From positions 1-64,000 of the forward strand of contig KZ538395.1 in NCBI GenBank assembly GCA_000934665.2: a stretch of 64,000 bases of DNA, read 5' to 3'. Below the pieces are notes generated by a model. The model had not been told where the DNA came from. It saw only the letters and a list, made by a program, of their open reading frames with translations, and did no database searches. A program made the translations under genes and the position numbers. The DNA is from Catajapyx aquilonaris. Its lineage: Eukaryota. Shown here piece by piece: positions 1 to 64,000 of the stretch; the first letter of the stretch is position 1; each line of letters starts with the position of its first letter.

Positions 1-3000
1 GCTATTCACTGCCCACTCCAAAACCTGGATCTTTTCAGATGATGTTGGGGCAACATCACCAGGGGACAATGCCAAGTGAAGGAATTGCCTGACAATGGTT
101 ACAAAATTACTTGTCGGTCAGTAAGCATGTTTACTGACCAATGCATCGTAGCCTCCCAGCGAGTTATTGCTTAACTGCTACTTTAATTACTCTCTCGACT
201 GAGATTGAAGTAACGCTGCCCTATAGCCGAGAGTGCCCATCAAAAAATTCAGGCAACAATGTTCTTGAACACCATACAAGGCTTAGAGCAGATAATACAC
301 GCAAACAAAAAAGCGGCGAGGCCTGCAGGGGTGATGGCAAGAACAAAAGAGACGCCTGCAGATAGCGTCAATCAGAGCTATCTGATCTCTCACTCCCAAG
401 TGACCGGTTGAAGCTGACCACACTTTTGGAGCAGCGGTTTGTGTCCTTAGTCTAAGCTTGACCATGGCATGGGGGAACTGACGACGTCGTGTGTTATGGC
501 AACTTTTTTTTCAGTCGAGGGGAGACTCTCTGGACTGGTGATGGATGGCCATCTTTTTATTCGGTAGCACTCCGTTATCTCTGACGTTGTCATGGGCTGG
601 AGCCTAGGCCGATGCTTGGGAACACGCAGCCTGTGTCCCAACTTTGCTTCCGACCATGTTTTATTGGCTGGCTCAGGACCTAGGGTATACCTTTCGTGCG
701 TTTTATAGCTGGGGTAGTTGTAGATACATTGCCGGTTTTTTTTTTTGGGGGGGGGTTATCAAGTGAAGGATCAGAATGTTTGCTAGTTTGGCCTCTATAT
801 GGAAACATTATGCACGGAAATTATGCGTGCCATCCCCGCAAATTTCCGGGGGAATTATTTTCGTTACTAATTTAGGTAATTTCGTAATGCAAATTTGAAT
901 GGAACATTATTAATTCCGTAAATACAGCAGAGGCCGGCCGTTTTTGCGGTTTTCATTTGATAGTTGGCTAGGCATTTTCCACATATGTATAGGCTTCCAT
1001 AGCAACGTGAAAATTCCGGCCGAATCCGGAGTGAGCGGGTATTTTCAGGTATATGGTTATTTTGTGAGGCTGAAAAAGGCCGAAATCGAGCAATCGAGCG
1101 ACATTCCCATTGGCAACGTTTGACCAAAACTCACATAAAAGACCATTGAGTGTTATTGTGTTGTCAACTTTCATAGGACGCCAAATGTGACCAATTTGAA
1201 CTATGCAGCAACAATCATAAGTCCTATGACCTGTCAAGGATTTTTCTTGTCTTTCATACATCTAAAAAAAGGCAACTCATTTTAATAAGGAAGCTCGCAG
1301 TTACATGATACGTAATGGCTACTCTTTTCGTTTGGATAGGATATTTTGGGTTCCTAATTAATTGCCAGCCTTTATTAAAACTATAGGCTGATGGATTTCC
1401 AAATTGGGAAGAAACAGGAGAACCTCCAGAAAATTCCATGCCAAGGCCCACATGAGAAATTCCTTTTTTCCAGATCCGGGGATCAAACTGGGTACCTCAG
1501 CTAGGTGAAGCTCCTGGAATTGAAATTTCGGGTTCGCTGTAAAAATGTACGCTCCGGAACCGTGCCCCGCCCTGAGGAAAAGCTGTAAGCGTAATGTTCA
1601 AAGCATGCAATGTGCATTTGGCCATACATGTGACAGGTACCCTATAATCTTGTGCGCTAAGCCCGTGGCGTCTGCGTATGTAGCTTTAACGCTACGGTGA
1701 TTTCCAATCCCTTGTGTTTCTGCACGTACCGCACTTGTATAGGTACAGCTCGTGTCAGCCTTAATTAACGGTACAGAATCAGGATTATCAGAGGGAGAGA
1801 GTCTCTGGAGAATTTTCGACTGCAAAGTATTCCGATTGCTGCAGCTTTGGTTTACTTTGAAGCGGGTTGACAGACTTTAATTTGCTTCCAGGCCCCGCTT
1901 AATTAGACGCGAATATTGTGAGCGACGAAAGAAAAAAAAAAGGCTGAAGAAATTGTCCTCGTACGGGAAGTTTGGATGGTACGGCCGGTACAGTGTTATA
2001 TGGGGGACCTGAAATGCGTTGGGTCCCACTCCTTATTATGGTGATGGATGGATGGTTGACGTGACGGTCGCCAACATGAATGCTGGTGCTTGGTACTGGA
2101 GCCAGAATTCCAGCACCAAAAGTCTGTCACAGACTCCTCATTAGACACTGCTCCCATCAAATTTGTCTAGTATCTCAACTTGTATCACGTCATGTATATT
2201 GTCAGAAAAGGGTGTTGGACACTTCCATCAGCTGACTCTTACCAAGTGTAAAGCACTCCCCTTTCAACCCTCGTGAACAAGCCGTAACCGTATCGTCACA
2301 GATGGCCAGAACTGGACAGAGGAAGTGCAATTCGGCGAAAAGTGACGTTTTGGCACGTGGATGTGGTGGTTCTTTGATCCGGTTCCAGAGATGTGGATAG
2401 AGTAGCAGGATGGGTTTGGGGTGGAAGGGGGGGAGAAAGAGTAGGGGGGGAAGTATAGGAACCGCAGCAGCTGCGCCAGATGTCCAGACCTAGGATCAAA
2501 AGAGTTGAAAAGGTAGAAATTTGAGAAAGAAAGGGTTACGTGAGGGCGCGTGTTACCAGCTGCTGCTATACTGGATCATGGGAGACGCGGGTTGTACAGG
2601 GTGTGCGAAAACGAGGTTAGGTCACGACATGTTTTTTCCCCATCCTCTATGTCCATTGAGATTATGATGCTGCTCTGTTGTGTGGATCTTCATCAACTTT
2701 CGTAACAAGGCTATGCCTGGTAATGTACATGAATTGCGGACTAAACTATATATGAATATCTGTGAATGAATCACTTCTCGGCTTGCACATATGAAAGTAT
2801 TCCTAGATATGGATTTTTCCACTTTGAGATATATTCGGTGCAGGATTCAGAGCTGCTTAGTTCACTTTTTGATAGCATCTGAAGCGGAAGAAAATAATAT
2901 GATCTCATTAATTATCGTGCAATGGCTTCGGAACAAGTGGAGTGAAAATCTCGTTGCGTTGCTGGGGTTACTAGTTGGGATAAGTGGATGCGTTCGAAAC

Positions 3001-5381
3001 TAGTTTTCTGGGAGTGATCCAGTGAATCACCTTTCCCTTCCTTCCCTCCAGACAATTTAGCCGGCAAAGTTTAGGTAGGCAAATGGCTGTTGCGGAAGGG
3101 GGGTAGGTAGGTTGGTCTGGAGAAAATGAAGAAAAAGTGGAAGCCATTAGGGCCCGAAACGCTAAAAGCATAACAAAGCAATAAGAGTATATCGATAGTC
3201 TCCGGACACATTTAACTCAGACTTAGTACCCTCGCCACCTTGATCCAAGTTTAAAGGGAAGGGGGTGGTTGGGGTGGGGGTGGAAGCCAGCATCCATTAT
3301 CTAGGAGAAATTTAATTATTGGCGGAGGTTGCAGCAACGCTTGCTCGCAAGGTTTTAGGGGGGAGAAGATAAGGTGTGCGGGAGAGATCCCAGGATGTCG
3401 CTCTTGTTGCATGGTTATTAAATGGGGCTCGGATCACATTGTACAAGCTTCTGCACTGGTGTATAGCATCCTTCAGCTGCGTCTAACAAGGATCCGCACT
3501 CGCGCACCTGACAAAATTTCACTTGGTAGCAATAAAGTTGGGTTAGATGTGCGGGGCTACGACCCGAGTTTAAGGTTGGAGGGGGTACGACGGCGACTTA
3601 CGACATAACCACTTATAAGTTAGTGGGAGGGCTTTTCAGGCTTGACAAATTTAAGATCAGTTTTGCTCAAGAAGTGCCTCAGCAAAGTTTAGGCTTGGTG
3701 GCAATATCCTGTGAATATTAACCTGGAAATAATTACGTGAAGTAGTGACAACAATTAGAACCGCCAACTGTTTTTTTAAATGTTACACTATAGTGTAATA
3801 TATTTTTAGACCATTGCAGTGTATGGAAATAGCAACATATATTGCCTTAATTACGTAATGTGACCAACAGACGTGTCACTCAGTTTTCTCGTGGTACTTG
3901 ACGCAGGTTATGTGCACAGAAAGGCTAAGAACTAAGCGTATAGTTTTATACAATAAGCTGTAACTGACGAGTTAGACCGTTCATCCGTGTAATGAATGTT
4001 GTTGCGAATTAATTGCTGCCAAAGGTTATAATGCAAAGGCAAAAGAGTGGATAAATGTATCATGAAGTTTATGTTTTCACACGTACTGATCATGTAAACT
4101 GCCACCGGTGCCCAAACTCGGGTTATAGTGAATATTATAGTGTGGGGTTGAAGCATTGGAAAAACTCTCGTAATCGATTTACTGATTCCGATACTTTGGC
4201 TAAATAACACATGCAGGCCAGTCTATTATATCACTGCATGGCTGCAGGTCCCATTTTTTGCGCCATCCTGATAGCTTCAAAAGGAAAGCAGTCCAACACT
4301 GCCAACAGCTACCAGGCTATACAGTAACCTTGCGTTATTACATACAGTCCAAACCACAGCGACGATTTTAAAAAAAAAAAAATCCACTGAAACAACTGCA
4401 TTACGGGGTAAAACGTTTGAAAACTGATAATGTTCAACGGTTATCAGTACCGGATTTCCTCCCCGTACAAGTTTGCTTTCTACTGTAAAGTAGTGGAATA
4501 TTGGTCATCGAGAAGACACGAAATGAATATATTAGTTTCATGAACAAACGTTAAACTGTACTTGATCTTTCATCATGATGTCAGTTGTGATATCGTTGAT
4601 GGATTCAGGTGAACATCCCAGTGCTAGAACGAGATGATGCTGTGCAGGTCATGTACTGCCAAAGTTCAAGAGGATGGTTGGTGGAGGAAGTTTGTTGATT
4701 CTAGCAAACAGTTAGTTGTGATTGTTGCTTCCCTTTAAAGTGAATGCTAAAGTAATCAGTAACCTATACCTATACCTCTTGTACTGGGCAGAACACCACA
4801 ATGTATGTGATAAATATTAGTGACGTAATGACTATCAGTAAAATCCATCGCATTTTTGGGTAGTTTTACATTCCAACTCTAACCGCACTATTGAAAATTA
4901 TCATAAAAGTATTTTATAATTACTGCGGGAGGAACGAAAAAAAGCTTATTAAACCGCCCAATTTGGGCAACTTTTCCCTGAAAGCTTCCATCATGCATAG
5001 TTTTCATTCGCACAATAGTCGAAGGTTAATTACATTAGGATCAATTTGCGCAGTTATTAGCCGTAGCAGAATTGTTCGAATTTTTGCACAAATTTTTCAC
5101 AACCAACATTTTTTGTGTGCGCGCACATTGCACTCAGCATATCCACCCGACACATGAGATGAATCCCATATACATACCCCCCCGTTGAGTGATACGTTAA
5201 CATATAACAAGCACAGGGGGTTTCTATTCCCCGCGCAGGGCACATGTTTAAATTATTACCCAATTGATCAGCATATGGTACGTAAATAATGGAGGTTATT
5301 TTATATTGTAACACGAGTTGCTGGGAATCATTATCATATTGGATTGTGAATTGTTAGTTGGCAAATGAGTGGGATCGGCTT

Positions 5382-5403
5382 GGGAAGGGGAGGGGAGGGG
5401 GGG
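5382..5403 (+). other. Canonical G-quadruplex-forming motif
   Basis: GGG-AA-GGGG-A-GGGG-A-GGGGGGG: four G-runs with 1-2 nt loops. Confidence 0.5.
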
Positions 5404-8363
5404 TACCAGTCTAGTGATTGGATCGTGGTCAATTGAACTAGTGGCGAGCGTTTTGGAAAACGGTTGAAAACCCAGTGCTGCCACCAGCCATTGTATTTGG
5501 AAATGGCGCGTGTGTGTTCCACACTTATGATAGATGAGCTGTTGGACTCGTAAATAGAGTAAGCAATTAAAAGTTCGTCAGGCTCAGAGGCTTGTCTAAT
5601 CCGGGCAGCTTTCAATTTCATGTTAGGCCCTCCCTCCCCCCCACCGGATTTTCTTTTCCAGAACCCCATAGAAAACCTGCACATCTGGCCATCTTCTTCT
5701 GCCTCGAGTCTGACGAAAAAGGGTGGGTGAGAAAAGGGGCCTGGCTGAATCGAGTAGTCGCTAATTAAATGTGAATTAATTACATCCAGTTCACAGCCTG
5801 CAAGTTTCGTGTAAATTATATAACCCCGAGACCGCCCGTCGTACTAGCGGAGCAAGATTCCGACCTAGTTTGTTATTAAATATAAGTGAATTTTCTCCGG
5901 GGCTCTCCTTTGCAATTTACGCAAAGCTAACGTAGGAGGCGACAGGGGGGGTTGGATGGGGGTGGGAAAAGGGGGTCTCTCAAAATTTCAGGTCCCTGCT
6001 GTTCATCTTGTGCTTCTCGCGGAATAAAGCACACAGCAGGGGAAAAAGGCCCCTGAAGGACGCGTTGCCAACTTTCTTTTTAAACGTCGAGTCGTAATCG
6101 CGGTCACGGCGCTTGAATTATCCCGCTATCCGGAGTCAGCTCGGATTTTCTGCAAACCAGTTCTTTCATGCGACTTCACGTGCTTGAAAACCACGAACGT
6201 GGAGGTGTAAGTATTAATTAAGTTGTCTGGCGGAGGTCGACGTGAATGTAAGAGTACTACGGGTGCTGCATCGGGGCACATTTTCTCGTATATGTATAGT
6301 TGTGCTGTGCCAGGTTTTGAATTTTGGATGTCACGTCGCGGGCGCAATTTTCTTGGTGCCAGGACATTTGCAGGTGTATGTGAAAAGTGTGGCGGGATAT
6401 CCGCTGATAACTTTACATGCCGACAAGATTTCTTCGTGCATTTGAATGGTGACCGGAAAGTGAATGAGGTCGTCATATGTCGAGCGCTTCAGGCAGTCTT
6501 GACACGTGCAATGAAAATGCAAAGCGGATGTGTGATGCTGAGGCAGGACGTGACGTGTGGACATTCGGTGCAAAACTTCTTGTCGGTTTGTTGATGCTGG
6601 TTGATCTAAGGCACCTGAAAAGCGATGGACGATGATATCCTGCAGTGGGAATCAAGCCATGTTGCTTCCCAGTGCGGACACCAATGTACATGAAACAGTA
6701 CAGGGGGTCGAAACCAACCTGCCTGAAGCATTTAATCAGCATTTTATTTCGGATACATACACCATAATGAAAAAAAGAGCAGCACCCCCACCCTTTTTTC
6801 CCCCAACCCACCCAACTCATATATCCCAAAACCGATTGAAGTCTGGTAGCTTGAGGCTATACCTTTTGTGGGATTTCTAAATGCGTACCGGACAAAAATA
6901 CTGTGCCTCGACCTCTGCACCTTGTTCCTCCTAGAATAGCCTCTCCCCTGGCAGTCATGATTTTGCATTAATTATTTGCACCAATCGTGCCGAGTGTTTG
7001 AAAGCAGTGTGGCCAGAGCAGGTAACCTATACTGTATTACACCTGCATAAAAAGAGCTTCTGTTGCCAGGTAGAGCTTTCCAAGTATGCGGTCGGATTTC
7101 AGGCAGGTAGTATAATCCGGGTATGGCCCGGAAGCTGCAGGCGAAACCGTAAGACCCCTCAGGAGTCGAGGCACAGGGAGGCATCAGCCCCCTCTCTAGA
7201 ATATCCTCCAGCCAACCAACCAACCAGTATGTAGTAATCTGAGTTTAGCAGAGTCTATTGGCGTCACTTCAACCCCTCCCTATAGCCTGCAGCTTTTGTG
7301 CGGAGCCGTCTCCCGGTTCTTCAATTATTTAAACCCGGGGCTATTGATTTGAAACGAGGGAGAGAATTAGACCTTCGGTTAGCCCCGGCTTCCAAGGAAA
7401 TAAAAGCCGGCTTTTCGTGGAAGTACTATGCCCGATATAAAGTTTGAGGGCAGTCAACACATCGGCCAATCGCAACACGTTAGTTGATGAGGATGTTAAT
7501 TTGAGTTCCGTCCAATGTTTTACAAGTACACAAAAAAAGGTCGAAATTTGCTTGGAATTGTGTCTTAATTCGTCAGTGGCAAGCGGACTGGGACTGGTTT
7601 GTGCCTGGCCCGGGAAATTCATTCCCGAGCACAACTTCCTCTGTCCCGACCGAAGCCTCTTACCGCCCTGGATGATTGGGGAAATGAGGTGGAAACCGCA
7701 CTGCAAATCCCAGAGTTCCATCCAACTGTGAAATGTCATCATCGTAGAGATCTAGAAAGTAAAGCCAGACTCTCGCCCGAGTATATTTGTCGCGCCAGTT
7801 TTCAATCCGCCAATCCTCTCTCTCTCTGGCCAAAACCTCTCTCTACAACTGTGTAAGGTTGCCAGGAACCGAAGATCTTTTTCCTGTTCCCTAACCCCAG
7901 TTGAAATAATGGGATGTGTTCTTACGCAGCGATTCTCACACTCCGCAAAAAAATAGTTGGGAGGGGGGAGGTGGGGATAAAATCGACCTCTCTGGTGAGG
8001 GTTAAAAAAAAGTAAAAGGAAATTTGAGGTCACGCCTGTCGATCTTTGGTCACCGATCCCTTTCCGCGGCCTGGGTTTTCAAAGTGGATTCCTCTGTCCA
8101 GTCTCCGGTCAGAATTGCGCGAGAAATGTTTCTGAACGGTTGTCGCCGCGGCAATGCGGCTGCAAGAACTGGGCGAGATCGATACCTTATTGTCGCGAGA
8201 CCTGGCCTACCACGCGAAAAAAAAAAAAAAAGAGTGGACATATTGTGTGGGAGGACCTGTCACAATGGATACATGAGTTTAAAGGCGACGACTCGAGTAG
8301 GAGAAATGTAACTGGCCGCTCATTTGGAGGAATTGAGGATGAAAATTTTTCGAATATGTCCGA

Positions 8364-8659
8364 CTAGCAGGAGACGCGTTCTTCGCACTGTGATTGATAA
8401 ATAAATGTGCCCACAGTAGCCACAGATGAGACACCAAACGGAATTTTTTTAAATCCTAAATTTTGGGAATTTAGACTTTAAAAAATTGCCAGTTTTCGGA
8501 CTTTTTCCTGAATCAGCGTGCCGCTGATTCAGGGAAAAGTCCGAAAACTGCAATTTTGTCAGTAAGATTGCGTAAGACGTCAGTACTCCGGAAGTGGGTT
8601 AGGTAGCCGTGACATACATAAATACCAACAAACTTTCTGCTTTATATGATTATGTAAGA
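8364..8659 (-). mobile_element. Non-autonomous Helitron-like element, copy 1 (internally rearranged)
   Basis: On the minus strand it starts A|TCTTACATAATCATATAAAGCAGAAAGTTTGTTGG and ends ...CTGCTAG|T, i.e. 5' TC, 3' CTRR, inserted at A/T with no TSD. It is homologous along its length to 31337-31587 (shared blocks such as CAGTTTTCGGACTTTT, AGTGGGTTAGGTAGC and TACATAAATACCAACAAACTTTCTGCTTT). Confidence 0.8.
8482..8557. repeat. Long inverted repeat (fold-back) inside Helitron copy 1
   Basis: 8490-8518 and 8522-8550 are reverse complements at 28 of 29 positions around a 3-nt loop (TGC). The pairing extends outward with AAAATTG/CAATTTT after one bulge. Confidence 0.95.
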
Positions 8660-9256
8660 TGACATAGACGTGTCTTGTAACAAGATTACATTGTTGCGAG
8701 GTGTGCATCGGCGGAGTGACTGCCAGAAGCTGAACAAATCAATGGGGAATTGGTGGTGAAACAAACCTGTTCAAAGCCGGGTTTATTGCCAAATTTGGGA
8801 CCACCTTGATTCCAGTTGCAACAGTGCGAAAACCATCACCCTCGTCCCTGGGCTACTGGTATGTATTAAAAAAAACACACAGAGGAAACGCCCACTGGGG
8901 AGGGACAAAAAGCCGTGCTTGACAATCGGATGTTAATGACTGCGCTTGGAGAGATCAACTGGTTGTCCGGAGCGAATGGCGTGACCTGTCGTGTACCACA
9001 TTACCTGACACGCACACCACACACACTCTCTCGGAAAACCCTGAATGTGTTTTTATCTCCACACACCGCCATTCGTCCCAGCCTCCTTCTCGCTCAACAG
9101 CAAGAGTGGAGGTGCGTGTCCACCAATGTAACTGTCACTTGTAACCACACACACACACCCAATCCGATCCGATCCTTCCAAATGGAAGCTGCCCAAGTGA
9201 TTTTTAACTAGCAGTGAGACCGGAGTTCTTTTGGGCAGCTGGCTGAATCACAAAAA

Positions 9257-9340
9257 TTTCGTCCCACTGCTAGTTATATACTGCTAATTTAGCAGTTCCC
9301 CTGCACTGCTAACTTAGCAATAACTAGCAGTGGGACGAAA
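9257..9340. repeat. Perfect 21-bp inverted repeat enclosing two small palindromes; MITE/foldback-like remnant
   Basis: TTTCGTCCCACTGCTAGTTAT (9257-9277) and ATAACTAGCAGTGGGACGAAA (9320-9340), with internal ACTGCTAATTTAGCAGT and TGCTAACTTAGCA. Further TAGCAGTG units lie at about 9209 and 9372. Confidence 0.85.
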
Positions 9341-12300
9341 ATTCAACGCATACTTGCTAGCTGTTTGTTAGTAGCAGTGACAAAATCGCTGCTGTGTTTG
9401 TAACGTCAGTAAAGAGGACAGCTATGCCGAATTTGGTGGGTGTCCGATCTGAGATTGAACATGGGCCGGGCCATAATTCAAACGTCAGCTGGGTGGCGTG
9501 TATCAAACGGCCCAGTGCAGATTTTGGGTTGGGGGGTGGGAGGCCCGGGCATTGAATTTGACTGTTATCCCGCAGTCCCCGAGAGTGATATAGGAGTGGT
9601 TACGGTAGATAAGCAACGTGTCTCTCTGGGAGATGCCGCACAACCCGGGAAAATGGGCGCGGAATTTATCAGACTTTGGAGAGGCATCCATATTGGAGCG
9701 GTCTGATAGCGCTCTGGGTACACATAAGTAACACCCAGTGGAAGCGATGCTTTCTTCACATTTACACTGGAAGTTGGAACTTAAACCGGCACTTGAAATC
9801 TTATATACAGAATTCACAACCCCGTAAACAAGTTGACTCGTCACCTAGGTTCACTTTCCCCGTCCATTCGTTCAACAACATTAGAGGACAGAGTAGTATG
9901 GCACCCTGGTGGACTTTGTCCGCGCAGTGACTCATCACCAACGTGCATTAGTACTACTTTCTTCCTGAGAGTCGCAGTAGTGTACAGAGGGAGAACCTAT
10001 GCGCCTAGTGGCCTGTCGTACTATACGTCCAAGTTGGGGGGTGGGCCAAGCAGTGTTTCCAAAATTTATTAAAAATAGTCTGTTCTGTCTCACTTCTCTG
10101 TACTTGAGGACGATGTAGGTTAAGGGGTTTTTGGGGACGGGAGGAGCGAAAAGCTGACAAATTGTAACGCGGGGGAGGGTTTTGGGTGCGGAGAAGATGC
10201 ATCGAGGCGTGACGAGGCTCCTTAGGGATGCTGTCAATAGCAGCATCCGGCTGTGGAAGCTGCACATCCCTCAAGAGTGTATCGCTGATGCTATCGGGGC
10301 GTGTCTTTAAGCCCGGGCTCCCCATTTTCGGGGGAGCCCTGGCTGCTACCATTAACATTTAGCGTAATGGGGAAGCCAGGAGGAGGAGGTACGACGTCGG
10401 GGATGCGGGGACAAATTGAGGAAAATGGCGAACGCCGAGGAGGAGCCGGCTGCGAGGTATAAATGAAAATGAAAAACCGCTTTATGGCGTGTCCAAATTA
10501 AGAGGAGGAATAACGCCCGTGGCGATTATGTGTGCGGAGAGCCAAGGCGCCTCCGCATTTTCCTTTTTCTGCAACTTTTTTTTTTTTTTGTTGGAGCAAG
10601 GGAAGGAGAGAGCCCTGTAAATATAAATGCGGGCTGCGAGTTATAATATACGAAAGGAGCATATAAGTAACCCGAGGCATTCGCGAGCGGACAATTTCGT
10701 CATATTCATTCGGCGTGTAACTCAGCCAGGACGACCGGCATTGTGTGGCCTGGCTCAGTTTATGGCGTTGCAGAGCACTAGACACACCCGGCGTTCATTT
10801 ACGCCAGCTTACACCCGGGGAGAATTCCAAAGAGGCTCACTTAATACTCGGCTGCATGACCTGCACTCAACATGCAACTACTGTATACCCTCGGAGCTAA
10901 GTACTGGGTGATTGTAATGTTTAAAAAAACAAATATATATGTGGGGTTGTGCCGTTCTGAAGGATTGACTTTCCAGCACACCTTGTACTTGGTGTTGGTC
11001 TTGAGAACAGCAGCCAACGGGCGAGACAACATGGACTGGCAGTAAAAATGGGCCGGGTAACCCTGTAGGGTCCACTTAGTGCTAATTTACGGTGGTGCAC
11101 GTTTCGGCCCCTTGTTCCGATTGCAAATTCCTATTAAGCAAATTAAGCCTCCGTGCTCTGCCCTGCCCGGATGGAGCTCCAGGAATACACAACGATGCTT
11201 CACCTCAGGAGCAGAATAGCCCCCCCTTCTCTTTTCCACTTTTGCTGCCCATCCCCCGGATTTTTAGAGGGGGTCGGTTTGGGTACTAGCCAGCACTCTC
11301 CGGATTTTCTTGTGCAAGCCGTATCTTCCCCCTATACTGCCGTTTTCCTAGGCTCTCCCCTGGTGAAATTTATTGATTCCGGCTGCTGCTGGTGCTGCTG
11401 CTGTTAATAAAGCCCAATTACCCTGTCCTGTTCATTATAATGCGATAATTATGCTGACGGAGCATGAAGAGTGTAAGTTGCTGCTGAAATGAAACTATTG
11501 TATGCGCCGCATAAAGAGCTTTGCGGGGGGACTATCACAGCTGACACACGAGTCCCCAAATAATGCCATGGATGTAGGTTTCGGTTACAACAAGGGTAGG
11601 ATTTATTATAATAATATGATAGCTGCTGCACTCGCTTGTATTATTGCGGGGCCGGATTCTCTCCCACATTTATGCAGGCGAGCCGGGTATGCTTGCATCG
11701 CAGGCTCGGGTGAGTGAGTGTGTGTGTGTCTCGGATAATGCTGTAAGGCCGATTACTATGTTGGGTACGTGTCCAATTCCAGCCCTCCGCATGTTCGGTG
11801 GTTTTTGCGTGCACAACACCCGTGACATTATAATGCATGGTAATTTGGCATACCAGGAATTGTGTTAACTTATTTACGCTGCCATCAAAAGGCATTAACA
11901 AGTGGTTTTCATGGGGGTACTTTGTGCTAAACCTTCCATAATATATACTATTTGCGCGGCATTAATTCCGCGTAAACAAAAATTTGTAAAATGGAGTTAC
12001 CAGCCTGCGCGTAACAGAATAAGATTTGAACATGTTACCTGCTTTCAGCTACACAAGTTGGAAGCGACTTGAAGCAGCACTTCATATAGCTATAGTGTAT
12101 GATTTGATGCGAACAGTTCCGATTATTTTCCCTGCTGGTCCCCCTTTTGAGCGAAGGGTATATAGATCAATTTGAGTAATTTGGAGGCAAAGTTGTGCCG
12201 GGGTTTAGAAAAGGTGAGTGTTTGTGCACCGTGAGCTTGAGCGCAGGAAATGGTTGGAAGGTGAAGTATTTGCTGAGCCGAGCGTGAGGGCCAAGTAGCC

Positions 12301-15300
12301 CTGATGGAGCCAGGGACTTGGACTAGTTCCTCCCGTGCTCTGTAATTTGTAACAGAGCGTCTCTCTCTGTACCTACCGTTCCCTTTTTTGTGAGTGTGTG
12401 TCAACACACATTCTGCCAACCTCGATTCTTCGATGGATACAGTACAATCCGCCAGGGATTGCTGATTAACGTGGTTTTGGCGAATATCTGCACAAAAGAG
12501 ACAGAATTAAAAGGAAAATTAATCAGCGGTGTAGATGCCAACTAATAATTCATAACGCAGGCTTGGGAAAGTTTCAATAGGCCAACAGCGCCCTGATGAA
12601 GTTAGCTCTTGCTTTATTCATCCGGATCTGGATACTATAGTTTCCGGAGCGCAGAAGAGAGAGAGAGAGGGGGGGGGGGGGNTGAAATGGGGTTATATGC
12701 ATTTCCTAGGGCGGATATATTTTCTTCAGCCAAGGGATACACCCCTCTCAGATGCGGAGGGGGCAGAGCTGAGCTGAGCTAATTGGACCTGCGATTAGCT
12801 GTATTGTTTTCGTTTTTTGAAGGCTGGCTGCCTCGGGGATGAACCTGTCTCTCTGCTTCTCTTTTTTTTATATATATTTTTCCTCTCTTTTTTTTCTCTC
12901 TGAAGCTTCCATCCTCTTGGAATGGCTTGGTAATTCCGGATGGAGGATGAGATAGGATAGCTGCGCCTACCTTCTTTCTTAGTCCGACATCAATCATAGC
13001 ACTTGGCTTTATCCTCCCCACCCTCATCCTACTACATACCTCGGGTACCTCAATTCATCACGGAGGGATGACGTCAGTGGGTTGGAAATTTGGTTATGTA
13101 TTGGGAGTTTGCACACCTCTGGCAATGTCCATGTATAATGCAAGTGAGGGGGGTATAGGGGTGGGGGAAGCCGTGGACTTTGCAGCTGCCTGAATCGTAT
13201 CGTATGCAAAGTTGAAGGCGGTTTTCATGTGTTGAGTTTTCACTCGGAGGCAGGTAGGCGCGGGCGGCCTTATTTATTCTTCTCCTAGGAATACGTTTCG
13301 CCGCATCCGACCTCCCGAGAAGTTGAATGTTACATCAGTTTAGTAACTCAGACGTTTGGATCATGTTTGCACCGAATTTCCGGGGGTAATGTGATGGAGT
13401 TTGGTCCGCATTAACTTCAACGGGGGATCTCCCTCTCTCCCATTGAATAGTGAGTGATATATGGATAGGATGGGAGGGGGGGAAGGTATAGAGAGGCAAC
13501 ATGGGAAACCGACATGACCCTGTTTCTGCGGGTGGATAAAAAGTTGACAAAAAGTTAAACATGCAAATATGTGGGAGGGCATTGAATATACCACAGGCTA
13601 GGCTACAGCCTGATCGAAATTTCAGATTGGATTCAGCTCATTTGGCTACCGATTAGTTGGGAATTTACCACATTTACAATTGGATATGGGCCATCCCTCC
13701 ATTCTATATGTAGTGCGATGGGCACAATGCGCAATCACTCAATCTCTAAAACTCTGTTCCGGGGGACCCAACGAGCTTAGCGAAAATTTCCTGACGGCTT
13801 CAGGCAGCGAAAGGGAATTATTTTCCGTTTTTGTGGAGTTGAATGTTGTGGCAGAGCGGTCCCCACCTCCAGGCTGGAATTGTCCCTGCCAATTATGATC
13901 AGCCGCGTAAACATGTTATTAGACGGAAACCTAATTTTTTTTTTCTATCTTTCCCCCAATGCCGTCTTTCTGTATGGCAATTTCCATGGTTGGAAAATCC
14001 TTTCCCCGTCTCCTGTGCCAAAAATACCTTGTCAGAATGTCCTGTCCTCTCACACATTTTTTTTAAAAAAACCTCCTCGTGCTGCTATTTCCCGGAGGAG
14101 GTAGGAGGGTGTGTGTGTGTGCCTGGCTGTGCAGCAGCTTGCTGCGAATTGGATTGAGCCTTCCTTCGTTATCGAACCTTCCGGTTTGGCCCCTGTCAGC
14201 CCCCCCATCCTCTTTTGTTAATCCTCTGCAAACGCTTTTTCTGGCCGGACAAATCTTGTCAGCACCAACGGGCGGAAAAGGCGACACTTGGTTTTTTTCA
14301 ATAAAAATGAAGCAACTATCTCGGCGGTATGGCCTGTCTACTTGGCTCGTGCCATTGAATTTAAAAGGGAGGGATGACTGGGGGGGGGGGGNGGGGGGGG
14401 ACTATATGGTATATAGTTGGTGGAAAGCGGGGGAGATTGAGGGAGAAATGTGCGGGGCAAGGGGGGAGGGGGACTGGCGAAATGAAAGGAGAATTGGGAT
14501 GGAAATGGAATGGAATATTAAATTGACAACGGGCTGCGCTGTGAAACGATAACTTGCGTCCACCTCCGTCAAACTTCACGGAAGAACGCATTATCGGCAC
14601 TTTCCACTGCGGGAATTCGATTTCGTCGCACTTAAGCACATAATTAGACAAACAGAATGACATGGTGTAGGCTCACCTTTCCGAATGCTAATGGCAAAGT
14701 ACGGGGGTCTGTGTAGCGGGCAAAATAATTTCACAAATGGAAAAGAGTCTGCCTGGCACGACTTGGGTAACGCGAGTTAGTGTATGAGACACTCTGACGA
14801 GGGATTTGCTCAAGTAAAGGCTCCGGCATTACAAAACACTGGGCGTAAATCCCCCCTCTTGAATTTGCAGCCGGGGTGGTAACCTGCAGGAAAAAGGATA
14901 TAGTGTCAGGTATCCTAGCTCTGTTATTTCGCATCTGGAGGTAAATTCCTGCGCACCGTAGTATCGGATGTGGAAGTGTCCTCAGCCTCGTTTCTAAGAT
15001 AATTAGCATCAATCAACTGTCGCGGGTACAGCCTACCACCTTCTATAGCTTATATGCGATCGCAGTTTAAATTCAGACTTAACTGTTATTCGCTGTACAT
15101 TTTAAGCGTGAAGGGACGCATACCTTTCAGGATATGCCTTGTGTTCAAAGCAAGGTCCATTCTGATGCCTATATAACGAGGATATGAAGATCAAGTGACA
15201 CGTAAGCGATCCTTTGGGGCCTCATTATGAAGCACTCCAACTGGCCTATCGATAACATATTGTTGAAATATCCCTGTGGAAGATCAGGTGCTAGGTAAGT

Positions 15301-18300
15301 GTATGTTGGCGACGGAAATAGCCCATTTTGAAAGCGACGAGGACAGATACTGGCGTGAGAACCACCTTGAGTGTGGGAGGGCTGTCTATTTTTTTTCTTC
15401 CGGGATACAATGAATGTCTCTTATATGTGATGACAAAAATATCGCACAATAGCTTATCTTGGGATAGTGCGTGGTATACGGTCACGTATTTCATAGTCTA
15501 ACAATAGGCTGTGGTCCGAACCGATTAATAATGATGCTTATTTTTATACCGGACACGTATTGATAGAGTTGTTATTTGTTGTGGTGCACTGCCCTTAAGT
15601 AAACCTGGAAGAACCCCGGAATAGAAGAATGGAACCTTATTGTTGCTTCCAAACTGGTTGCTCGGGTAAACAGTGCAGAACCTTTTCTCCATTCTCATCT
15701 AGAACTGTGGACTTTGGCAGAGACCACCTTGCAGAGTAGATACCATGTATAATTAAGTTTAAAGTGCATGCACTGCAGCAAACGCTCGTATACTTAAAAT
15801 ATTAGGAAGTTGTCCATGATATTACAGTACCGGTAGTCAATATTTATGCTTTTGCAGCTACCCTCAGCTCTCAGGGTATCGAGTTTGGAATATCAAATTT
15901 TCAGTTTAACGTTCACGAAAGTGAAGAACATAGGGTGCTGCATGATTTTATGATCTCCCAACAACGGGTAACCAGGGGCATCGCAAGGAGGGGAGATTCT
16001 ATTTATACAGATGCGCTCCAGTTCCCATAATAGTGCGCATACATTATCTTATGGAATAATAACAGTTTCCTCTGCATACACAGTATACAACAACATTAAA
16101 TGGTAATATTTTGGAGCTGTACAGCGAACAACCTGCACGGTGCAAAAATGGACCCAACTTGGTTTAGAGGCAGAAATTTTTATTGCCAACCTGTTTCATC
16201 CGTTATTGCGGTGATGCTGCTATTTGAATTTGATATTTTTTTAAAAAAATCGCATTTAATGCTTATTATTTGGTCTAGTTCAATGTGACCAGGATTTTTG
16301 GGGGGAGGAGACTCTTCAATCACTTGCCATATTCTGGGTTCCTCCAACCTTATTGGGCAGTACATATAACGCGGACAGGAGTTGACTTGGCAGTCAATTA
16401 GCTTCTGCAGCTACATCATCCAAGCTGCGTCCAGGTAGAATCAAGAGACTCTTCCCTATATATAAACCCCTTCCCCCTACCCTATCCCTGGGTATCACCC
16501 AGGCACTTTACGGCTTAGAGATCGATCCGGCATTTTCAGACAAGAGAAGGCCCGGAGACGGATTTTGGAGGGGGACCTTCTGCTGCTGCTGCTGCTCTCT
16601 GATCCCAATTCCTACATAAGTCCTATAGAGAGTGGTCAGCGTGTGACTCGGGGGGCCGGAGAAAATGTCCGGAGGTTTCTGATGAACAGGTCGTTGTAGC
16701 ACCGGTGACAAGCTAATTACGGTCCATTTTTGGGGAGATTGTGTGGACCTCCGGGTTGGGTCTCGAGAGACTGACGACGACAGATTGAGCCGGGAGAGAA
16801 AAGGTCGGCGCCCCCTTCTCTCTCGGCTGGTTCCTTAAAGGTTGGGTGACTTTGCTGCTGGGGTGTGTGGGGAGAGGGGGAGGGTACAAGAAGGGAAATT
16901 GAATTTTATTTCTAATTTTGACGCCGAGGCCAAGTTATTACTGAGGGGTGCGCTCGGATGCTGAGCGAGCTGTCGGAGAGGAAACAGAGCTTGGGGATAG
17001 AAAAACTTGTGTGTCTCGGGCTGCTTCCTGTCGCGGGAAGAAAGGGTTCTTGCTTTCTCCGAAAGGCAGTCATTCACACACGAGATTGCTGATTCGTTTA
17101 TGTCCTGGGCAAGGACACACCTGATTATTGCCTAGGTGCCCTCCGGTAATGAAATCACTCGACTCGACGCCTCTCCTTTTTTTTCCTCAGACACCTTTGT
17201 TCAATTTGATACGCAACACTGCCTTTCTTAGGTGCGTGTTTGTCAGGTTTGTGCGCAGAAAAATTGCTTGTATATTCGGTGTCAGAGTCATAAAAGCTCA
17301 CTTACCAAACACACATAGTGCTGTTTCTTAGGTGTTGCAAATCCCTGACCAAGCGTTGATAAGAGCATTATCCCGAGAACAATAAGACGCATTAAGCAAC
17401 GTCATACAATATGCTGCGCGGTTATGTAAGGTGATGATAATGCCCTGTGCCAGTGTTCTAGACGAGCTGCCTCTGCTATCACTGTCTCAGGAATTGCAAG
17501 TGATTACCGCCATGCTCTCTCTTGAAGACGTTACTAATGTATGGCGTTTTGTCACGAGCTGGTCTAATTTGCGAGATGACTTGGTGCATTATACCTGGAA
17601 GTCATCAAGTTCATAATTCGTAGGTGTTTGCTCGGTACGTTTTGAATTGGTAATTAAATTCTGGGACCTTATTTATCGTACGTGAAGCCATCACGGCCAG
17701 TACAGACACACTATTAAATTTTTTTAACGAGTACCTGAAGTTTGCTAATGTACAAAATGTACAGTTATTTTGCCTGTCGAAAGCGAAGTGCGGTGGAAAA
17801 TTAGTTTGAAAATATATACATTCATTACATCTGATAATTAGGTATGGCGCATTACGATTCGCAGTTTAATAATGCCAATGAAACAATATTGTTGGCTTTA
17901 TTTTGGTATAAAATTATCAACACGTGATAATTGGAATATTTTGATGCAGTAACGAAGAGCATATTGGTTATAATATTTCATGCGGGTATATTGCTGTTCA
18001 AAATCCGTCATAATATCGCTGTGTAAATTTTGATAATCAACAATGGCTCACCCTGCACACCAAGTAAAAATAGTGCCACTGATCATTAATTACATTCGCA
18101 TGCAGGTTTCTGTAAATGAGAAGCTAATCACATTTATACCATTTGGACTTAATTATAGGGGGTCGAGATTATTATGGCCACATGGTATTTGTTAAAAATA
18201 AATTGGATAAAGTTTGTCGTTAGCTCGTATGATTTTTTTTCACCTGACCTTGGTTTTTCGTTATAATTATAATGTGCCAACCTTTATGAAATTTATCCTC

Positions 18301-18361
18301 AAATATGTATGATTTCCGTTCGTTTTTTCACATTGAATTACATTTCCCCCCCCCCCCCCCC

Positions 18362-18375
18362 NNNNNNNNNNNNNN
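18362..18375. other. Assembly gap (14 N) after a poly-C run
   Basis: Run of N directly visible. Confidence 1.
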
Positions 18376-19314
18376 CACCCCCTCCCTGACTATAGACATG
18401 GCGGAACACTTCCAACTTTGAAAACTTCAGGCCACCGTGGTTGTTGGCGCGACATAATTATGTACTAACAGTGTTAAGACTAATTTATTACGCGTGCGAT
18501 GCTTGGTTGGGGCTAGAGTGCTGTTTATTTGCGTTTGGGAGCGCAGCTGTTGCTAAAGTGCAGGGGCTGATGCCTTTATTTGAGATGCAGGTCCCAGCCT
18601 CGTGATTTTCCTCGGACAAAGAGAATAAGAGAACGGGTGACAGAAGAGAGGCACGAGGCGTAAATCTTGCGCGTAGTTTGTCTCCGAGCCGTGCTAAGGA
18701 GGTTTAAGGGCGACGAGAGTGACAAGGAAGGCAGCATCAGGTGATAAAATATTTCTTTGATTTCGACTCCTTCACGACTTTGCTCCGTTCAGTCTGCTAA
18801 ATATTGCACGAGCCCAGAGATATAACAAGTGGGACAGAGAGTTTGCCTTGCTATACTTCTCTCACATACATACACACACACAAAGAGGCTGACGTTTCCT
18901 CCCAAAGTTCATCCCTTGCTCAACCAGGTCCAGGAAATGTGCCTGGGTTCATCTCTGAATTATATACCATCCATGTCCTCAAGGGACGGCCGACACAAAA
19001 ATAATAAAAATAAAAAAGGAACAAAGGGAGAAAATTTTTCCTGTCTGTCTGCCTGGCATTTCTCGTGTTAATTTGGAGCGGGTCTTCTCTAGAGACCTGC
19101 TTGTAGCCAATGGCTCTTGTACTTGACGAGATGATGGCTCAGATGGATGGATTGCCTGGATGGAGGGATTGAGTCGGAAAAGTTTGTTTTTTTGCGCATC
19201 ACTTTTTTTTTTGTGCCCCTTATATACCCAAGGAAGAAAGCCACGAAAGGAAATGAAAGGTGGTGTTTGTACAGATCTATAGAGGTTATAAGCAGATAAT
19301 GTGTTTTCGTACTC

Positions 19315-19352
19315 GTTGACCTTATTGTTCTTCTTCTTTTCCGCAGGTAAGA
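19315..19352 (+). other. Candidate recursive splice site (ratchet point) 1, AG|GT at 19346/19347
   Basis: GTTGAC branch-like motif (A at 19319), then CTTATTGTTCTTCTTCTTTTCCGCAG|GTAAGA. No other AG for about 50 nt upstream. Downstream donor GAC|GTATGT at 19391. Confidence 0.7.
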
Positions 19353-22276
19353 TGGCCTTCTGCGAGAAGTGGTGCTGCTAACACAGTGACGTATGTCATG
19401 TCAACTTTCAAGAGAGTCCAATCTTGGTAAATGGCGCTTTTGTTCCCCTCGTCTTGCTTTGTTGATGTCGGTACCTCTAAAATGCGCACTTGGAACCGAG
19501 TGGTTTTTGGTTCAATATGTTTGGGATGGACTGCATTAATGGCCAAGTGAATCAAGTTCGCTGAATTAGGCCCTATACTCATATTCTACAGTACGCCAGC
19601 ACGGAAAGATACCTGTTATCTGATAGTTGACTTTTGCACATTAGTTAACCACACAGTGCTTGCATTTACAAGGTACCGGCATGACTTGTCGCATGACCCG
19701 TGTGTATATATGAAAGGCTGTCGGTGTGACGTACGGGTATTGTACACAGCTATTGATCAAATTTTTTGGTGCTGGCAAACGGATAAAATAATGATCACTG
19801 TCACGTGAGGCAGCGGGGGCGGACATGTCATGAAGAGTATGTATAGCGGTACCCCATGACAAGCAGAGCCTCGGACAAAAAAAAAGAGAAGAGAGAGTCC
19901 GACATCTGTGTGGCCGTCCGTGTCACGCAAATGCGAAGGACACACGATATATTGACACGGAAAGACATGGAACAACGGGCGCAAGGAAACCCACAGCCGT
20001 AATTTGAGGTAAAAATACATTTTGTTGACAAACCGTGAAGTTTAGCTTCAATATATCGGTCAAACATTGTCTTACACACCTGCTTTTTTGGGGGGGAGGT
20101 ATAGGCGACACACACGAAACGAATCGAATTTTCGTGCTGGTCCAAACCGGGTGCCTCCGTTCACATGGTGTGATATGTTTATATGCGTGAAGTAGTATAA
20201 TTGCTGCTGGTTTTCTGTCAGTCACTGGTTCGCGTTCTGGGAGAAAGTACACGAAGCCATACCCACCGCACTAAAAAGTGATCAACCGCACCAGTCGGCT
20301 CCACTGTATATGTGAGCAGAAAGGCAAGTAATTTTACTGTTGTGCCACCGCCATTTTTCGCCACAGTTATTACCTTCGTCGCATGCACAGTAGCCTACAG
20401 TGTGTTTCTTTAATGTTGATTTTTTTGGCGGGTGTGTTCATTGACTGGCTATGTGCTGATGGTTGCCTATATATACGCCAAGAAGAAATGAGCCTTCCTT
20501 TTTAATGCATCGCAGGCTAATAAGCGCGGTGTGACGCGGTATTTCGAGCGTAATATGGCCGCCTCTTCTTGCTCAAGGACCCAGAAATAGTGTCCGTTAT
20601 CACATGTGCAAATTTGCCGGCGACGTTTCGCGGAAATGTGGGTTTGTTGCCCAAATCCGGAGCTTTTCTCCCGGAAGCGAGACCAGCAGACCGTCCTCTC
20701 CGGATTTACTGAGAGACACGAATGGGGGAGGCCAGATATTAGAAAACCCAATATGCTGCTGGCTTGCGGATCATTATGAAAAACTTTGTCTTCGGACTCA
20801 TGCAGAAAGAATTCCAACAGAGAGAGTCCGTAAAAAAAGATAAGCGAACGATAAAGTTTGATCGTGAAGGAAGTTTCATGCCTCTTGGATTGAATTGGAT
20901 TTTTTTGTGTGAGGGTGTGTGTGTGTGTTGAGGTTTGCCCCGAGAGAGAAACAACCTCCCAAATGACTGCACGGAATTTGGAATTAGCCGCCCGTCGATC
21001 TCTTGTCGTCGTTGCGATGCTAAGTGGGATTTGTCCCTGCACAATCTCCTGTGAAGAACTCTGGGATGGAATCTTTTCATCCATGCTCGCGCACCCAAGG
21101 TCTGCCTGCCTTGCCTTGCCTTCTCCCTAGGGAAAAAGACCCGGGCCTGATTGAAGAAAGGAGTTTTAGCAATCCTACAAACACTTCTTTGTAGCCCAGG
21201 ATAAGGTAGCTCGTTTCCTTCTGCATGATTTAGCCCCACAGCTGCGGGCTAATTTATCAAGAAAGAGTCTGCTTACGTGTCACAAAAAAAAAAGTAAGTT
21301 CCGTCTCCCGGCGGCTTACAAATTGCAGCAACAGCGCCCAACTTTCATGTTTTTTTTTCATGCAGACGTCGGCAAAAAAAAATGGTCAATTGCTATCCTC
21401 TTGACAATACTGTATTGGGATTTTTACCGGCGCGGTGAGATTCAAAAGAGCCGCTGGAGGGACACGAAAAGGCATTTTTCCCTCTTTATTCAATGTGAAA
21501 TAGCGGCTTAATAATGCTGAAGTGTAACCAACTCAGTACATTGCCGATATTCTCAGTTCTATAAGGTGTTGAGAAAGGATCTCTAAATTTTACAACAGGT
21601 TGCAAATTTATAATTACTCTGCAGAATAACGGCAGCTTGCGAGACGGTACGACTGGTTTGATTCGCGTTATTAATGCCAAATTAACTGACAATTAACATG
21701 TGCAACGCGTATAATTTTGGATAATTTACAGCCATAAAATAAACATCATTCATGCTAATTAATATCATCATGTGCAAGGAATATAATGGAGAAAAGTACG
21801 AAATTTGCTGTAACTTCATTTGGATTATTGCGGTAATGTTTTTGACTCTCAACGGAACATTATAAAATGTTTTCAACGCCAACTTTTCGTTCCATTCCAG
21901 AGCTTTCATTAGTGCAACTCTGTCACTAATTACAAGGTGCACAGGCCAGATCACTAATTCAGGACCACTTAAATGTTCGATGAAACCCACGTGTGAGTGA
22001 GAGCCACAAGTCAGTCCTGCCAACATCCGCGTTCCAATATTCCTTCTTCCAAAAACCATCAGCCTCTGTGGACCCCCCCCTTTTCCCCTCATCCTTCTCT
22101 CCCTCTAATAAAATGAACTCGGCTACATGCTTGCATTATTGAAAAGTAAATTACAGGACCCTGTGACGGCTTCCAATTTGGAAGGAGAGGAGGGGGGGTC
22201 CCCCCATTCTGTGTGACTGTCATTTATTTGTGAAATAAGGAATCGGGAAGAGGCTGGAGGGAATGAGGAGGGGGGG

Positions 22277-22304
22277 NNNNNNNNNNNNNNNNNNNNNNNN
22301 NNNN
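22277..22304. other. Assembly gap (28 N) after a poly-G run
   Basis: Run of N directly visible. Confidence 1.
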
Positions 22305-25300
22305 GAGAAGAAGGCGTCCCCCCCCCCTTCCCATCCTTTGCACTAAGCAGGCCGGTAATTAAAATTAATTATCAACGATACGTTGGGAAACTCCCCCATA
22401 ATTAGTTGCATCCCGCGGTTAATGGCGGTCATCAGAGCCTTATTAAGGTGACGGAGAAGGAAGCCCATTCATTACATTCAAGGAGGAAAGAGTCTTGGAT
22501 CAGCAGCGCCTTACGACTCCAGCGGAGGTGAGAAGAAGAAAAAAAGCGACAACAATGTATAGGAGCGAAAATATCCATTTTCAAGCACATGGCTTGGAGC
22601 TATTTCTTCGTTGTTTTGAAATGTTCTGGCGTTGAGGTCGAATGTGCGGTTAAGAATTCAAGAGGCGAGTACTAGCTTGTGTGTAACGATTTGGAAATTA
22701 GGCGAAAATTGTGGCACACCGCGGTAATTAAAGTGCAATGAGGGTGTACAACGTAGAGGAGCTGCTCCTGTCTGCCTGATTGCTAATTAGTTTTGTTGCT
22801 TCCGTTTTGGGCCAATTTCAGAAATCACGAAAGGGTTGTCTGGCAGCAGGGAATACTCTACATGCATTATCCAAGACAAAACGTTACATATAGCCTCACT
22901 TTATATACGGTTAGCACTCGTGTTTAATCGCGGATAAGTTTCTGTGCAAATGATGGCACGTGTACGAAAATTTGAAAGAGTCATCGATATGTTATCAGGC
23001 TTCTTCATTGATGCCTCTAGCCGTATAAGGGCCATTCGCCTTATTCAAGAAAAGCTTGCCAATTTTATAGGTGCAATTTAGGGTCGTTGGCCAGACATTT
23101 TCTTGTCTCCCTGTGCATTCAAGTGGACCGTATTTTCTGATATGTTTACTTATATAGCCAGGGTCGTTAGTGTGAATGAACCTGACTCTCCTGGTGTGAA
23201 CGGCCCTATTATTTATCCCGTGGAATATCTCCTCATGCGTTTCTTCTAGCTATTAATGCGCGTCCGTGGCGATTTTGCAAGGTCTAGCGATGTCTTCTCT
23301 GAGCAGTATTTTTCAGCTGAAAGCGGACAAGGCGTGCGCGATACATGAAAAGCGAGAGAATGGCTAAGAAATTGGGCGGAACAGGCACCTCCGGTCTCCA
23401 ATTCAATCACGGGCTTTTTCCTCCTCCTTTTTTTTTGTTATCAGGCTATAGTCGCGCATTCCTGCTTCATTCCTAGGATTTCCGGAGAAGAATGTAGCAC
23501 CTCACGCGATCCGACATTTAGTTTTTACGAGACCCATATTCGTACTCATATCATTGATTGCTTCTGCTTAAAAAAGAGGACCCCTTGGCCTGATGATGAG
23601 TCGGCGGATTCCTGGCAACTCTTCACACTTGTCTCCATTTTTGGGGTTAGCCCCCGGGACTTTGGACTTGATCGAATTCCGCCCTTCGAATTAACCCATC
23701 CACATAAATTTCCATAAGCGAAGTAGGTTTCCGGGGGGAGAGCTCGGGTTCATTTTGTGGCCTCCTCGGGCTTTTCTCACTCGGCACCTCTCAAAAGCCC
23801 GCAGTTTGCAGGCCGCCTTTTCACTGGGTTCTGACGTGCGGATAAAATGTGAGGCATCTGGCCACCTCTGGGGAACGTCAGCTACCTTGGCCACACTGAA
23901 TTATGGCACTAGTTTGTAATAATCATCGAGTGAGGAGGCTGTGGGCCCCGGGCAGTACTCTGATAGCTTACACGTGCAGGTCAAAATATCCCACATGGAC
24001 TAATAGTTCGAGGAAAATGTCTAGAACATGAAGCAAGAACTGGAACGTGACTGTTCAGACGGTCCAGCTTCGAGAGTAGGCAACTTGACTCGATGAAGCT
24101 CCAAAGTGCGATTGATGCGAATAATTTCACAGAGTATAGGTTACGAGTTTCGTTTCGGAAAATCCATACTTTTGATTGTTGTCAACAATGGTTGCTATAT
24201 AGTGGCAATTATTGTTATAACCGAGGGAACCCGACCTCAGTTGGCAACCATAGGTTAGTTGAATTTTGATCATAGTTTCTGGGTGTCATACGGCGTGCTT
24301 GTTTTGATTTTATTTAACAAGTTAATACCGCTGACATTTTATTTATGTTTAGCCTGGCAGGTCCGAGTACCTGATGTAATAACTAAATAATTGATGACGA
24401 GCTAATCGGGACTTCTATAGGCCTTTCCGCGTTTGTTCCCGCTTGTTTGTGACCATTAGGGAGGGTTGTTCTGGGTCGGGCAAATATATTTGGATTGGCA
24501 TTTGAATGCGCAAAAATAAGTGGAAATGATCAGAAATAAGCGATATCGATTGGGCATTCCATTAATGCCCTCTTTTTTTTCTTTTTTTTTGGACGTGCTG
24601 TCATTGCATTTTACCCCCCACCCCCACCCTCACTGGGAATCCGCTGTGGCGTAAAAGCATAATCAGAGTCCGACACTAATCGCGTATCCATGACGCAGGC
24701 CTAACCTAAGTACAATCACAACACTGCAGTTGGCAATGGAAACCTCCACAAAAGCATTTCGCAACACCCAGCACAATAGCAGCTATTTCCTCCTGCCGGG
24801 CTAATAATGCATGTGCAAAAACAACGACCGCCCCCCCCACTCAATGATTTTTTTTCCCCCTCTCGACCCCACCGAAATTCCACCTGCTCAAACGAGGCGA
24901 AAAAACAATNAAAAGTCGGCGGAGTTGATGCACAGCAGACTCTCTTGTCCCGCCTCATTTGCATAGCCGATAATAATTATTGTGCCGCCTTCTCTTTCTG
25001 CCCCGCCCATTTTCCACGGGCCCCCCCCAAAAAAAATTCTGAAATTGGCGCTACAAGGGTGTTAAATAATGAAGTGCCGGTACAGCGGCGGTATAATTCA
25101 GCACTTTCTTGGAATGGGCGCGCGGTTTCTGCTTATATTCCGGTATTCAAATGAAGGGTTGTTGCCGGAATACCGAAGCATTGATAGTCCACTTAAGACC
25201 CGGACATTAATTTTCTCTCTCTGGCAGTTAAAAATTGCTGGTCCGTCTCCGGTTGCGGAAGTTGCCAGTAATGCGGTGACGTCAAAAGGTGCGATTGTTC

Positions 25301-25946
25301 GTACTGTTTTAGAATATCGTATCGGAGTCAGGCTCTTAAAAAAAACAACGGGTTATTGAGTTGGAGCAATATAAAAGGGGTATAACTATAGGTTATACCG
25401 GCATGTACTGGGTGTAAATGAGCTTTGTTCACTCTGTTGAAATAGCTCTGGATCACAATTGGTGAAATATCGCTTTCAACTGACCGTCGATTTGATTAAT
25501 ATTTGACAGAAATATAAGAATTTAATTCAGAGCTTATTCGGGTGAAAGTAAATTTTCATGCCAAAGCACGTGCCATTCAGTTAAACAGAAAAGTACTTTG
25601 AATAATGTACATATTAAGATATTAATTAAATTAAATATACTTCATGCAACTTGTGTGGCAGAATAACATATTTGCTACTTAAATTTTTGTCATTGAAGTA
25701 TTTGTGATACATGTCGTGTTTGTTACTACTGTTGTTTGCAGCTTCACTGTTCTCAATAATGAAAAAGGGCACAACTAGTTTATATGGAGTGTTGTGCAAC
25801 CAACCAGATACTATATTTGAACCGGAATTAATTTGATAGCATATAGGATGGAAGGGGGAGAATATTTGAGGCTGGTCATATAAAATGCAGTTGTATTGAT
25901 TTCTATCCTTCCACCTATCTGTACGAGTTAAAATTCGGCAGGAAAA

Positions 25947-25950
<4 letters not shown>

Positions 25951-26028
<78 letters not shown>
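25951..26028. repeat. (TA)39 microsatellite
   Basis: Perfect dinucleotide run. It explains the YIYIYI stretch in the spurious ORF 25626-26102. Confidence 0.98.
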
Positions 26029-26030
<2 letters not shown>

Positions 26031-26868
26031 AAAATGATTAATGAACTGGTTCATCGCATTAGCAGGGTGTGAAACCGCCCGTATAAAAGCATAATTCATC
26101 ATTTGTTTTTTGACAAATTGGTGCTAAAAGCCACTCCAAGGAACGACTATAAAAATAGAGCCAGGTCTAATAGTCGGGTGCAATAACAACAAATGAGTAA
26201 CTGCCTGGCAAATGTAATGTAATATTTTGAGCCCACCAAAAATGCTCCGGCTGCGTCATGTCGTAGGACATAAAATTCAATCCGACAAGTTTTTAAAGGC
26301 ACGTCGAAGGTAATAAACCGCACATTACCGGATCTACGCACTGAAGGCTTGGTTTCAGTTTTTGCTTCCGTGGGCGTGGGAGAGCGATATGAAAAGTTAT
26401 GATTAATGCTCCGCGGATTCCATTACACCACTGGTTAAATGTCAGCTACCATTATTACTTCTGGCCGATTGCAAATCCAGATTGACGTGTTTTGCACGCC
26501 TGCGGCATTAAATTGATGATATGTCCACTATTTTTCCAAAGATTGTGGGTTTTTTTCCTTGATGTAAAGGGAGTACTTTTTTGTGTGTTCCGAGGACGAC
26601 ATTTCCTAGTTTTCATGATTAACCCCGTAGTTGCATCTCTGAGTGGAAACGCGTTTTGAAGATAACATGGAGCATTCCAACTTAGAAATGTAAAACCAGC
26701 TTCAGCGTTTGAAAATTCTGTTTGATATGTATCCGGCTCGCATCTGTGAGATTACCATCCAATATTCTCTGGGCAAACTCCAGAGCAAAGCGAGTTCTTC
26801 CAGAAAAAGGAGAAAGGGGAGGAGGAAAAAAAGCCCAACAAAGATAGGGACATGAATACAGGTCCCGT

Positions 26869-26899
26869 GTTTTTATTTTTTATTTTATTTTATTTTTTT
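26869..26899. repeat. Imperfect (TTTTA)n simple repeat
   Basis: T-runs punctuated by A, directly visible. Confidence 0.7.
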
Positions 26900-29800
26900 G
26901 AATGCTAGCCCCCCTCTTCTTTATGCGTGGCAAAGTTTTGCATCTTTATTTGCGAGCTGAGAGTCTGGCGAGCAATTACGGAAAATGCATACGAGTCTTA
27001 TCAGAGTGCGTGTATATGCCTGCCTTTTGCAAAACCTTGAGTGGGCCCCGATTTTAGCTAAAGGCTCAAAAAGTGCAAAAAAAAGAGAGGAAGGCTTAGA
27101 ATAAGGGGGAAAAAAAGGTAGAGGATTTATGAGTAGCTGCGCCTTGTAGGATGGATCCATTTAAATTATTACCCCCTGCGAATGCTGATATGCGGTTTAC
27201 TGCATTACATCACGTTTACGTGGTTCAAGCCTTGAGTTTTGCTTGGTGTCCGACAGAGGACGTTGGGCTGGCCCTTTTCTGGCCGCCTCCTTATGTGGAG
27301 GGGGGCTCTCTTGATGATGTGTTTGATGTGCAGTGCTTTTTGGTCTGCTAAGGGTCACCTTGGTGTAATTTTAGAGCCGGAGATTGGGGTTCGAGAAATC
27401 TTATTTGGGATGATTGGTGTGCCTCCAGGGAATTTTGTGGCGCGTTTTGGTAGCCAGTGGAGAGCGGTGTATATAACTTGTAATGTACACTGAGTTCTGG
27501 CCTTTTTGGATGGCTTCAGGAGTTGTGTCTGATGTACGACCCTCTCTTTTTTTTCATTTCAAGGCTTGGGGGCTACGTGGGTGAGCCATGTACACTTGTG
27601 AGGCTTAGAAGAAATTCGAACCCAGTTAGCAACAGCATGCTTTTCCGGGTATATAGTATATAGCAGGCCAGTTTAACGGAATAAGTATCATCTTGGCCTG
27701 GCTCAGTGCGTTGAAATTATTGGCACAACCCTGAACCATCGGAGCGAAGATAATATATAGTGTATCGTAGCATATAATAATATACTACAGTGCCGAAGTA
27801 TATTAACACTTCCAGGAATGAATATGCATGGGTGGAAGAATAATTATTTATTAAATATATGCGCAGAATGGCCCAACTCGTGTAATAATATTATCGAACC
27901 ATATTTATACAGCAAAAGCATACAGTAAAAGTTATAAGTATTAACATGGAGTGCATGCAGATTCTGTGTGAACTTTCCAAAAACAATCACTTATAATAAT
28001 AATGTTTGCATAGTTTTCAATGGCCATGTTGACCTGAAATCTGCTCGTTGAATTTAATCGAGTGTAACATTTTGGGGATGTTTGTTAACACGTTGTTGTG
28101 GAACTTAGGTCAATTAGCACTAATGGCACATGGTTGGAGAGAGGTGGTCACTTCTTGATAATTAGTATCCAGTAGCAATATTTTTTGCGAACCGACTAAC
28201 AAGTGCAGCATTATCTAATTAAATTTTCCATGTTCTGACCCACTCAATACACAAGAAGGTGACCCTGTATATAGTTGGACGTAGTTTACTTTAAGGGCTG
28301 AAAATATTTGTTGTCACCGAGTGATGAGAAAGCACTTTGGGGAAGGTCTACCCTGAGAATATGCACACACTTTTTTTTTTGTGCGTCACGAACCCGTCGT
28401 CCTTGACAAATTCGGGGGTGTGCAATCGTCCAAAAAATGTCCCACGAATCCGCCGCAAATCAACGCCTTCCTTCTCTCCGATCCAGAAATTAATTAACAG
28501 ACAGAAAATTTCAGAGGTGGGCGTCTATCACGCAAAAATGGGTTTTCCTCCCACCCGAAAAAAAAAAACGGCGTCCCACGAATGCACCCCCTGGTTGTAT
28601 GGCCAATAATGAGGGGCTTTGTTGTGCCTGGACATTCTTCGGACGCGCGGCCTCTTTGAAAAGACTGCGGGGTTTGGAATTCGCCAGGGCTGGTCATCAT
28701 ATGGGGGGGGACTACTAGGGGAGGGGGCGGAAGTAAAATTTTAGTTGGTGATTGGAGGCATTACCCTGGCACATAAAAAGTGGGGTGGCCTATTGGTCCG
28801 TGGGGCGGGAAGCGCCTCCGAATGGCTTATAATTCTTTCTAGGCCAGCGCGTTTAGAAGCATGGGGGGGCTTGGGGGATGCGGCTATTGTTGAACCGAAT
28901 GGAAGAAATGTGTTGGCTTGTGGACCCCCCCCCCCTCTCCTTCTCTCCTCCCCAACTAAACCCCCCTACTCCAGGATAGTTTCCCAGAGGCCATTCTGCG
29001 GATGGAATTTTATTAAGGCGTCGAGCAGCATGCTGGAATAGGCATTCGGAATGGCCCGAGAGGGAGACAGATCGGCCGTTGCGGACATCGTAGGCCGTCG
29101 TCGGGAAAACCCCTTCGACATGGCCCAGGCTTAACAACTCCAGTTTGGGATGCCACAATGTCATTGCGCTATTGATGCTTTGGAGGTGTTGAGGCTTGGG
29201 CAGTTGTGTACCTCCACGACGTTCTGGGACATTTTGGCAGATGCACGTTTGGACTGCACCGACACTGAAACATGTAGGCTCAATAGTCAATTTATTTATG
29301 ACACCCGTGCAGTCATTAGCCAGGATAATCCGGGGGGGGGTNGGGGGGCTACAGTGTGTGTAGCCTCCACCACCGTAGGTCGCAAGCAAAGGAAAAAAAA
29401 AAAAAACTAGAGAAGCGAAGGTTTTTCTAGTCTATTTAAATTTCACTATTGAACACTACATGTAGCTGTCTAAAAATTGGGTGTCCGCAACCATTGCATT
29501 TCTAGACATTAAAATTGCTTTTGAATATTTTCAGCGGCTTCTGTGCCCATTTTAATTAGGAGTAATGGCAAATTCTGGAATTTCCAGTCAGAATCGACAG
29601 AATGTTCACATTTCTAGCATCGTATCGGCAGGAAATTGAATTTAGTTCCTTTGTTCGCATGATTTAAGAGCAACCATGAGTCTGTACAGGGCGAATCCTT
29701 TTCCTGACTGTTACATGACGTGGGTGGAGTCTGCGAGATATTCGCAGAAATTCTATGAACCTTTCAGTTTCTCAATTTGCAATTCTTCAAAAACTCCATG

Positions 29801-31336
29801 GTGGTCTTAGTGTGGGTTTTAGGCAACTAGAAAATGCAAAGGTCCATTAGTTTTACATCGTCTCAAAGATAACTACGTATAATGAATGCATTGTTTCACC
29901 ACATCATGGGCGGATGTATCCAGCTTTTAGCAGCAGAGTGAAATGCAAAGTAGGTGCCAAGTCAATGTTAGGTTACTTATTCATCTTAGGAAACTGCTGG
30001 GTGTGGTCATCTTGTATATTAATACTGATGGTGGCCATTCTTTTGTTTCCAAAATTAATTATAAGGATTAAATTTGACATATAACTAGCAGGCGTTGCCT
30101 CCTGCTGTGGCCGATTTTATTATAATGCACATTTCGCTAGGTGCATTGTTTACAGAATATCACAAATGCGAAAATCCGCATCATGGCCGACGTAACATGA
30201 ATCACGTGATAAATATACCTCGCACCACATTTCAATGGGATACTCCAGTTGGTTGAGAATAATTCGTAATTCTGCCTGATCCCGGAGATGATTAGCACAC
30301 CTGAGAGCAAATCTGGACAGGAAACATTTCCTGTTATGCATGGCGTAATGCAAGTCGTGCTTCGAGGAAGTTCATTGAAGTCTGTGGGGCCCACGGCCGG
30401 AATCGGAGGTGAGCCAGATGGGAAGGATATCGGTCTGAGAACATGTGGGAAAGGAGGATGTGGATTAATGAACTGCCTCGCATTGCGTACGAATAGACTG
30501 CGATGTAACATGTTGGAATAATACTGTATTGCATGAAACACAAGGGACATTCTGGTTGTAATTGAATTACACTGCTCCTTTCACGTATTAATTCTCCTTC
30601 CTCAATTTCCCCCCGACCTTTGACACCCAGCTGACCCCATGAATACGGACCTCAGAAACCCGCGGGCGTTTCTCGTAGTGTCCGAACCGCGCGAAAATCA
30701 CATACTCACATGTCATCGCACAACTCTTGCGAACCGGTTGATCGAGGTCGAGGTCACGGTGAAGCCATAAACCACCACCACCCCTTTGGTAATGAAGGAA
30801 AAAAATATATACCACGCAACGCCCCGCACGCCATACATTCAGTGTTGTCTCCACAGGACATTGCACCTCCCCAGGAACCCACTTCCTGCAACATCATCTT
30901 CCTTTAGAGTCTCTGACTTCTTTTTTTTTCTCTCTCTCTTCCCCTCCCCTTTTCTCCTTTCTTGTTGGAGCTTGGTGGTATTGTGGCAGTCTCTGCTTCA
31001 TCAGGTGGCTCTTGGGAGAGCATGTACCGTAGGCCCCCGGTATGGAAGAGGGGCAAACCCCTGGCCTTTCATCTCGGCAACGAGGGAAATTGGAGGGCTT
31101 CCTTGTGCCAAGCAAATCTGCCAGGGAAGTTGCTTCATCTTGTGCAGCCTCCCTATTATTCTCATATCAGAGCCCCGCACACTCCGGGCCCTTCATTCAA
31201 GACGACTGCCGACTATATGTATTTTATGGCCTTAAAAAAGAAGAGGAGCTAACTCTTTCAAAAATTGGCATAAGGTCTTGTACAGTTCATATTCGTCAAT
31301 TTCGACTACTTGAAGTGACTTGTACTTTATTTAAAA

Positions 31337-31587
31337 CCAGCAGAGGACCCGTTCTTCGTATGGTGATGAATTAAGAAGTGCGCCACAATTTCAGTATGAA
31401 ACACCATATTTAAAATTCCTACATTTTGGGTATTTAGACACAAAAAATTGCAGTTTTCGGACTTTTCCCTAAGCGGCACGTAAGAGGTCCGTGTGCCAAG
31501 TTTCAGTGCTCTCGACACTCCGGTAGTGGGTTAGGTAGCTGTGTACATAAATACCAACAAACTTTCTGCTTTGTATATGTAAGAAGA
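31337..31587 (-). mobile_element. Non-autonomous Helitron-like element, copy 2
   Basis: The minus strand starts A|TCTTCTTACATATACAAAGCAGAAAGTTTGTTGG and ends ...GGGTCCTCTGCTGG|T (CTRR), preceded by a degenerate subterminal hairpin. Homologous to 8364-8659. Confidence 0.8.
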
Positions 31588-32509
31588 TAGCTGTTGTTGA
31601 ATTTCTAGAGCTTTGCCTCCAGCTGCTCAATTTTTACCATCAATAGCGCTTCTCTTAGGTTGCATAGTTACTCAACAATTATTGTAACCTCCAGCTGCGT
31701 AAGTCATTAATAAACTATTACCAACTTTCCCACCTGTAATAGAAAAGTAGCAATGTTTTTTTGTGTTAAAAATCGGCATGCATCGGAGCTTCTACGTCAC
31801 ATTTAGCAATTCCATGCGTACCATTGACATGCGAGCGTAACCCCGGCAATGTTTTTTTTTTAAAAAAAGAATGCCAGTTTCGCACAGTACAGTGCAAATA
31901 CGGTGTGAGATTTCGCGTGCGTGACTCCTCTCCATGTGTGATGCAACCCAAAGTTAAGGAGGGGGGTGGTCCCCCATCGTTCTTGGCCTTTCCCAGTAGG
32001 TGAAGGATTGTCGTGAGACGCTCAGGTGGTGACGTCACTTCACGGCCCGATATGGCAACCTGGCCAGGCATTGTCTCCCTAACCCTTCCCCTCTTCATCC
32101 CGGTAGGATGGCACCCCAGGCTTTGGTGAAAGGAGGCAGAGGGGCCCCCCCTCCTCTTCTGATGGATGCGTAAGTTTTGCGCAGTTGGTACCGTTAACAA
32201 CATGCCCGAAGAGATACGTCGCTTAGAAGCCGGGGGGATGGGATGAATAATTGCGCAATTACCAGTGTTGTTGAGGCGCTTCCGGGATAGAAGCCGTCTG
32301 CTTATTTGGACGGGCGTGAATTAGTTGGTAAGTCCTTTGTACTAATATCACGGTTGTTTCACTGCTAATCAGTGTATAACTGGTGCGTGTAGCCATTCTG
32401 CTTGTGTCATTGTTGGTGAATCAGACAATGTCATCCTAATCGGAGTGACAGACTTGCATCGCTTGGCACCCTTGCACATGAGGTGCCATTGTCATCTCTC
32501 AGCTTCAGC

Positions 32510-32567
32510 TACAGGGTACAACTTGCAGAAATCTGGCAACCAACACTCTCTTGTAGGACACCCTGTA
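32510..32567. mobile_element. Possible tiny Tc1/mariner-type MITE remnant
   Basis: Bounded by TACAGGGT...ACCCTGTA (8-bp inverted ends including the TA). Similar TACAGGG(T/C)G ends occur singly at about 2596, 29686, 36222 and 36530. Confidence 0.3.
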
Positions 32568-33149
32568 CATCGCCTCGAGCAAAAAAAGGCAGGCTAATAT
32601 GTGTACTCCCTCACTAGTTGAGTGTACAACTGTACATTACTGTGTATGTATTCCTAGTACAGGCAGTTGGTTTCTTCCCGAACAAAAGAGTGGCCTACAG
32701 TTGGCACACCCGATAGTTTGGCGACAGTTTTCCCCGCTTTCTCCAAAAATTCCTGCTCGAGCCCCCCCTATAGCTCCTCCCTAAAAACCCTCCCATCACC
32801 CTGAGGGAGGGTTTGTGTGTGGCTGGGGTACCTGGGTTTTTCCCCTTGGCCTTTGTGAAGGTCCCCAGAAACGGGCGACCCCTGGCTTGGGGGATTGGCT
32901 GAATGAATGGCCAGAATAGGCACTTTGGGTATGGGGTGAGACTGGGGAGGGGGGGCTGAGGATTGTGAAAAACATCCCCCCTCCCCACACACACAAATCC
33001 TCCCCTTTCCACTCCCTACCCTCTCCCCGTCCCGTCGAACCCTCTAACCCTAGGGTCCCGTGCCGAGGCATTGTGAGTGCGGGCCATGTGCTGTATGCAC
33101 ACGAGGGGAATAAGGTCGGCGTCCTTGTGTTGTGTTGGCCTGCTTGGCT

Positions 33150-33266
33150 TGTTCAGAAGAGAAGGAGGATTCGGTGCTGGTGGTGGTGTAGTGCGCGTGT
33201 GCTGCAGAAAATCGCGCGCGCCGAGTGTGTGGGAGAGTGTGTAGTGTTCGGTTCGAGCCTGTAAGT
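33150..33266 (+). promoter_or_regulatory. Possible non-coding exon or alternative first exon ending at a GTAAGT donor
   Basis: CpG/GT-rich, ATG-free segment (CGCGCGCGCCGAGTGTGTG...) ending CCT|GTAAGT at 33261. The start coordinate is approximate. Confidence 0.3.
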
Positions 33267-36200
33267 AACTGGGGGGAAAAAATGGCACCGGATTTATAAA
33301 CTATATGTCACGGTCCGTCACACTAACCTTGAGCATGCTCGGTATGAAGCTGGTAATTTACGGAGAGCTTATGAGGAAGTTGGGGAGGTAGCACTTAAGC
33401 CCAATTTGGCAAACTTGCAACCGAATCATGCGGGTTTCCGGCTAACTTTTAGTAGCTCGGAAGGAAGGGGTCAGCGCTAGACTTGATGGCGCCTAGGCCG
33501 AGTCGGGCGGCGTTGCCCACTTGTTGATAATGATCCTCGTGGCCTGGATTTCCCGGTGTGTGTATGTATGGCCTTGCGATTACGCCAAAGGCAAACCGGG
33601 GGTTAACTCATCTCTGCCTTGTCTTATGATGCAACTTGAGATTTTTACTCACTTTCTATGGCAAAATACCAGCTCGTTTCGACTGCCTTTCGAAATTTTG
33701 TTGTTTGTCTAACAATGTGGGCGGAATGGGCCCAAATTATGGCTTGGATTGCGGATGGTTACAAGCGAGTTGTACATAAAGTACTGTACATCACTGGTGT
33801 GAAACGGTGGGGTTGACCAGCGTGACGCAGCTTGACGGGTCGTGCCCAAAATTCGTTATAGAGCAAAGGTAGCCGAAAATTTTTCTAAGCTGAGTGAAAC
33901 GTCCTATTTTTGTGGGGAAGAACGAAAGTTGGGGGAGGGGGTCCGAAACAGTGGGACGTACTTTTTGAAGTAGTTTCTGGCGTGACTGTACGTGACATGA
34001 AGGCGGGGCGTGGCGTCACATAATGTCGAACATCAGTGTGACACGCTTTATGTATCATCAGGAAGTCAGTAAAGTCTGTTACGCATATGTTAAAATAACT
34101 AGCATCGTAATAATTTACCTAGAAACAAATTAGCTTTTTGCACCCTATAGTGATTGTAGCTAACTATAGTTACTTTCTCAGAGTAACTTCCCCAACTCTC
34201 CCATTTGTAGCCCCGAATAATTGCTCCCAAGGGACAGATTTCTGGCACCACGCGTCTAGCCATCCTCGTCGTTGTCCTAAGTGGTTTTCTAATGACGTCA
34301 TGGGGAAAGCATGACGTCACTTATCGAGTAATAAGTGTAATTGGCATCATGATGCTAGTGTTTAAAATGAGGTCTGGGTTCGGCCCGAAAAATCAGATCG
34401 AAGGGTTCCATTTTATAACAACTCTGCCGCCGAGTGTCAAACCCGAATAAATATCAAACAGACGACGGTTTGTTAGCTCGACGTCCCCGACGGTGGATCG
34501 ACGAAAGATCACCATTTAAAATTTACGCCCGGGAAATGAAGCCGTTGAAGAGCAGTTGCCATTAAAAGCGATTCGTCTTTTGAGGATTTTGCTGCTTGTC
34601 TGGATCTTTCCTGCGACTGATTTTCACTAGGTTTAATCAATACAGGAGGAATTACCTCTTTTAGGTCCTTTTTTTCTCTCCTTTTCCCCCGTTCCACCCC
34701 TGCAGCCACCAATCCACGTGGGTGTCTCTCGGGGTATCTGCTCTCCCTGGGTCCTTTTATATTTGATAGGCTCCTTGGAAAAGCGGTTTTGCAGCCCCAA
34801 TTTTATTCCGGGAGCCGTCTTGGGAACTTCCGACTGTTGTGAAGCGGCAGATTAATCATTGGGAGATAAATTATTAAATGTGATCACGCAGGAAGGCGTG
34901 CTGCTTAAGGGCCTGTTTCCCAAGGCTTTTGAGGGAACCAGAAGAGAGCAGGAATCGAGCCTCTCTCGGAGAGTGTAAATCAACCCCCCTTGGAAATTAA
35001 TTCTAGCTAATCAAATGTCACTGGTAGAGCTTGTGAACTGGGATGTAAGCGATTCTAAGGGGTTATCCTCATTAACTTTAAGGAAGACCATTTGCGCACT
35101 ATCCAGGAGTCTGCACGTTTGAGAGAAAACTGCAGCATCGTTTTTTTTTCTCCGTGGCCCAGAAGGAACACCCTGTAATTCTGGCCGCCATTCAGCTGTA
35201 GTAAGTAGCCTGGGTAGTAGAGTGCGAAACATGAGACGGGAGCATTACAGAGCATCGCTTGGGCATTAGAGATGAAAAGCAAATGATAGTGGTAGCTCGC
35301 AGGACTACGGGAGAGGCAGCATGTGCTGCTGACAGCTCGGGCTTTACCTTTTGCCAAATGGAAAGAGCGCAAGCTTCTCCAGACATTGTTCGTGGGTCTG
35401 ACGCAATTCGCTCGTTCATGTGCAGGTCTCCGGCACACTGCGCATTGTCATGCTCGCGCACACGCACCTCAGGATAATAATAATAATATATAATAAAAAA
35501 AGAGAGGTTGTGTAGAAACGTGGAAACTCGATGACCAACACGGGTCGATTCTCATATCCTGAGCGGGTACATCTCATGTTTCGTGTGGTTGACAAACTAC
35601 ACTGTAGTCGTGCGCGCTCTCTCTCTCCTCCCTCAGTCTACTTTTTTTTGGGGAGGTACACGCCCCGGTATCAAAATAGCGCTCTTCAGTGGCAAAGGAG
35701 CCGAGGCACAGATCTGTTTCAAGCATGTTAATGGATGCCCACAGGGCTTCTCTAGGCTCACAAAGAGGCTCTCTGCAACCGTAGCTTCCTACCCAAGTAC
35801 GGTGAAACCATAATGCCCTTCAGGTGTCGAGCCCGAGACTTGACAGCGCGCGCTCAGGAAGGAGGCAAGAACGTACGTAACTCTGTTAACAAGTAAAGCG
35901 GCACAATAATAACCGAGACACTTGACCTCCAGGCATGCGAGAGGAGGAGGAGGAGACGAGACCTGAATACATAACATTCCGAGGTTGGAAGATGGCATGT
36001 GCATGGCATTGCATTAATGCTCGATAAGCGTCCGGTGCAACGACCTGCAGCACAGCCGGTCAGAAAATGTTCTGTTATCAATGTACGGAATGGATATGAG
36101 AGGCTTCCGATAGATACTCGGTCGTCTTCGTCAGACCGTTGAGGATTTGCAGTTAGTAATAGCTGGTTGGGCTGGGAAGGGGAAGTCTGCTTGGTGAGTC

Positions 36201-39200
36201 ACCTACTTTTGATTCACACAGTACAGGGTGTGACCATTCCGCTTTCTCGGACATTACCAACACTCTTAGTTTCGAATTGATGCGCGAACACTCCCATTAT
36301 TGCTCTCTTGGTGACTAAAGTACAGGACGAAAACATCTGAATCGGTCATGCCGATTGCAAAAAGGCACAATATCAGACACAGGGTAGCGCACTGCCCAAA
36401 AGAAGCCAATTCAAGGAGTGGGTGTATCTTGTTTGCCTAAGCAACCTGGTTGGAAGGAAGAATTAGTTGCGTTTGGAAAAATTTATGAGAGCAAATCACG
36501 TCTCCAAGCACCGTTTGCTATTGTTTCGGTACAGGGCGTATATGTTTGAATCTCGTGTGAAATTTTGTAACGGTAGTTTATATACGTATGCCTGTTAAAA
36601 ATAAAGTGGCATCATCCCTGGCGCTGGAGCCAGTAAGGTTGGAGTTTGCCAACGTGTGCACGCAGTGTATTTGCACAAATGTTGAGTAGACGAGGAGTCC
36701 GCAAATAGCATGCATGGCAATCAGTGTTGCAACAAGTGTTGACTTGGATGATTTGATGTCATAATATGTTGGGTATATGGGGGGGGAAGTCTGCGTAGTT
36801 GACCTATGGCCCTTGTGCCCACCACACTCTTTGAAACCGCCGTTGTTTGCCCGAGCAATCACCAAGAGCAAATTTTACTAGATGCAATTTGATATTCAAT
36901 CGTTGAAAAGCGCTGTGTGTTTGTACCTAATCTGACGAGTGATGGGATTGCAAGTGCAATTATTTGCAAACAAAAATGTACAAGAGCCTCCCAGGCATGG
37001 GCGTAATTCCGACCATGCAGGCTGCATAAATTCGAAATAACAGTTATTCGGGGAGCAGGAGGCTCAAGTCTTAGGCTTGTTTCGTGCAGCACGAGGTCCC
37101 TTTGAGTATTTAGCTGCCTTTTGTGATAGCACCCAACATCAGAGGCGCGCAATAAATTATTCCCAGTAATTCTCTAATATCTCTTATGCCCTCTCTCCGT
37201 TCCGACTAATGCTATTGGTGCAAAAGTTTTGTTTCTGAGAAACGGAAACCTGCAATGATCATTCCAGTGGAACAAACTTGATCTTCTCTGTTTGCATGTA
37301 TATATCGAAAGCTCATAAGAAGAGTTCGCAGGGGAGGATGCCGCTCAGCGCTTGTAATTTGAAAATTTTTCCCTGGACGAATATTCGCTGCCTGGAAAAA
37401 CAGGAAGAGAGTGTCTCTGGAAACAACTTCCTGAAAGATGCATCTTCTTAGACGTTTAATTAACGAGCCTGGAAGTGTCCTCCTCTTCCAGCAACCTCCC
37501 CAGTTTCAAAAGGGGAGAAAAAATATATATGGCTGATCCAGAGTTTTTTTTTTTTTTGAGGCCACGTTTTTTTAACACTAAAAAAAAAGCTGGATCCTGG
37601 GAGAGAAGCGAGCACCTCCCGGTCTCTCCTAGCGACATAATTAGCAAGAGGCGGGAGATGATGACGGGGATAATTAGTTTGTAATAGATAAGGAGCCCTG
37701 CAGAATAGGACGCGGGATTCCCGACATTTTCGGCGGGATATAAGTCCGGGAGATCTGCCTTGGGATTTACATCAATTGGGCCAGGGGGTAAAAAAAAAGA
37801 GAGGACGCTCCCTGGAGGCTTTTCCCCTGATGATAAAATAAGTAGTTAGGAGCTTGTTAGGAAGGAATCATCTCCCTGGTGACGGAATCCTATAGGCCAG
37901 GAGATAGTTTTCGCGTTTTATTATGCTGTCGAAGAGAGGTCGTAAACCGGGGTGTGGCTGTAAACATTTTGGGCATCAGCAAAAAGAAATGTCCCTAGGG
38001 ATCTGAGAGGAGAAAAGTGCGATCATTGCTGTCCGGAAAATGTATATCATCCCGCAGTTAGTTCAAGTGCTTCGAGAGTAAATTGCAATATTCAACACTA
38101 ATCAGGAGCAGCAGTGGTGCTGGGCTAGGTGCGTTTCACCAAGTACATGTTTCGCGGTAATTTTACTGCCTCTATAGTGCGACTCCGCCGCAGATTAGTT
38201 TATCCGGTTATGGCAGTCATTAGAAGACCACTAATTCGGAAGATTCCGTTTCGGAAGTCCCGGCCACATTTCGAGGCATTAAATCTCTTCCGAAAGGACA
38301 GGGTTGCTGCAGGTTAGAAAAATATGTCTGTAAAACATCAGGGGGAGTGTTTCGCAATTTTGGCACCCCAAATTCATTATTTCGCACTGGAATAAGGCTT
38401 GCATATGCCAAATACGCACGTTCAAGTTTCGAAGGGGGCGGTTGGCAGTAACCAGAAGAAATTCCGATATCGAGTGGGTTAGAAGGGGCTTCTGTTTACT
38501 CATGAATTGGAGATGAGAAAACTTGTGCCCTCCGGCGAAGGGCCAAACGAGACTTGTGTGTACTCTACGTGAGGTGGAAAAATATCATTTCTTTCTTTAA
38601 ACAAAAAAAAGCAAAAAAAAACCGCGGCTTAAACGCGCATTTTAATGCGAAGTTATGGAGCGTGTTTACTGCATCTGCATCCAAATTAGCAATTTCGGTG
38701 TAGTGATAACGGGTTGGGGGGCGATAAATTTTTGGTTGTATTTGCCATCATGTTGCTGACAGGCACCAAGGCTGCATGAAGCTCATTTCTTGCTCGCCAG
38801 ATCTTATCACGTGTGATTAGTAAATTACAGTCAGGAAACTGTTATGGTTGAAAATTGCAATGGTTTGCTGAGAGACGCATGGTTTCGTTGCTCAGGGCTA
38901 ACAAAACATCATTGTTGTTCTAATGTCAACACCAATGGCAGCAAATATAGCCATGAACAAATTTATGAGAGAGTGACCCTGCTTTATCTGTCGATTCACT
39001 CGTATGATCCCTGACCAAAGCAGAAATGCCCGCGTACGTGCCACCGAGCTCTGCCCACATAAATAATAATTAAGCCTCAAGAGTCTGGTGGCTTATGAAT
39101 ATTTTCGTTGAATAATGGCGTCGGTTGCAAGAGTGTCATGCGCTCTAATTCTGGCAATTATCATCTTGTTTGTTATGCAACGGTTCTTTTGAGACATGTT

Positions 39201-39507
39201 TCTCCTCCCCTTTCGCAACGTGCTTTTGTTTCACGGAAATGAATGCGTCAAGTCAGCAGAACGGTTGGTACAGTTTCCTTGGACATGTGACATTTCCGGT
39301 ACATATTCAATAAACCATGCCGCCATTGCCAATTTTGGGTACATGTATGAGCAGCTGCTTCTAACACCAAATTGAGCATCCCAGGTGTGTCTGAGACTAA
39401 CTCTAACCAAGTGTATTTTTTTTTAAGCGTTCCCCCTTCCCCCATCTCTTTTTTTGTGATGAGAAGGGGGAAGTGACCCTTGACACATCTGCCCTGGTAT
39501 ACCACTC

Positions 39508-39546
39508 TCTGATTTGTGCCCTCCTCCTCTTTTTTTGCAGGTAAGC
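39508..39546 (+). other. Candidate recursive splice site (ratchet point) 2, AG|GT at 39540/39541
   Basis: CTGAT branch-like motif (A at 39512), then TTGTGCCCTCCTCCTCTTTTTTTGCAG|GTAAGC. AG-free for about 65 nt upstream. Downstream donors GTGAGA (39589) and GTGAGT (39632). Confidence 0.72.
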
Positions 39547-39597
39547 GGCTTCTTACCGGCTCTAAAAAAAAACATTGAAAAAAAAAAAGTGAGACTA

Positions 39598-39680
39598 GCG
39601 AGCGAGAGAGCGAGAGAGAGAGTGTGTGTTTGTGAGTTTTTGGGTTAGTTATCCGGAGTCGGTGTTGGGCTTCACAGACG
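39598..39680 (+). promoter_or_regulatory. Possible internal promoter: GAGA-rich tract plus Inr-like TTAGTT
   Basis: GCGAGCGAGAGAGCGAGAGAGAGAG at 39598-39622, TTAGTT at 39645-39650, and DPE-like AGACG at 39676 (2 nt off the canonical +28 spacing). Lies about 190 nt upstream of the candidate ATG. Confidence 0.35.
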
Positions 39681-39836
39681 CACAAATCCTATCCGCGTTA
39701 GGCTCAGAGTGAGACTTGTGGAATAGGCATTGAGTGAAAGGAAGTGGTTTTGACACACACAAAAGCGAAAAAAAGAATCCTCGCAAACGCTCACATATAC
39801 AAAAACCCACCTCCAATAAGAGGGGAGAGATAGACT

Positions 39837-39899
39837 ATGAAGAGACCGGCGTCGGATGTCCAGTACTTCGCCTTCATGCCGTACCTGGCGGATCCTCAG
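39837..39899 (+). CDS. Candidate initial coding exon, MKRPASDVQYFAFMPYLADPQ (21 codons, phase-0 donor); product unknown
   Basis: First ATG after a 296-nt ATG-free leader, with an in-frame TAG 6 nt upstream. 17 of 21 codons end in G/C against an A-rich flank. Ends at a good donor, CAG|GTAGGT (39900). Confidence 0.6.
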
Positions 39900-42800
39900 G
39901 TAGGTTCAAAAACCAATGCATGGTGGTGGGATTTACGTATCAGATGGTTTACCACAAGCCTGGCCGTCGTGTCGTCTGATGTCAGGCGGAAATTAAATTA
40001 TATGCGGTGCTTATTGCCTGTACTGAGAGACATGGGGAAAAGCAGTGTTCTCATTTTCAATATGATGGGAGGGTAAAATTCGGCGAGGATTGTGTCAATA
40101 AAATATAACGAAGGGAATTGATGAGGCGGACCGACTGACAACACTGGCATGGCATCGCCCCAATGCATCTATAATGCAGTTTCCACTACATTTTGCATGA
40201 GTTAACAGCATAAGGATAATAAACAGATAGCAGCTCATTAAAATAGCTTTCTAGAAAATATGTAATTTGCGTGGGGGGGGGATATCAACTAACCGAGTGC
40301 GGCATCGGGATTTAATTAGTGCCGACCATAATAAGTGGCGGTGGATGCTGGAGTTTTGCCCGCGCGCCCCCTCCCGTATGGCCAAGGGGTTTTCTGAACA
40401 GCTTTTTGCGCCTATCGCATGGCCGAATTCATCTCAGCTTCACATCGCCCACTTTTGTTGCTACCCTTATGGAAACCGAACAGCAGAAATGAAAGCTCTT
40501 TTGTTTCGCAGCAGTGGTCATGAGGGTTTTTGGATGCCGGTTCAATAGGCCAAATCAGCCGGATGAGCGAACAGGAAGGGCTTCTTTTCCCTACGTATTC
40601 ACCGGATTTTTTTTTTTTTTTCTGTGTGGCATGTGTATTGGATCTCTCCATGTTGTGTTTGGAGGAGGATAAGAGATGACCAGAGGCTTCCTTTTTTGGA
40701 AGCCAAACCCACCGTGTGAGAGAGCGTAATTGCACGAAATGTCTGGCTAAAAAAAAATAATCGCAATGTAAACCTGTCAGCGGGGGTTTTGCAATTCATA
40801 TAGGCACGGTTCGGCGGGAAGTCAGAAAAGCCTAAGAGGACATCTGTGCCAAGCTTGGAAACGTATGAGACATGCGTATTCATGCAGTATTCACGAAGCA
40901 CGAGGCTGCAGTTTTCCCTGAAAATCAAGATAGTTCCATATGAGAGAACACCCTGTGTTTTCCTTTTGCGAGGCCTGAGTTGTCTTCGCAAAGAGAGGAT
41001 TACAATCATGGTCTGACGATTCGGAACCGAGTCGGTACTTTTGGAAAATGGGTTACATTTCTATTGTTGGCTTCCCCTGAGCGGTCTCGTTCAGTTTTAG
41101 AGAAGAGGAGGAGGAGAAGGGGATTTTCCCAGTGGTTGTCATTTCAGAAATGGCTAGGCAGGTCCAAGGTAAAAAGCGGATTACCTGCTTCTGTGTCAAC
41201 CACCTCTGCAGCATGCAAGGGGCTTAGGCTGGCAGCGATTCTTGATAGGGAAACGACTCCATTAGATTGATGCAGCGGGGCCCGTCATCATTGAAACCAC
41301 CCGTTTCTACCTCCCCTTCACTCTCTCTCTCAGCGAAACTGCATTTTGGAAACCGAATCTACCGTGCAGAATCCCTATTGGACATCCACCATGGGAGGCT
41401 TCTGTTTCATACAGTGCATTTATCGAAGCGTAGGGTTCAGCCCGGGAAATTGAACCTTGGGCACGGAGCAGTGCGTTTCATGCATTATTTGCAACGCTGC
41501 AATCAAGCTGCTGCTCTCCCACCAAGGTAACAACTATTCATCCACGCCACTAGGAGAGGATGGTGGGTACTGGGTGGGGATGGGAGAGAGAGAAAAAAAG
41601 TGCACAGCGCAGGTAGAATTGCCCTCGTGATGGGCCCTATTCCAGCTCCAAAAATCCATCGCAGTGACCCTTCAGTCTCAGATAATTTTCAATGGAGGGG
41701 CGAAATAACAGAAGCCGGTGGAGCATGGTCAATCTCTCTCTCTAAAAAAAACCGGACCCTGCTACATTCAACCTGAAGTGAATGTACCACCAATTTCGGA
41801 GTTAATCTTATTATCCGTGTTATTTTTGCGTGCAATTTCTTGCACAACCCCCGAGTCTTGACACGTCAGCGTCATTCACTGCATGAATAGATACATTGGT
41901 ACCATCTGGTAGCGATCACTACCATTTCTCCCACTCCTTGAAGGGAATTTTAGAAATATCCGCGATGCCAATAAACTGGACGGAAGGATTGAGCTTGTTT
42001 AGTATAGAATGGCACGGCTCAGGAGAGAGCATTCATCTGCGTCCCAAGTGGGTCCGATTCGTGTGGTTTACCTTTGGCTTGAGAGGCCGCGAGTATAATC
42101 GTGGCAAGATGCCCGCCATTGTATGCCCCCAGACTGTTTATGATAAGGCTCGAAAGCTACGTAAGCTGACTAGGCGGCGGATCTGACTGCATCTCACTCG
42201 CTGGGCTAGTTGGAGTAAGCTTGGCTTGGGTTGTTATTCGTTGTTGGAGGGGGATGGGAGGGAAGGGGAGGGGAGACTCCCCGATATCTGCATGTATAGG
42301 AAAAAGGAGTCATGTCCCACGAGCTCAGCTTGTGGTTCTTTGTTCACTCCGCAGAGGCGATAAGACCATCTGCGTAATTACTCGCTGGGAAAATACCCTC
42401 GTGCAATGGTATGTAATCACTTTTCAACCTCGTTAGTCGCCATCTCTGCATGGAACCCTGCTCGTATGTAGCTAAATAGAGGTAACCTTCATAATCAGGC
42501 CGTGTAATTATCTGGGCCCGAATTTTTTGTAATGCGAATCTCGTGTGGTGTACAGTAGCACTCTGTATGTTTGGTTTTTTTGGGGAGCTACTTTTTTTTT
42601 ATCGCGTTGGGTTTACACGCCATAACGCTGGTGACGTTCGTTTAGTTCAAAATGCTGTCATTATTCTGGTGTTGACTTTAGCGACGAATATCAACAACTA
42701 TGCAAAGAACGCTGGTTTGGGAATGAAATTATTGTGAGCCAAACTGACTCGGTGTGAAAACAACTTTACAGTACAGCCCATCTAGGGACTTATGTCGCCT

Positions 42801-44588
42801 AAATGAATGTTAACAAATCAGACGCCCTTATATTACCCACGCTATTACTTGTAGAGTCCGGATACCGGGCGATTTGGTAATGACGTGGACAGGAACTTGC
42901 GAGAGTGTCAGTAATGTTTGTGATTTGTGGCAGGCTTTTTTTTTTCTCGTGAAATTCCGATGACTACGGAGACTGCCCACCCGGAATAATGTAGCTTACA
43001 GCAATGAAATTACAGACTGTCCCAACATGCCACGTAGCCCACACTGTGGTTGTTCTAACACAGGAAAACGGGGGTACAGGTCGTGCACAGTACAGCCGGC
43101 CTACACTTCCTTCATTTCCCATAATATTTAACAATTGGCTGAGGTTTAATGAGAACTACTGTCCATGCCTGAAGCAAGAACTGTGACAGTTAAAAAATTA
43201 TTTCCGAAGCTCATCGGACACTGTTGTAATGTCCGATGTTGTTTAAGTAATCGATTAATAACGGTACAGTGTAGTCACTCGAGTGTTGGTGACAGCTTAT
43301 AAACTGTGGGCGAGGGGCATAGTCCACGTATTGTCTCACCCGCTTCCTTGTTCTGTTTGGACCCGTACTTTACACTTCAGAGCCCCCATAAACCCGCATC
43401 TCCACAGCGCCGTTATTTTTTCGTATAAAAATTGACTAATAGACGAAGCGACGTGTAGGGTACTACCTTTTAAAAATCACTTGCGAATAAATGTTCTGCT
43501 GATGCGGTTACAGTTCTAATGCAAGTTTAGTCTAGAGCTTGTGAGATTGCGTCGTGCTTGAGAGTTTATGGAGATGATACGTCAAATGGCTCACTTTCGA
43601 GATGAACTGGGCCGAACACCTGTGACCAGGAATTTGGATGCTGCGTACTCCCGAACGTGACAGGTGTGTGTCGCTAATAATATACTAGTAGCATCTGGCT
43701 TCATGAGTAATGGCATAAGCGCACATCATGACAAGGAATGCCAACCAATATCTAGCCAGAAAATTCTTACATGCACACGGAATTCAGGAATTGGCGGTGT
43801 CATAAGAAAGAAAAGCCACCTGCTTAGAATGTGTCGTTATCTTCATCACGCCGCAGTCGCATGTGGTCAGTCCTACATTTCTGCATGCATGAAAATATTG
43901 TAGGTGACCCTCGACTCGAGCATTGTGACCATATTATGACAAAGAAAGGGAAGGCGCCAGAGCAGAACCATCTGTTGACGGGAGCCGGTATGAAGGCTGG
44001 AAACAATGGGCAGGGACGGTGATCCTAGTCCGTTGTGATCCAGGCCTGGTTCAGTGAGCAGGGGCAGCCCAGGGGCTAAAGCGAGGGGTTTGTCCAGGTG
44101 CATAGGCCAAGGGGGGACTGATTATCCGACAGCTGCAGAGGGGGTCGAGGAATCTGAGAATCTGCCCATACCTAGAACCTCCGTGTATGGTCAGTGTGTC
44201 GTACCGGTAGTGAGGAGAAGGAAGTGCACTATATATTGTTCTGCTGTAAGTACACAAGAGCTTGTATTTTTTTCCCCATGCTGGATGGCATGGAGAACTG
44301 CAGTATAGTTTGGAGGATACTTTGCCGTGTACTGTAGCGATAAATTTCAGTTCCGATGGGATTGGAGGTTTTAAGAGCGGGATTATTGTTTTTATCGCTG
44401 TTCTGTGTCTGTATTTGCCAACCGTACGCCGTTAGCCTAATAGTTACAGGAAACTGGGCCTCTCATTTTGTGGGTCTCCGATATATAACTTCAGCTTCGG
44501 GCGATATGATCATGAAAGTTAAATTCAACGAAGCTTTAACAAACTGTGGGGGTATGTACTTTGTAACTCTTTAAGGTAACTGTCTAAA

Positions 44589-44858
44589 CTAAAATTTTGA
44601 AGTTGAAACATCAGAATGTGGATTTTGAGCTTTGGCTACTAACGTAACTAATCTCCGCCATGTTGCTAAGCAGTGGGCGCAGTCTGGTGGCGGATATTTG
44701 CGCCCGTTTTTTTTTTCTATCTCTTCTTTACAATGATACCCTTCCAGAAAAAAGAGGAGCGCGGGATTTGGCCCCAGGTGCTTTTCCATTTGGAGCGAGC
44801 TAAGGCCGGCTTCATCCGCGAACTTGATCTTGGCGGTGTTGTGGCCGCAGGCGCCCAT
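44589..44858 (-). CDS. Weak candidate small ORF or first exon (MGACGHNTAKIKFADEAGL...)
   Basis: CAAAATG start context, 13 consecutive G/C-ending codons after the ATG, and an MGxC N-terminus. No strong donor and no recognisable homology. Confidence 0.2.
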   Translation of the reverse strand: MGACGHNTAKIKFADEAGLSSLQMEKHLGPNPALLFFLEGYHCKEEIEKKNGRKYPPPDCAHCLATWRRLVTLVAKAQNPHSDVSTSKF

Positions 44859-47177
44859 TTTGCGTGCAAAACAGTTTCGGTGGCAGTGCGGAGGAAGAGC
44901 ATTTTGGTAAGATTCAATAGGGGGGGGGGGGNAGGTAGGATGGGTGTGTTCGTCTGGCGAATGGGAACGGGAACATTACGCCGGCGGTCGCGCGCCATGT
45001 TTATTCCCTGGCTGGGGACGTTGAAAAGGAGTCTCGTGTGTCATGTCTCGGAGGACTTCTCTCCCGTCCGTGAAAAGAGAAAAGGGCTCCCAATTCACCC
45101 ACCATCAACATGGAAAAAGGGGTGAGTTTAAATCTCCCTGCGAGGACACAAAGAAACAAAAAAAAAATTGCGGAAAAAAATAAATTCGCTATATCCACCT
45201 CCTTTTCTGTGAGGGCGATTTGGGTCAGGATAAGCTCACAATACGCACGCCCGCATGGAGATATTTAATTGGTATGCAATTTGAAAGTTGGGAATTACCA
45301 GCATTTCGTGGTTGGGTTCGTATCTCGTCAAGGGGAATAAAGATATCCGGCTCTGGCCATTACCGGAGCCCCGGATCAAACAGGTCGTTAATACATTATT
45401 TATGCTCTCTGAATCAGCATTCGGATATGATAGAGCGTGAGAGACACCCGCAGTGTGTACAGCGTTGTACAAGGGTTCGACTTGCAGTTCACTTGCGCAC
45501 ATTAAATCTGCCCTTTCAACCCTTTTGGCGAGCGCATTGAAACTGGGTCACAACCGGATTTTATAAAACGATGCCGAATATTCATAAATGTGGCGAGTTT
45601 CACAAATGGATGGCCTTTTCAGTCTAATAACGTATGCAGTTTAAACAACACTTGAAATATGTTTGATTATTTCACACGCAATTATTTTTTTTTTTTGCAG
45701 CGCGTGGAATCACTGGACCGCTTTTTAATGTTTTGGCGAACATTATTATGGTCCAGCTTAACCGCTCTGAAAATTTGCCCACGCCGAATGACGATGCGCA
45801 CACACATGACCGAAAAAAGAGAGATCAAATATGAGGCGCTCTACATGCTTGATTCCATCAATGATGCAGTGGGTCGCAACTTGTCAACAAACACTCTGAT
45901 TTACATGGAGAAAATTCCGTTCCGCTTTTTCGTATTATCTTCATCCGAGGTCAAAGAGGTCGCTTTTTAGACCCCCCCTCTTCTTCCTATCTGTACGAGG
46001 TTAAGAGTTGCCCGTGGGAATGAGAGGCTGGAGTAATATTCATGTGGCAGCCGTGTAAGGCCCAGTGGCCCAGGCAGTGCTCTGTAATATTCATGCATGA
46101 CGTATGTGCACTGTTAGGCAAACCTACCCCCTTTTCATATACCCCCCTTTAAGCTGGCGACCCATGTTTTTTTAGTTCCCTGCGGAATTGCCAACCAAGA
46201 TGCATTGAGTTTTATACTCGCATTACAGAGAATGGCAAATCTAGATAGGCGAAAGTGGATCAGACCTTCTCCTCACTCATATTTTTTTTTTTAAAAAAAA
46301 AGAGTGACATCAAAGAGAGGGTAGGGGGTATGAAGGGGTGTGCTCTTTATTGCGGATGATATGCGGCATGGTTGACGGATGCTCAGTTGGTGTCGAGTGG
46401 ATTGGATCAAGTTGTGTCATTTCATGTCTATCACCAGCTACAACGTGAAGTCTCGTTTGTGTGTTTTTTCCGCTCATTCCTCTTTTTTTTAGTTGGCCGC
46501 TTTATTCATTAATTACGTATCCAAACTATAATGTTGTCGAAGGTTTGCAGTGCTGATGAAAAGCTATTGGTAGATCAATTGGTATGGACGGTTGAGTTGT
46601 CGAGCTTCTGGTTGCCCATTAACTCACGCATGGCAACACATTTACCACTTTGAACGTTCGGTAAATTACTGTACCACAGCTGCACTTGAAAATTAATAAA
46701 CAAAAATTTTGTGTACAGTACTGTACATGCCATGGATGTGATCGGTAATGAGTTCAGGGTGTATGTGTTATGTAATTTTTTTTTCTCTGAATATTCTTGT
46801 CGTTGAGATGACGGTTCTGTGATTACAACCACTGTACTATAAACTTTCCTTTTATTACTCAGCGATTTCATGGAATTCTGTTATCTCCCAGGTGTACTGC
46901 TTGTGTTGCATAATATCCTCAGGATTTGCATGAATTTTTGGCGTTCTCATTCTGCGTAGCGTGATGGCCTCTATATGGCAAAAAAAGTTGCAAAAAAAAT
47001 GACCTGCAGGGTGGGAACATTAAAAAAAAAACTAGTAAAGATGGTCATGAATGGGCAGCACGTATCTGCGATCATGAAAGAACGTTTTGAGACCCTGCGA
47101 ATAGAAGGAGTATATTTTGTGCCCCTGAAGTAAAAGTGACCAACGGGACTTTTGAAAGAAGTGAAGAGCAGAAGAGA

Positions 47178-47255
47178 CTTTTTTTTTCTCCCCACTCCTC
47201 TTCTCTTCCTCTTCTTTTTTTTCTCTCTCTCTCTCTCTCTCTCGTCCAGGTATCA
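47178..47255 (+). repeat. About 70-nt polypyrimidine/(CT)n tract ending in CAG|GTATCA
   Basis: Almost purine-free from 47178 to 47247, with the first AG at 47248-47249. Confidence 0.75.
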
Positions 47256-50200
47256 AATGGGCCTTTTTGTCCCGTCATAAAAGGTACTTTTTGTGGGCGG
47301 AGGGGAGCCCTAATGGAGTTTTTGGAAGGGTACGCTGTGGGAACGGGGTGGGTTACTACCAGCTTTTTTTATTTCCACGGGCCCGCAATGTGTGTTGCAT
47401 ACGCTACAGGATCTCTCTCGGTCCGACTCTTTTTTAAAAATTTTGTCCGAAGCCCGCAGGGAAAGTTGTGTTATCAAATATCGGGGAATGTTACATGCAC
47501 ACACAGGCTGGTATTTTTGGGATTGTTGTAAATTAATCAACATCGGGCGGTAAATGTCAGGCCGGCCCCTGTGTTATTGATTACCATTGAATTGCGTTAG
47601 TTTGAATAACATGATATATTCAGTGATGGTAACGTTTTGTAAATGGCTCCCTCCCACCCCATTGCATCGTTGGGGCCTGGGCTTTATGAAGAACCCGAAA
47701 TCGATGAGGCGAAGAGTGATCGGGGGCACGGCTTGGTACAGTACAATGGAGACAGATGATACCGGAATTGATTTGCTGGGTTGGGTCGGGGTCGGAGAAG
47801 GAATTCGTTCCATTTGTCCAGAAGCCACTGGGACGGGATGAAACTTGAAGGGATTGATCCGACCAGAGGTGGAGGGTGCAAGGAAGGGAAGGGAGGGAGG
47901 GGGAAAAAAAAGTTTATTTGGAAAGGAGGGAGAGAGACTAGGTAGTAATTTTTGGGCGGTGGTGCCGGACCTCGGTGCCACAAAAGAGAGCCTTTGAGGA
48001 CCAAAGAGGTGCAGGTGTGTCTGTTCCCTGCCAGGTGAGAAAGGCCAATCGTGGGGACGCCGAAATTGATTTTTTTTTCTCTCTCTCGCCTTCTTTTCTA
48101 TTCCTTCCAAGTTGTGTTCGCATCTATGTAAAGAAGTTTTGTACACAATACATGATTGATATGTGATTGGGTCGGTGGGAGAGCTAATGGACTGGGCGGT
48201 GGTGTAGGTTGGAAGGTGGGGGAGGGTAGGGTGGACATGGCTTGCATTAGCGGCGGCTGGACATGGAAATGATTCTATGCGAGGACCAATATTGCGGGCA
48301 GCGTGAAGCGATGTGCCCCGAGGCCGCCTCGTGTTTAATTTGGCGGGCGTGGTTTATGGTAAACCCGGTGCGGGAAGTACATGCAAATGGATGTAGCGAC
48401 GCATCTACGACCCACACCTGTGAGTTTCCTGCCCTTAGGGTCACCACAGGTGGATTCTCTCCCTGGTGCTTAAACCTACCAAATTGACCCCATTTTAAAA
48501 GGAAAATATACTGCGAATCATCTCCGCCAGTTTACTAGCTGCCCCCAAAACATATGAGAAATGTCGAGACCCAATAGGTCTTATTTTGAGTCAACCTAAC
48601 TGGTGATTTGGTGACCTGCAGGTTCGACTCACCCTGTAAATCATCTCTACAGATTTTTGCAACATCCGAGCTCTTGGATGTCAACCGCAGCTTGAAAGTC
48701 ATTTTCAACCAAGAATGAAGTCATCTGCATGTCTGGTCCGGACAGATAAGGTTGTCAAAGGCACAGCGTGGTGATATAGGGTCTGCTTAAATGGGATGGT
48801 TCCATCTTTTGAGTTAGAGATTGCTCCAATAATGGTCGAGGATAAGGCCCGTTATGGCCTGGGATATGCTGAGTGTAGTTTTGGAATGTTGTGAACGCTT
48901 GTTTGACCTGTGCTGACATTGTTGGGTTCAGGCGAAGTTGACCTGGGTTACATCCCGCCCTGTGGATTGCAGTTAAAATTTGGGATAATAATTAGTAGCA
49001 CAGACACATTTTAATCAACATGAAGCAACATGCGTAGGTAAAATATACTCGAATTGTTGGAGCAGATTATGTATTAGAGTGCGGTAGAGCTGAGTGTGTT
49101 CAAGTCGCAGTTCGGAGAAGTAGTAAATCACGCAGGGACCACCTGCGATTACGGGAGAAAGAATCCGGACCCTGATATCCGGAGACGTTGCAGGCGGTGT
49201 AATAACGCTGCGGCTCCATTTCATTTCAATTAGAGGCCTATTTTATGGAGCAGGCACAGGTTTTGCGTGGTGACGGCGTAAATTGTGCCCGCTTATACCA
49301 TGCCTTGGTGTCACAACTCATTGCTGCTTGCGAAACGCGGAGATTACCTGCAAAGTAATTTTTTGATTTTTCGGCAAGGAACGAAAACAACCTTTTATAT
49401 TCCACCTGCGAATAAAAAGAGACGGTGAATATTCATTACCGTGATGGACACTGAAGAGAGTCCAAAGAGCTCCCTTAAAAGGAGACGTGGGCATTTGAAT
49501 GTCCCCCTCCTCTTTTGTTACCTGGTGATGAAAGACATGTCTCATTTTGCATGCAAAAATAGCCCAGGGATGTTCCCTTTCGCTACGCTTCCTCTTTACG
49601 ACAGGAAATGGATAAATGTATTCCGAGGCTCTTTCCTCTCTTCGGCCATTAGAAAAGGCATTTTGGCACAGAGCTGCTGTACGGCCACTTGCAAACCCAT
49701 TTTCTATGGTGTCGGGGAGGTGGAATTAATTGAAAGAGGAGGCGGGGAGGGATGTTCCAATAGGCCTTAATTAACCCCCCCCCCCTCCAGTTACACCCCC
49801 CCCCCCCTCTACTTTTTTTTCTCTCTCTCACTTGAATAATACCCGGGGCGAGTTTCCTGAACACGCCTTGGCTGGACGATTCAGGACCCTTTTAACAGAT
49901 GGCGGCCCTGTCTTCATTGTCCGAAGCCGCTCGCATCCTGAATCGTAATTCTCTTGGGCTGAGGAACCGGCGCGAAAACGTACTGCAAACATGGGATGAG
50001 CAATCCTGTAAGTAAACACGGGCTCAGTTTCTGGATGTTCACTTATACTTGGGAGGTTTTTATTTCATTTACGGAGTACGTCTGAACTGCAGATTTTCAT
50101 TCCCTTAAGAAAACATTCATTTACCTGCTGGGTTTCCCCTCCCCGTTCCTTCAGGAGTGTTTCTGCGAATTCACGACTCGAAAAAAGGGGGAATGTTCCC

Positions 50201-51509
50201 TGGTCCCCGCCTCCTTCTAACCAGACCTCTCCGACTCATATTTAGAATTCACGAGCGCCGAATGTGCAAATGTGCCGCCAGCTGTCTGGGTTCAACTTGG
50301 GGGCTTCATGACTGATTCTAATTACCCCCCAGCAAACTTGTTGATCATAAATTCATGGCCGTCCCCGAGTACGGTAGTTTGCAAGTGAGCAGCGATTAGT
50401 TTTGTGAGGGGAGGGCGTACTATTTTTTTTTTAGACTATATAATAAGAGGGTGGAGCTTTACAGCTCGTGTTATCTCATAGCAGTTTTTTTTTGGACAGT
50501 TTGTGGCACTGATTGTTCTCGCAACATTGTGGCTTGTTGATTCAAGCGACCATTTGTTTTAATGTTGTGTGGAATGTATTGTAGCAGATAAATCGATTGC
50601 GGAGCAAAAGGTCACATGTCCATCAATGGTGAGTGAGTTATTGCTCTGCCACATCCGTGGTATTGATGTGTATATTTTTAGAGTGATTTCAATGGGCAAA
50701 AAGCGCTTGGTTTTCATGACGCGGACGTTTTCCTTTATTAAAAAAAAAATTATAGCGTGCTTTAGAAACGCATTATTGGCCGTGAAGGATTAATAAATTA
50801 TAGGAGAACAATACAAGTAATGTCAAAATGGCTAGGAGGTGGTCGCGGCCTGTAATGGCCCCCCCACTTATGCGCGGTGCTAAAATATTTTGGGAGCCTC
50901 ATTGTCTGCACGTTAATTGCGATTTTTTTCTCTCTCTCTCGAAAGCTGCAAAAAGAGGGAATGGCATATTAGCGGGCATAAGTCAACTGATAAGCTCAGC
51001 GTCGCACGAAAAGAGTTTTGTAATCGGAAACCACGGTAAGTCATAAACCGCGGAGCACAATTTCCCATGTTGTTTCCTGTCCACTTGGGCGTTTATCACA
51101 CCTTAATGGCTCTGTGACTGCATGCCTGCACTTCCACCCAGGACTATTTTTTTTTTCTGCACGTGCTTTGCATCCGAATGCAAATTTGCCACTGACCATT
51201 TTTTTGGGACCACTTTTTTTTTCGGTATGGGGACCCTTGTCATGGTTGACCATCATCGGTGACACTGCCAACAAAGGAACTGGGATGCTGCCTGCTTTTT
51301 CACTGATTGATAGATGTCATGCAGATCGAACCAAATCCTGCATCCCTCCCCCCACCCTCTCCTATCCCCCCTTTTCACTCACTCGATTCGACCCCCTCGT
51401 TCCTGTCATATGCGTCATGCACGAGCTAAACGAACCTTCATGCCATTCGCCAATTAATTTTCCGGAAGGTGCAAATTCAATTTGTGCTGAATTCAGTTTG
51501 TGCTTTTTT

Positions 51510-51536
51510 GGGGGCTGGGTGGGGGAGGGGGGGGGG
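51510..51536 (+). other. Canonical G-quadruplex-forming motif
   Basis: GGGGG-CT-GGG-T-GGGGG-A-G10. Confidence 0.5.
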
Positions 51537-54500
51537 CTGACTGAAGTCATAATATGTCCAGCAGTTCAGCATTCGCCGCTTTTTACTGGCTGAAATTATT
51601 TTTACTTGTTTTGTGTTAAGTTTTTAAGTGGTTTTCAGCTCTAGTCCTTTGTAGTGAAATTTGCTGTCTGCTGACTCAATACTAAGCAAATTTTCCGTCA
51701 ACTAAAGATATTACTTCAATCCTCTGAAAAATTACTATCAGAATAGAAGCATTTCAATTGCAGAAAGTAAAACATTTTTTGAAGTAAAAGGTAAATTGTG
51801 GAGTAATTTTGCCAGATATTACAACGCACACTACATGGATTCAAGAGATAAGGGACACGACCGTACATAAATATCAATTAAATGTACAGCATGTGACCCC
51901 AATAATATTACCGATAATGCAACGAGTAATTTGTTACAATAACGCGTGTCTGTGCCCGAGAATATATATTTATTTACAAAGTGACATAACTTCGTTAATC
52001 TGGTTTGATGAATTGCTATCGGCTGTAATTGTCACCATATTGACAGTGCCTGGGAGTCCAAACTAGCCTGTTGTTTGCTACCATATAAATAATGAGGTTT
52101 GAACGTACCCACGCACTACATCTGGCAACCTGCCAACGAGATATCAACGTAATGTGTCACCAAAATATTTGTCGTTTAGAGCAAATTGGAAATCGGTAAG
52201 AAATATTGCTCTCATTGCCCAACGTACGTGGCGTTATAATGGACAGTGTGTACAGTATACGCTAATTTTTCGTACCATACATAATTTTTATATATTTTAG
52301 TAACAAAGCTGGAACATACATTTTTGTCAACTACAGCAAGTTCCCTACTTACGTAAGTGAATCGTTCCGCTATACGTTATATGTAAGTCGAATTTTACGT
52401 AACTCAGAGGCTCAAGTTGGATGGTTGCGTGTATATCAATGCCTAGTTATTTGTCAGACAATTTGAGTAAAGTATTTTCCTAAAATCGCTTTGAATCAAT
52501 TTGCATGTATATCTGTTTGAACCTAATTGTTATCAAAGTGTGCAGCGTTGTTAGTGACTGGTATAATGTACGGTTTTGACCATGTTTTTGAAGGCAGGTT
52601 AACTCGACTGCTAACTCATGTGTGACGTTAGTCATGCCTGGCAAATATCCCTCCCCCTGTGCATCAGGTTTTGTGCGATAATTGTGCAGGAGATCCCATA
52701 AATAGTGCTTGGAGAGTGGGAGGTTTAGGAGTGAATAATTTTTAAATCCGCTGAAAGCATGAAGTTTCAACCGGACGGATATGTTAAAACCCAGAATAAA
52801 TGTAGGTGTCAATCAGTGCGCCACGGATTTTGCTGTGCTCGCTTTTAATGTGCAAATTCTATTGGGGTAGGATTTTGCTGTTGTTTTTTTTGTTCCGCTT
52901 TGGTTTGGCACGACCAGTTTGTCATTTCCTTTTCCTTTTGCATTTGGTACATTTCGGAGCCGGTTTTTGCCCACCCTTAGACCTTGTTAAAAGCATCAGC
53001 AGCTGACGTTGCTGAAAAACACATAGGGAATGGAAACGGGGTAAATATGTTAATAAATGTCCCTAATTAGACTGGTAGCGTTGGGGGGTAATCTTTTTTA
53101 CCCCGAAGGTATGACGCTTTTGAAACAACACCCGAGGCATCAGGTTGTATAGCCGCTGTTTTTTTTTTTATTTGTATTTTTCCGTGTGGTTCAAAAAAAA
53201 ACACGCGAGTGTGTATTCTGGCGTTTATTTAGCTCCGGTTTTTGAGGCGAGATGGGACACTTCGTACATGACGTGACACATGTAGGCCGAAATTTGTGGG
53301 TGGTGAGATGGGCAGACGCATTTTGTGTGGTTTTTTTTGCGAGAGAGAGAAAAAATCCGTGTTCTTTTTGGACGACGCGTAGATGGACGCATACAAGCCT
53401 CGTTCATGTCCCAAGCTTCATTAGGCGCCCGGAAGCGCGTGAATTTTTCCGAGGACAATCGCGGCTTGACAGGGATTCCCGTGTTTGCCCCCCCNCCCAC
53501 GACTCCCCTATATCCATCGTTCCCGATTACCAATTTACATCTCGGCGGATAATGGACCGCCCCTTAAATGTCTTACGAGCCACTGACATACGCGCATTAA
53601 TAAAATAGTTCGCGATGTCGATCAATGCGCTGTAACTTTTTTTTTTTTTTCCAAACTGGCATCTAAAAGTGATGTGCCTGATAGCTTCATTTAGACTGAA
53701 CTATACAATCAGGATTGGTGTCCTTTTTCCCGCCTCCTTTTTTTCCCCATTCTCTTTGGTTGGGGAACCCTATTTGTGAATGGACGGATGGAACGCCTTG
53801 ATTAGTGTGACTCGCATCCAAATTCTGCGAATTCCGACCCACCGTTTTTTTGTTGCCCGGGTCTTTGCATTTGGGTTCAGGCCAGCCTCTCTGGCAGACT
53901 GCTTGGCGAGACCCCTGGCAACAGATAGCACTCTTGTAATTATGCCGTGGAACCTGCTTTGAGTTTGTGATATGAAAATGGCCGCACCCGCCACTTCTAT
54001 ATACCCCCGCCTGAAAATTTGACGCCGGGTGTTCAACATTGGAGGCGGAATAAATAAAAATTTATCATGATTTGATGCTCGACCCCAAAATGACGAAGCT
54101 CGTTATTGTTGCCGACAGAGACCCCGGGTTATTAATACATGAGGATTTCAGCCTTCAAATTGGGCCGCATTGTGTGTGTGTGTGTAGTTAACTCTGTGAA
54201 GTCATAAAGCCCCCCCACCCTGCCTCTCTCTGCAACACAGCTATTTTTTATGCATTCATTGAACGTGCACAATCATGCCAGTTGTTTACACAACTCTTGG
54301 AACACACAAAATGCAGTATCGATTTCCCTAGAGGAGCAGGAGGAAACAGTAGCTCATCCTGATTTGGGTTACCGAGCAGCACTCGGTTCAAACTGAATCT
54401 AATCAATCTTAGAAACGGCGGATGCATCAAATCGAATTGTGATTGCTGATTCAAGATTGTATGGCTCGTGATCCGGGAGGGATCGGCGGGAAAAATCCGG

Positions 54501-57500
54501 CTGAATGGAGCCAGACTTTTGGTAATCTGTAGGGATGCGAATTGCTGCTGCTGCCATGCAAAAATGTTGTAAGGGTGATACAGATAGTGGGAGAGCTGGG
54601 ATGTATACATACACTAGGCAAGTAATGCGATTAAGTCGGCTGTGATTATCGGCTTATAATAAGTGCGAATAATAGTGCTTATATATTTATGTCTACACGC
54701 TGGTGACGTGGACAATGAAGAGCGACAGATGACCCGGATATGTAGAGAGCGCCTCTCTCGGAAAAAAAGAACGATTGTGCAATAATCACCTTTGGGATGA
54801 GTAAATTAGGGGTTTAGGCTCACCTGTCTATTGGTATACCGTACATCAAACGCAGCCCGAAGCCAATATATGACGTGGGGGAGGAGGGGTAGTCGGTGTG
54901 CCCCAAAGGCAAGCCCCAAACAAACGGATAACTTGGATATTTTTGGAGCCGCGGCCAATATGGACCCCCCCCTCTATCAGTGGGGGAGGCTTACATTTTT
55001 CATTGGCTTCCCAGCATTGCAGGCAGGGGTGAGTAAGGCCCGCTTTTGTCATCAATCTGGTCAGCGTGATGTTACCTAGCAACATGCCCCCCCTCTCTCG
55101 CCGCACTCTGCCGATGGGTTATTGGAAGTGCTATCGGGGAAAGGTAGTTTGTCTGCAACGGGTATCGAACCTTGATATCAAGGGGCGCGTGCCTCCCACA
55201 CAGCACCCAACGTTTTTTTTTTTGTGGTCGGCTGATGGGTGTAAAGGAGAAGCAGCCACCGACCGATTAGGAATTCGGTCAGTTCATCTAGCAAGAGCTG
55301 ACCGCCAATTAAGTTACCTCACTTGCTTGCCTATTTTACATGCCAGGATTATAGCTGAAGTTCCTGGTTCGTACAGTGCCGTCGTACTGCTAGCGACATT
55401 TTCCGTGGCGGCAGAAGTGCATATTGAAGTGATGAAGCCGTGCGAGTAAGAAATGGTAGGCCTTGGGGAGTCCCCAGCCGGTGACGCCATCCAAGGCCTA
55501 CCATTTCTTACTCGCACGGCTCCATCACTTCGTTATGAACTCCTGCCGTCGCTGAAAACGTCGCTAGCAGTACGACGGAATTAATGTCCAGCTTTTGGAG
55601 GGCGTAACCCGAAACCCACAAATCGGTGTAACGGGGCACCGGTCTCTAATTCCGTATTCAATGCTGATTGAGCCCCCCAAGTCGTAGACATTAGCCCCTC
55701 GCGTTACATGGGATGTTGCAGTTAGAGTATCTGGCGGACATAATTTCAGTCTGCCTCCTCCCTGGGTGGCTAATCTGAAAGGAAAAGGGGGGTGGTTTTG
55801 CCCCCCCCCTCCCCCCCCCCTCGAAACCCGGCACATGCTTCCGTTCCAAACAGGGCTATAATATGCGGAGGCAATCCGGGCGCCAGCACATTTGCAGACT
55901 CTTTCCGGGGAAACCCAGGCAAGATGAGGACCACCTCCCACCACCCCAAGCCCCCCCATCCCAGTGAGTGTCCCATCTTACAGGGGAGCTCATCCTCCGG
56001 AAATGGGAAGAGGCAAACCGGACAAAGTTACAGTTATTGTTTTTCCACCGGAGTGTCCTCCCCCCTCTCTCAAAACCATTTCTTGCTCCCCCCCCTTGGA
56101 AACGGCAAATGGAAAACTTATTACAGTGCATGGGAAATACAACTTGTGGGAAATGGTATTTGGGCTTTCGGGCCGCCGGATGTTATGGGTCTCGGGCCAG
56201 CAAAGTCTCTCTTGACAAGAAGAATAAAAGTCCCGGATTACGAGTCTTTATGCGGAGTTGAGGTTTCGGATGGTGAGGGGGTGCGCAGTGGGACAGAATT
56301 TTATGGCCGGGTTGATACAGGGGCAGAGATGATCCCTGGGTAAGATTCACCTTTTCCTCGCCGGACTGAGACTGCACCTGGTTAAATTTCTATCAGCTCC
56401 GGTTTATGGAACTCGGCGCGCCCGTCTTTTTATTAATTCACAAGGCGACTTTGACGAATAAACATTGCTAATTGCACTCGGGATTAGTACATAGAACCTA
56501 GTTAATCTAATTTGCCTCTTATCGCGCCGGGGAGGTTCATAATCAAGTTTTCTAACCGCTGGTTCAGGACGCCTCGACCTATTGACCCGAGACTTTTTAA
56601 CGTGAAAATCTGATATTTTCCTATTTTATTAACTTTTTTTGTGCTAGATTGCGTTTAAAAAGCTTACAATTTTTTTAAAGCCTGTAAGCGCATAGTTAAA
56701 AGCTTTGGGAGTTGGATGAGGTTTTGCTGTGTAGTTTCCAAAGTCTTGGATGGTGGAATCGCAGGTAGGCCATCCATAAAGAGCGCCAAGTGTGGGGGTG
56801 ACAAATGGCGGCAGGATGCAGGCATAATGATGCTTTATGACCCACCAAAAGAATGGAGTTCCCGCTCTTTTTTCCGGTAAAAATATATTTTTATTTGTAG
56901 CCTGCCTTTCCAAGAGAGGGGGAGGCACATCCAGTGTGGCGCGCATGTATAGTGGGGGATAGGATTATTGTCGAAGGAATAAATCATGAAACCGCGCCTC
57001 GTACAATGCATCATTTATAGGGAGTGCTGCAGCTATGCTCCCATGTGGGAGCTTCATAATTCACAGCCAGACGGACATTTGCTGGTAGTTAGGTGATCAG
57101 TGTTGAGGGTAGGAAAAAATGGGGGTTAGCAGGACTGTTAGGTAACATTTTGACCCATTTTTTTAAAAAAGTGCGGAGGGTGTGCCCCAAAATTGTTGTC
57201 TTGTCAGCAACAGCCCGGATTTCGAGGCGTCAGTTGTCAGTCAAAAAAAAAAGTTCTCGAGGGTATCACATGACATGACGAAACTTGCGAAACACAGAAT
57301 AACTGTTGCTGGCTACTACGTTTACGGAGTGTCCAAAAGATCTTGAGAGCGTGGATTTTACACGCTGGCTATATGAGCCGACATGCATTTTGCCTTAACA
57401 CTGCGCCTGGCACGCGCTCCCGGGGCGATAATTATTGGGAATGGTCAAAATATGACCTGCGACAATAATTTTACACCGTTGGGAGTGAAAAGCAGGGGCC

Positions 57501-60500
57501 TGTTAAAAGAGTTTATAGCCGGCCAGTGCAGGAGGGATAATAACTTACTTGACTGTCGCTGGCTACGTCCAGCACCTCGTCCAGGGCTAGAGGCTTCATA
57601 ATAGCCCCTCCCCTCTTGCAGAGGCACGTAGGCGAGAGGCTATAAAAATTATAGGCACCTGGCAGTTGTAGGCCGCTAATGACTGCGCACCGCGCTAATG
57701 TGAAGTATCGGGAATGGAATTGCGGACTGCAAAAGGCTTCTGGCAGGACTTTGATGGCTTCTCGGGAAGTATTTGAACCGTTTCGTAATGTTTCGAGGGG
57801 GCGGAGACTACTAGGCCACATCATAGTCGCCCGCTTTTATATCGACAAGGCTGCATGCTGCAAAACCGCTCTTATTTTCGAGCACTACAGGCTGGCACAC
57901 TGCCCATGTCCGACGCTCCGAACTATACTGGAGAGAGACTTACAAATCACTAGCCAATGTGTCCACAGCAGCTTTTAGCAGCTTTCTCGGCTGTAAAGTG
58001 ATAGTTGCTGGAGCAAACAATCAGCATTACATCCTGCTTGACCTGTTCATTTGCGCAATGTACCACCCTGTTGGTCTGTGGATGGAATGATTTCTGGGTC
58101 GGTTCCTAATGAGGTATAGACGCTCTCCCACAAACAAGCTGAGGTGGTAGTTAGCAAGCGAGATAAGTGGATATTTTCCCGTCTAGGATTTTGCCCCTTT
58201 GGGTTTTCCCCCTCCCAAAATAAGGGTATATAGGGAGGAGGTTTTCGCCATGTTGACCCCGGGATTGCCCGTGGCGTGGAAAAGGCAGTGGCCGTTCAGA
58301 ATCGCTCTTCTTTTGGGCGCTACGCTTTTGCAAATGGACTCCGGTGCCGGCGGGATAAGTGCACTTAGGCCCGGTGTAGGGGTGTACGTTGGGTTTTTTG
58401 GTGGGGGGGCATATAGAGGGGAAAGGGGGTAGTTTCATGGTTCCTATGGCAGCCAGCTCTGGGGGGGACTGAAGAGCGAGTCTTGTGGTTGCGGACCCCC
58501 AAAATGAGGTCTGGAGAGGATGCCTATTGTGCACTAATGGTCCCAAATATGGATTGTTGCATAGCAAACCGGGCGTGAAACAGGTGCAAACGGGCGGAAA
58601 ACGTCGATTTGGAAACAAATGGAGGTGGGGTATTAGGCATCGGGGTGCGCAACAACTCGGAAGAGGAGGGGGGCCGAATTTTAGGAGAGGATGTTGAGAG
58701 AGGACCGGGTGCCAGGTTTCCCCTCCCTTGCTATGTATTACCCAAGTGTAAAGAGGAAGGTTTCAATTCATGCGTTGTATGTTATTAAATTAACAGGCAC
58801 TGGCGTTATACCTGTGCACATGTTCTTGTCGGTCATGCCCTTTAAAATCCAAATGCATGTTTCATCCCTACGTCTGTAACTCGTGCATGGTCGAACTCTG
58901 CCGCATTTCAAAGTTCACTGTCCAACAGGCAGGATGATTGCTATGCTTGTATCCCTAATTTAGTAGTCTTTCCGAATAACAATTTCTTTCCACTCTGCCA
59001 TGCATTTTCTCTCCCCTCCATTTTTTTTTCGTGCACACTCCAACGGTAATAACAGTAGTAAACTTTTGTAGCTGTCGATATATACATGCAGGCTTGTTAT
59101 TACAAACTCCTTTTTGCTAGGGCGGCGGTATAACAGCCTCGCAACTGCCAGACTCGCTACGTGTGTATTATATGTGCGGCGTGGGGTTATATTACGGTTG
59201 TTACTCTGTTTGTAGTGGCTTAACATGAGATGTTGAGTTTTATAACGAAGCTGGTGTTGTTGCTGACTGCTGCTGCTGCCGTCGCCATCTGTGCGCCTAC
59301 ATTTCTCGGATTTCGCCCCTTTCCTAGAAGACCCCCAGAATCCTTGGCGGAAATGAATTCTGAGAAACAGACGGAGCGAATTGCACACTCTAAACTTCTT
59401 TAGGTTTTATAAACTACGCGTAATTACTGGAGGGAGTTCACTGCGTATAAAGTGAGCGGTGACCGCGGATTAAAATTACTGCAGGTCTCCCTATAGAGCT
59501 GGCTTTTATTATAATATCCGCATGAGCCCCGGTCATTATGCGCAGATAATAATGTAATACTGTGCAAATATTATGATCACTATAATGGTGCCAGCTGAAC
59601 AAATCCAGCCAACTTCGTTTGCGCGAAAATTGAATAAAACCGACCGTTATGTCAAAACATAACTGTACATTTGAATTAACTTTGTGCAGTGAGGCGATAA
59701 TGTTGTGTTCGACTGTGTACCGTATATAATGTTGTACTTTTAATAAAACAAATCCGGAACTCCCAGTATCATACATCAGTGATAAAAAGTAGTGGCTATG
59801 GAAGTTTCTAAAGAAATATGTCCACAGGATGGGAAAAGTACACACGAAGTACTTCCCCTTTTCCCTCCCGGGAAACGCAACTGATCAAGCACCCACTTTG
59901 GCGAGCTATTAATAAAATCGGTGCAGTAATTGACTGCTGAACTTGTTTGCCCAGTAAAGCGCAATTTTGTGTCGACATCACACTAGAATGGAGTTGGGGA
60001 ATAAAATTTCTCTTCCACCCCTCCCCCCTACCTAACTTCTTTTTTTTACCCCCCAGAAGATTGCCTATTTTTTTGTGGGTCCCGAAGGTGAATTGTTCTA
60101 ATACTAAAATGGATGAGGTTGGCTCAGCTCACCTGAAAACTTCACCACCTATAATCAGATCGGGCCACCAAAAATTGCAGCGTCATTGCGCATGTCGCCT
60201 GTAAGAATGCGTGTGGCAATTACTATTTTTTTTAACTCTCAAAAAAGTCGCCGAAGAGGATCCCGGTCGCGTAACGAGGTGGTAGTTAAATCAGGGTAAA
60301 CCCCAGGCAAGCTGCTGGATGTGCCGGTGATAGATTTTGGACGGTAATATCCGGGTCGGGACCATTAAAGCGCCAAATTAATGTCTCCCCCAATACCATC
60401 TGGCAACCCACAGGGAAGGGTGATGTCGGGGAAAAAAAAATTCACTTGGCCTTGTAGTTAAGGCCCACTTTTTTTCCTGCCCTTTTCCGTTTTTTTTTTT

Positions 60501-63500
60501 TTTGGAGCAACAGAGAGGAACAAGAGCCAATATGGTGGTCCCAGGTTAAATGTTGGCAAATGGAATAATTTATGTTGCGGGGCCTGCCTCGCCATGAATA
60601 CCAAAGACGCGCCAGGAGATGAAATGGTGGAAGGGAGAAAACCTGGCACTTGATTCTTAACCTGCATAGTTTTTTTTCCTCTCTTTACTTTTTTCAATGA
60701 AGAAATTTTTACCCAATTGCGTCAGATTGGTGACGGGTGCAAGGGGACACAAAGTTGTTTCTGTCGCAGTGATTGGATCGATTTTGGGTTGACAGGTGAT
60801 TTTTCGTTATGCCGGACCGACAGTTTTGCAGGAGAACCCAAATGACTCTGTTCGTGGGGAAGGGATTGTCAAAGGCTGTCAAAAATGGCGAACTGGACGG
60901 ATTTCTTAGGGGGGGAGCTGGCTAAATCCGCGATCCTAAGGCGACAGCGAGGTCGTTCAGGAGAAGGAGAAAAAAAAAGTTGTCTTCGGGAAAAGGGTTT
61001 TTAAGCGAACAATTCGTGCCAAGGATGGCTATCCATTTGTCATTCGCAAAAAGGACGGCCGCGTCACACGAGTTGTTTCCAAAACACAACCAGCCACCAT
61101 CTCCTTGAAAACCCTTGGTCTCACCATTCGCATCGGCACATTGGCGAGTGTGAATATACAAGTGGGTAGCCCGGAATTTTTTCGATCAAATGAAACGAGC
61201 CCGGTCGGAATCCACTCACCCATTTTTGTTTAACCCGCGTGTGGATGGTGGAAAAAAAAAATACAGGGCTGCAATCCTTGAAGTGGTGTGAGCAGAGTGT
61301 TATTGAAGCTCTAGTTAAACCGAAACCGTCGAGCGGAAGAGCTCTCGAAGAATGTCATCAGGTGGACGTGCCCTGTGTGAAGTGGGCTCATCTTGCCCAG
61401 TGTGTGCTCCTGGATCATATGAGAGCGCCCATGTAACTGGACCGGGTTGCGAAACGCAATAGACTAGGGGATCGGGTGTAACTAACCAAAAGGGGAAAGG
61501 ATTTTTTTTTTGTATATAGGGAGGACCCTGTCTGCTTGTTGGTGGTCCAGAAGGGCCCGCGGGACATGTTAAACGTGACTGCAGCCGCCATTCCTAATGA
61601 TGCCTGATGGACCAAATACTCCGGAGACAATCCGGGCTCCCACAATGCCAGTTCAAGACGGGGATTGATGATGCCTCCTCTCTTTTTTTTTTCTTCTCCC
61701 CGTATAGCCTGAGGAGTTTCCCGGGTAGGATTTACAGCCTGGTATATATAGTCTATATTGAAAGAACTTAACGAGCTACATCACGGGGCTGTTTCTCTTT
61801 TCTCTTCCATTCCGGGGGGGATGGTGAGGTGCAGCGAGATGATTGCCATCAGGCATGATTTGAGGAAATTGAGCTTGGTTAATAAGTATTGAGACGCAGG
61901 AACCGTACTGGTGCCTTTTGCCACGTTACAGGCGTATATATGGAAAAACTAAGGACGTTATCATCAGGTTGTACACTCTTAATGGATAAAAAGACGCGGT
62001 GTATCTTTCCTAGTTTAACCCGAGTCGATCAGAATTCAGACCAGATCAAGCTCGAGACTAAGGGAGTAGATTTTCTGTTCCAGACTAACAAGAACAAGTG
62101 GCTCATCTTAATATCACTTAGGGCTTTTCGTTGCAGCTCGAGCCTTCCAATCCCCCCCTCCCATTTTCGATCGATCCTCCATACAAATTGAGATTCAAGC
62201 TAAGAGGGCTTAATTAGCCAAATCAGTTCTTTGCATGGCACACACTTTGCCTAAGGTTGGAGTGATTTGCAGGTGCGGAGGTTCGTCCCTTGACCAGAAT
62301 GGAACAGGGCAGTTGGAAATAAAAACGACAAAAATTACCTCCGAACCTTGCTTTTGTAGTTTGTGTGTGTATGCCCCGCATTAGTTTTCATCAGGTCGGT
62401 ATTTCGGGTGGGCATTAATGCGCGACTTGCTAAATACTGCGCTTGGATTATGAATACTCTTGCGTAACCTGAAAATTTGGAGGTGCACTCGCAATGTTTA
62501 CTCTGGTCCATGTAAAGCAGGTTAGTTGGAAACTGGAATGTTTCAAAAATCTTATAGGATGCATACTAGCTCGCAATATTTGAAGAAGAAAAATATTAAG
62601 TTTGCCAAAAACTAGCTGCAATTTCGAAAGTACGCCCTTAGACAAGACGGAAATGTTTACATGTAGGTTAATAGTTCAGTGTTATTTGTAAAGGAAAAAA
62701 AAAAGGTTCGAGTAATCTTTCCATGCTGACAGCAGAACCCCAGAATCCCAGAAAGCACGAAATATTCAATAAAGCAAATAACGTGCCCAATTTGGAATAG
62801 CTTCCAGCCAATTTGTTCGTCGTAAATGCATTTGGATCCAATATCCTACTTACACGTGGCCCCGTACCGTTTGTTTGACATCAGTACGCAGGTACCGGAA
62901 CTGAGCCGAAGAAATTGAATTGCATATAGTGCCTTTTGTTGCAAGCTTATGCCGGATCACACGAGCTGTAAATACCAAGCTGAAGTCGCAAGTGCTCCTT
63001 TGGGAACTAAAAATAGCCTGTGATATGTGATTAATGAGTAGGTTTAGATGCGCAAACAGGCCTGTTATGGCAAAGAGGATGAAACTTCGTAAGTATACGC
63101 ATAGGATGACAGTGTAAGGCTGACGGAAGAAAGCACATCTGAAGACCCGGAATAATGAGAGAAATAAGCCGGTATGAGAAGAGACGGTATTAAAAACAAG
63201 TTGATTGGCCCGTGCAGGGTTTCAGTTGGTCGACAGGCAAGTTTGATGGCTCAGATACCTGCAATTAGACAGTGAAACGACGGCACCGAAAGAGAACTTA
63301 TCCAGCCTCCTAATGGGGAGGAATCTGTCAGTGATGAGGGAGCCAATAAGAGCTTGGTTAAAGTGTGCCTTACTACTTGCTTCTGGGAAGAGAGAGAGTT
63401 CCCATGTTGGAGAAGCTGGGTGGCATTTATTTCCCATCGGGCAAAGTCTGAGGGAAAAGGCAAGGCGAGTCCCGCCCGTAAAATTTCGATATTCAGGTGT

Positions 63501-64000
63501 GGTCGCGCTTCTTGTTTGCTTGAGTGCCTTTACTTGATTGAATCTTGGAGCCGTGATGGTGGTGGTGGCTGCGGTTTATTGTGCGCCAACCGGGCTGCTC
63601 CACAAAAGTCCCAAAGAGATTCCATTTCCTGATGTCTTTTCGATACCGCGCGGCTAACTTGTTATTTGCTTGGAACCCAAGGCGGAGATGTGCTCCAATG
63701 ATAGGTTTGTGTGTCGTCCAATGCCAACGCGGGACTTGCAGAATGGAGAGAAGAATTGGCTGGATAAAATATCGGTCCTCTTCTTCTTTTACCCCCCTCC
63801 CCACTCCTCCCAAACCTCTTCTTCCTTCACCTCCAAAAAAAAAACGAAGAAGAAGAAAAAAAAGAGTGGATGATGGGGGAGGAGAGAGAAGGACCTGACT
63901 GCTGTTGCTTCTTTATTTTTTACCACTTAGTGGCAAAGTGGTTAGGCTGACACCGCTTAGGAGGACTAGTGTACATGCTCGCTGGGTTGAATTCAAAGCT

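Follow-up and report, generated by a model that had tools for sequence, protein, structure and literature searches.

A 64-kb window with two probable recursive splice sites on its + strand, spaced by about 20 kb

The question raised by this locus is whether two junctions, at each of which a complete 3' splice site directly adjoins a GTAAG donor, are ratchet points through which a giant intron is removed stepwise, or whether the same motifs can be explained in another way. The window, by which we mean the whole 64-kb stretch of DNA analysed here, carries these junctions on its + strand, at 19346/19347 (site 1) and 39540/39541 (site 2), where a slash marks the splice junction. On balance, the arrangement and distribution of their motifs favour reading both as probable recursive splice sites in a very long + strand intron of a non-vertebrate animal. 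If the sites are real, recursive splicing in several steps would be on record for an intron beyond the few species in which the process has been demonstrated, and site 1 would be a natural variant without the TT found in nearly all fly ratchet points. The regular step length would also bear on the proposed cutting of long introns into "bite-sized" pieces. Since the mechanism is well established, and strand-specific enrichment of the motif has been known in several invertebrates since 2009, the finding would extend known biology and not change it.

Anatomy of the two junctions and of a third acceptor

Both junctions were found where the original prediction had placed them, on the same strand and 20,194 nt apart, and re-measuring confirmed at each the claimed branch-like motif, AG-free zone, strong pyrimidine tract and CAG, the complete 3' splice site directly adjoining a GTAAG donor (Table 1). 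Site 1 is spelled ttcttcttcttttccgcag/GTAAGATGG and site 2 is spelled cctcctcctctttttttgcag/GTAAGCGG, and both are exact matches to the ratchet-point consensus YYYYYYYYYYYYNCAG/GTAAG, i.e., (Y)12NCAG/GTAAG. At the motif level, a YTRAY with its A at -36 to -21 is present at 12% of positions and at 14 of 128 acceptor-like sites, a baseline of 11-12%. A donor matching at least 6 of 9 positions occurs at +30 to +100 of 49% of the + strand positions, so that the downstream donors of site 1 (6 of 9) are no better than background and are uninformative alone. For donors of at least 7 of 9 in the same interval the baseline falls to 14% of positions, and site 2 has one (GTGAGA) at +48. In one frame, the 80 nt that follow site 1 contain no stop codon, and the candidate exon after site 2 is mostly poly-A.

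Table 1. Positions of the splicing-related features in the window (pyrimidines are counted in the 20 positions before NAG; donors are scored against MAG/GTRAGT).
Feature	Positions	Strand	Description
Site 1 branch-point-like motif TTGAC	19316..19320	+	Branch A 19319, position -28; YTRAY
Site 1 3' splice site	19296..19346	+	49-nt AG-free zone; pyrimidines 17 of 20; CAG acceptor end 19346; CC at -6/-5
Site 1 regenerated donor GTAAGA	19347..19352	+	8 of 9
Site 1 candidate cryptic RS-exon	19347..19426	+	44 nt to gac/GTATGT (19391) or 80 nt to ttg/GTAAAT (19427); both donors 6 of 9
Site 2 branch-point-like motif CTGAT	39509..39513	+	Branch A 39512, position -29; YTRAY
Site 2 3' splice site	39474..39540	+	65-nt AG-free zone; pyrimidines 18 of 20; TT at -6/-5; CAG acceptor end 39540
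Site 2 regenerated donor GTAAGC	39541..39546	+	8 of 9
Site 2 candidate cryptic RS-exon	39541..39594	+	48 nt (39541-39588), closed by weaker donor aaa/GTGAGA (7 of 9) at 39589
Third complete acceptor with candidate micro-exon	60010..60093	+	Pyrimidine tract of about 45 nt; CTAAC; cag end 60056; 31-nt unit 60057-60087; donor AAG/GTGAAT (8 of 9)

Another 20,516 nt beyond site 2 there is a third complete acceptor (60056/60057), whose strong donor stands 31 nt downstream. This acceptor is not a ratchet point; it may belong to the same + strand transcript, either as its next exon or as a cryptic one. With this donor counted, each of the three top acceptors is paired with one of the window's 18 strong donors on the + strand. 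The chance that three random points are spaced as equally as these three acceptors is 0.015, a value calculated post hoc. Eight weaker AG/GT candidates (876, 14941, 32000, 39900, 44576, 47250, 48035, and 60088) were rejected as ratchet points, because each of them is without at least one of the tract, the YAG, the branch motif, the AG-free zone and the donor.

Excess over chance within the window

The claim that the minus strand holds no equally good site was borne out by the counts. Among 230 AGGT sites on the + strand and 194 on the minus strand, only sites 1 and 2 have a YAG together with 16 or more pyrimidines out of 20 and a donor matching 8 of 9 positions, and comparable minus-strand sites number zero. 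The AGGTRAG motif occurs seven times on the + strand and three times on the minus strand of the window. Two sites in 64 kb amount to a density of 3.1 per 100 kb, on the + strand only. The published background for ratchet-point sites (RP-sites), taken from vertebrates and from complementary strands, is about 30 times lower, at about 0.1 per 100 kb (Shepard et al., 2009; PMC2773006).

Shuffled sequences and an empirical null gave low expectations. In 200 dinucleotide shuffles the mean was 0.07 sites with at least 16 pyrimidines, and none of the 200 had two or more; the two exact matches to YYYYYYYYYYYYNCAGGTAAG in the window compare with a mean of 0.00 in 100 shuffles, none of which reached the observation. 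Homopolymer and pyrimidine-rich (CT-rich) runs are unusually common within the window, which weakens the shuffle-based nulls and leaves unaffected the empirical null, which was built on the real pyrimidine tracts of the window (35 acceptor-like + strand sites with at least 16 pyrimidines, multiplied by a probability of GTRAG given AG of 0.0018). This null predicts 0.065 sites on the + strand, where 2 were seen (Poisson P = 0.002), and 0.036 on the minus strand, where 0 were seen; on the + strand P spans 0.024 to 0.0007 over pyrimidine thresholds of 14 to 17. The combination of at least 16 pyrimidines, a YTRAY at -36 to -21 and an AG-free zone of 49 nt or more is present in 3 of the 35 + strand acceptor-like sites (8 of 128 at a threshold of at least 14), and two of these three full-signal acceptors are sites 1 and 2. 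Simple arithmetic from the same probability (0.0018) gives about 0.005 expected ratchet-type sites among such acceptors. All thresholds and the spacing test were fixed after the sites were known, the sites having first been chosen for their good looks, and therefore the P values are only indicative; scoring was done by rules and not with a position weight matrix derived from the fly table.

Within this one window, the occurrence of two sites exceeds chance, and the motifs, their strand-specific excess and the accessory signals are demonstrated here. It is nevertheless conceivable, if somewhat unlikely, that the sites are two unselected matches to a juxtaposed splice consensus in pyrimidine-tract-rich non-coding DNA, unused or used as cryptic sites at noise level. 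The abundance of homopolymer and CT-rich runs favours this explanation, as do the choice of the best-looking sites from 64 kb with post hoc thresholds and the breach of the fly rule for positions -5 and -6 by site 1. Moreover, the background of about 0.1 RP-site per 100 kb per strand applies to every genome (PMC2773006), so that chance sites exist genome-wide. However, the expectation for one strand remains far below the two sites seen even when real pyrimidine tracts are used, no shuffle of either series reached the observation, and both sites add a well-placed branch motif and a long AG-free zone that few acceptor-like sites possess.

Genomic context and the proposed stepwise removal

No flanking exon was identified within the 64-kb window. 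A Pfam profile scan covered 138 of the 173 ORFs that measure 85 aa or more and gave no match at cut-off, and the sub-threshold matches to ORC5_lid (20.1 bits; cut-off 27.1), DUF2434 (15.4; cut-off 25), and gpUL132 (16.1; cut-off 24.4) were treated as noise. Rfam and tRNA scans of the window returned no match. A 3-base periodicity scan of the 64 kb showed no peak (maximum ratio 3.9; 99th percentile 2.5), which is weak evidence of absence since the scan was uncalibrated on known exons. In a crude pairing of exon ends, 10 of the 128 acceptor-like sites had within 300 nt a donor that matches 8 or more of 9 positions; the pairs longer than 100 nt (136-282 nt) have stops in every frame and a 60-nt pair is open in two. 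The absence of coding signal in 64 kb is compatible with a single long intron, and the lack of detectable exons is the sole basis for speaking of a giant intron; the window could be intergenic. Searches outside the window were likewise negative within their scope: neither a 28-mer of site 2 nor a 27-mer of site 1 had an exact match in the metagenome contigs scanned, a full-text literature search gave no match to the site sequences, and a conservation proxy applied to site 2 only, a 146-aa minus-strand ORF spanning it, yielded 20 word-sharing candidates, none with E<=0.001.

The base composition of the window was also considered. Its CpG observed/expected ratio of 0.80 argues against a vertebrate source. 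On the + strand, G exceeds C (7.6%) and T exceeds A (3.6%) in every one of the eight 8-kb blocks. According to the available part of one study, the coding strand of fly introns has C>G with T>A (PMC5786239), and a second source, as far as it was available, describes a negative relation between (G-C) and (A-T) at large scales across animal genomes, its split into transcribed and untranscribed DNA covering human and mouse only (PMC2267173). Because the skew is ambiguous in these two respects, it was not taken to prove that the + strand is transcribed.

We infer that the region is transcribed and intronic, and likewise the direction in which splicing would run, its order and the type of organism. 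We hypothesize that each site would first be read by the spliceosome as a 3' splice site, through the branch A near -28/-29, the pyrimidine tract and the CAG. This recognition would probably proceed by exon definition, a weaker donor 44-80 nt downstream forming a cryptic RS-exon. In the RS-exon model, such an exon measures about 50 nt and ends at a donor weaker than that of the ratchet point. Joining of the upstream exon to G19347 would recreate a 5' splice site (exon/GTAAGA), which would outcompete the weaker downstream donor and be spliced to the acceptor at 39540, giving exon/GTAAGC; this, in turn, would be spliced to the next acceptor, possibly that at 60056. The intron would be removed in pieces of about 20 kb and nothing would be kept in the mRNA. 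The stepwise removal put forward in the original prediction is partly supported: its sequence-level expectations hold for the one-strand enrichment, the length of the AG-free zones and the 20-kb spacing, and the branch-like motifs and the weaker donor 48 nt beyond site 2 are compatible with it at the motif level. It loses some ground at site 1, which departs from the fly TT rule. A bolder and rather unlikely extension is that the window belongs to an animal lineage without experimentally shown recursive splicing, in which giant introns would be cut constitutively at ratchet points evenly spaced by about 20 kb. Such a lineage would have a looser acceptor grammar than flies, with CC tolerated at -6/-5, and the ruler-like spacing of 20,194 and 20,516 nt would reflect selection for a preferred step length.

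The same acceptors could also serve other + strand splicing, as acceptors of expressed exons that begin with GTAAG (alternative RS-exons like Ubx mI/mII, poison or UTR exons) or as sites used as acceptor or donor according to the isoform, which we regard as improbable. Downstream donors are available at +44 and +80 of site 1 and at +48 of site 2, one frame stays open through the 80 nt after site 1, and the 31-nt unit at the third acceptor shows that short exon-like units are present on the + strand. In mammals, most RS-exons are expressed and not cryptic, according to the available part of Joseph et al. (2021; PMC8605326), but the same part of that source counts more than 500 intronic ratchet points in flies against fewer than 50 expressed RS-exons. 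Furthermore, the candidate exons are without coding signal, with poly-A making up most of the unit after site 2, and an ordinary exon begins with GTRAG in about 1 in 500 cases, so that two in a row would still imply selection for a regenerated donor. That the motifs are unrelated to + strand splicing, belonging for example to an unrecognised repeat family or a protein-binding pyrimidine element, is very improbable, considering that the two sites align only at the consensus itself, that the window has no direct repeat of at least 40 nt, and that branch motif, AG-free zone, tract, CAG and GTAAG stand in an order and spacing specific to splicing.

Comparison with known recursive splice sites

The reading of sites 1 and 2 as ratchet points is best placed beside the systems already described. 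The juxtaposed (Y)nNCAG/GTRAG is common to both sites and to the ratchet points of Drosophila, the zero-nucleotide exons of Ubx, kuz, osp, fz, and luna (Hatton, 1998 and Burnette, 2005, as cited by Duff et al.; Duff et al., 2014/2015; Pai et al., 2018). The likeness includes a branch-like motif near -30, the restriction to one strand and the presence of several sites per locus, about 10-20 kb apart, in exon-free DNA. Fly ratchet points lie on the sense strand of introns longer than 11 kb, and most fly introns longer than 40 kb carry one. The branch points of fly recursive lariats are located at -36 to -21, with a peak at -30, and the recursive segments measure 17,953 +/- 9,039 bp on average, with a range of 2.6-63.6 kb (Duff et al., bioRxiv 10.1101/006163); the YTRAY adenosines of both sites fall, at the motif level, inside the first of these ranges, and the 20-kb spacing falls inside the second. 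Site 2, TTGCAG/GTAAGC, has a common fly spelling, given that TTGCAGGT is listed 128 times and CAGGTAAGC 36 times in the 539-row table of fly recursive sites of Pai et al. (2018). In the same table CAGGTAAGA of site 1 is listed 6 times and CCGCAGGT of site 1 is listed 0 times, and 12- to 14-mers of both sites and their flanks have no match among the 539 listed fly sites (Pai et al., 2018, supplements).

Some features set the window apart from flies. TT occupies positions -5/-6 in 196 of 197 fly ratchet points (Duff et al., bioRxiv 10.1101/006163), a rule documented for Drosophila only; site 2 follows it, whereas site 1 has CC in place of the near-invariant TT. The G>C skew of the window is opposite to the norm of fly introns. 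In addition, Drosophila ratchet points are backed by junction, saw-tooth, lariat and conservation data, while the sites described here are known from their motifs.

In vertebrate RS-exons (Sibley, 2015 and Blazquez, 2018, both via the available part of Joseph et al., 2021), a short exon is delimited by an AG/GTAAG and a weaker donor downstream, an arrangement that the candidate RS-exons of the window resemble, and whether the RS-exon is skipped depends on which of the two competing donors prevails (Joseph et al., 2021; PMC8605326). In contrast, the long introns of vertebrates have no enrichment of RP-sites, with a ratio of 0.9-1.5 (PMC2773006), and the CpG ratio of the window argues for a non-vertebrate. 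Outside Drosophila, a recursive site has been predicted in the 230-kb intron of NPF1 of the migratory locust, from the Burnette matrix together with a branch point and a pyrimidine tract, and the part available of this report supports it by U2AF65 RNA immunoprecipitation (PMC8892266), whereas the sites here come from sequence alone.

The original prediction had called recursive splicing poorly charted in other invertebrates, which is somewhat overstated, since a 2009 study reported RP-sites to be enriched in the long introns of mosquito, beetle, bee, and sea urchin (PMC2773006). For introns longer than 50 kb the densities, in RP-sites per 100 kb, are 2.2 in fly, 1.0 in mosquito, 0.8 in beetle and 0.5 in both sea urchin and bee (Shepard et al., 2009; PMC2773006), and the density of the window is in line with those of the long insect introns. 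That survey was genome-wide, used annotated introns and applied an 80% threshold of the Burnette score, while the present analysis deals with a single unannotated window and a rule-based score. The kind of evidence in Shepard, McCreary and Fedorov (2009) is nonetheless the same, a density on one strand: 3.1 against 0 per 100 kb in this window, and 0.5-2.2 against about 0.1 in the published genomes.

Structure of the two candidate ratchet points

The two sites are most likely real ratchet points, i.e. full 3' splice sites that directly abut a donor and leave a zero-nucleotide exon, and they would belong to a giant + strand intron that is excised in ~20-kb steps, a reading that we favour with modest confidence from their sequence. 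In this stepwise removal, the acceptor used after site 2 may be the one at 60056 (see table). Pyrimidines occupy 17/20 (site 1) and 18/20 (site 2) of the positions upstream of NAG, a branch-like YTRAY motif accompanies each tract (TTGAC, with its A at 19319, position -28, in site 1; CTGAT, with its A at 39512, position -29, in site 2), the AG-free zones measure 49 and 65 nt, respectively, and both donors match 8 of the 9 positions of MAG/GTRAGT. The junctions lie 20,194 nt apart, and for each of these features the description in the original prediction was accurate. An origin of the sites as repeat copies was ruled out by the absence of direct repeats of at least 40 nt in the window and by flanks that align at consensus only. 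Exact scans of metagenome contigs for a 27-mer of site 1 and a 28-mer of site 2 yielded no related sequence, and neither did a protein-level comparison with the 146-aa minus-strand ORF across site 2 (20 candidates, none at E<=0.001). Another + strand site, at 876, was rejected as a confident ratchet point, having 13/20 pyrimidines and a CTAAT at -6, too close for a branch.

Features of the window and their coordinates
Feature	Position	Strand	Description
Site 1, candidate ratchet point	junction 19346/19347	+	...cgttgaccttattgttcttcttcttttccgcag/GTAAGATGG
Site 2, candidate ratchet point	junction 39540/39541	+	...ctctgatttgtgccctcctcctctttttttgcag/GTAAGCGG
Third of the three best + strand acceptors	60010-60093, junction 60056/60057	+	~45-nt pyrimidine tract, CTAAC, cag ending 60056
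Second micro-exon-like unit	11638-11718	+	acceptor tctctcccacatttatgcag, 32 nt (11678-11709), then donor CGG/GTGAGT
Weak ratchet-point-like site	816-935	+	ttactaatttag/GTAATT at 876, AG-free zone 87 nt, 18,471 nt upstream of site 1
Microsatellite	25950-26028		perfect (AT)39.5
Near-perfect inverted repeat	55379-55578		arms 88 nt, 90% complementary, loop 24 nt

Excess over chance and strand

AGGTRAG occurs seven times on the + strand and three times on the minus strand, and only sites 1 and 2 among these occurrences reach at least 14/20 upstream pyrimidines. Dinucleotide shuffles (200) gave a mean of 0.07 sites with at least 16 pyrimidines and never two in one shuffle, and the pattern YYYYYYYYYYYYNCAGGTAAG was matched exactly twice, whereas 100 shuffles averaged 0.00; with up to two mismatches it had three matches against 0.47 expected, the third lying on the minus strand and lacking GT. 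Since the window is rich in homopolymers and CT runs, an empirical null was added, based on 35 + strand acceptor-like sites (YAG, at least 16 pyrimidines) and a probability of 0.0018 for GTRAG after AG; it predicts 0.065 sites on the + strand against the two observed (P = 0.002; 0.024 to 0.0007 across pyrimidine thresholds of 14 to 17). On the minus strand, none of 42 such acceptor-like sites is followed by GTRAG. When all AGGT were scanned (230 on +, 194 on -), YAG, at least 16 pyrimidines and an 8/9 donor came together nowhere except at sites 1 and 2, and the claim that the minus strand holds no equally good site was thus borne out (0/194). Chance occurrence of both sites appears unlikely beside these figures, which are indicative only because every threshold was set post hoc.

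A sharper filter (YTRAY at -36 to -21, AG-free zone of at least 49 nt) kept 8/128 + strand acceptor-like sites at 14 or more pyrimidines and 3/35 at 16 or more, and 6/154 and 1/42 on the minus strand. The three best + strand acceptors thus include sites 1 and 2; the third, at 60056, has the donor AAG/GTGAAT (8/9) after a further 31 nt that are free of stops in every frame, a unit that is a candidate micro-exon or cryptic exon. Each of the three is paired with a strong donor (at 0, 0 and 31 nt), the + strand having 18 strong donors in all and 10 of its 128 acceptor-like sites having one within 300 nt. From site 2 to 60056 the distance is 20,516 nt, and gaps this equal to the preceding one have a post hoc probability of 0.015 for three random points. 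A + strand pre-mRNA selected against unpaired strong acceptors would be expected to show this pattern, an inference that falls short of proof.

Surrounding sequence

The window has a GC content of 45.5% and a CpG o/e of 0.80, and the latter speaks against a vertebrate. It looks entirely non-coding, since no scanned ORF reached a Pfam cut-off (138 scanned out of 173 with 85 aa or more), Rfam and tRNA scans gave no match, a period-3 scan gave no peak and acceptor-donor pairings longer than 100 nt contain stops in all frames. This look fits an intron exceeding 64 kb and intergenic DNA equally well. Each of the eight 8-kb blocks shows an excess of G over C (skew 0.04-0.11) and of T over A (0.008-0.077) on the + strand, and the cumulative GC skew climbs without a turn over 1-64000. 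The skew was not counted as evidence of + strand transcription, because the coding strand of fly introns shows C>G with T>A (PMC5786239) and opposite G-C and A-T signs are the rule at large scales in most animal genomes sampled (PMC2267173, whose comparison of transcribed and untranscribed sequence covers human and mouse only); either transcription or replication could be its cause.

Homopolymers of 8 nt or more are unusually common (T 52, A 36, C 12, G 10), C8 being 144 times over expectation, and so are CCTCCC/GGGAGG-type words. Judged from ORF translations, G or C runs contain at least four of the window's six single N, a hint that run lengths in the assembly are uncertain. Folded as RNA, the inverted repeat reaches -159.5 kcal/mol, whereas shuffles reach -66.5 (z = -20.4); it may represent a foldback or MITE-like element, or else a locus for a long hairpin RNA.

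Comparison with other animals

The density of RP-site (ratchet-point) motifs in the window, 3.1 (+) against 0 (-) per 100 kb, can be set against the table of Shepard et al. (2009; PMC2773006) for introns >50 kb, where the intron and complementary strands have 2.2 and 0.10 in fly, 1.0 and 0 in mosquito, 0.81 and 0.10 in beetle, 0.54 and 0.07 in sea urchin, 0.48 and 0.12 in bee, and ~0.1 on both strands in all eight vertebrates. Our empirical null (0.065 per 64 kb) agrees with this published background; therefore, most strong sense-strand RP motifs of an invertebrate long intron are non-random. In locust, a predicted recursive site has support from U2AF65 immunoprecipitation (PMC8892266). Recursive splicing is a well-established mechanism, and the enrichment of its motifs has already been published for other invertebrates. 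The mildly interesting features here are the non-TT acceptor of site 1 and the ruler-like spacing.

In fly, ratchet points were defined by AG/GT together with reads joining an exon to the site, a saw-tooth read density and lariats, giving 197 sites spread over 130 introns (11-133 kb), with segments of 17,953 +/- 9,039 bp, branch points at -36 to -21 (peak -30) and TT at -5/-6 in 196/197 sites (Duff et al., bioRxiv 10.1101/006163). Pai et al. (2018; PMC6110457) found that 63% of fly introns >40 kb carry recursive sites, with usual pieces of ~9-15 kb, and the 539 rows of their table contain TTGCAGGT 128 times, CAGGTAAGC 36, CAGGTAAGT 27, CAGGTGAGT 48, CAGGTAAGA 6 and CCGCAGGT 0 times. According to Joseph et al. 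(2021; PMC8605326), a ratchet point requires a cryptic RS-exon of ~50 nt, closed by a weaker downstream donor. Functional splice sites of another kind, e.g. expressed RS-exons or dual-use sites, are a doubtful explanation of our two sites, and something unrelated is very improbable. At the level of motifs, site 1 agrees with the sequence rules of fly ratchet points apart from its CC at -6/-5; the donors downstream of it (6/9) are uninformative because such donors have a 49% baseline. Site 2 agrees with all of these rules at the same level, with GTGAGA (7/9; baseline 14%) at +48 as a candidate weaker donor.

Follow-up and report, generated by a model that had tools for sequence, protein, structure and literature searches.

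Features of the locus

The window, by which we mean the whole stretch of DNA analysed here, comprises positions 1 to 64,000 of contig KZ538395.1 of Catajapyx aquilonaris (assembly GCA_000934665.2), read on the forward (+) strand. Close to position 39,540 a splice acceptor is immediately followed by a splice donor, the arrangement of a candidate ratchet point, i.e., a recursive splice site. Behind it, on the same strand, come several GTGAG sites, an A+C-rich leader and a short open reading frame (ORF) that runs into a very strong donor (Table 1). In one of its two readings, the original prediction had joined most of these elements into a single system, in which the ratchet point would control the choice between alternative protein N-termini.

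Table 1. Features of the candidate ratchet point and its surroundings. A slash marks the exon-intron boundary of a donor or the junction between acceptor and donor.
Feature	Positions	Strand	Remarks
Second ratchet-like site, CAG/GTAAGA	19320..19352	+	20,194 nt upstream of 39540; pyrimidines 18/20
Stable predicted hairpin, 70-110 nt ahead of the acceptor	39430..39473	+	13-nt arms, 92% complementary
Candidate branch point, CTGAT	39509..39513	+	A 28 nt before AG
Polypyrimidine tract, 17 consecutive C/T	39520..39536	+	T at -5 and -6 (39535-39536)
Core GCAG/GTAAGC, juxtaposed acceptor and donor, candidate ratchet point	39537..39546	+	acceptor ends 39540, donor starts 39541
Hairpin GGTAAG with CTTACC, 6-bp stem, 6-nt loop	39540..39557	+	would mask the ratchet donor (predicted)
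Candidate cryptic RS-exon A, 48 nt	39541..39588	+	donor AAA/GTGAGA at 39589, U1 duplex -4.6 kcal/mol
Candidate cryptic RS-exon B, 91 nt	39541..39631	+	donor TTT/GTGAGT at 39632, U1 duplex -5.5 kcal/mol
GA repeat, GAGAGMG five times	39597..39622	+	motif matches at 39604-39616; candidate GAGA-factor promoter sites or purine-rich exonic enhancer
Donor-like site AGA/GTGAGA, +168	39709..39714	+	U1 duplex -5.4 kcal/mol
A+C-rich ATG-free leader	39741..39836	+	directly before the start codon; A+C 67%
21-codon ORF MKRPASDVQYFAFMPYLADPQ, candidate alternative N-terminus	39837..39899	+	first ATG to donor, phase 0
Strong donor CAG/GTAGGT	39900..39905	+	consensus match 8/9 positions; U1 duplex -11.8 kcal/mol

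The juxtaposed acceptor and donor

All the testable sequence hallmarks of a Drosophila-type intronic ratchet point are present at 39540/39541. The two splice sites abut at 39537-39546, pyrimidines occupy 19 of the 20 positions upstream of the acceptor, and the branch-point consensus YTRAY has a sole match, CTGAT, between -50 and -10. The U1 duplex energy of the GTAAGC donor at 39541 is -11.0 kcal/mol, which places it within the top 0.23% of 3,900 GT sites; this value was computed with the genomic CAG in place of the end of the real upstream exon. A further, weaker 5' splice site within about 100 nt is present twice (+48 and +91). The TT found here at -5/-6 of the pyrimidine tract is described for 196 of 197 fly ratchet points (Duff et al., 10.1101/006163).

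When the pattern is reduced to AGGTRAG preceded by at least 15 pyrimidines in 20 positions, the window holds two copies on the + strand and none on the - strand, while 300 dinucleotide shuffles gave a mean of 0.18, with two or more in 1.7% of them. Among the motifs tabulated for recursive sites of D. melanogaster (PMC6110457, supplementary file 5; Pai et al., 2018), AGGTAAGC appears 43 times, TTGCAGGTAAG 38 times and AGGTAAGT 37 times. The first of these, a common variant in the fly table, is the motif of the 39540/39541 site; the table contains no site identical to ours. The ratchet-point reading of the original prediction is supported at every one of these hallmarks, and we consider it likely that 39540/39541 is a real ratchet point.

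Two hairpins were predicted nearby. The one upstream of the acceptor folds with -21.7 kcal/mol (z -3.36), a value equalled by 1 of 200 shuffles, and Rfam gave no match to it or to any other part of the whole window. The other, in which GGTAAG pairs with CTTACC, has an energy of -9.0 kcal/mol and, when folded within 31 nt of its context, accounts for 93% of the ensemble; compared with shuffles it is not unusual (z -1.25; 22 of 200 fold as well). There are four copies of CTTACC on the + strand of the whole window. The CUUACC of this second hairpin is itself U1-like and lies 6 nt downstream of the ratchet donor GGUAAG.

The second ratchet-like site, at 19346, carries CC and not TT at -5/-6. The approximately 20.2 kb between the two sites fit the published length of recursive segments, which average 17,953 +/- 9,039 bp (10.1101/006163). 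No Pfam family scored above its curated cut-off in the 367 ORFs of the window (220 on the + strand and 147 on the - strand); there were three matches on the + strand, all below the cut-offs, and none on the - strand. GC skew was positive in 31 and AT skew negative in 25 of the 32 two-kb blocks. We infer that 39540/39541 sits inside a very long + strand intron. Self-BLAST of 39300-40300 returned short simple-sequence matches only. A search for the next coding exon gave 66 candidates with an acceptor, an ORF and a donor; GC3 was 0.6 or higher in 8, and no candidate was convincing.

Donor-like sites behind the acceptor

Four donors had been placed after the acceptor, and they are all where the original prediction put them: GTAAGC at 39541 (+0), AAA/GTGAGA at 39589 (+48), TTT/GTGAGT at 39632 (+91) and CAG/GTAGGT at 39900 (+359). 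The list was incomplete, the AGA/GTGAGA at 39709 (+168) having been left out. Between 39541 and 39720 there are four GTRAG sites against 0.3 expected, a number reached by 0.047% of 180-nt windows. Over the whole window the motif occurs 105 times on the + strand vs. 57 times on the - strand; the + strand is rich in G+T and GTRAG is therefore frequent there. A donor matching at least six of nine positions at +20 to +100 was found for 54% of the 230 AGGT sites in the window.

The original prediction started from one acceptor with several donors. This is the published anatomy of fly ratchet points: a donor further on delimits a cryptic RS-exon some 50 nt long (PMC8605326; Joseph et al., 2021), and most recursive sites are followed by another 5' splice site at a distance below 100 nt (PMC6224609; Blazquez et al., 2018). 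The ratchet donor is described as usually stronger than that of the RS-exon (PMC8605326), and the U1 pairing of the +48 and +91 donors agrees with this rule (-4.6 and -5.5 vs. -11.0 kcal/mol). Given GTGAG donors together with the ratchet hallmarks, the several-donor layout thus corresponds to known cryptic RS-exon anatomy. Among the 48-, 91- and 359-nt forms, the 48-nt RS-exon A is the sole one divisible by three, and only one of its frames is open; RS-exon B contains the GA repeat as well as two A-runs. Of the possible partner donors of the 39540 acceptor, the one at 39900, and not any of the GTGAG sites, pairs best with U1.

The 21-codon ORF and its donor

The donor at 39900 is among the best of the window (top 0.13% of the 3,900 GT sites on the + strand by U1 duplex energy). 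The ORF in front of it was said to end exactly at this donor: its 21 codons do end at 39899, but the frame does not close there and stays open until 40073. With the in-frame TAG at 39831, upstream of the ATG at 39837, this gives a stop-to-stop ORF of 80 amino acids. The codon bias claimed for the 21 codons is confirmed, with a GC3 of 17/21 in 39837-39899 (30/58 in the read-through after the donor) that is reached by 128 of 52,028 open 21-codon windows (0.25%). GC3 alone discriminates weakly, a value of 0.8 being attained in many 20-codon windows.

The A+C content of the leader, 67%, compares with a window mean of 47% (sd 6.9) and lies in the top 0.4% of 96-nt windows. As predicted, the 296 nt from the acceptor to the start codon (39541-39836) contain no ATG; the run is nevertheless not bounded by the acceptor, since it extends over 378 nt (39459 to 39837) and begins 82 nt upstream of it. 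It ranks as the second longest of 1,197 ATG gaps, whose mean is 53 nt. By reading of the sequence, no acceptor-like site was seen between 39650 and 39836. We have found here what is expected of a first exon, i.e., an ATG-free leader, a first ATG that opens an ORF, a strong donor and no preceding acceptor. The looser signature of a leader, an ATG-initiated ORF and a good donor has one instance on the - strand too, and 15% of shuffles contain it. In composition and splice-site strength the ORF with its donor is a plausible start exon, modestly supported, and we give even odds to its being a real one.

An internal promoter with GAGA and Inr motifs had been suggested at about 39647. The GA repeat is there, but the Inr is not: position 39647 reads TTAGTT, and in 39400-39950 there was no match to TCAKTY (Inr) or to the patterns of TATA, DPE, DRE, MTE and the pause button. 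Inr, TATA, DPE, MTE and DRE are core promoter motif patterns, and many fly promoters are without them; the lack of motifs therefore weakens the idea of an own promoter, and does no more.

A homology search with the peptide had been proposed as a way of naming the gene. Two word-index searches with a 40-aa reference, in which the peptide was extended by 19 aa of the read-through, gave no candidate among longer proteins or among proteins of similar length. When the 79-aa ORF was compared with 1.84 billion representatives, one match was obtained, P0001, a 308-aa tandem-repeat protein with about 30% identity to residues 12-66, mostly in the read-through part. P0001 pairs about equally well with positions 31048-31254, and the match was taken as due to chance or low complexity. 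A degenerate DNA pattern encoding 15 of the 21 residues had no matches in metagenome contigs, nor did peptide fragments match in the full-text literature. No homologue thus emerged from the 1.84 billion representatives and the two word-index searches, in which 21 aa give little power and clustered libraries collapse isoforms.

Interpretation

We favor the reading that 39540/39541 is a Drosophila-type ratchet point in a very long + strand intron and that the neighboring ORF exon is separate from it, with a probability of roughly 0.55. The motifs and their rarity are observed; each splicing and transcription step we infer, as follows. The acceptor at 39540 would first be recognized by exon definition together with a nearby GTGAG donor (+48 or +91), giving a short cryptic RS-exon, after which the upstream exon would be joined to 39541. 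The regenerated GTAAGC donor would then be used, so that no trace would be left of the cryptic exon or of the intron segment that follows it. The leader, the 21-codon ORF and the 39900 donor would be neighbors of the ratchet point and not part of it. If real, the ORF exon would be an alternative 5' exon with its own start somewhere from about 39650 to 39830, and it would be spliced to an exon further downstream, beyond the end of the window.

It is unlikely that nothing at the locus is used and that we are looking at a chance cluster of motifs in low-complexity, G+T-rich non-coding DNA. The base composition does make GTRAG common on this strand (105 vs. 57), stretches of A, of GA repeats and of pyrimidines lengthen the ATG-free gap, and neither a downstream donor (54% of 230 AGGT sites) nor the leader-ORF-donor signature (15% of shuffles) is uncommon; the lack of a homologue for the peptide in our searches also fits. 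However, chance would have to bring together several independent rarities within 400 nt, namely the ratchet motif (1.7%), the GTRAG cluster (0.047%), the GC3 (0.25%), the 39900 donor (0.13%) and an ATG gap that is second of 1,197. The full ratchet motif, with TT at -5/-6 and a branch point at -28, is by itself improbable by chance (shuffle mean 0.18), and the same strand carries a second ratchet-like site at a distance typical of such sites. Both facts count against the improbable alternative in which the first exon alone is real, with an internal promoter (CT-/GA-rich, GAGA factor), a 5' exon ending at 39899 and an AG/GTAAGC that would be an unused chance juxtaposition. Such a promoter could draw on the five GAGAGMG motifs at 39604-39616 and on the pyrimidine tract, which is GA-rich on the other strand, and the exon-like leader, the ORF and the donor are indeed present; GAGA was, though, the sole promoter motif found.

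In the original prediction, 39541-39899 would be an expressed RS-exon of 359 nt. Competition between the GTAAGC and 39900 donors would leave it either skipped or kept, in the latter case with the start codon at 39837; to this we add that the GGUAAG/CUUACC hairpin could tip the choice by masking the ratchet donor. This we regard as quite improbable. Both donors are indeed top-tier (-11.0 and -11.8 kcal/mol; top 0.23% and 0.13%) with 359 nt between acceptor and donor, all 296 nt from acceptor to ATG are ATG-free, no other acceptor precedes the ORF, and expressed RS-exons do occur in flies, though fewer than 50 (PMC8605326). Nevertheless, the ATG-free run reaches back beyond the acceptor, the fly RS-exons are described as short, about 50 nt (PMC8605326), and the three intervening GTGAG donors would have to be ignored, which argues against 359 nt as the main product. 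U1 pairs weakly with the GTGAG sites and very strongly at 39900, which leaves the 359-nt exon a small probability. Its length is not a multiple of three and 39541-39836 has stops in all three frames; the model therefore requires every upstream exon to be untranslated. The frame compatibility of expressed RS-exons of the Ubx mI/mII type is absent from both the 359-nt and the 91-nt forms. As to the hairpin, it covers the ratchet donor with -9 kcal/mol and CTTACC is rare (four on the + strand), but its stability is not unusual against shuffles (z -1.25, 22/200). Our results give no support to a link between the ratchet point and the choice of N-terminus through a spliced-in 359-nt exon, and we hold such a coupling to be very doubtful. 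That the ratchet point would act as an N-terminal isoform gate, with the hairpin deciding between skipping and a 359-nt exon with a new start codon, seems more doubtful still.

Comparison with known systems

As a ratchet point, the candidate shares with those of flies (10.1101/006163; PMC8605326; PMC6110457; PMC6224609) the acceptor/donor junction, the pyrimidine tract, the TT at -5/-6 and GTAAGC, and also, as these sources describe them, a weaker 5' splice site within 100 nt, tens of kb of non-coding DNA and about 20 kb to the next site. It differs in its unusually dense run of donor-like sites, in the very strong +359 donor after an ORF with a start codon and in being known from sequence alone.

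The expressed recursive exons described in flies (Ubx mI and mII, and those of msi, heph, mub, sm and ps; PMC8605326) begin, as the candidate would, with a functional donor, and share with it the idea of donor competition, being kept or removed after joining to the upstream exon. The Ubx microexons, however, are coding and 51 nt long, whereas the candidate has 359 nt and internal GTGAG sites, and no frame is free of stops ahead of its own ATG. According to the same source, flies have fewer than 50 expressed recursive exons vs. more than 500 intronic ratchet points. The 2015 RS-exon model, as reviewed in PMC5126111, has inclusion set by competition between the regenerated and the RS-exon donors, as in the original prediction, but there an included exon for the most part brings premature stops and decay of the transcript, not a new N-terminus.

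In Drosophila Beadex (Bx) the long isoform has a 5' UTR intron with a ratchet point and an RS-exon, and the gene has other transcription start sites (PMC8605326). Compared by description and not by sequence, it shows that a ratchet point can lie in a 5' region with several promoters; the account of Bx given in PMC8605326 does not report that its RS-exon supplies a start codon. Going by the descriptions of others, the closest precedent for the proposed coupling is the intrasplicing of protein 4.1R (Parra et al., 2008, described in 10.1101/159350), with AUG-1 in exon 2' (PMC3166722). There, multi-step splicing and the choice of first exon decide whether an upstream AUG-bearing exon is retained, and hence the N-terminal isoform. 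It is, however, a mammalian nested splice, while the candidate here is a zero-length ratchet point. An expressed recursive exon that supplies a start codon was not found in the literature surveyed, and the supplements of the primary papers might list some.

Significance

If 39540/39541 is used, the known recursive splice sites would gain a further member, accompanied by the customary cryptic exon, as expected for long introns of the fly type. The 359-nt form, if real, would matter more, since expressed recursive exons are few in flies. The proposed masking of the ratchet donor by the hairpin is specific enough to be put to the test by mutagenesis. With a ratchet point placed directly before an internal start exon, the interplay of donor competition, RNA structure and promoter choice could be followed in a simple natural setting.

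A probable ratchet point and its counterparts in flies

By its sequence, the juxtaposed acceptor and donor at 39540/39541 qualifies as an intronic ratchet point of the fly type, and would work like one. The original prediction had an acceptor at 39540 with donors at +0, +48, +91 and +359 (counted from 39541) and 296 nt without ATG after the acceptor. As an observation this was confirmed as a whole: all these sites lie where they had been placed and 39541-39836 contains no ATG. The count of four donors was nevertheless incomplete, a further donor-like site being present at +168. The ORF said to run to the last donor does complete its 21 codons there, although its frame stays open past the donor to 40073; an in-frame TAG lies two codons 5' of its ATG. 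The interpretation built on these features was only partly supported.

Features around the probable ratchet point and at other ratchet-like or exon-like sites (donors written as exon/intron)
Feature	Position	Strand	Remark
Pyrimidine run, 17 nt	39520-39536	+	GCAG directly after, ending at 39540
Ratchet donor GTAAGC	39541 (+0)	+	abuts acceptor GCAG
Donor-like AAA/GTGAGA	39589 (+48)	+	sequence
Donor-like TTT/GTGAGT	39632 (+91)	+	sequence
Donor-like AGA/GTGAGA	39709 (+168)	+	absent from original prediction
Donor CAG/GTAGGT	39900 (+359)	+	sequence
21-codon ORF from ATG	39837-39899	+	last codon ends exactly before 39900 donor
Stable hairpin, arms CTTCCCCCATCTC / GAGAAGGGGGAAG	39430-39473	+	-21.7 kcal/mol, z -3.36
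Two A-runs complementary to U-run of pyrimidine tract	39564-39572, 39578-39588 (region 39530-39589)	+	
Second ratchet-like site CCGCAG/GTAAGA	acceptor end 19346 (region 19320-19430)	+	pyrimidines 18/20
Exon-like unit	3052-3110	+	acceptor 19/20 pyrimidines, 51 nt, then GGG/GTAGGT
AG/GTAAGT juxtaposition TAG/GTAAGTGT	15293-15302	+	strong donor, -12.4 kcal/mol

All the sequence hallmarks of fly ratchet points that could be tested were found. The TT at -5/-6, reported for 196 of 197 fly ratchet points by Duff et al. (preprint 10.1101/006163), is shared (39535-39536). Pai et al. list fly recursive sites (PMC6110457, supplementary file 5), and the motif column of their table includes AGGTGAG 65 times, AGGTAAGC 43, TTGCAGGTAAG 38, AGGTAAGT 37, AGGTAAGA seven and AGGTAAGG five times, so that GCAG/GTAAGC is a typical core. 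The ratchet point is described as enclosing a cryptic recursive-splice exon (RS-exon) of ~50 nt, and of the ratchet donor and the donor downstream of this exon the second is usually the weaker (Joseph et al., PMC8605326); at most fly recursive sites another 5'ss lies <100 nt downstream (Blazquez et al., PMC6224609); the donors at +48 and +91 fit this picture. One acceptor with several donors is therefore ratchet-point anatomy already known from these two papers. The site is not among the entries of the D. melanogaster recursive-site table.

The second ratchet-like site has CC, not TT, at -5/-6; its GTAAG runs straight into an ATG, and the donors at +44 and +80 are weak. From 39540 it is 20,194 nt away in the upstream direction, a spacing to be compared with fly recursive segments of 17,953 +/- 9,039 bp (Duff et al., 10.1101/006163). 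The exon-like unit at 3052-3110, with a donor U1 duplex energy of -11.6 kcal/mol and stops in two of three frames, could represent a cryptic exon or a non-coding one, and the juxtaposition at 15293-15302 is without a pyrimidine tract upstream.

Rarity of the arrangement

AGGTRAG with at least 15 of 20 upstream pyrimidines was found at only two places, 19346 and 39540, both on the + strand, and nowhere on the - strand; 300 dinucleotide shuffles averaged 0.18, with two or more in 1.7%. GTRAG is present four times in 39541-39720 vs 0.3 expected, a number held by only 0.047% of 180-nt windows. When the 3,900 + strand GT sites were ranked by their energy of pairing to the 5' end of U1, taken as donor strength, 39541 (-11.0 kcal/mol) fell in the top 0.23% and 39900 (-11.8 kcal/mol) in the top 0.13%, the GTGAG sites reaching only -4.6 to -5.5 kcal/mol (top 10-18%). 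The ATG gap around the ratchet point ranks second longest among 1,197, and the 96 nt 5' of the ATG at 39837 are 67% A+C (top 0.4% of 96-nt windows). The GC3 of the ORF, 17/21, is matched by 128 of 52,028 open 21-codon windows and drops to 30/58 in the read-through part after the 39900 donor. However, several figures run counter to rarity. The + strand is G+T-rich (105 GTRAG vs 57 on the - strand), 54% of 230 AGGT sites have a donor match of at least 6/9 at +20 to +100, and a GC3 of 0.8 alone is not rare among 20-codon windows. An exon signature with looser thresholds (leader ≥200 nt, ATG-ORF ≥15 codons, donor match ≥8/9) is found once per strand and in 15% of shuffles.

RNA structure and genomic setting

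GGTAAG (39540-39545) can pair with CTTACC (39552-39557), a motif with only four copies on the + strand of the window. The resulting hairpin (-9 kcal/mol, 93% of the ensemble for a 31-nt context) would mask the ratchet donor, and might postpone U1 binding until the acceptor has been used or, alternatively, favour the downstream donors; since shuffled sequences fold equally well in 22 of 200 cases, we propose this role tentatively. The stable hairpin 70-110 nt 5' of the ratchet acceptor (equalled by one of 200 shuffles) matched no Rfam family. Both A-runs lie inside the candidate cryptic exon, and any pairing with the U-run would be weak A-U pairing.

Strand skew can reflect transcription-linked strand asymmetry. 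Of 32 two-kb windows, 31 had a positive GC skew and 25 a negative AT skew, and this uniform skew can therefore be read as one long + strand transcription unit; the CpG observed/expected ratio of this eukaryotic window was 0.80. Among + strand ORFs (220, minimum 55 aa) Pfam gave three sub-threshold matches and nothing past cut-off, among - strand ORFs (147, minimum 75 aa) it gave no family, Rfam had no match in the window, and none of 66 candidates from a rough exon search across it was convincing, so that the 21-codon ORF is the sole coding-like piece found in the 64 kb. Any exon to which it is joined must be located beyond the window. Eight N blocks are present; judging by the translations, five of six single Ns sit within runs of G or C, the sixth (12682) being outside that judgement.

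A possible start exon and its relation to the probable ratchet point

Whether the ORF belongs to a real exon appears, on these sequence features, about evenly balanced. The very strong 39900 donor, the GC3 step at it, the ATG-free A/C-rich leader, the A at -3 of the ATG and the lack of acceptor-like sites in 39650-39836 all argue for a start exon. The proposed Inr at 39647 reads TTAGTT, which does not match TCAKTY. Counting against such an exon, five GAGAGMG copies were the only core promoter motifs near it. The homology search called for with the 21-aa peptide returned no homologue in protein libraries, which also speaks against the exon, though as a weak negative because so short a query is of low power and clustered libraries merge isoforms; the peptide had no match in paper full text or metagenome contigs either. 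P0001, the sole protein matching the 79-aa read-through ORF, was rejected as a homologue: it is a 308-aa tandem-repeat protein of the representative library, its alignment falls mainly on the read-through part, and 31048-31254 aligns equally well. The translations of 39870-40034 and 31048-31254 (+) both match it weakly (~30% identity), probably by chance; the two stretches could possibly be a diverged dispersed repeat.

The original prediction further coupled the ratchet point to the choice of N-terminus, acceptor 39540 pairing with the 39900 donor so that a 359-nt exon brings the start codon. These two sites are indeed the best-matched partners by U1 pairing, and the interval from the acceptor to the ATG is wholly ATG-free. 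There are precedents for this bolder idea: Bx, a gene with several promoters, has its ratchet point in a 5' UTR intron (PMC8605326), and in the mammalian protein 4.1R gene, where multi-step splicing linked to the first exon used sets which N-terminal isoform is made, AUG-1 is located in exon 2' (PMC3166722). However, three GTGAG sites lie within the proposed exon, RS-exons in flies are described as short (PMC8605326), and the ATG-free run, 378 nt long, is not bounded by the acceptor, starting upstream of it at 39459. Moreover, a length of 359 nt is not divisible by three and there are stops in every frame, so that the coupling needs untranslated upstream exons. We consider it improbable from the sequence. 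The whole locus is most likely a ratchet point with a cryptic exon, adjoining a possible alternative start exon.
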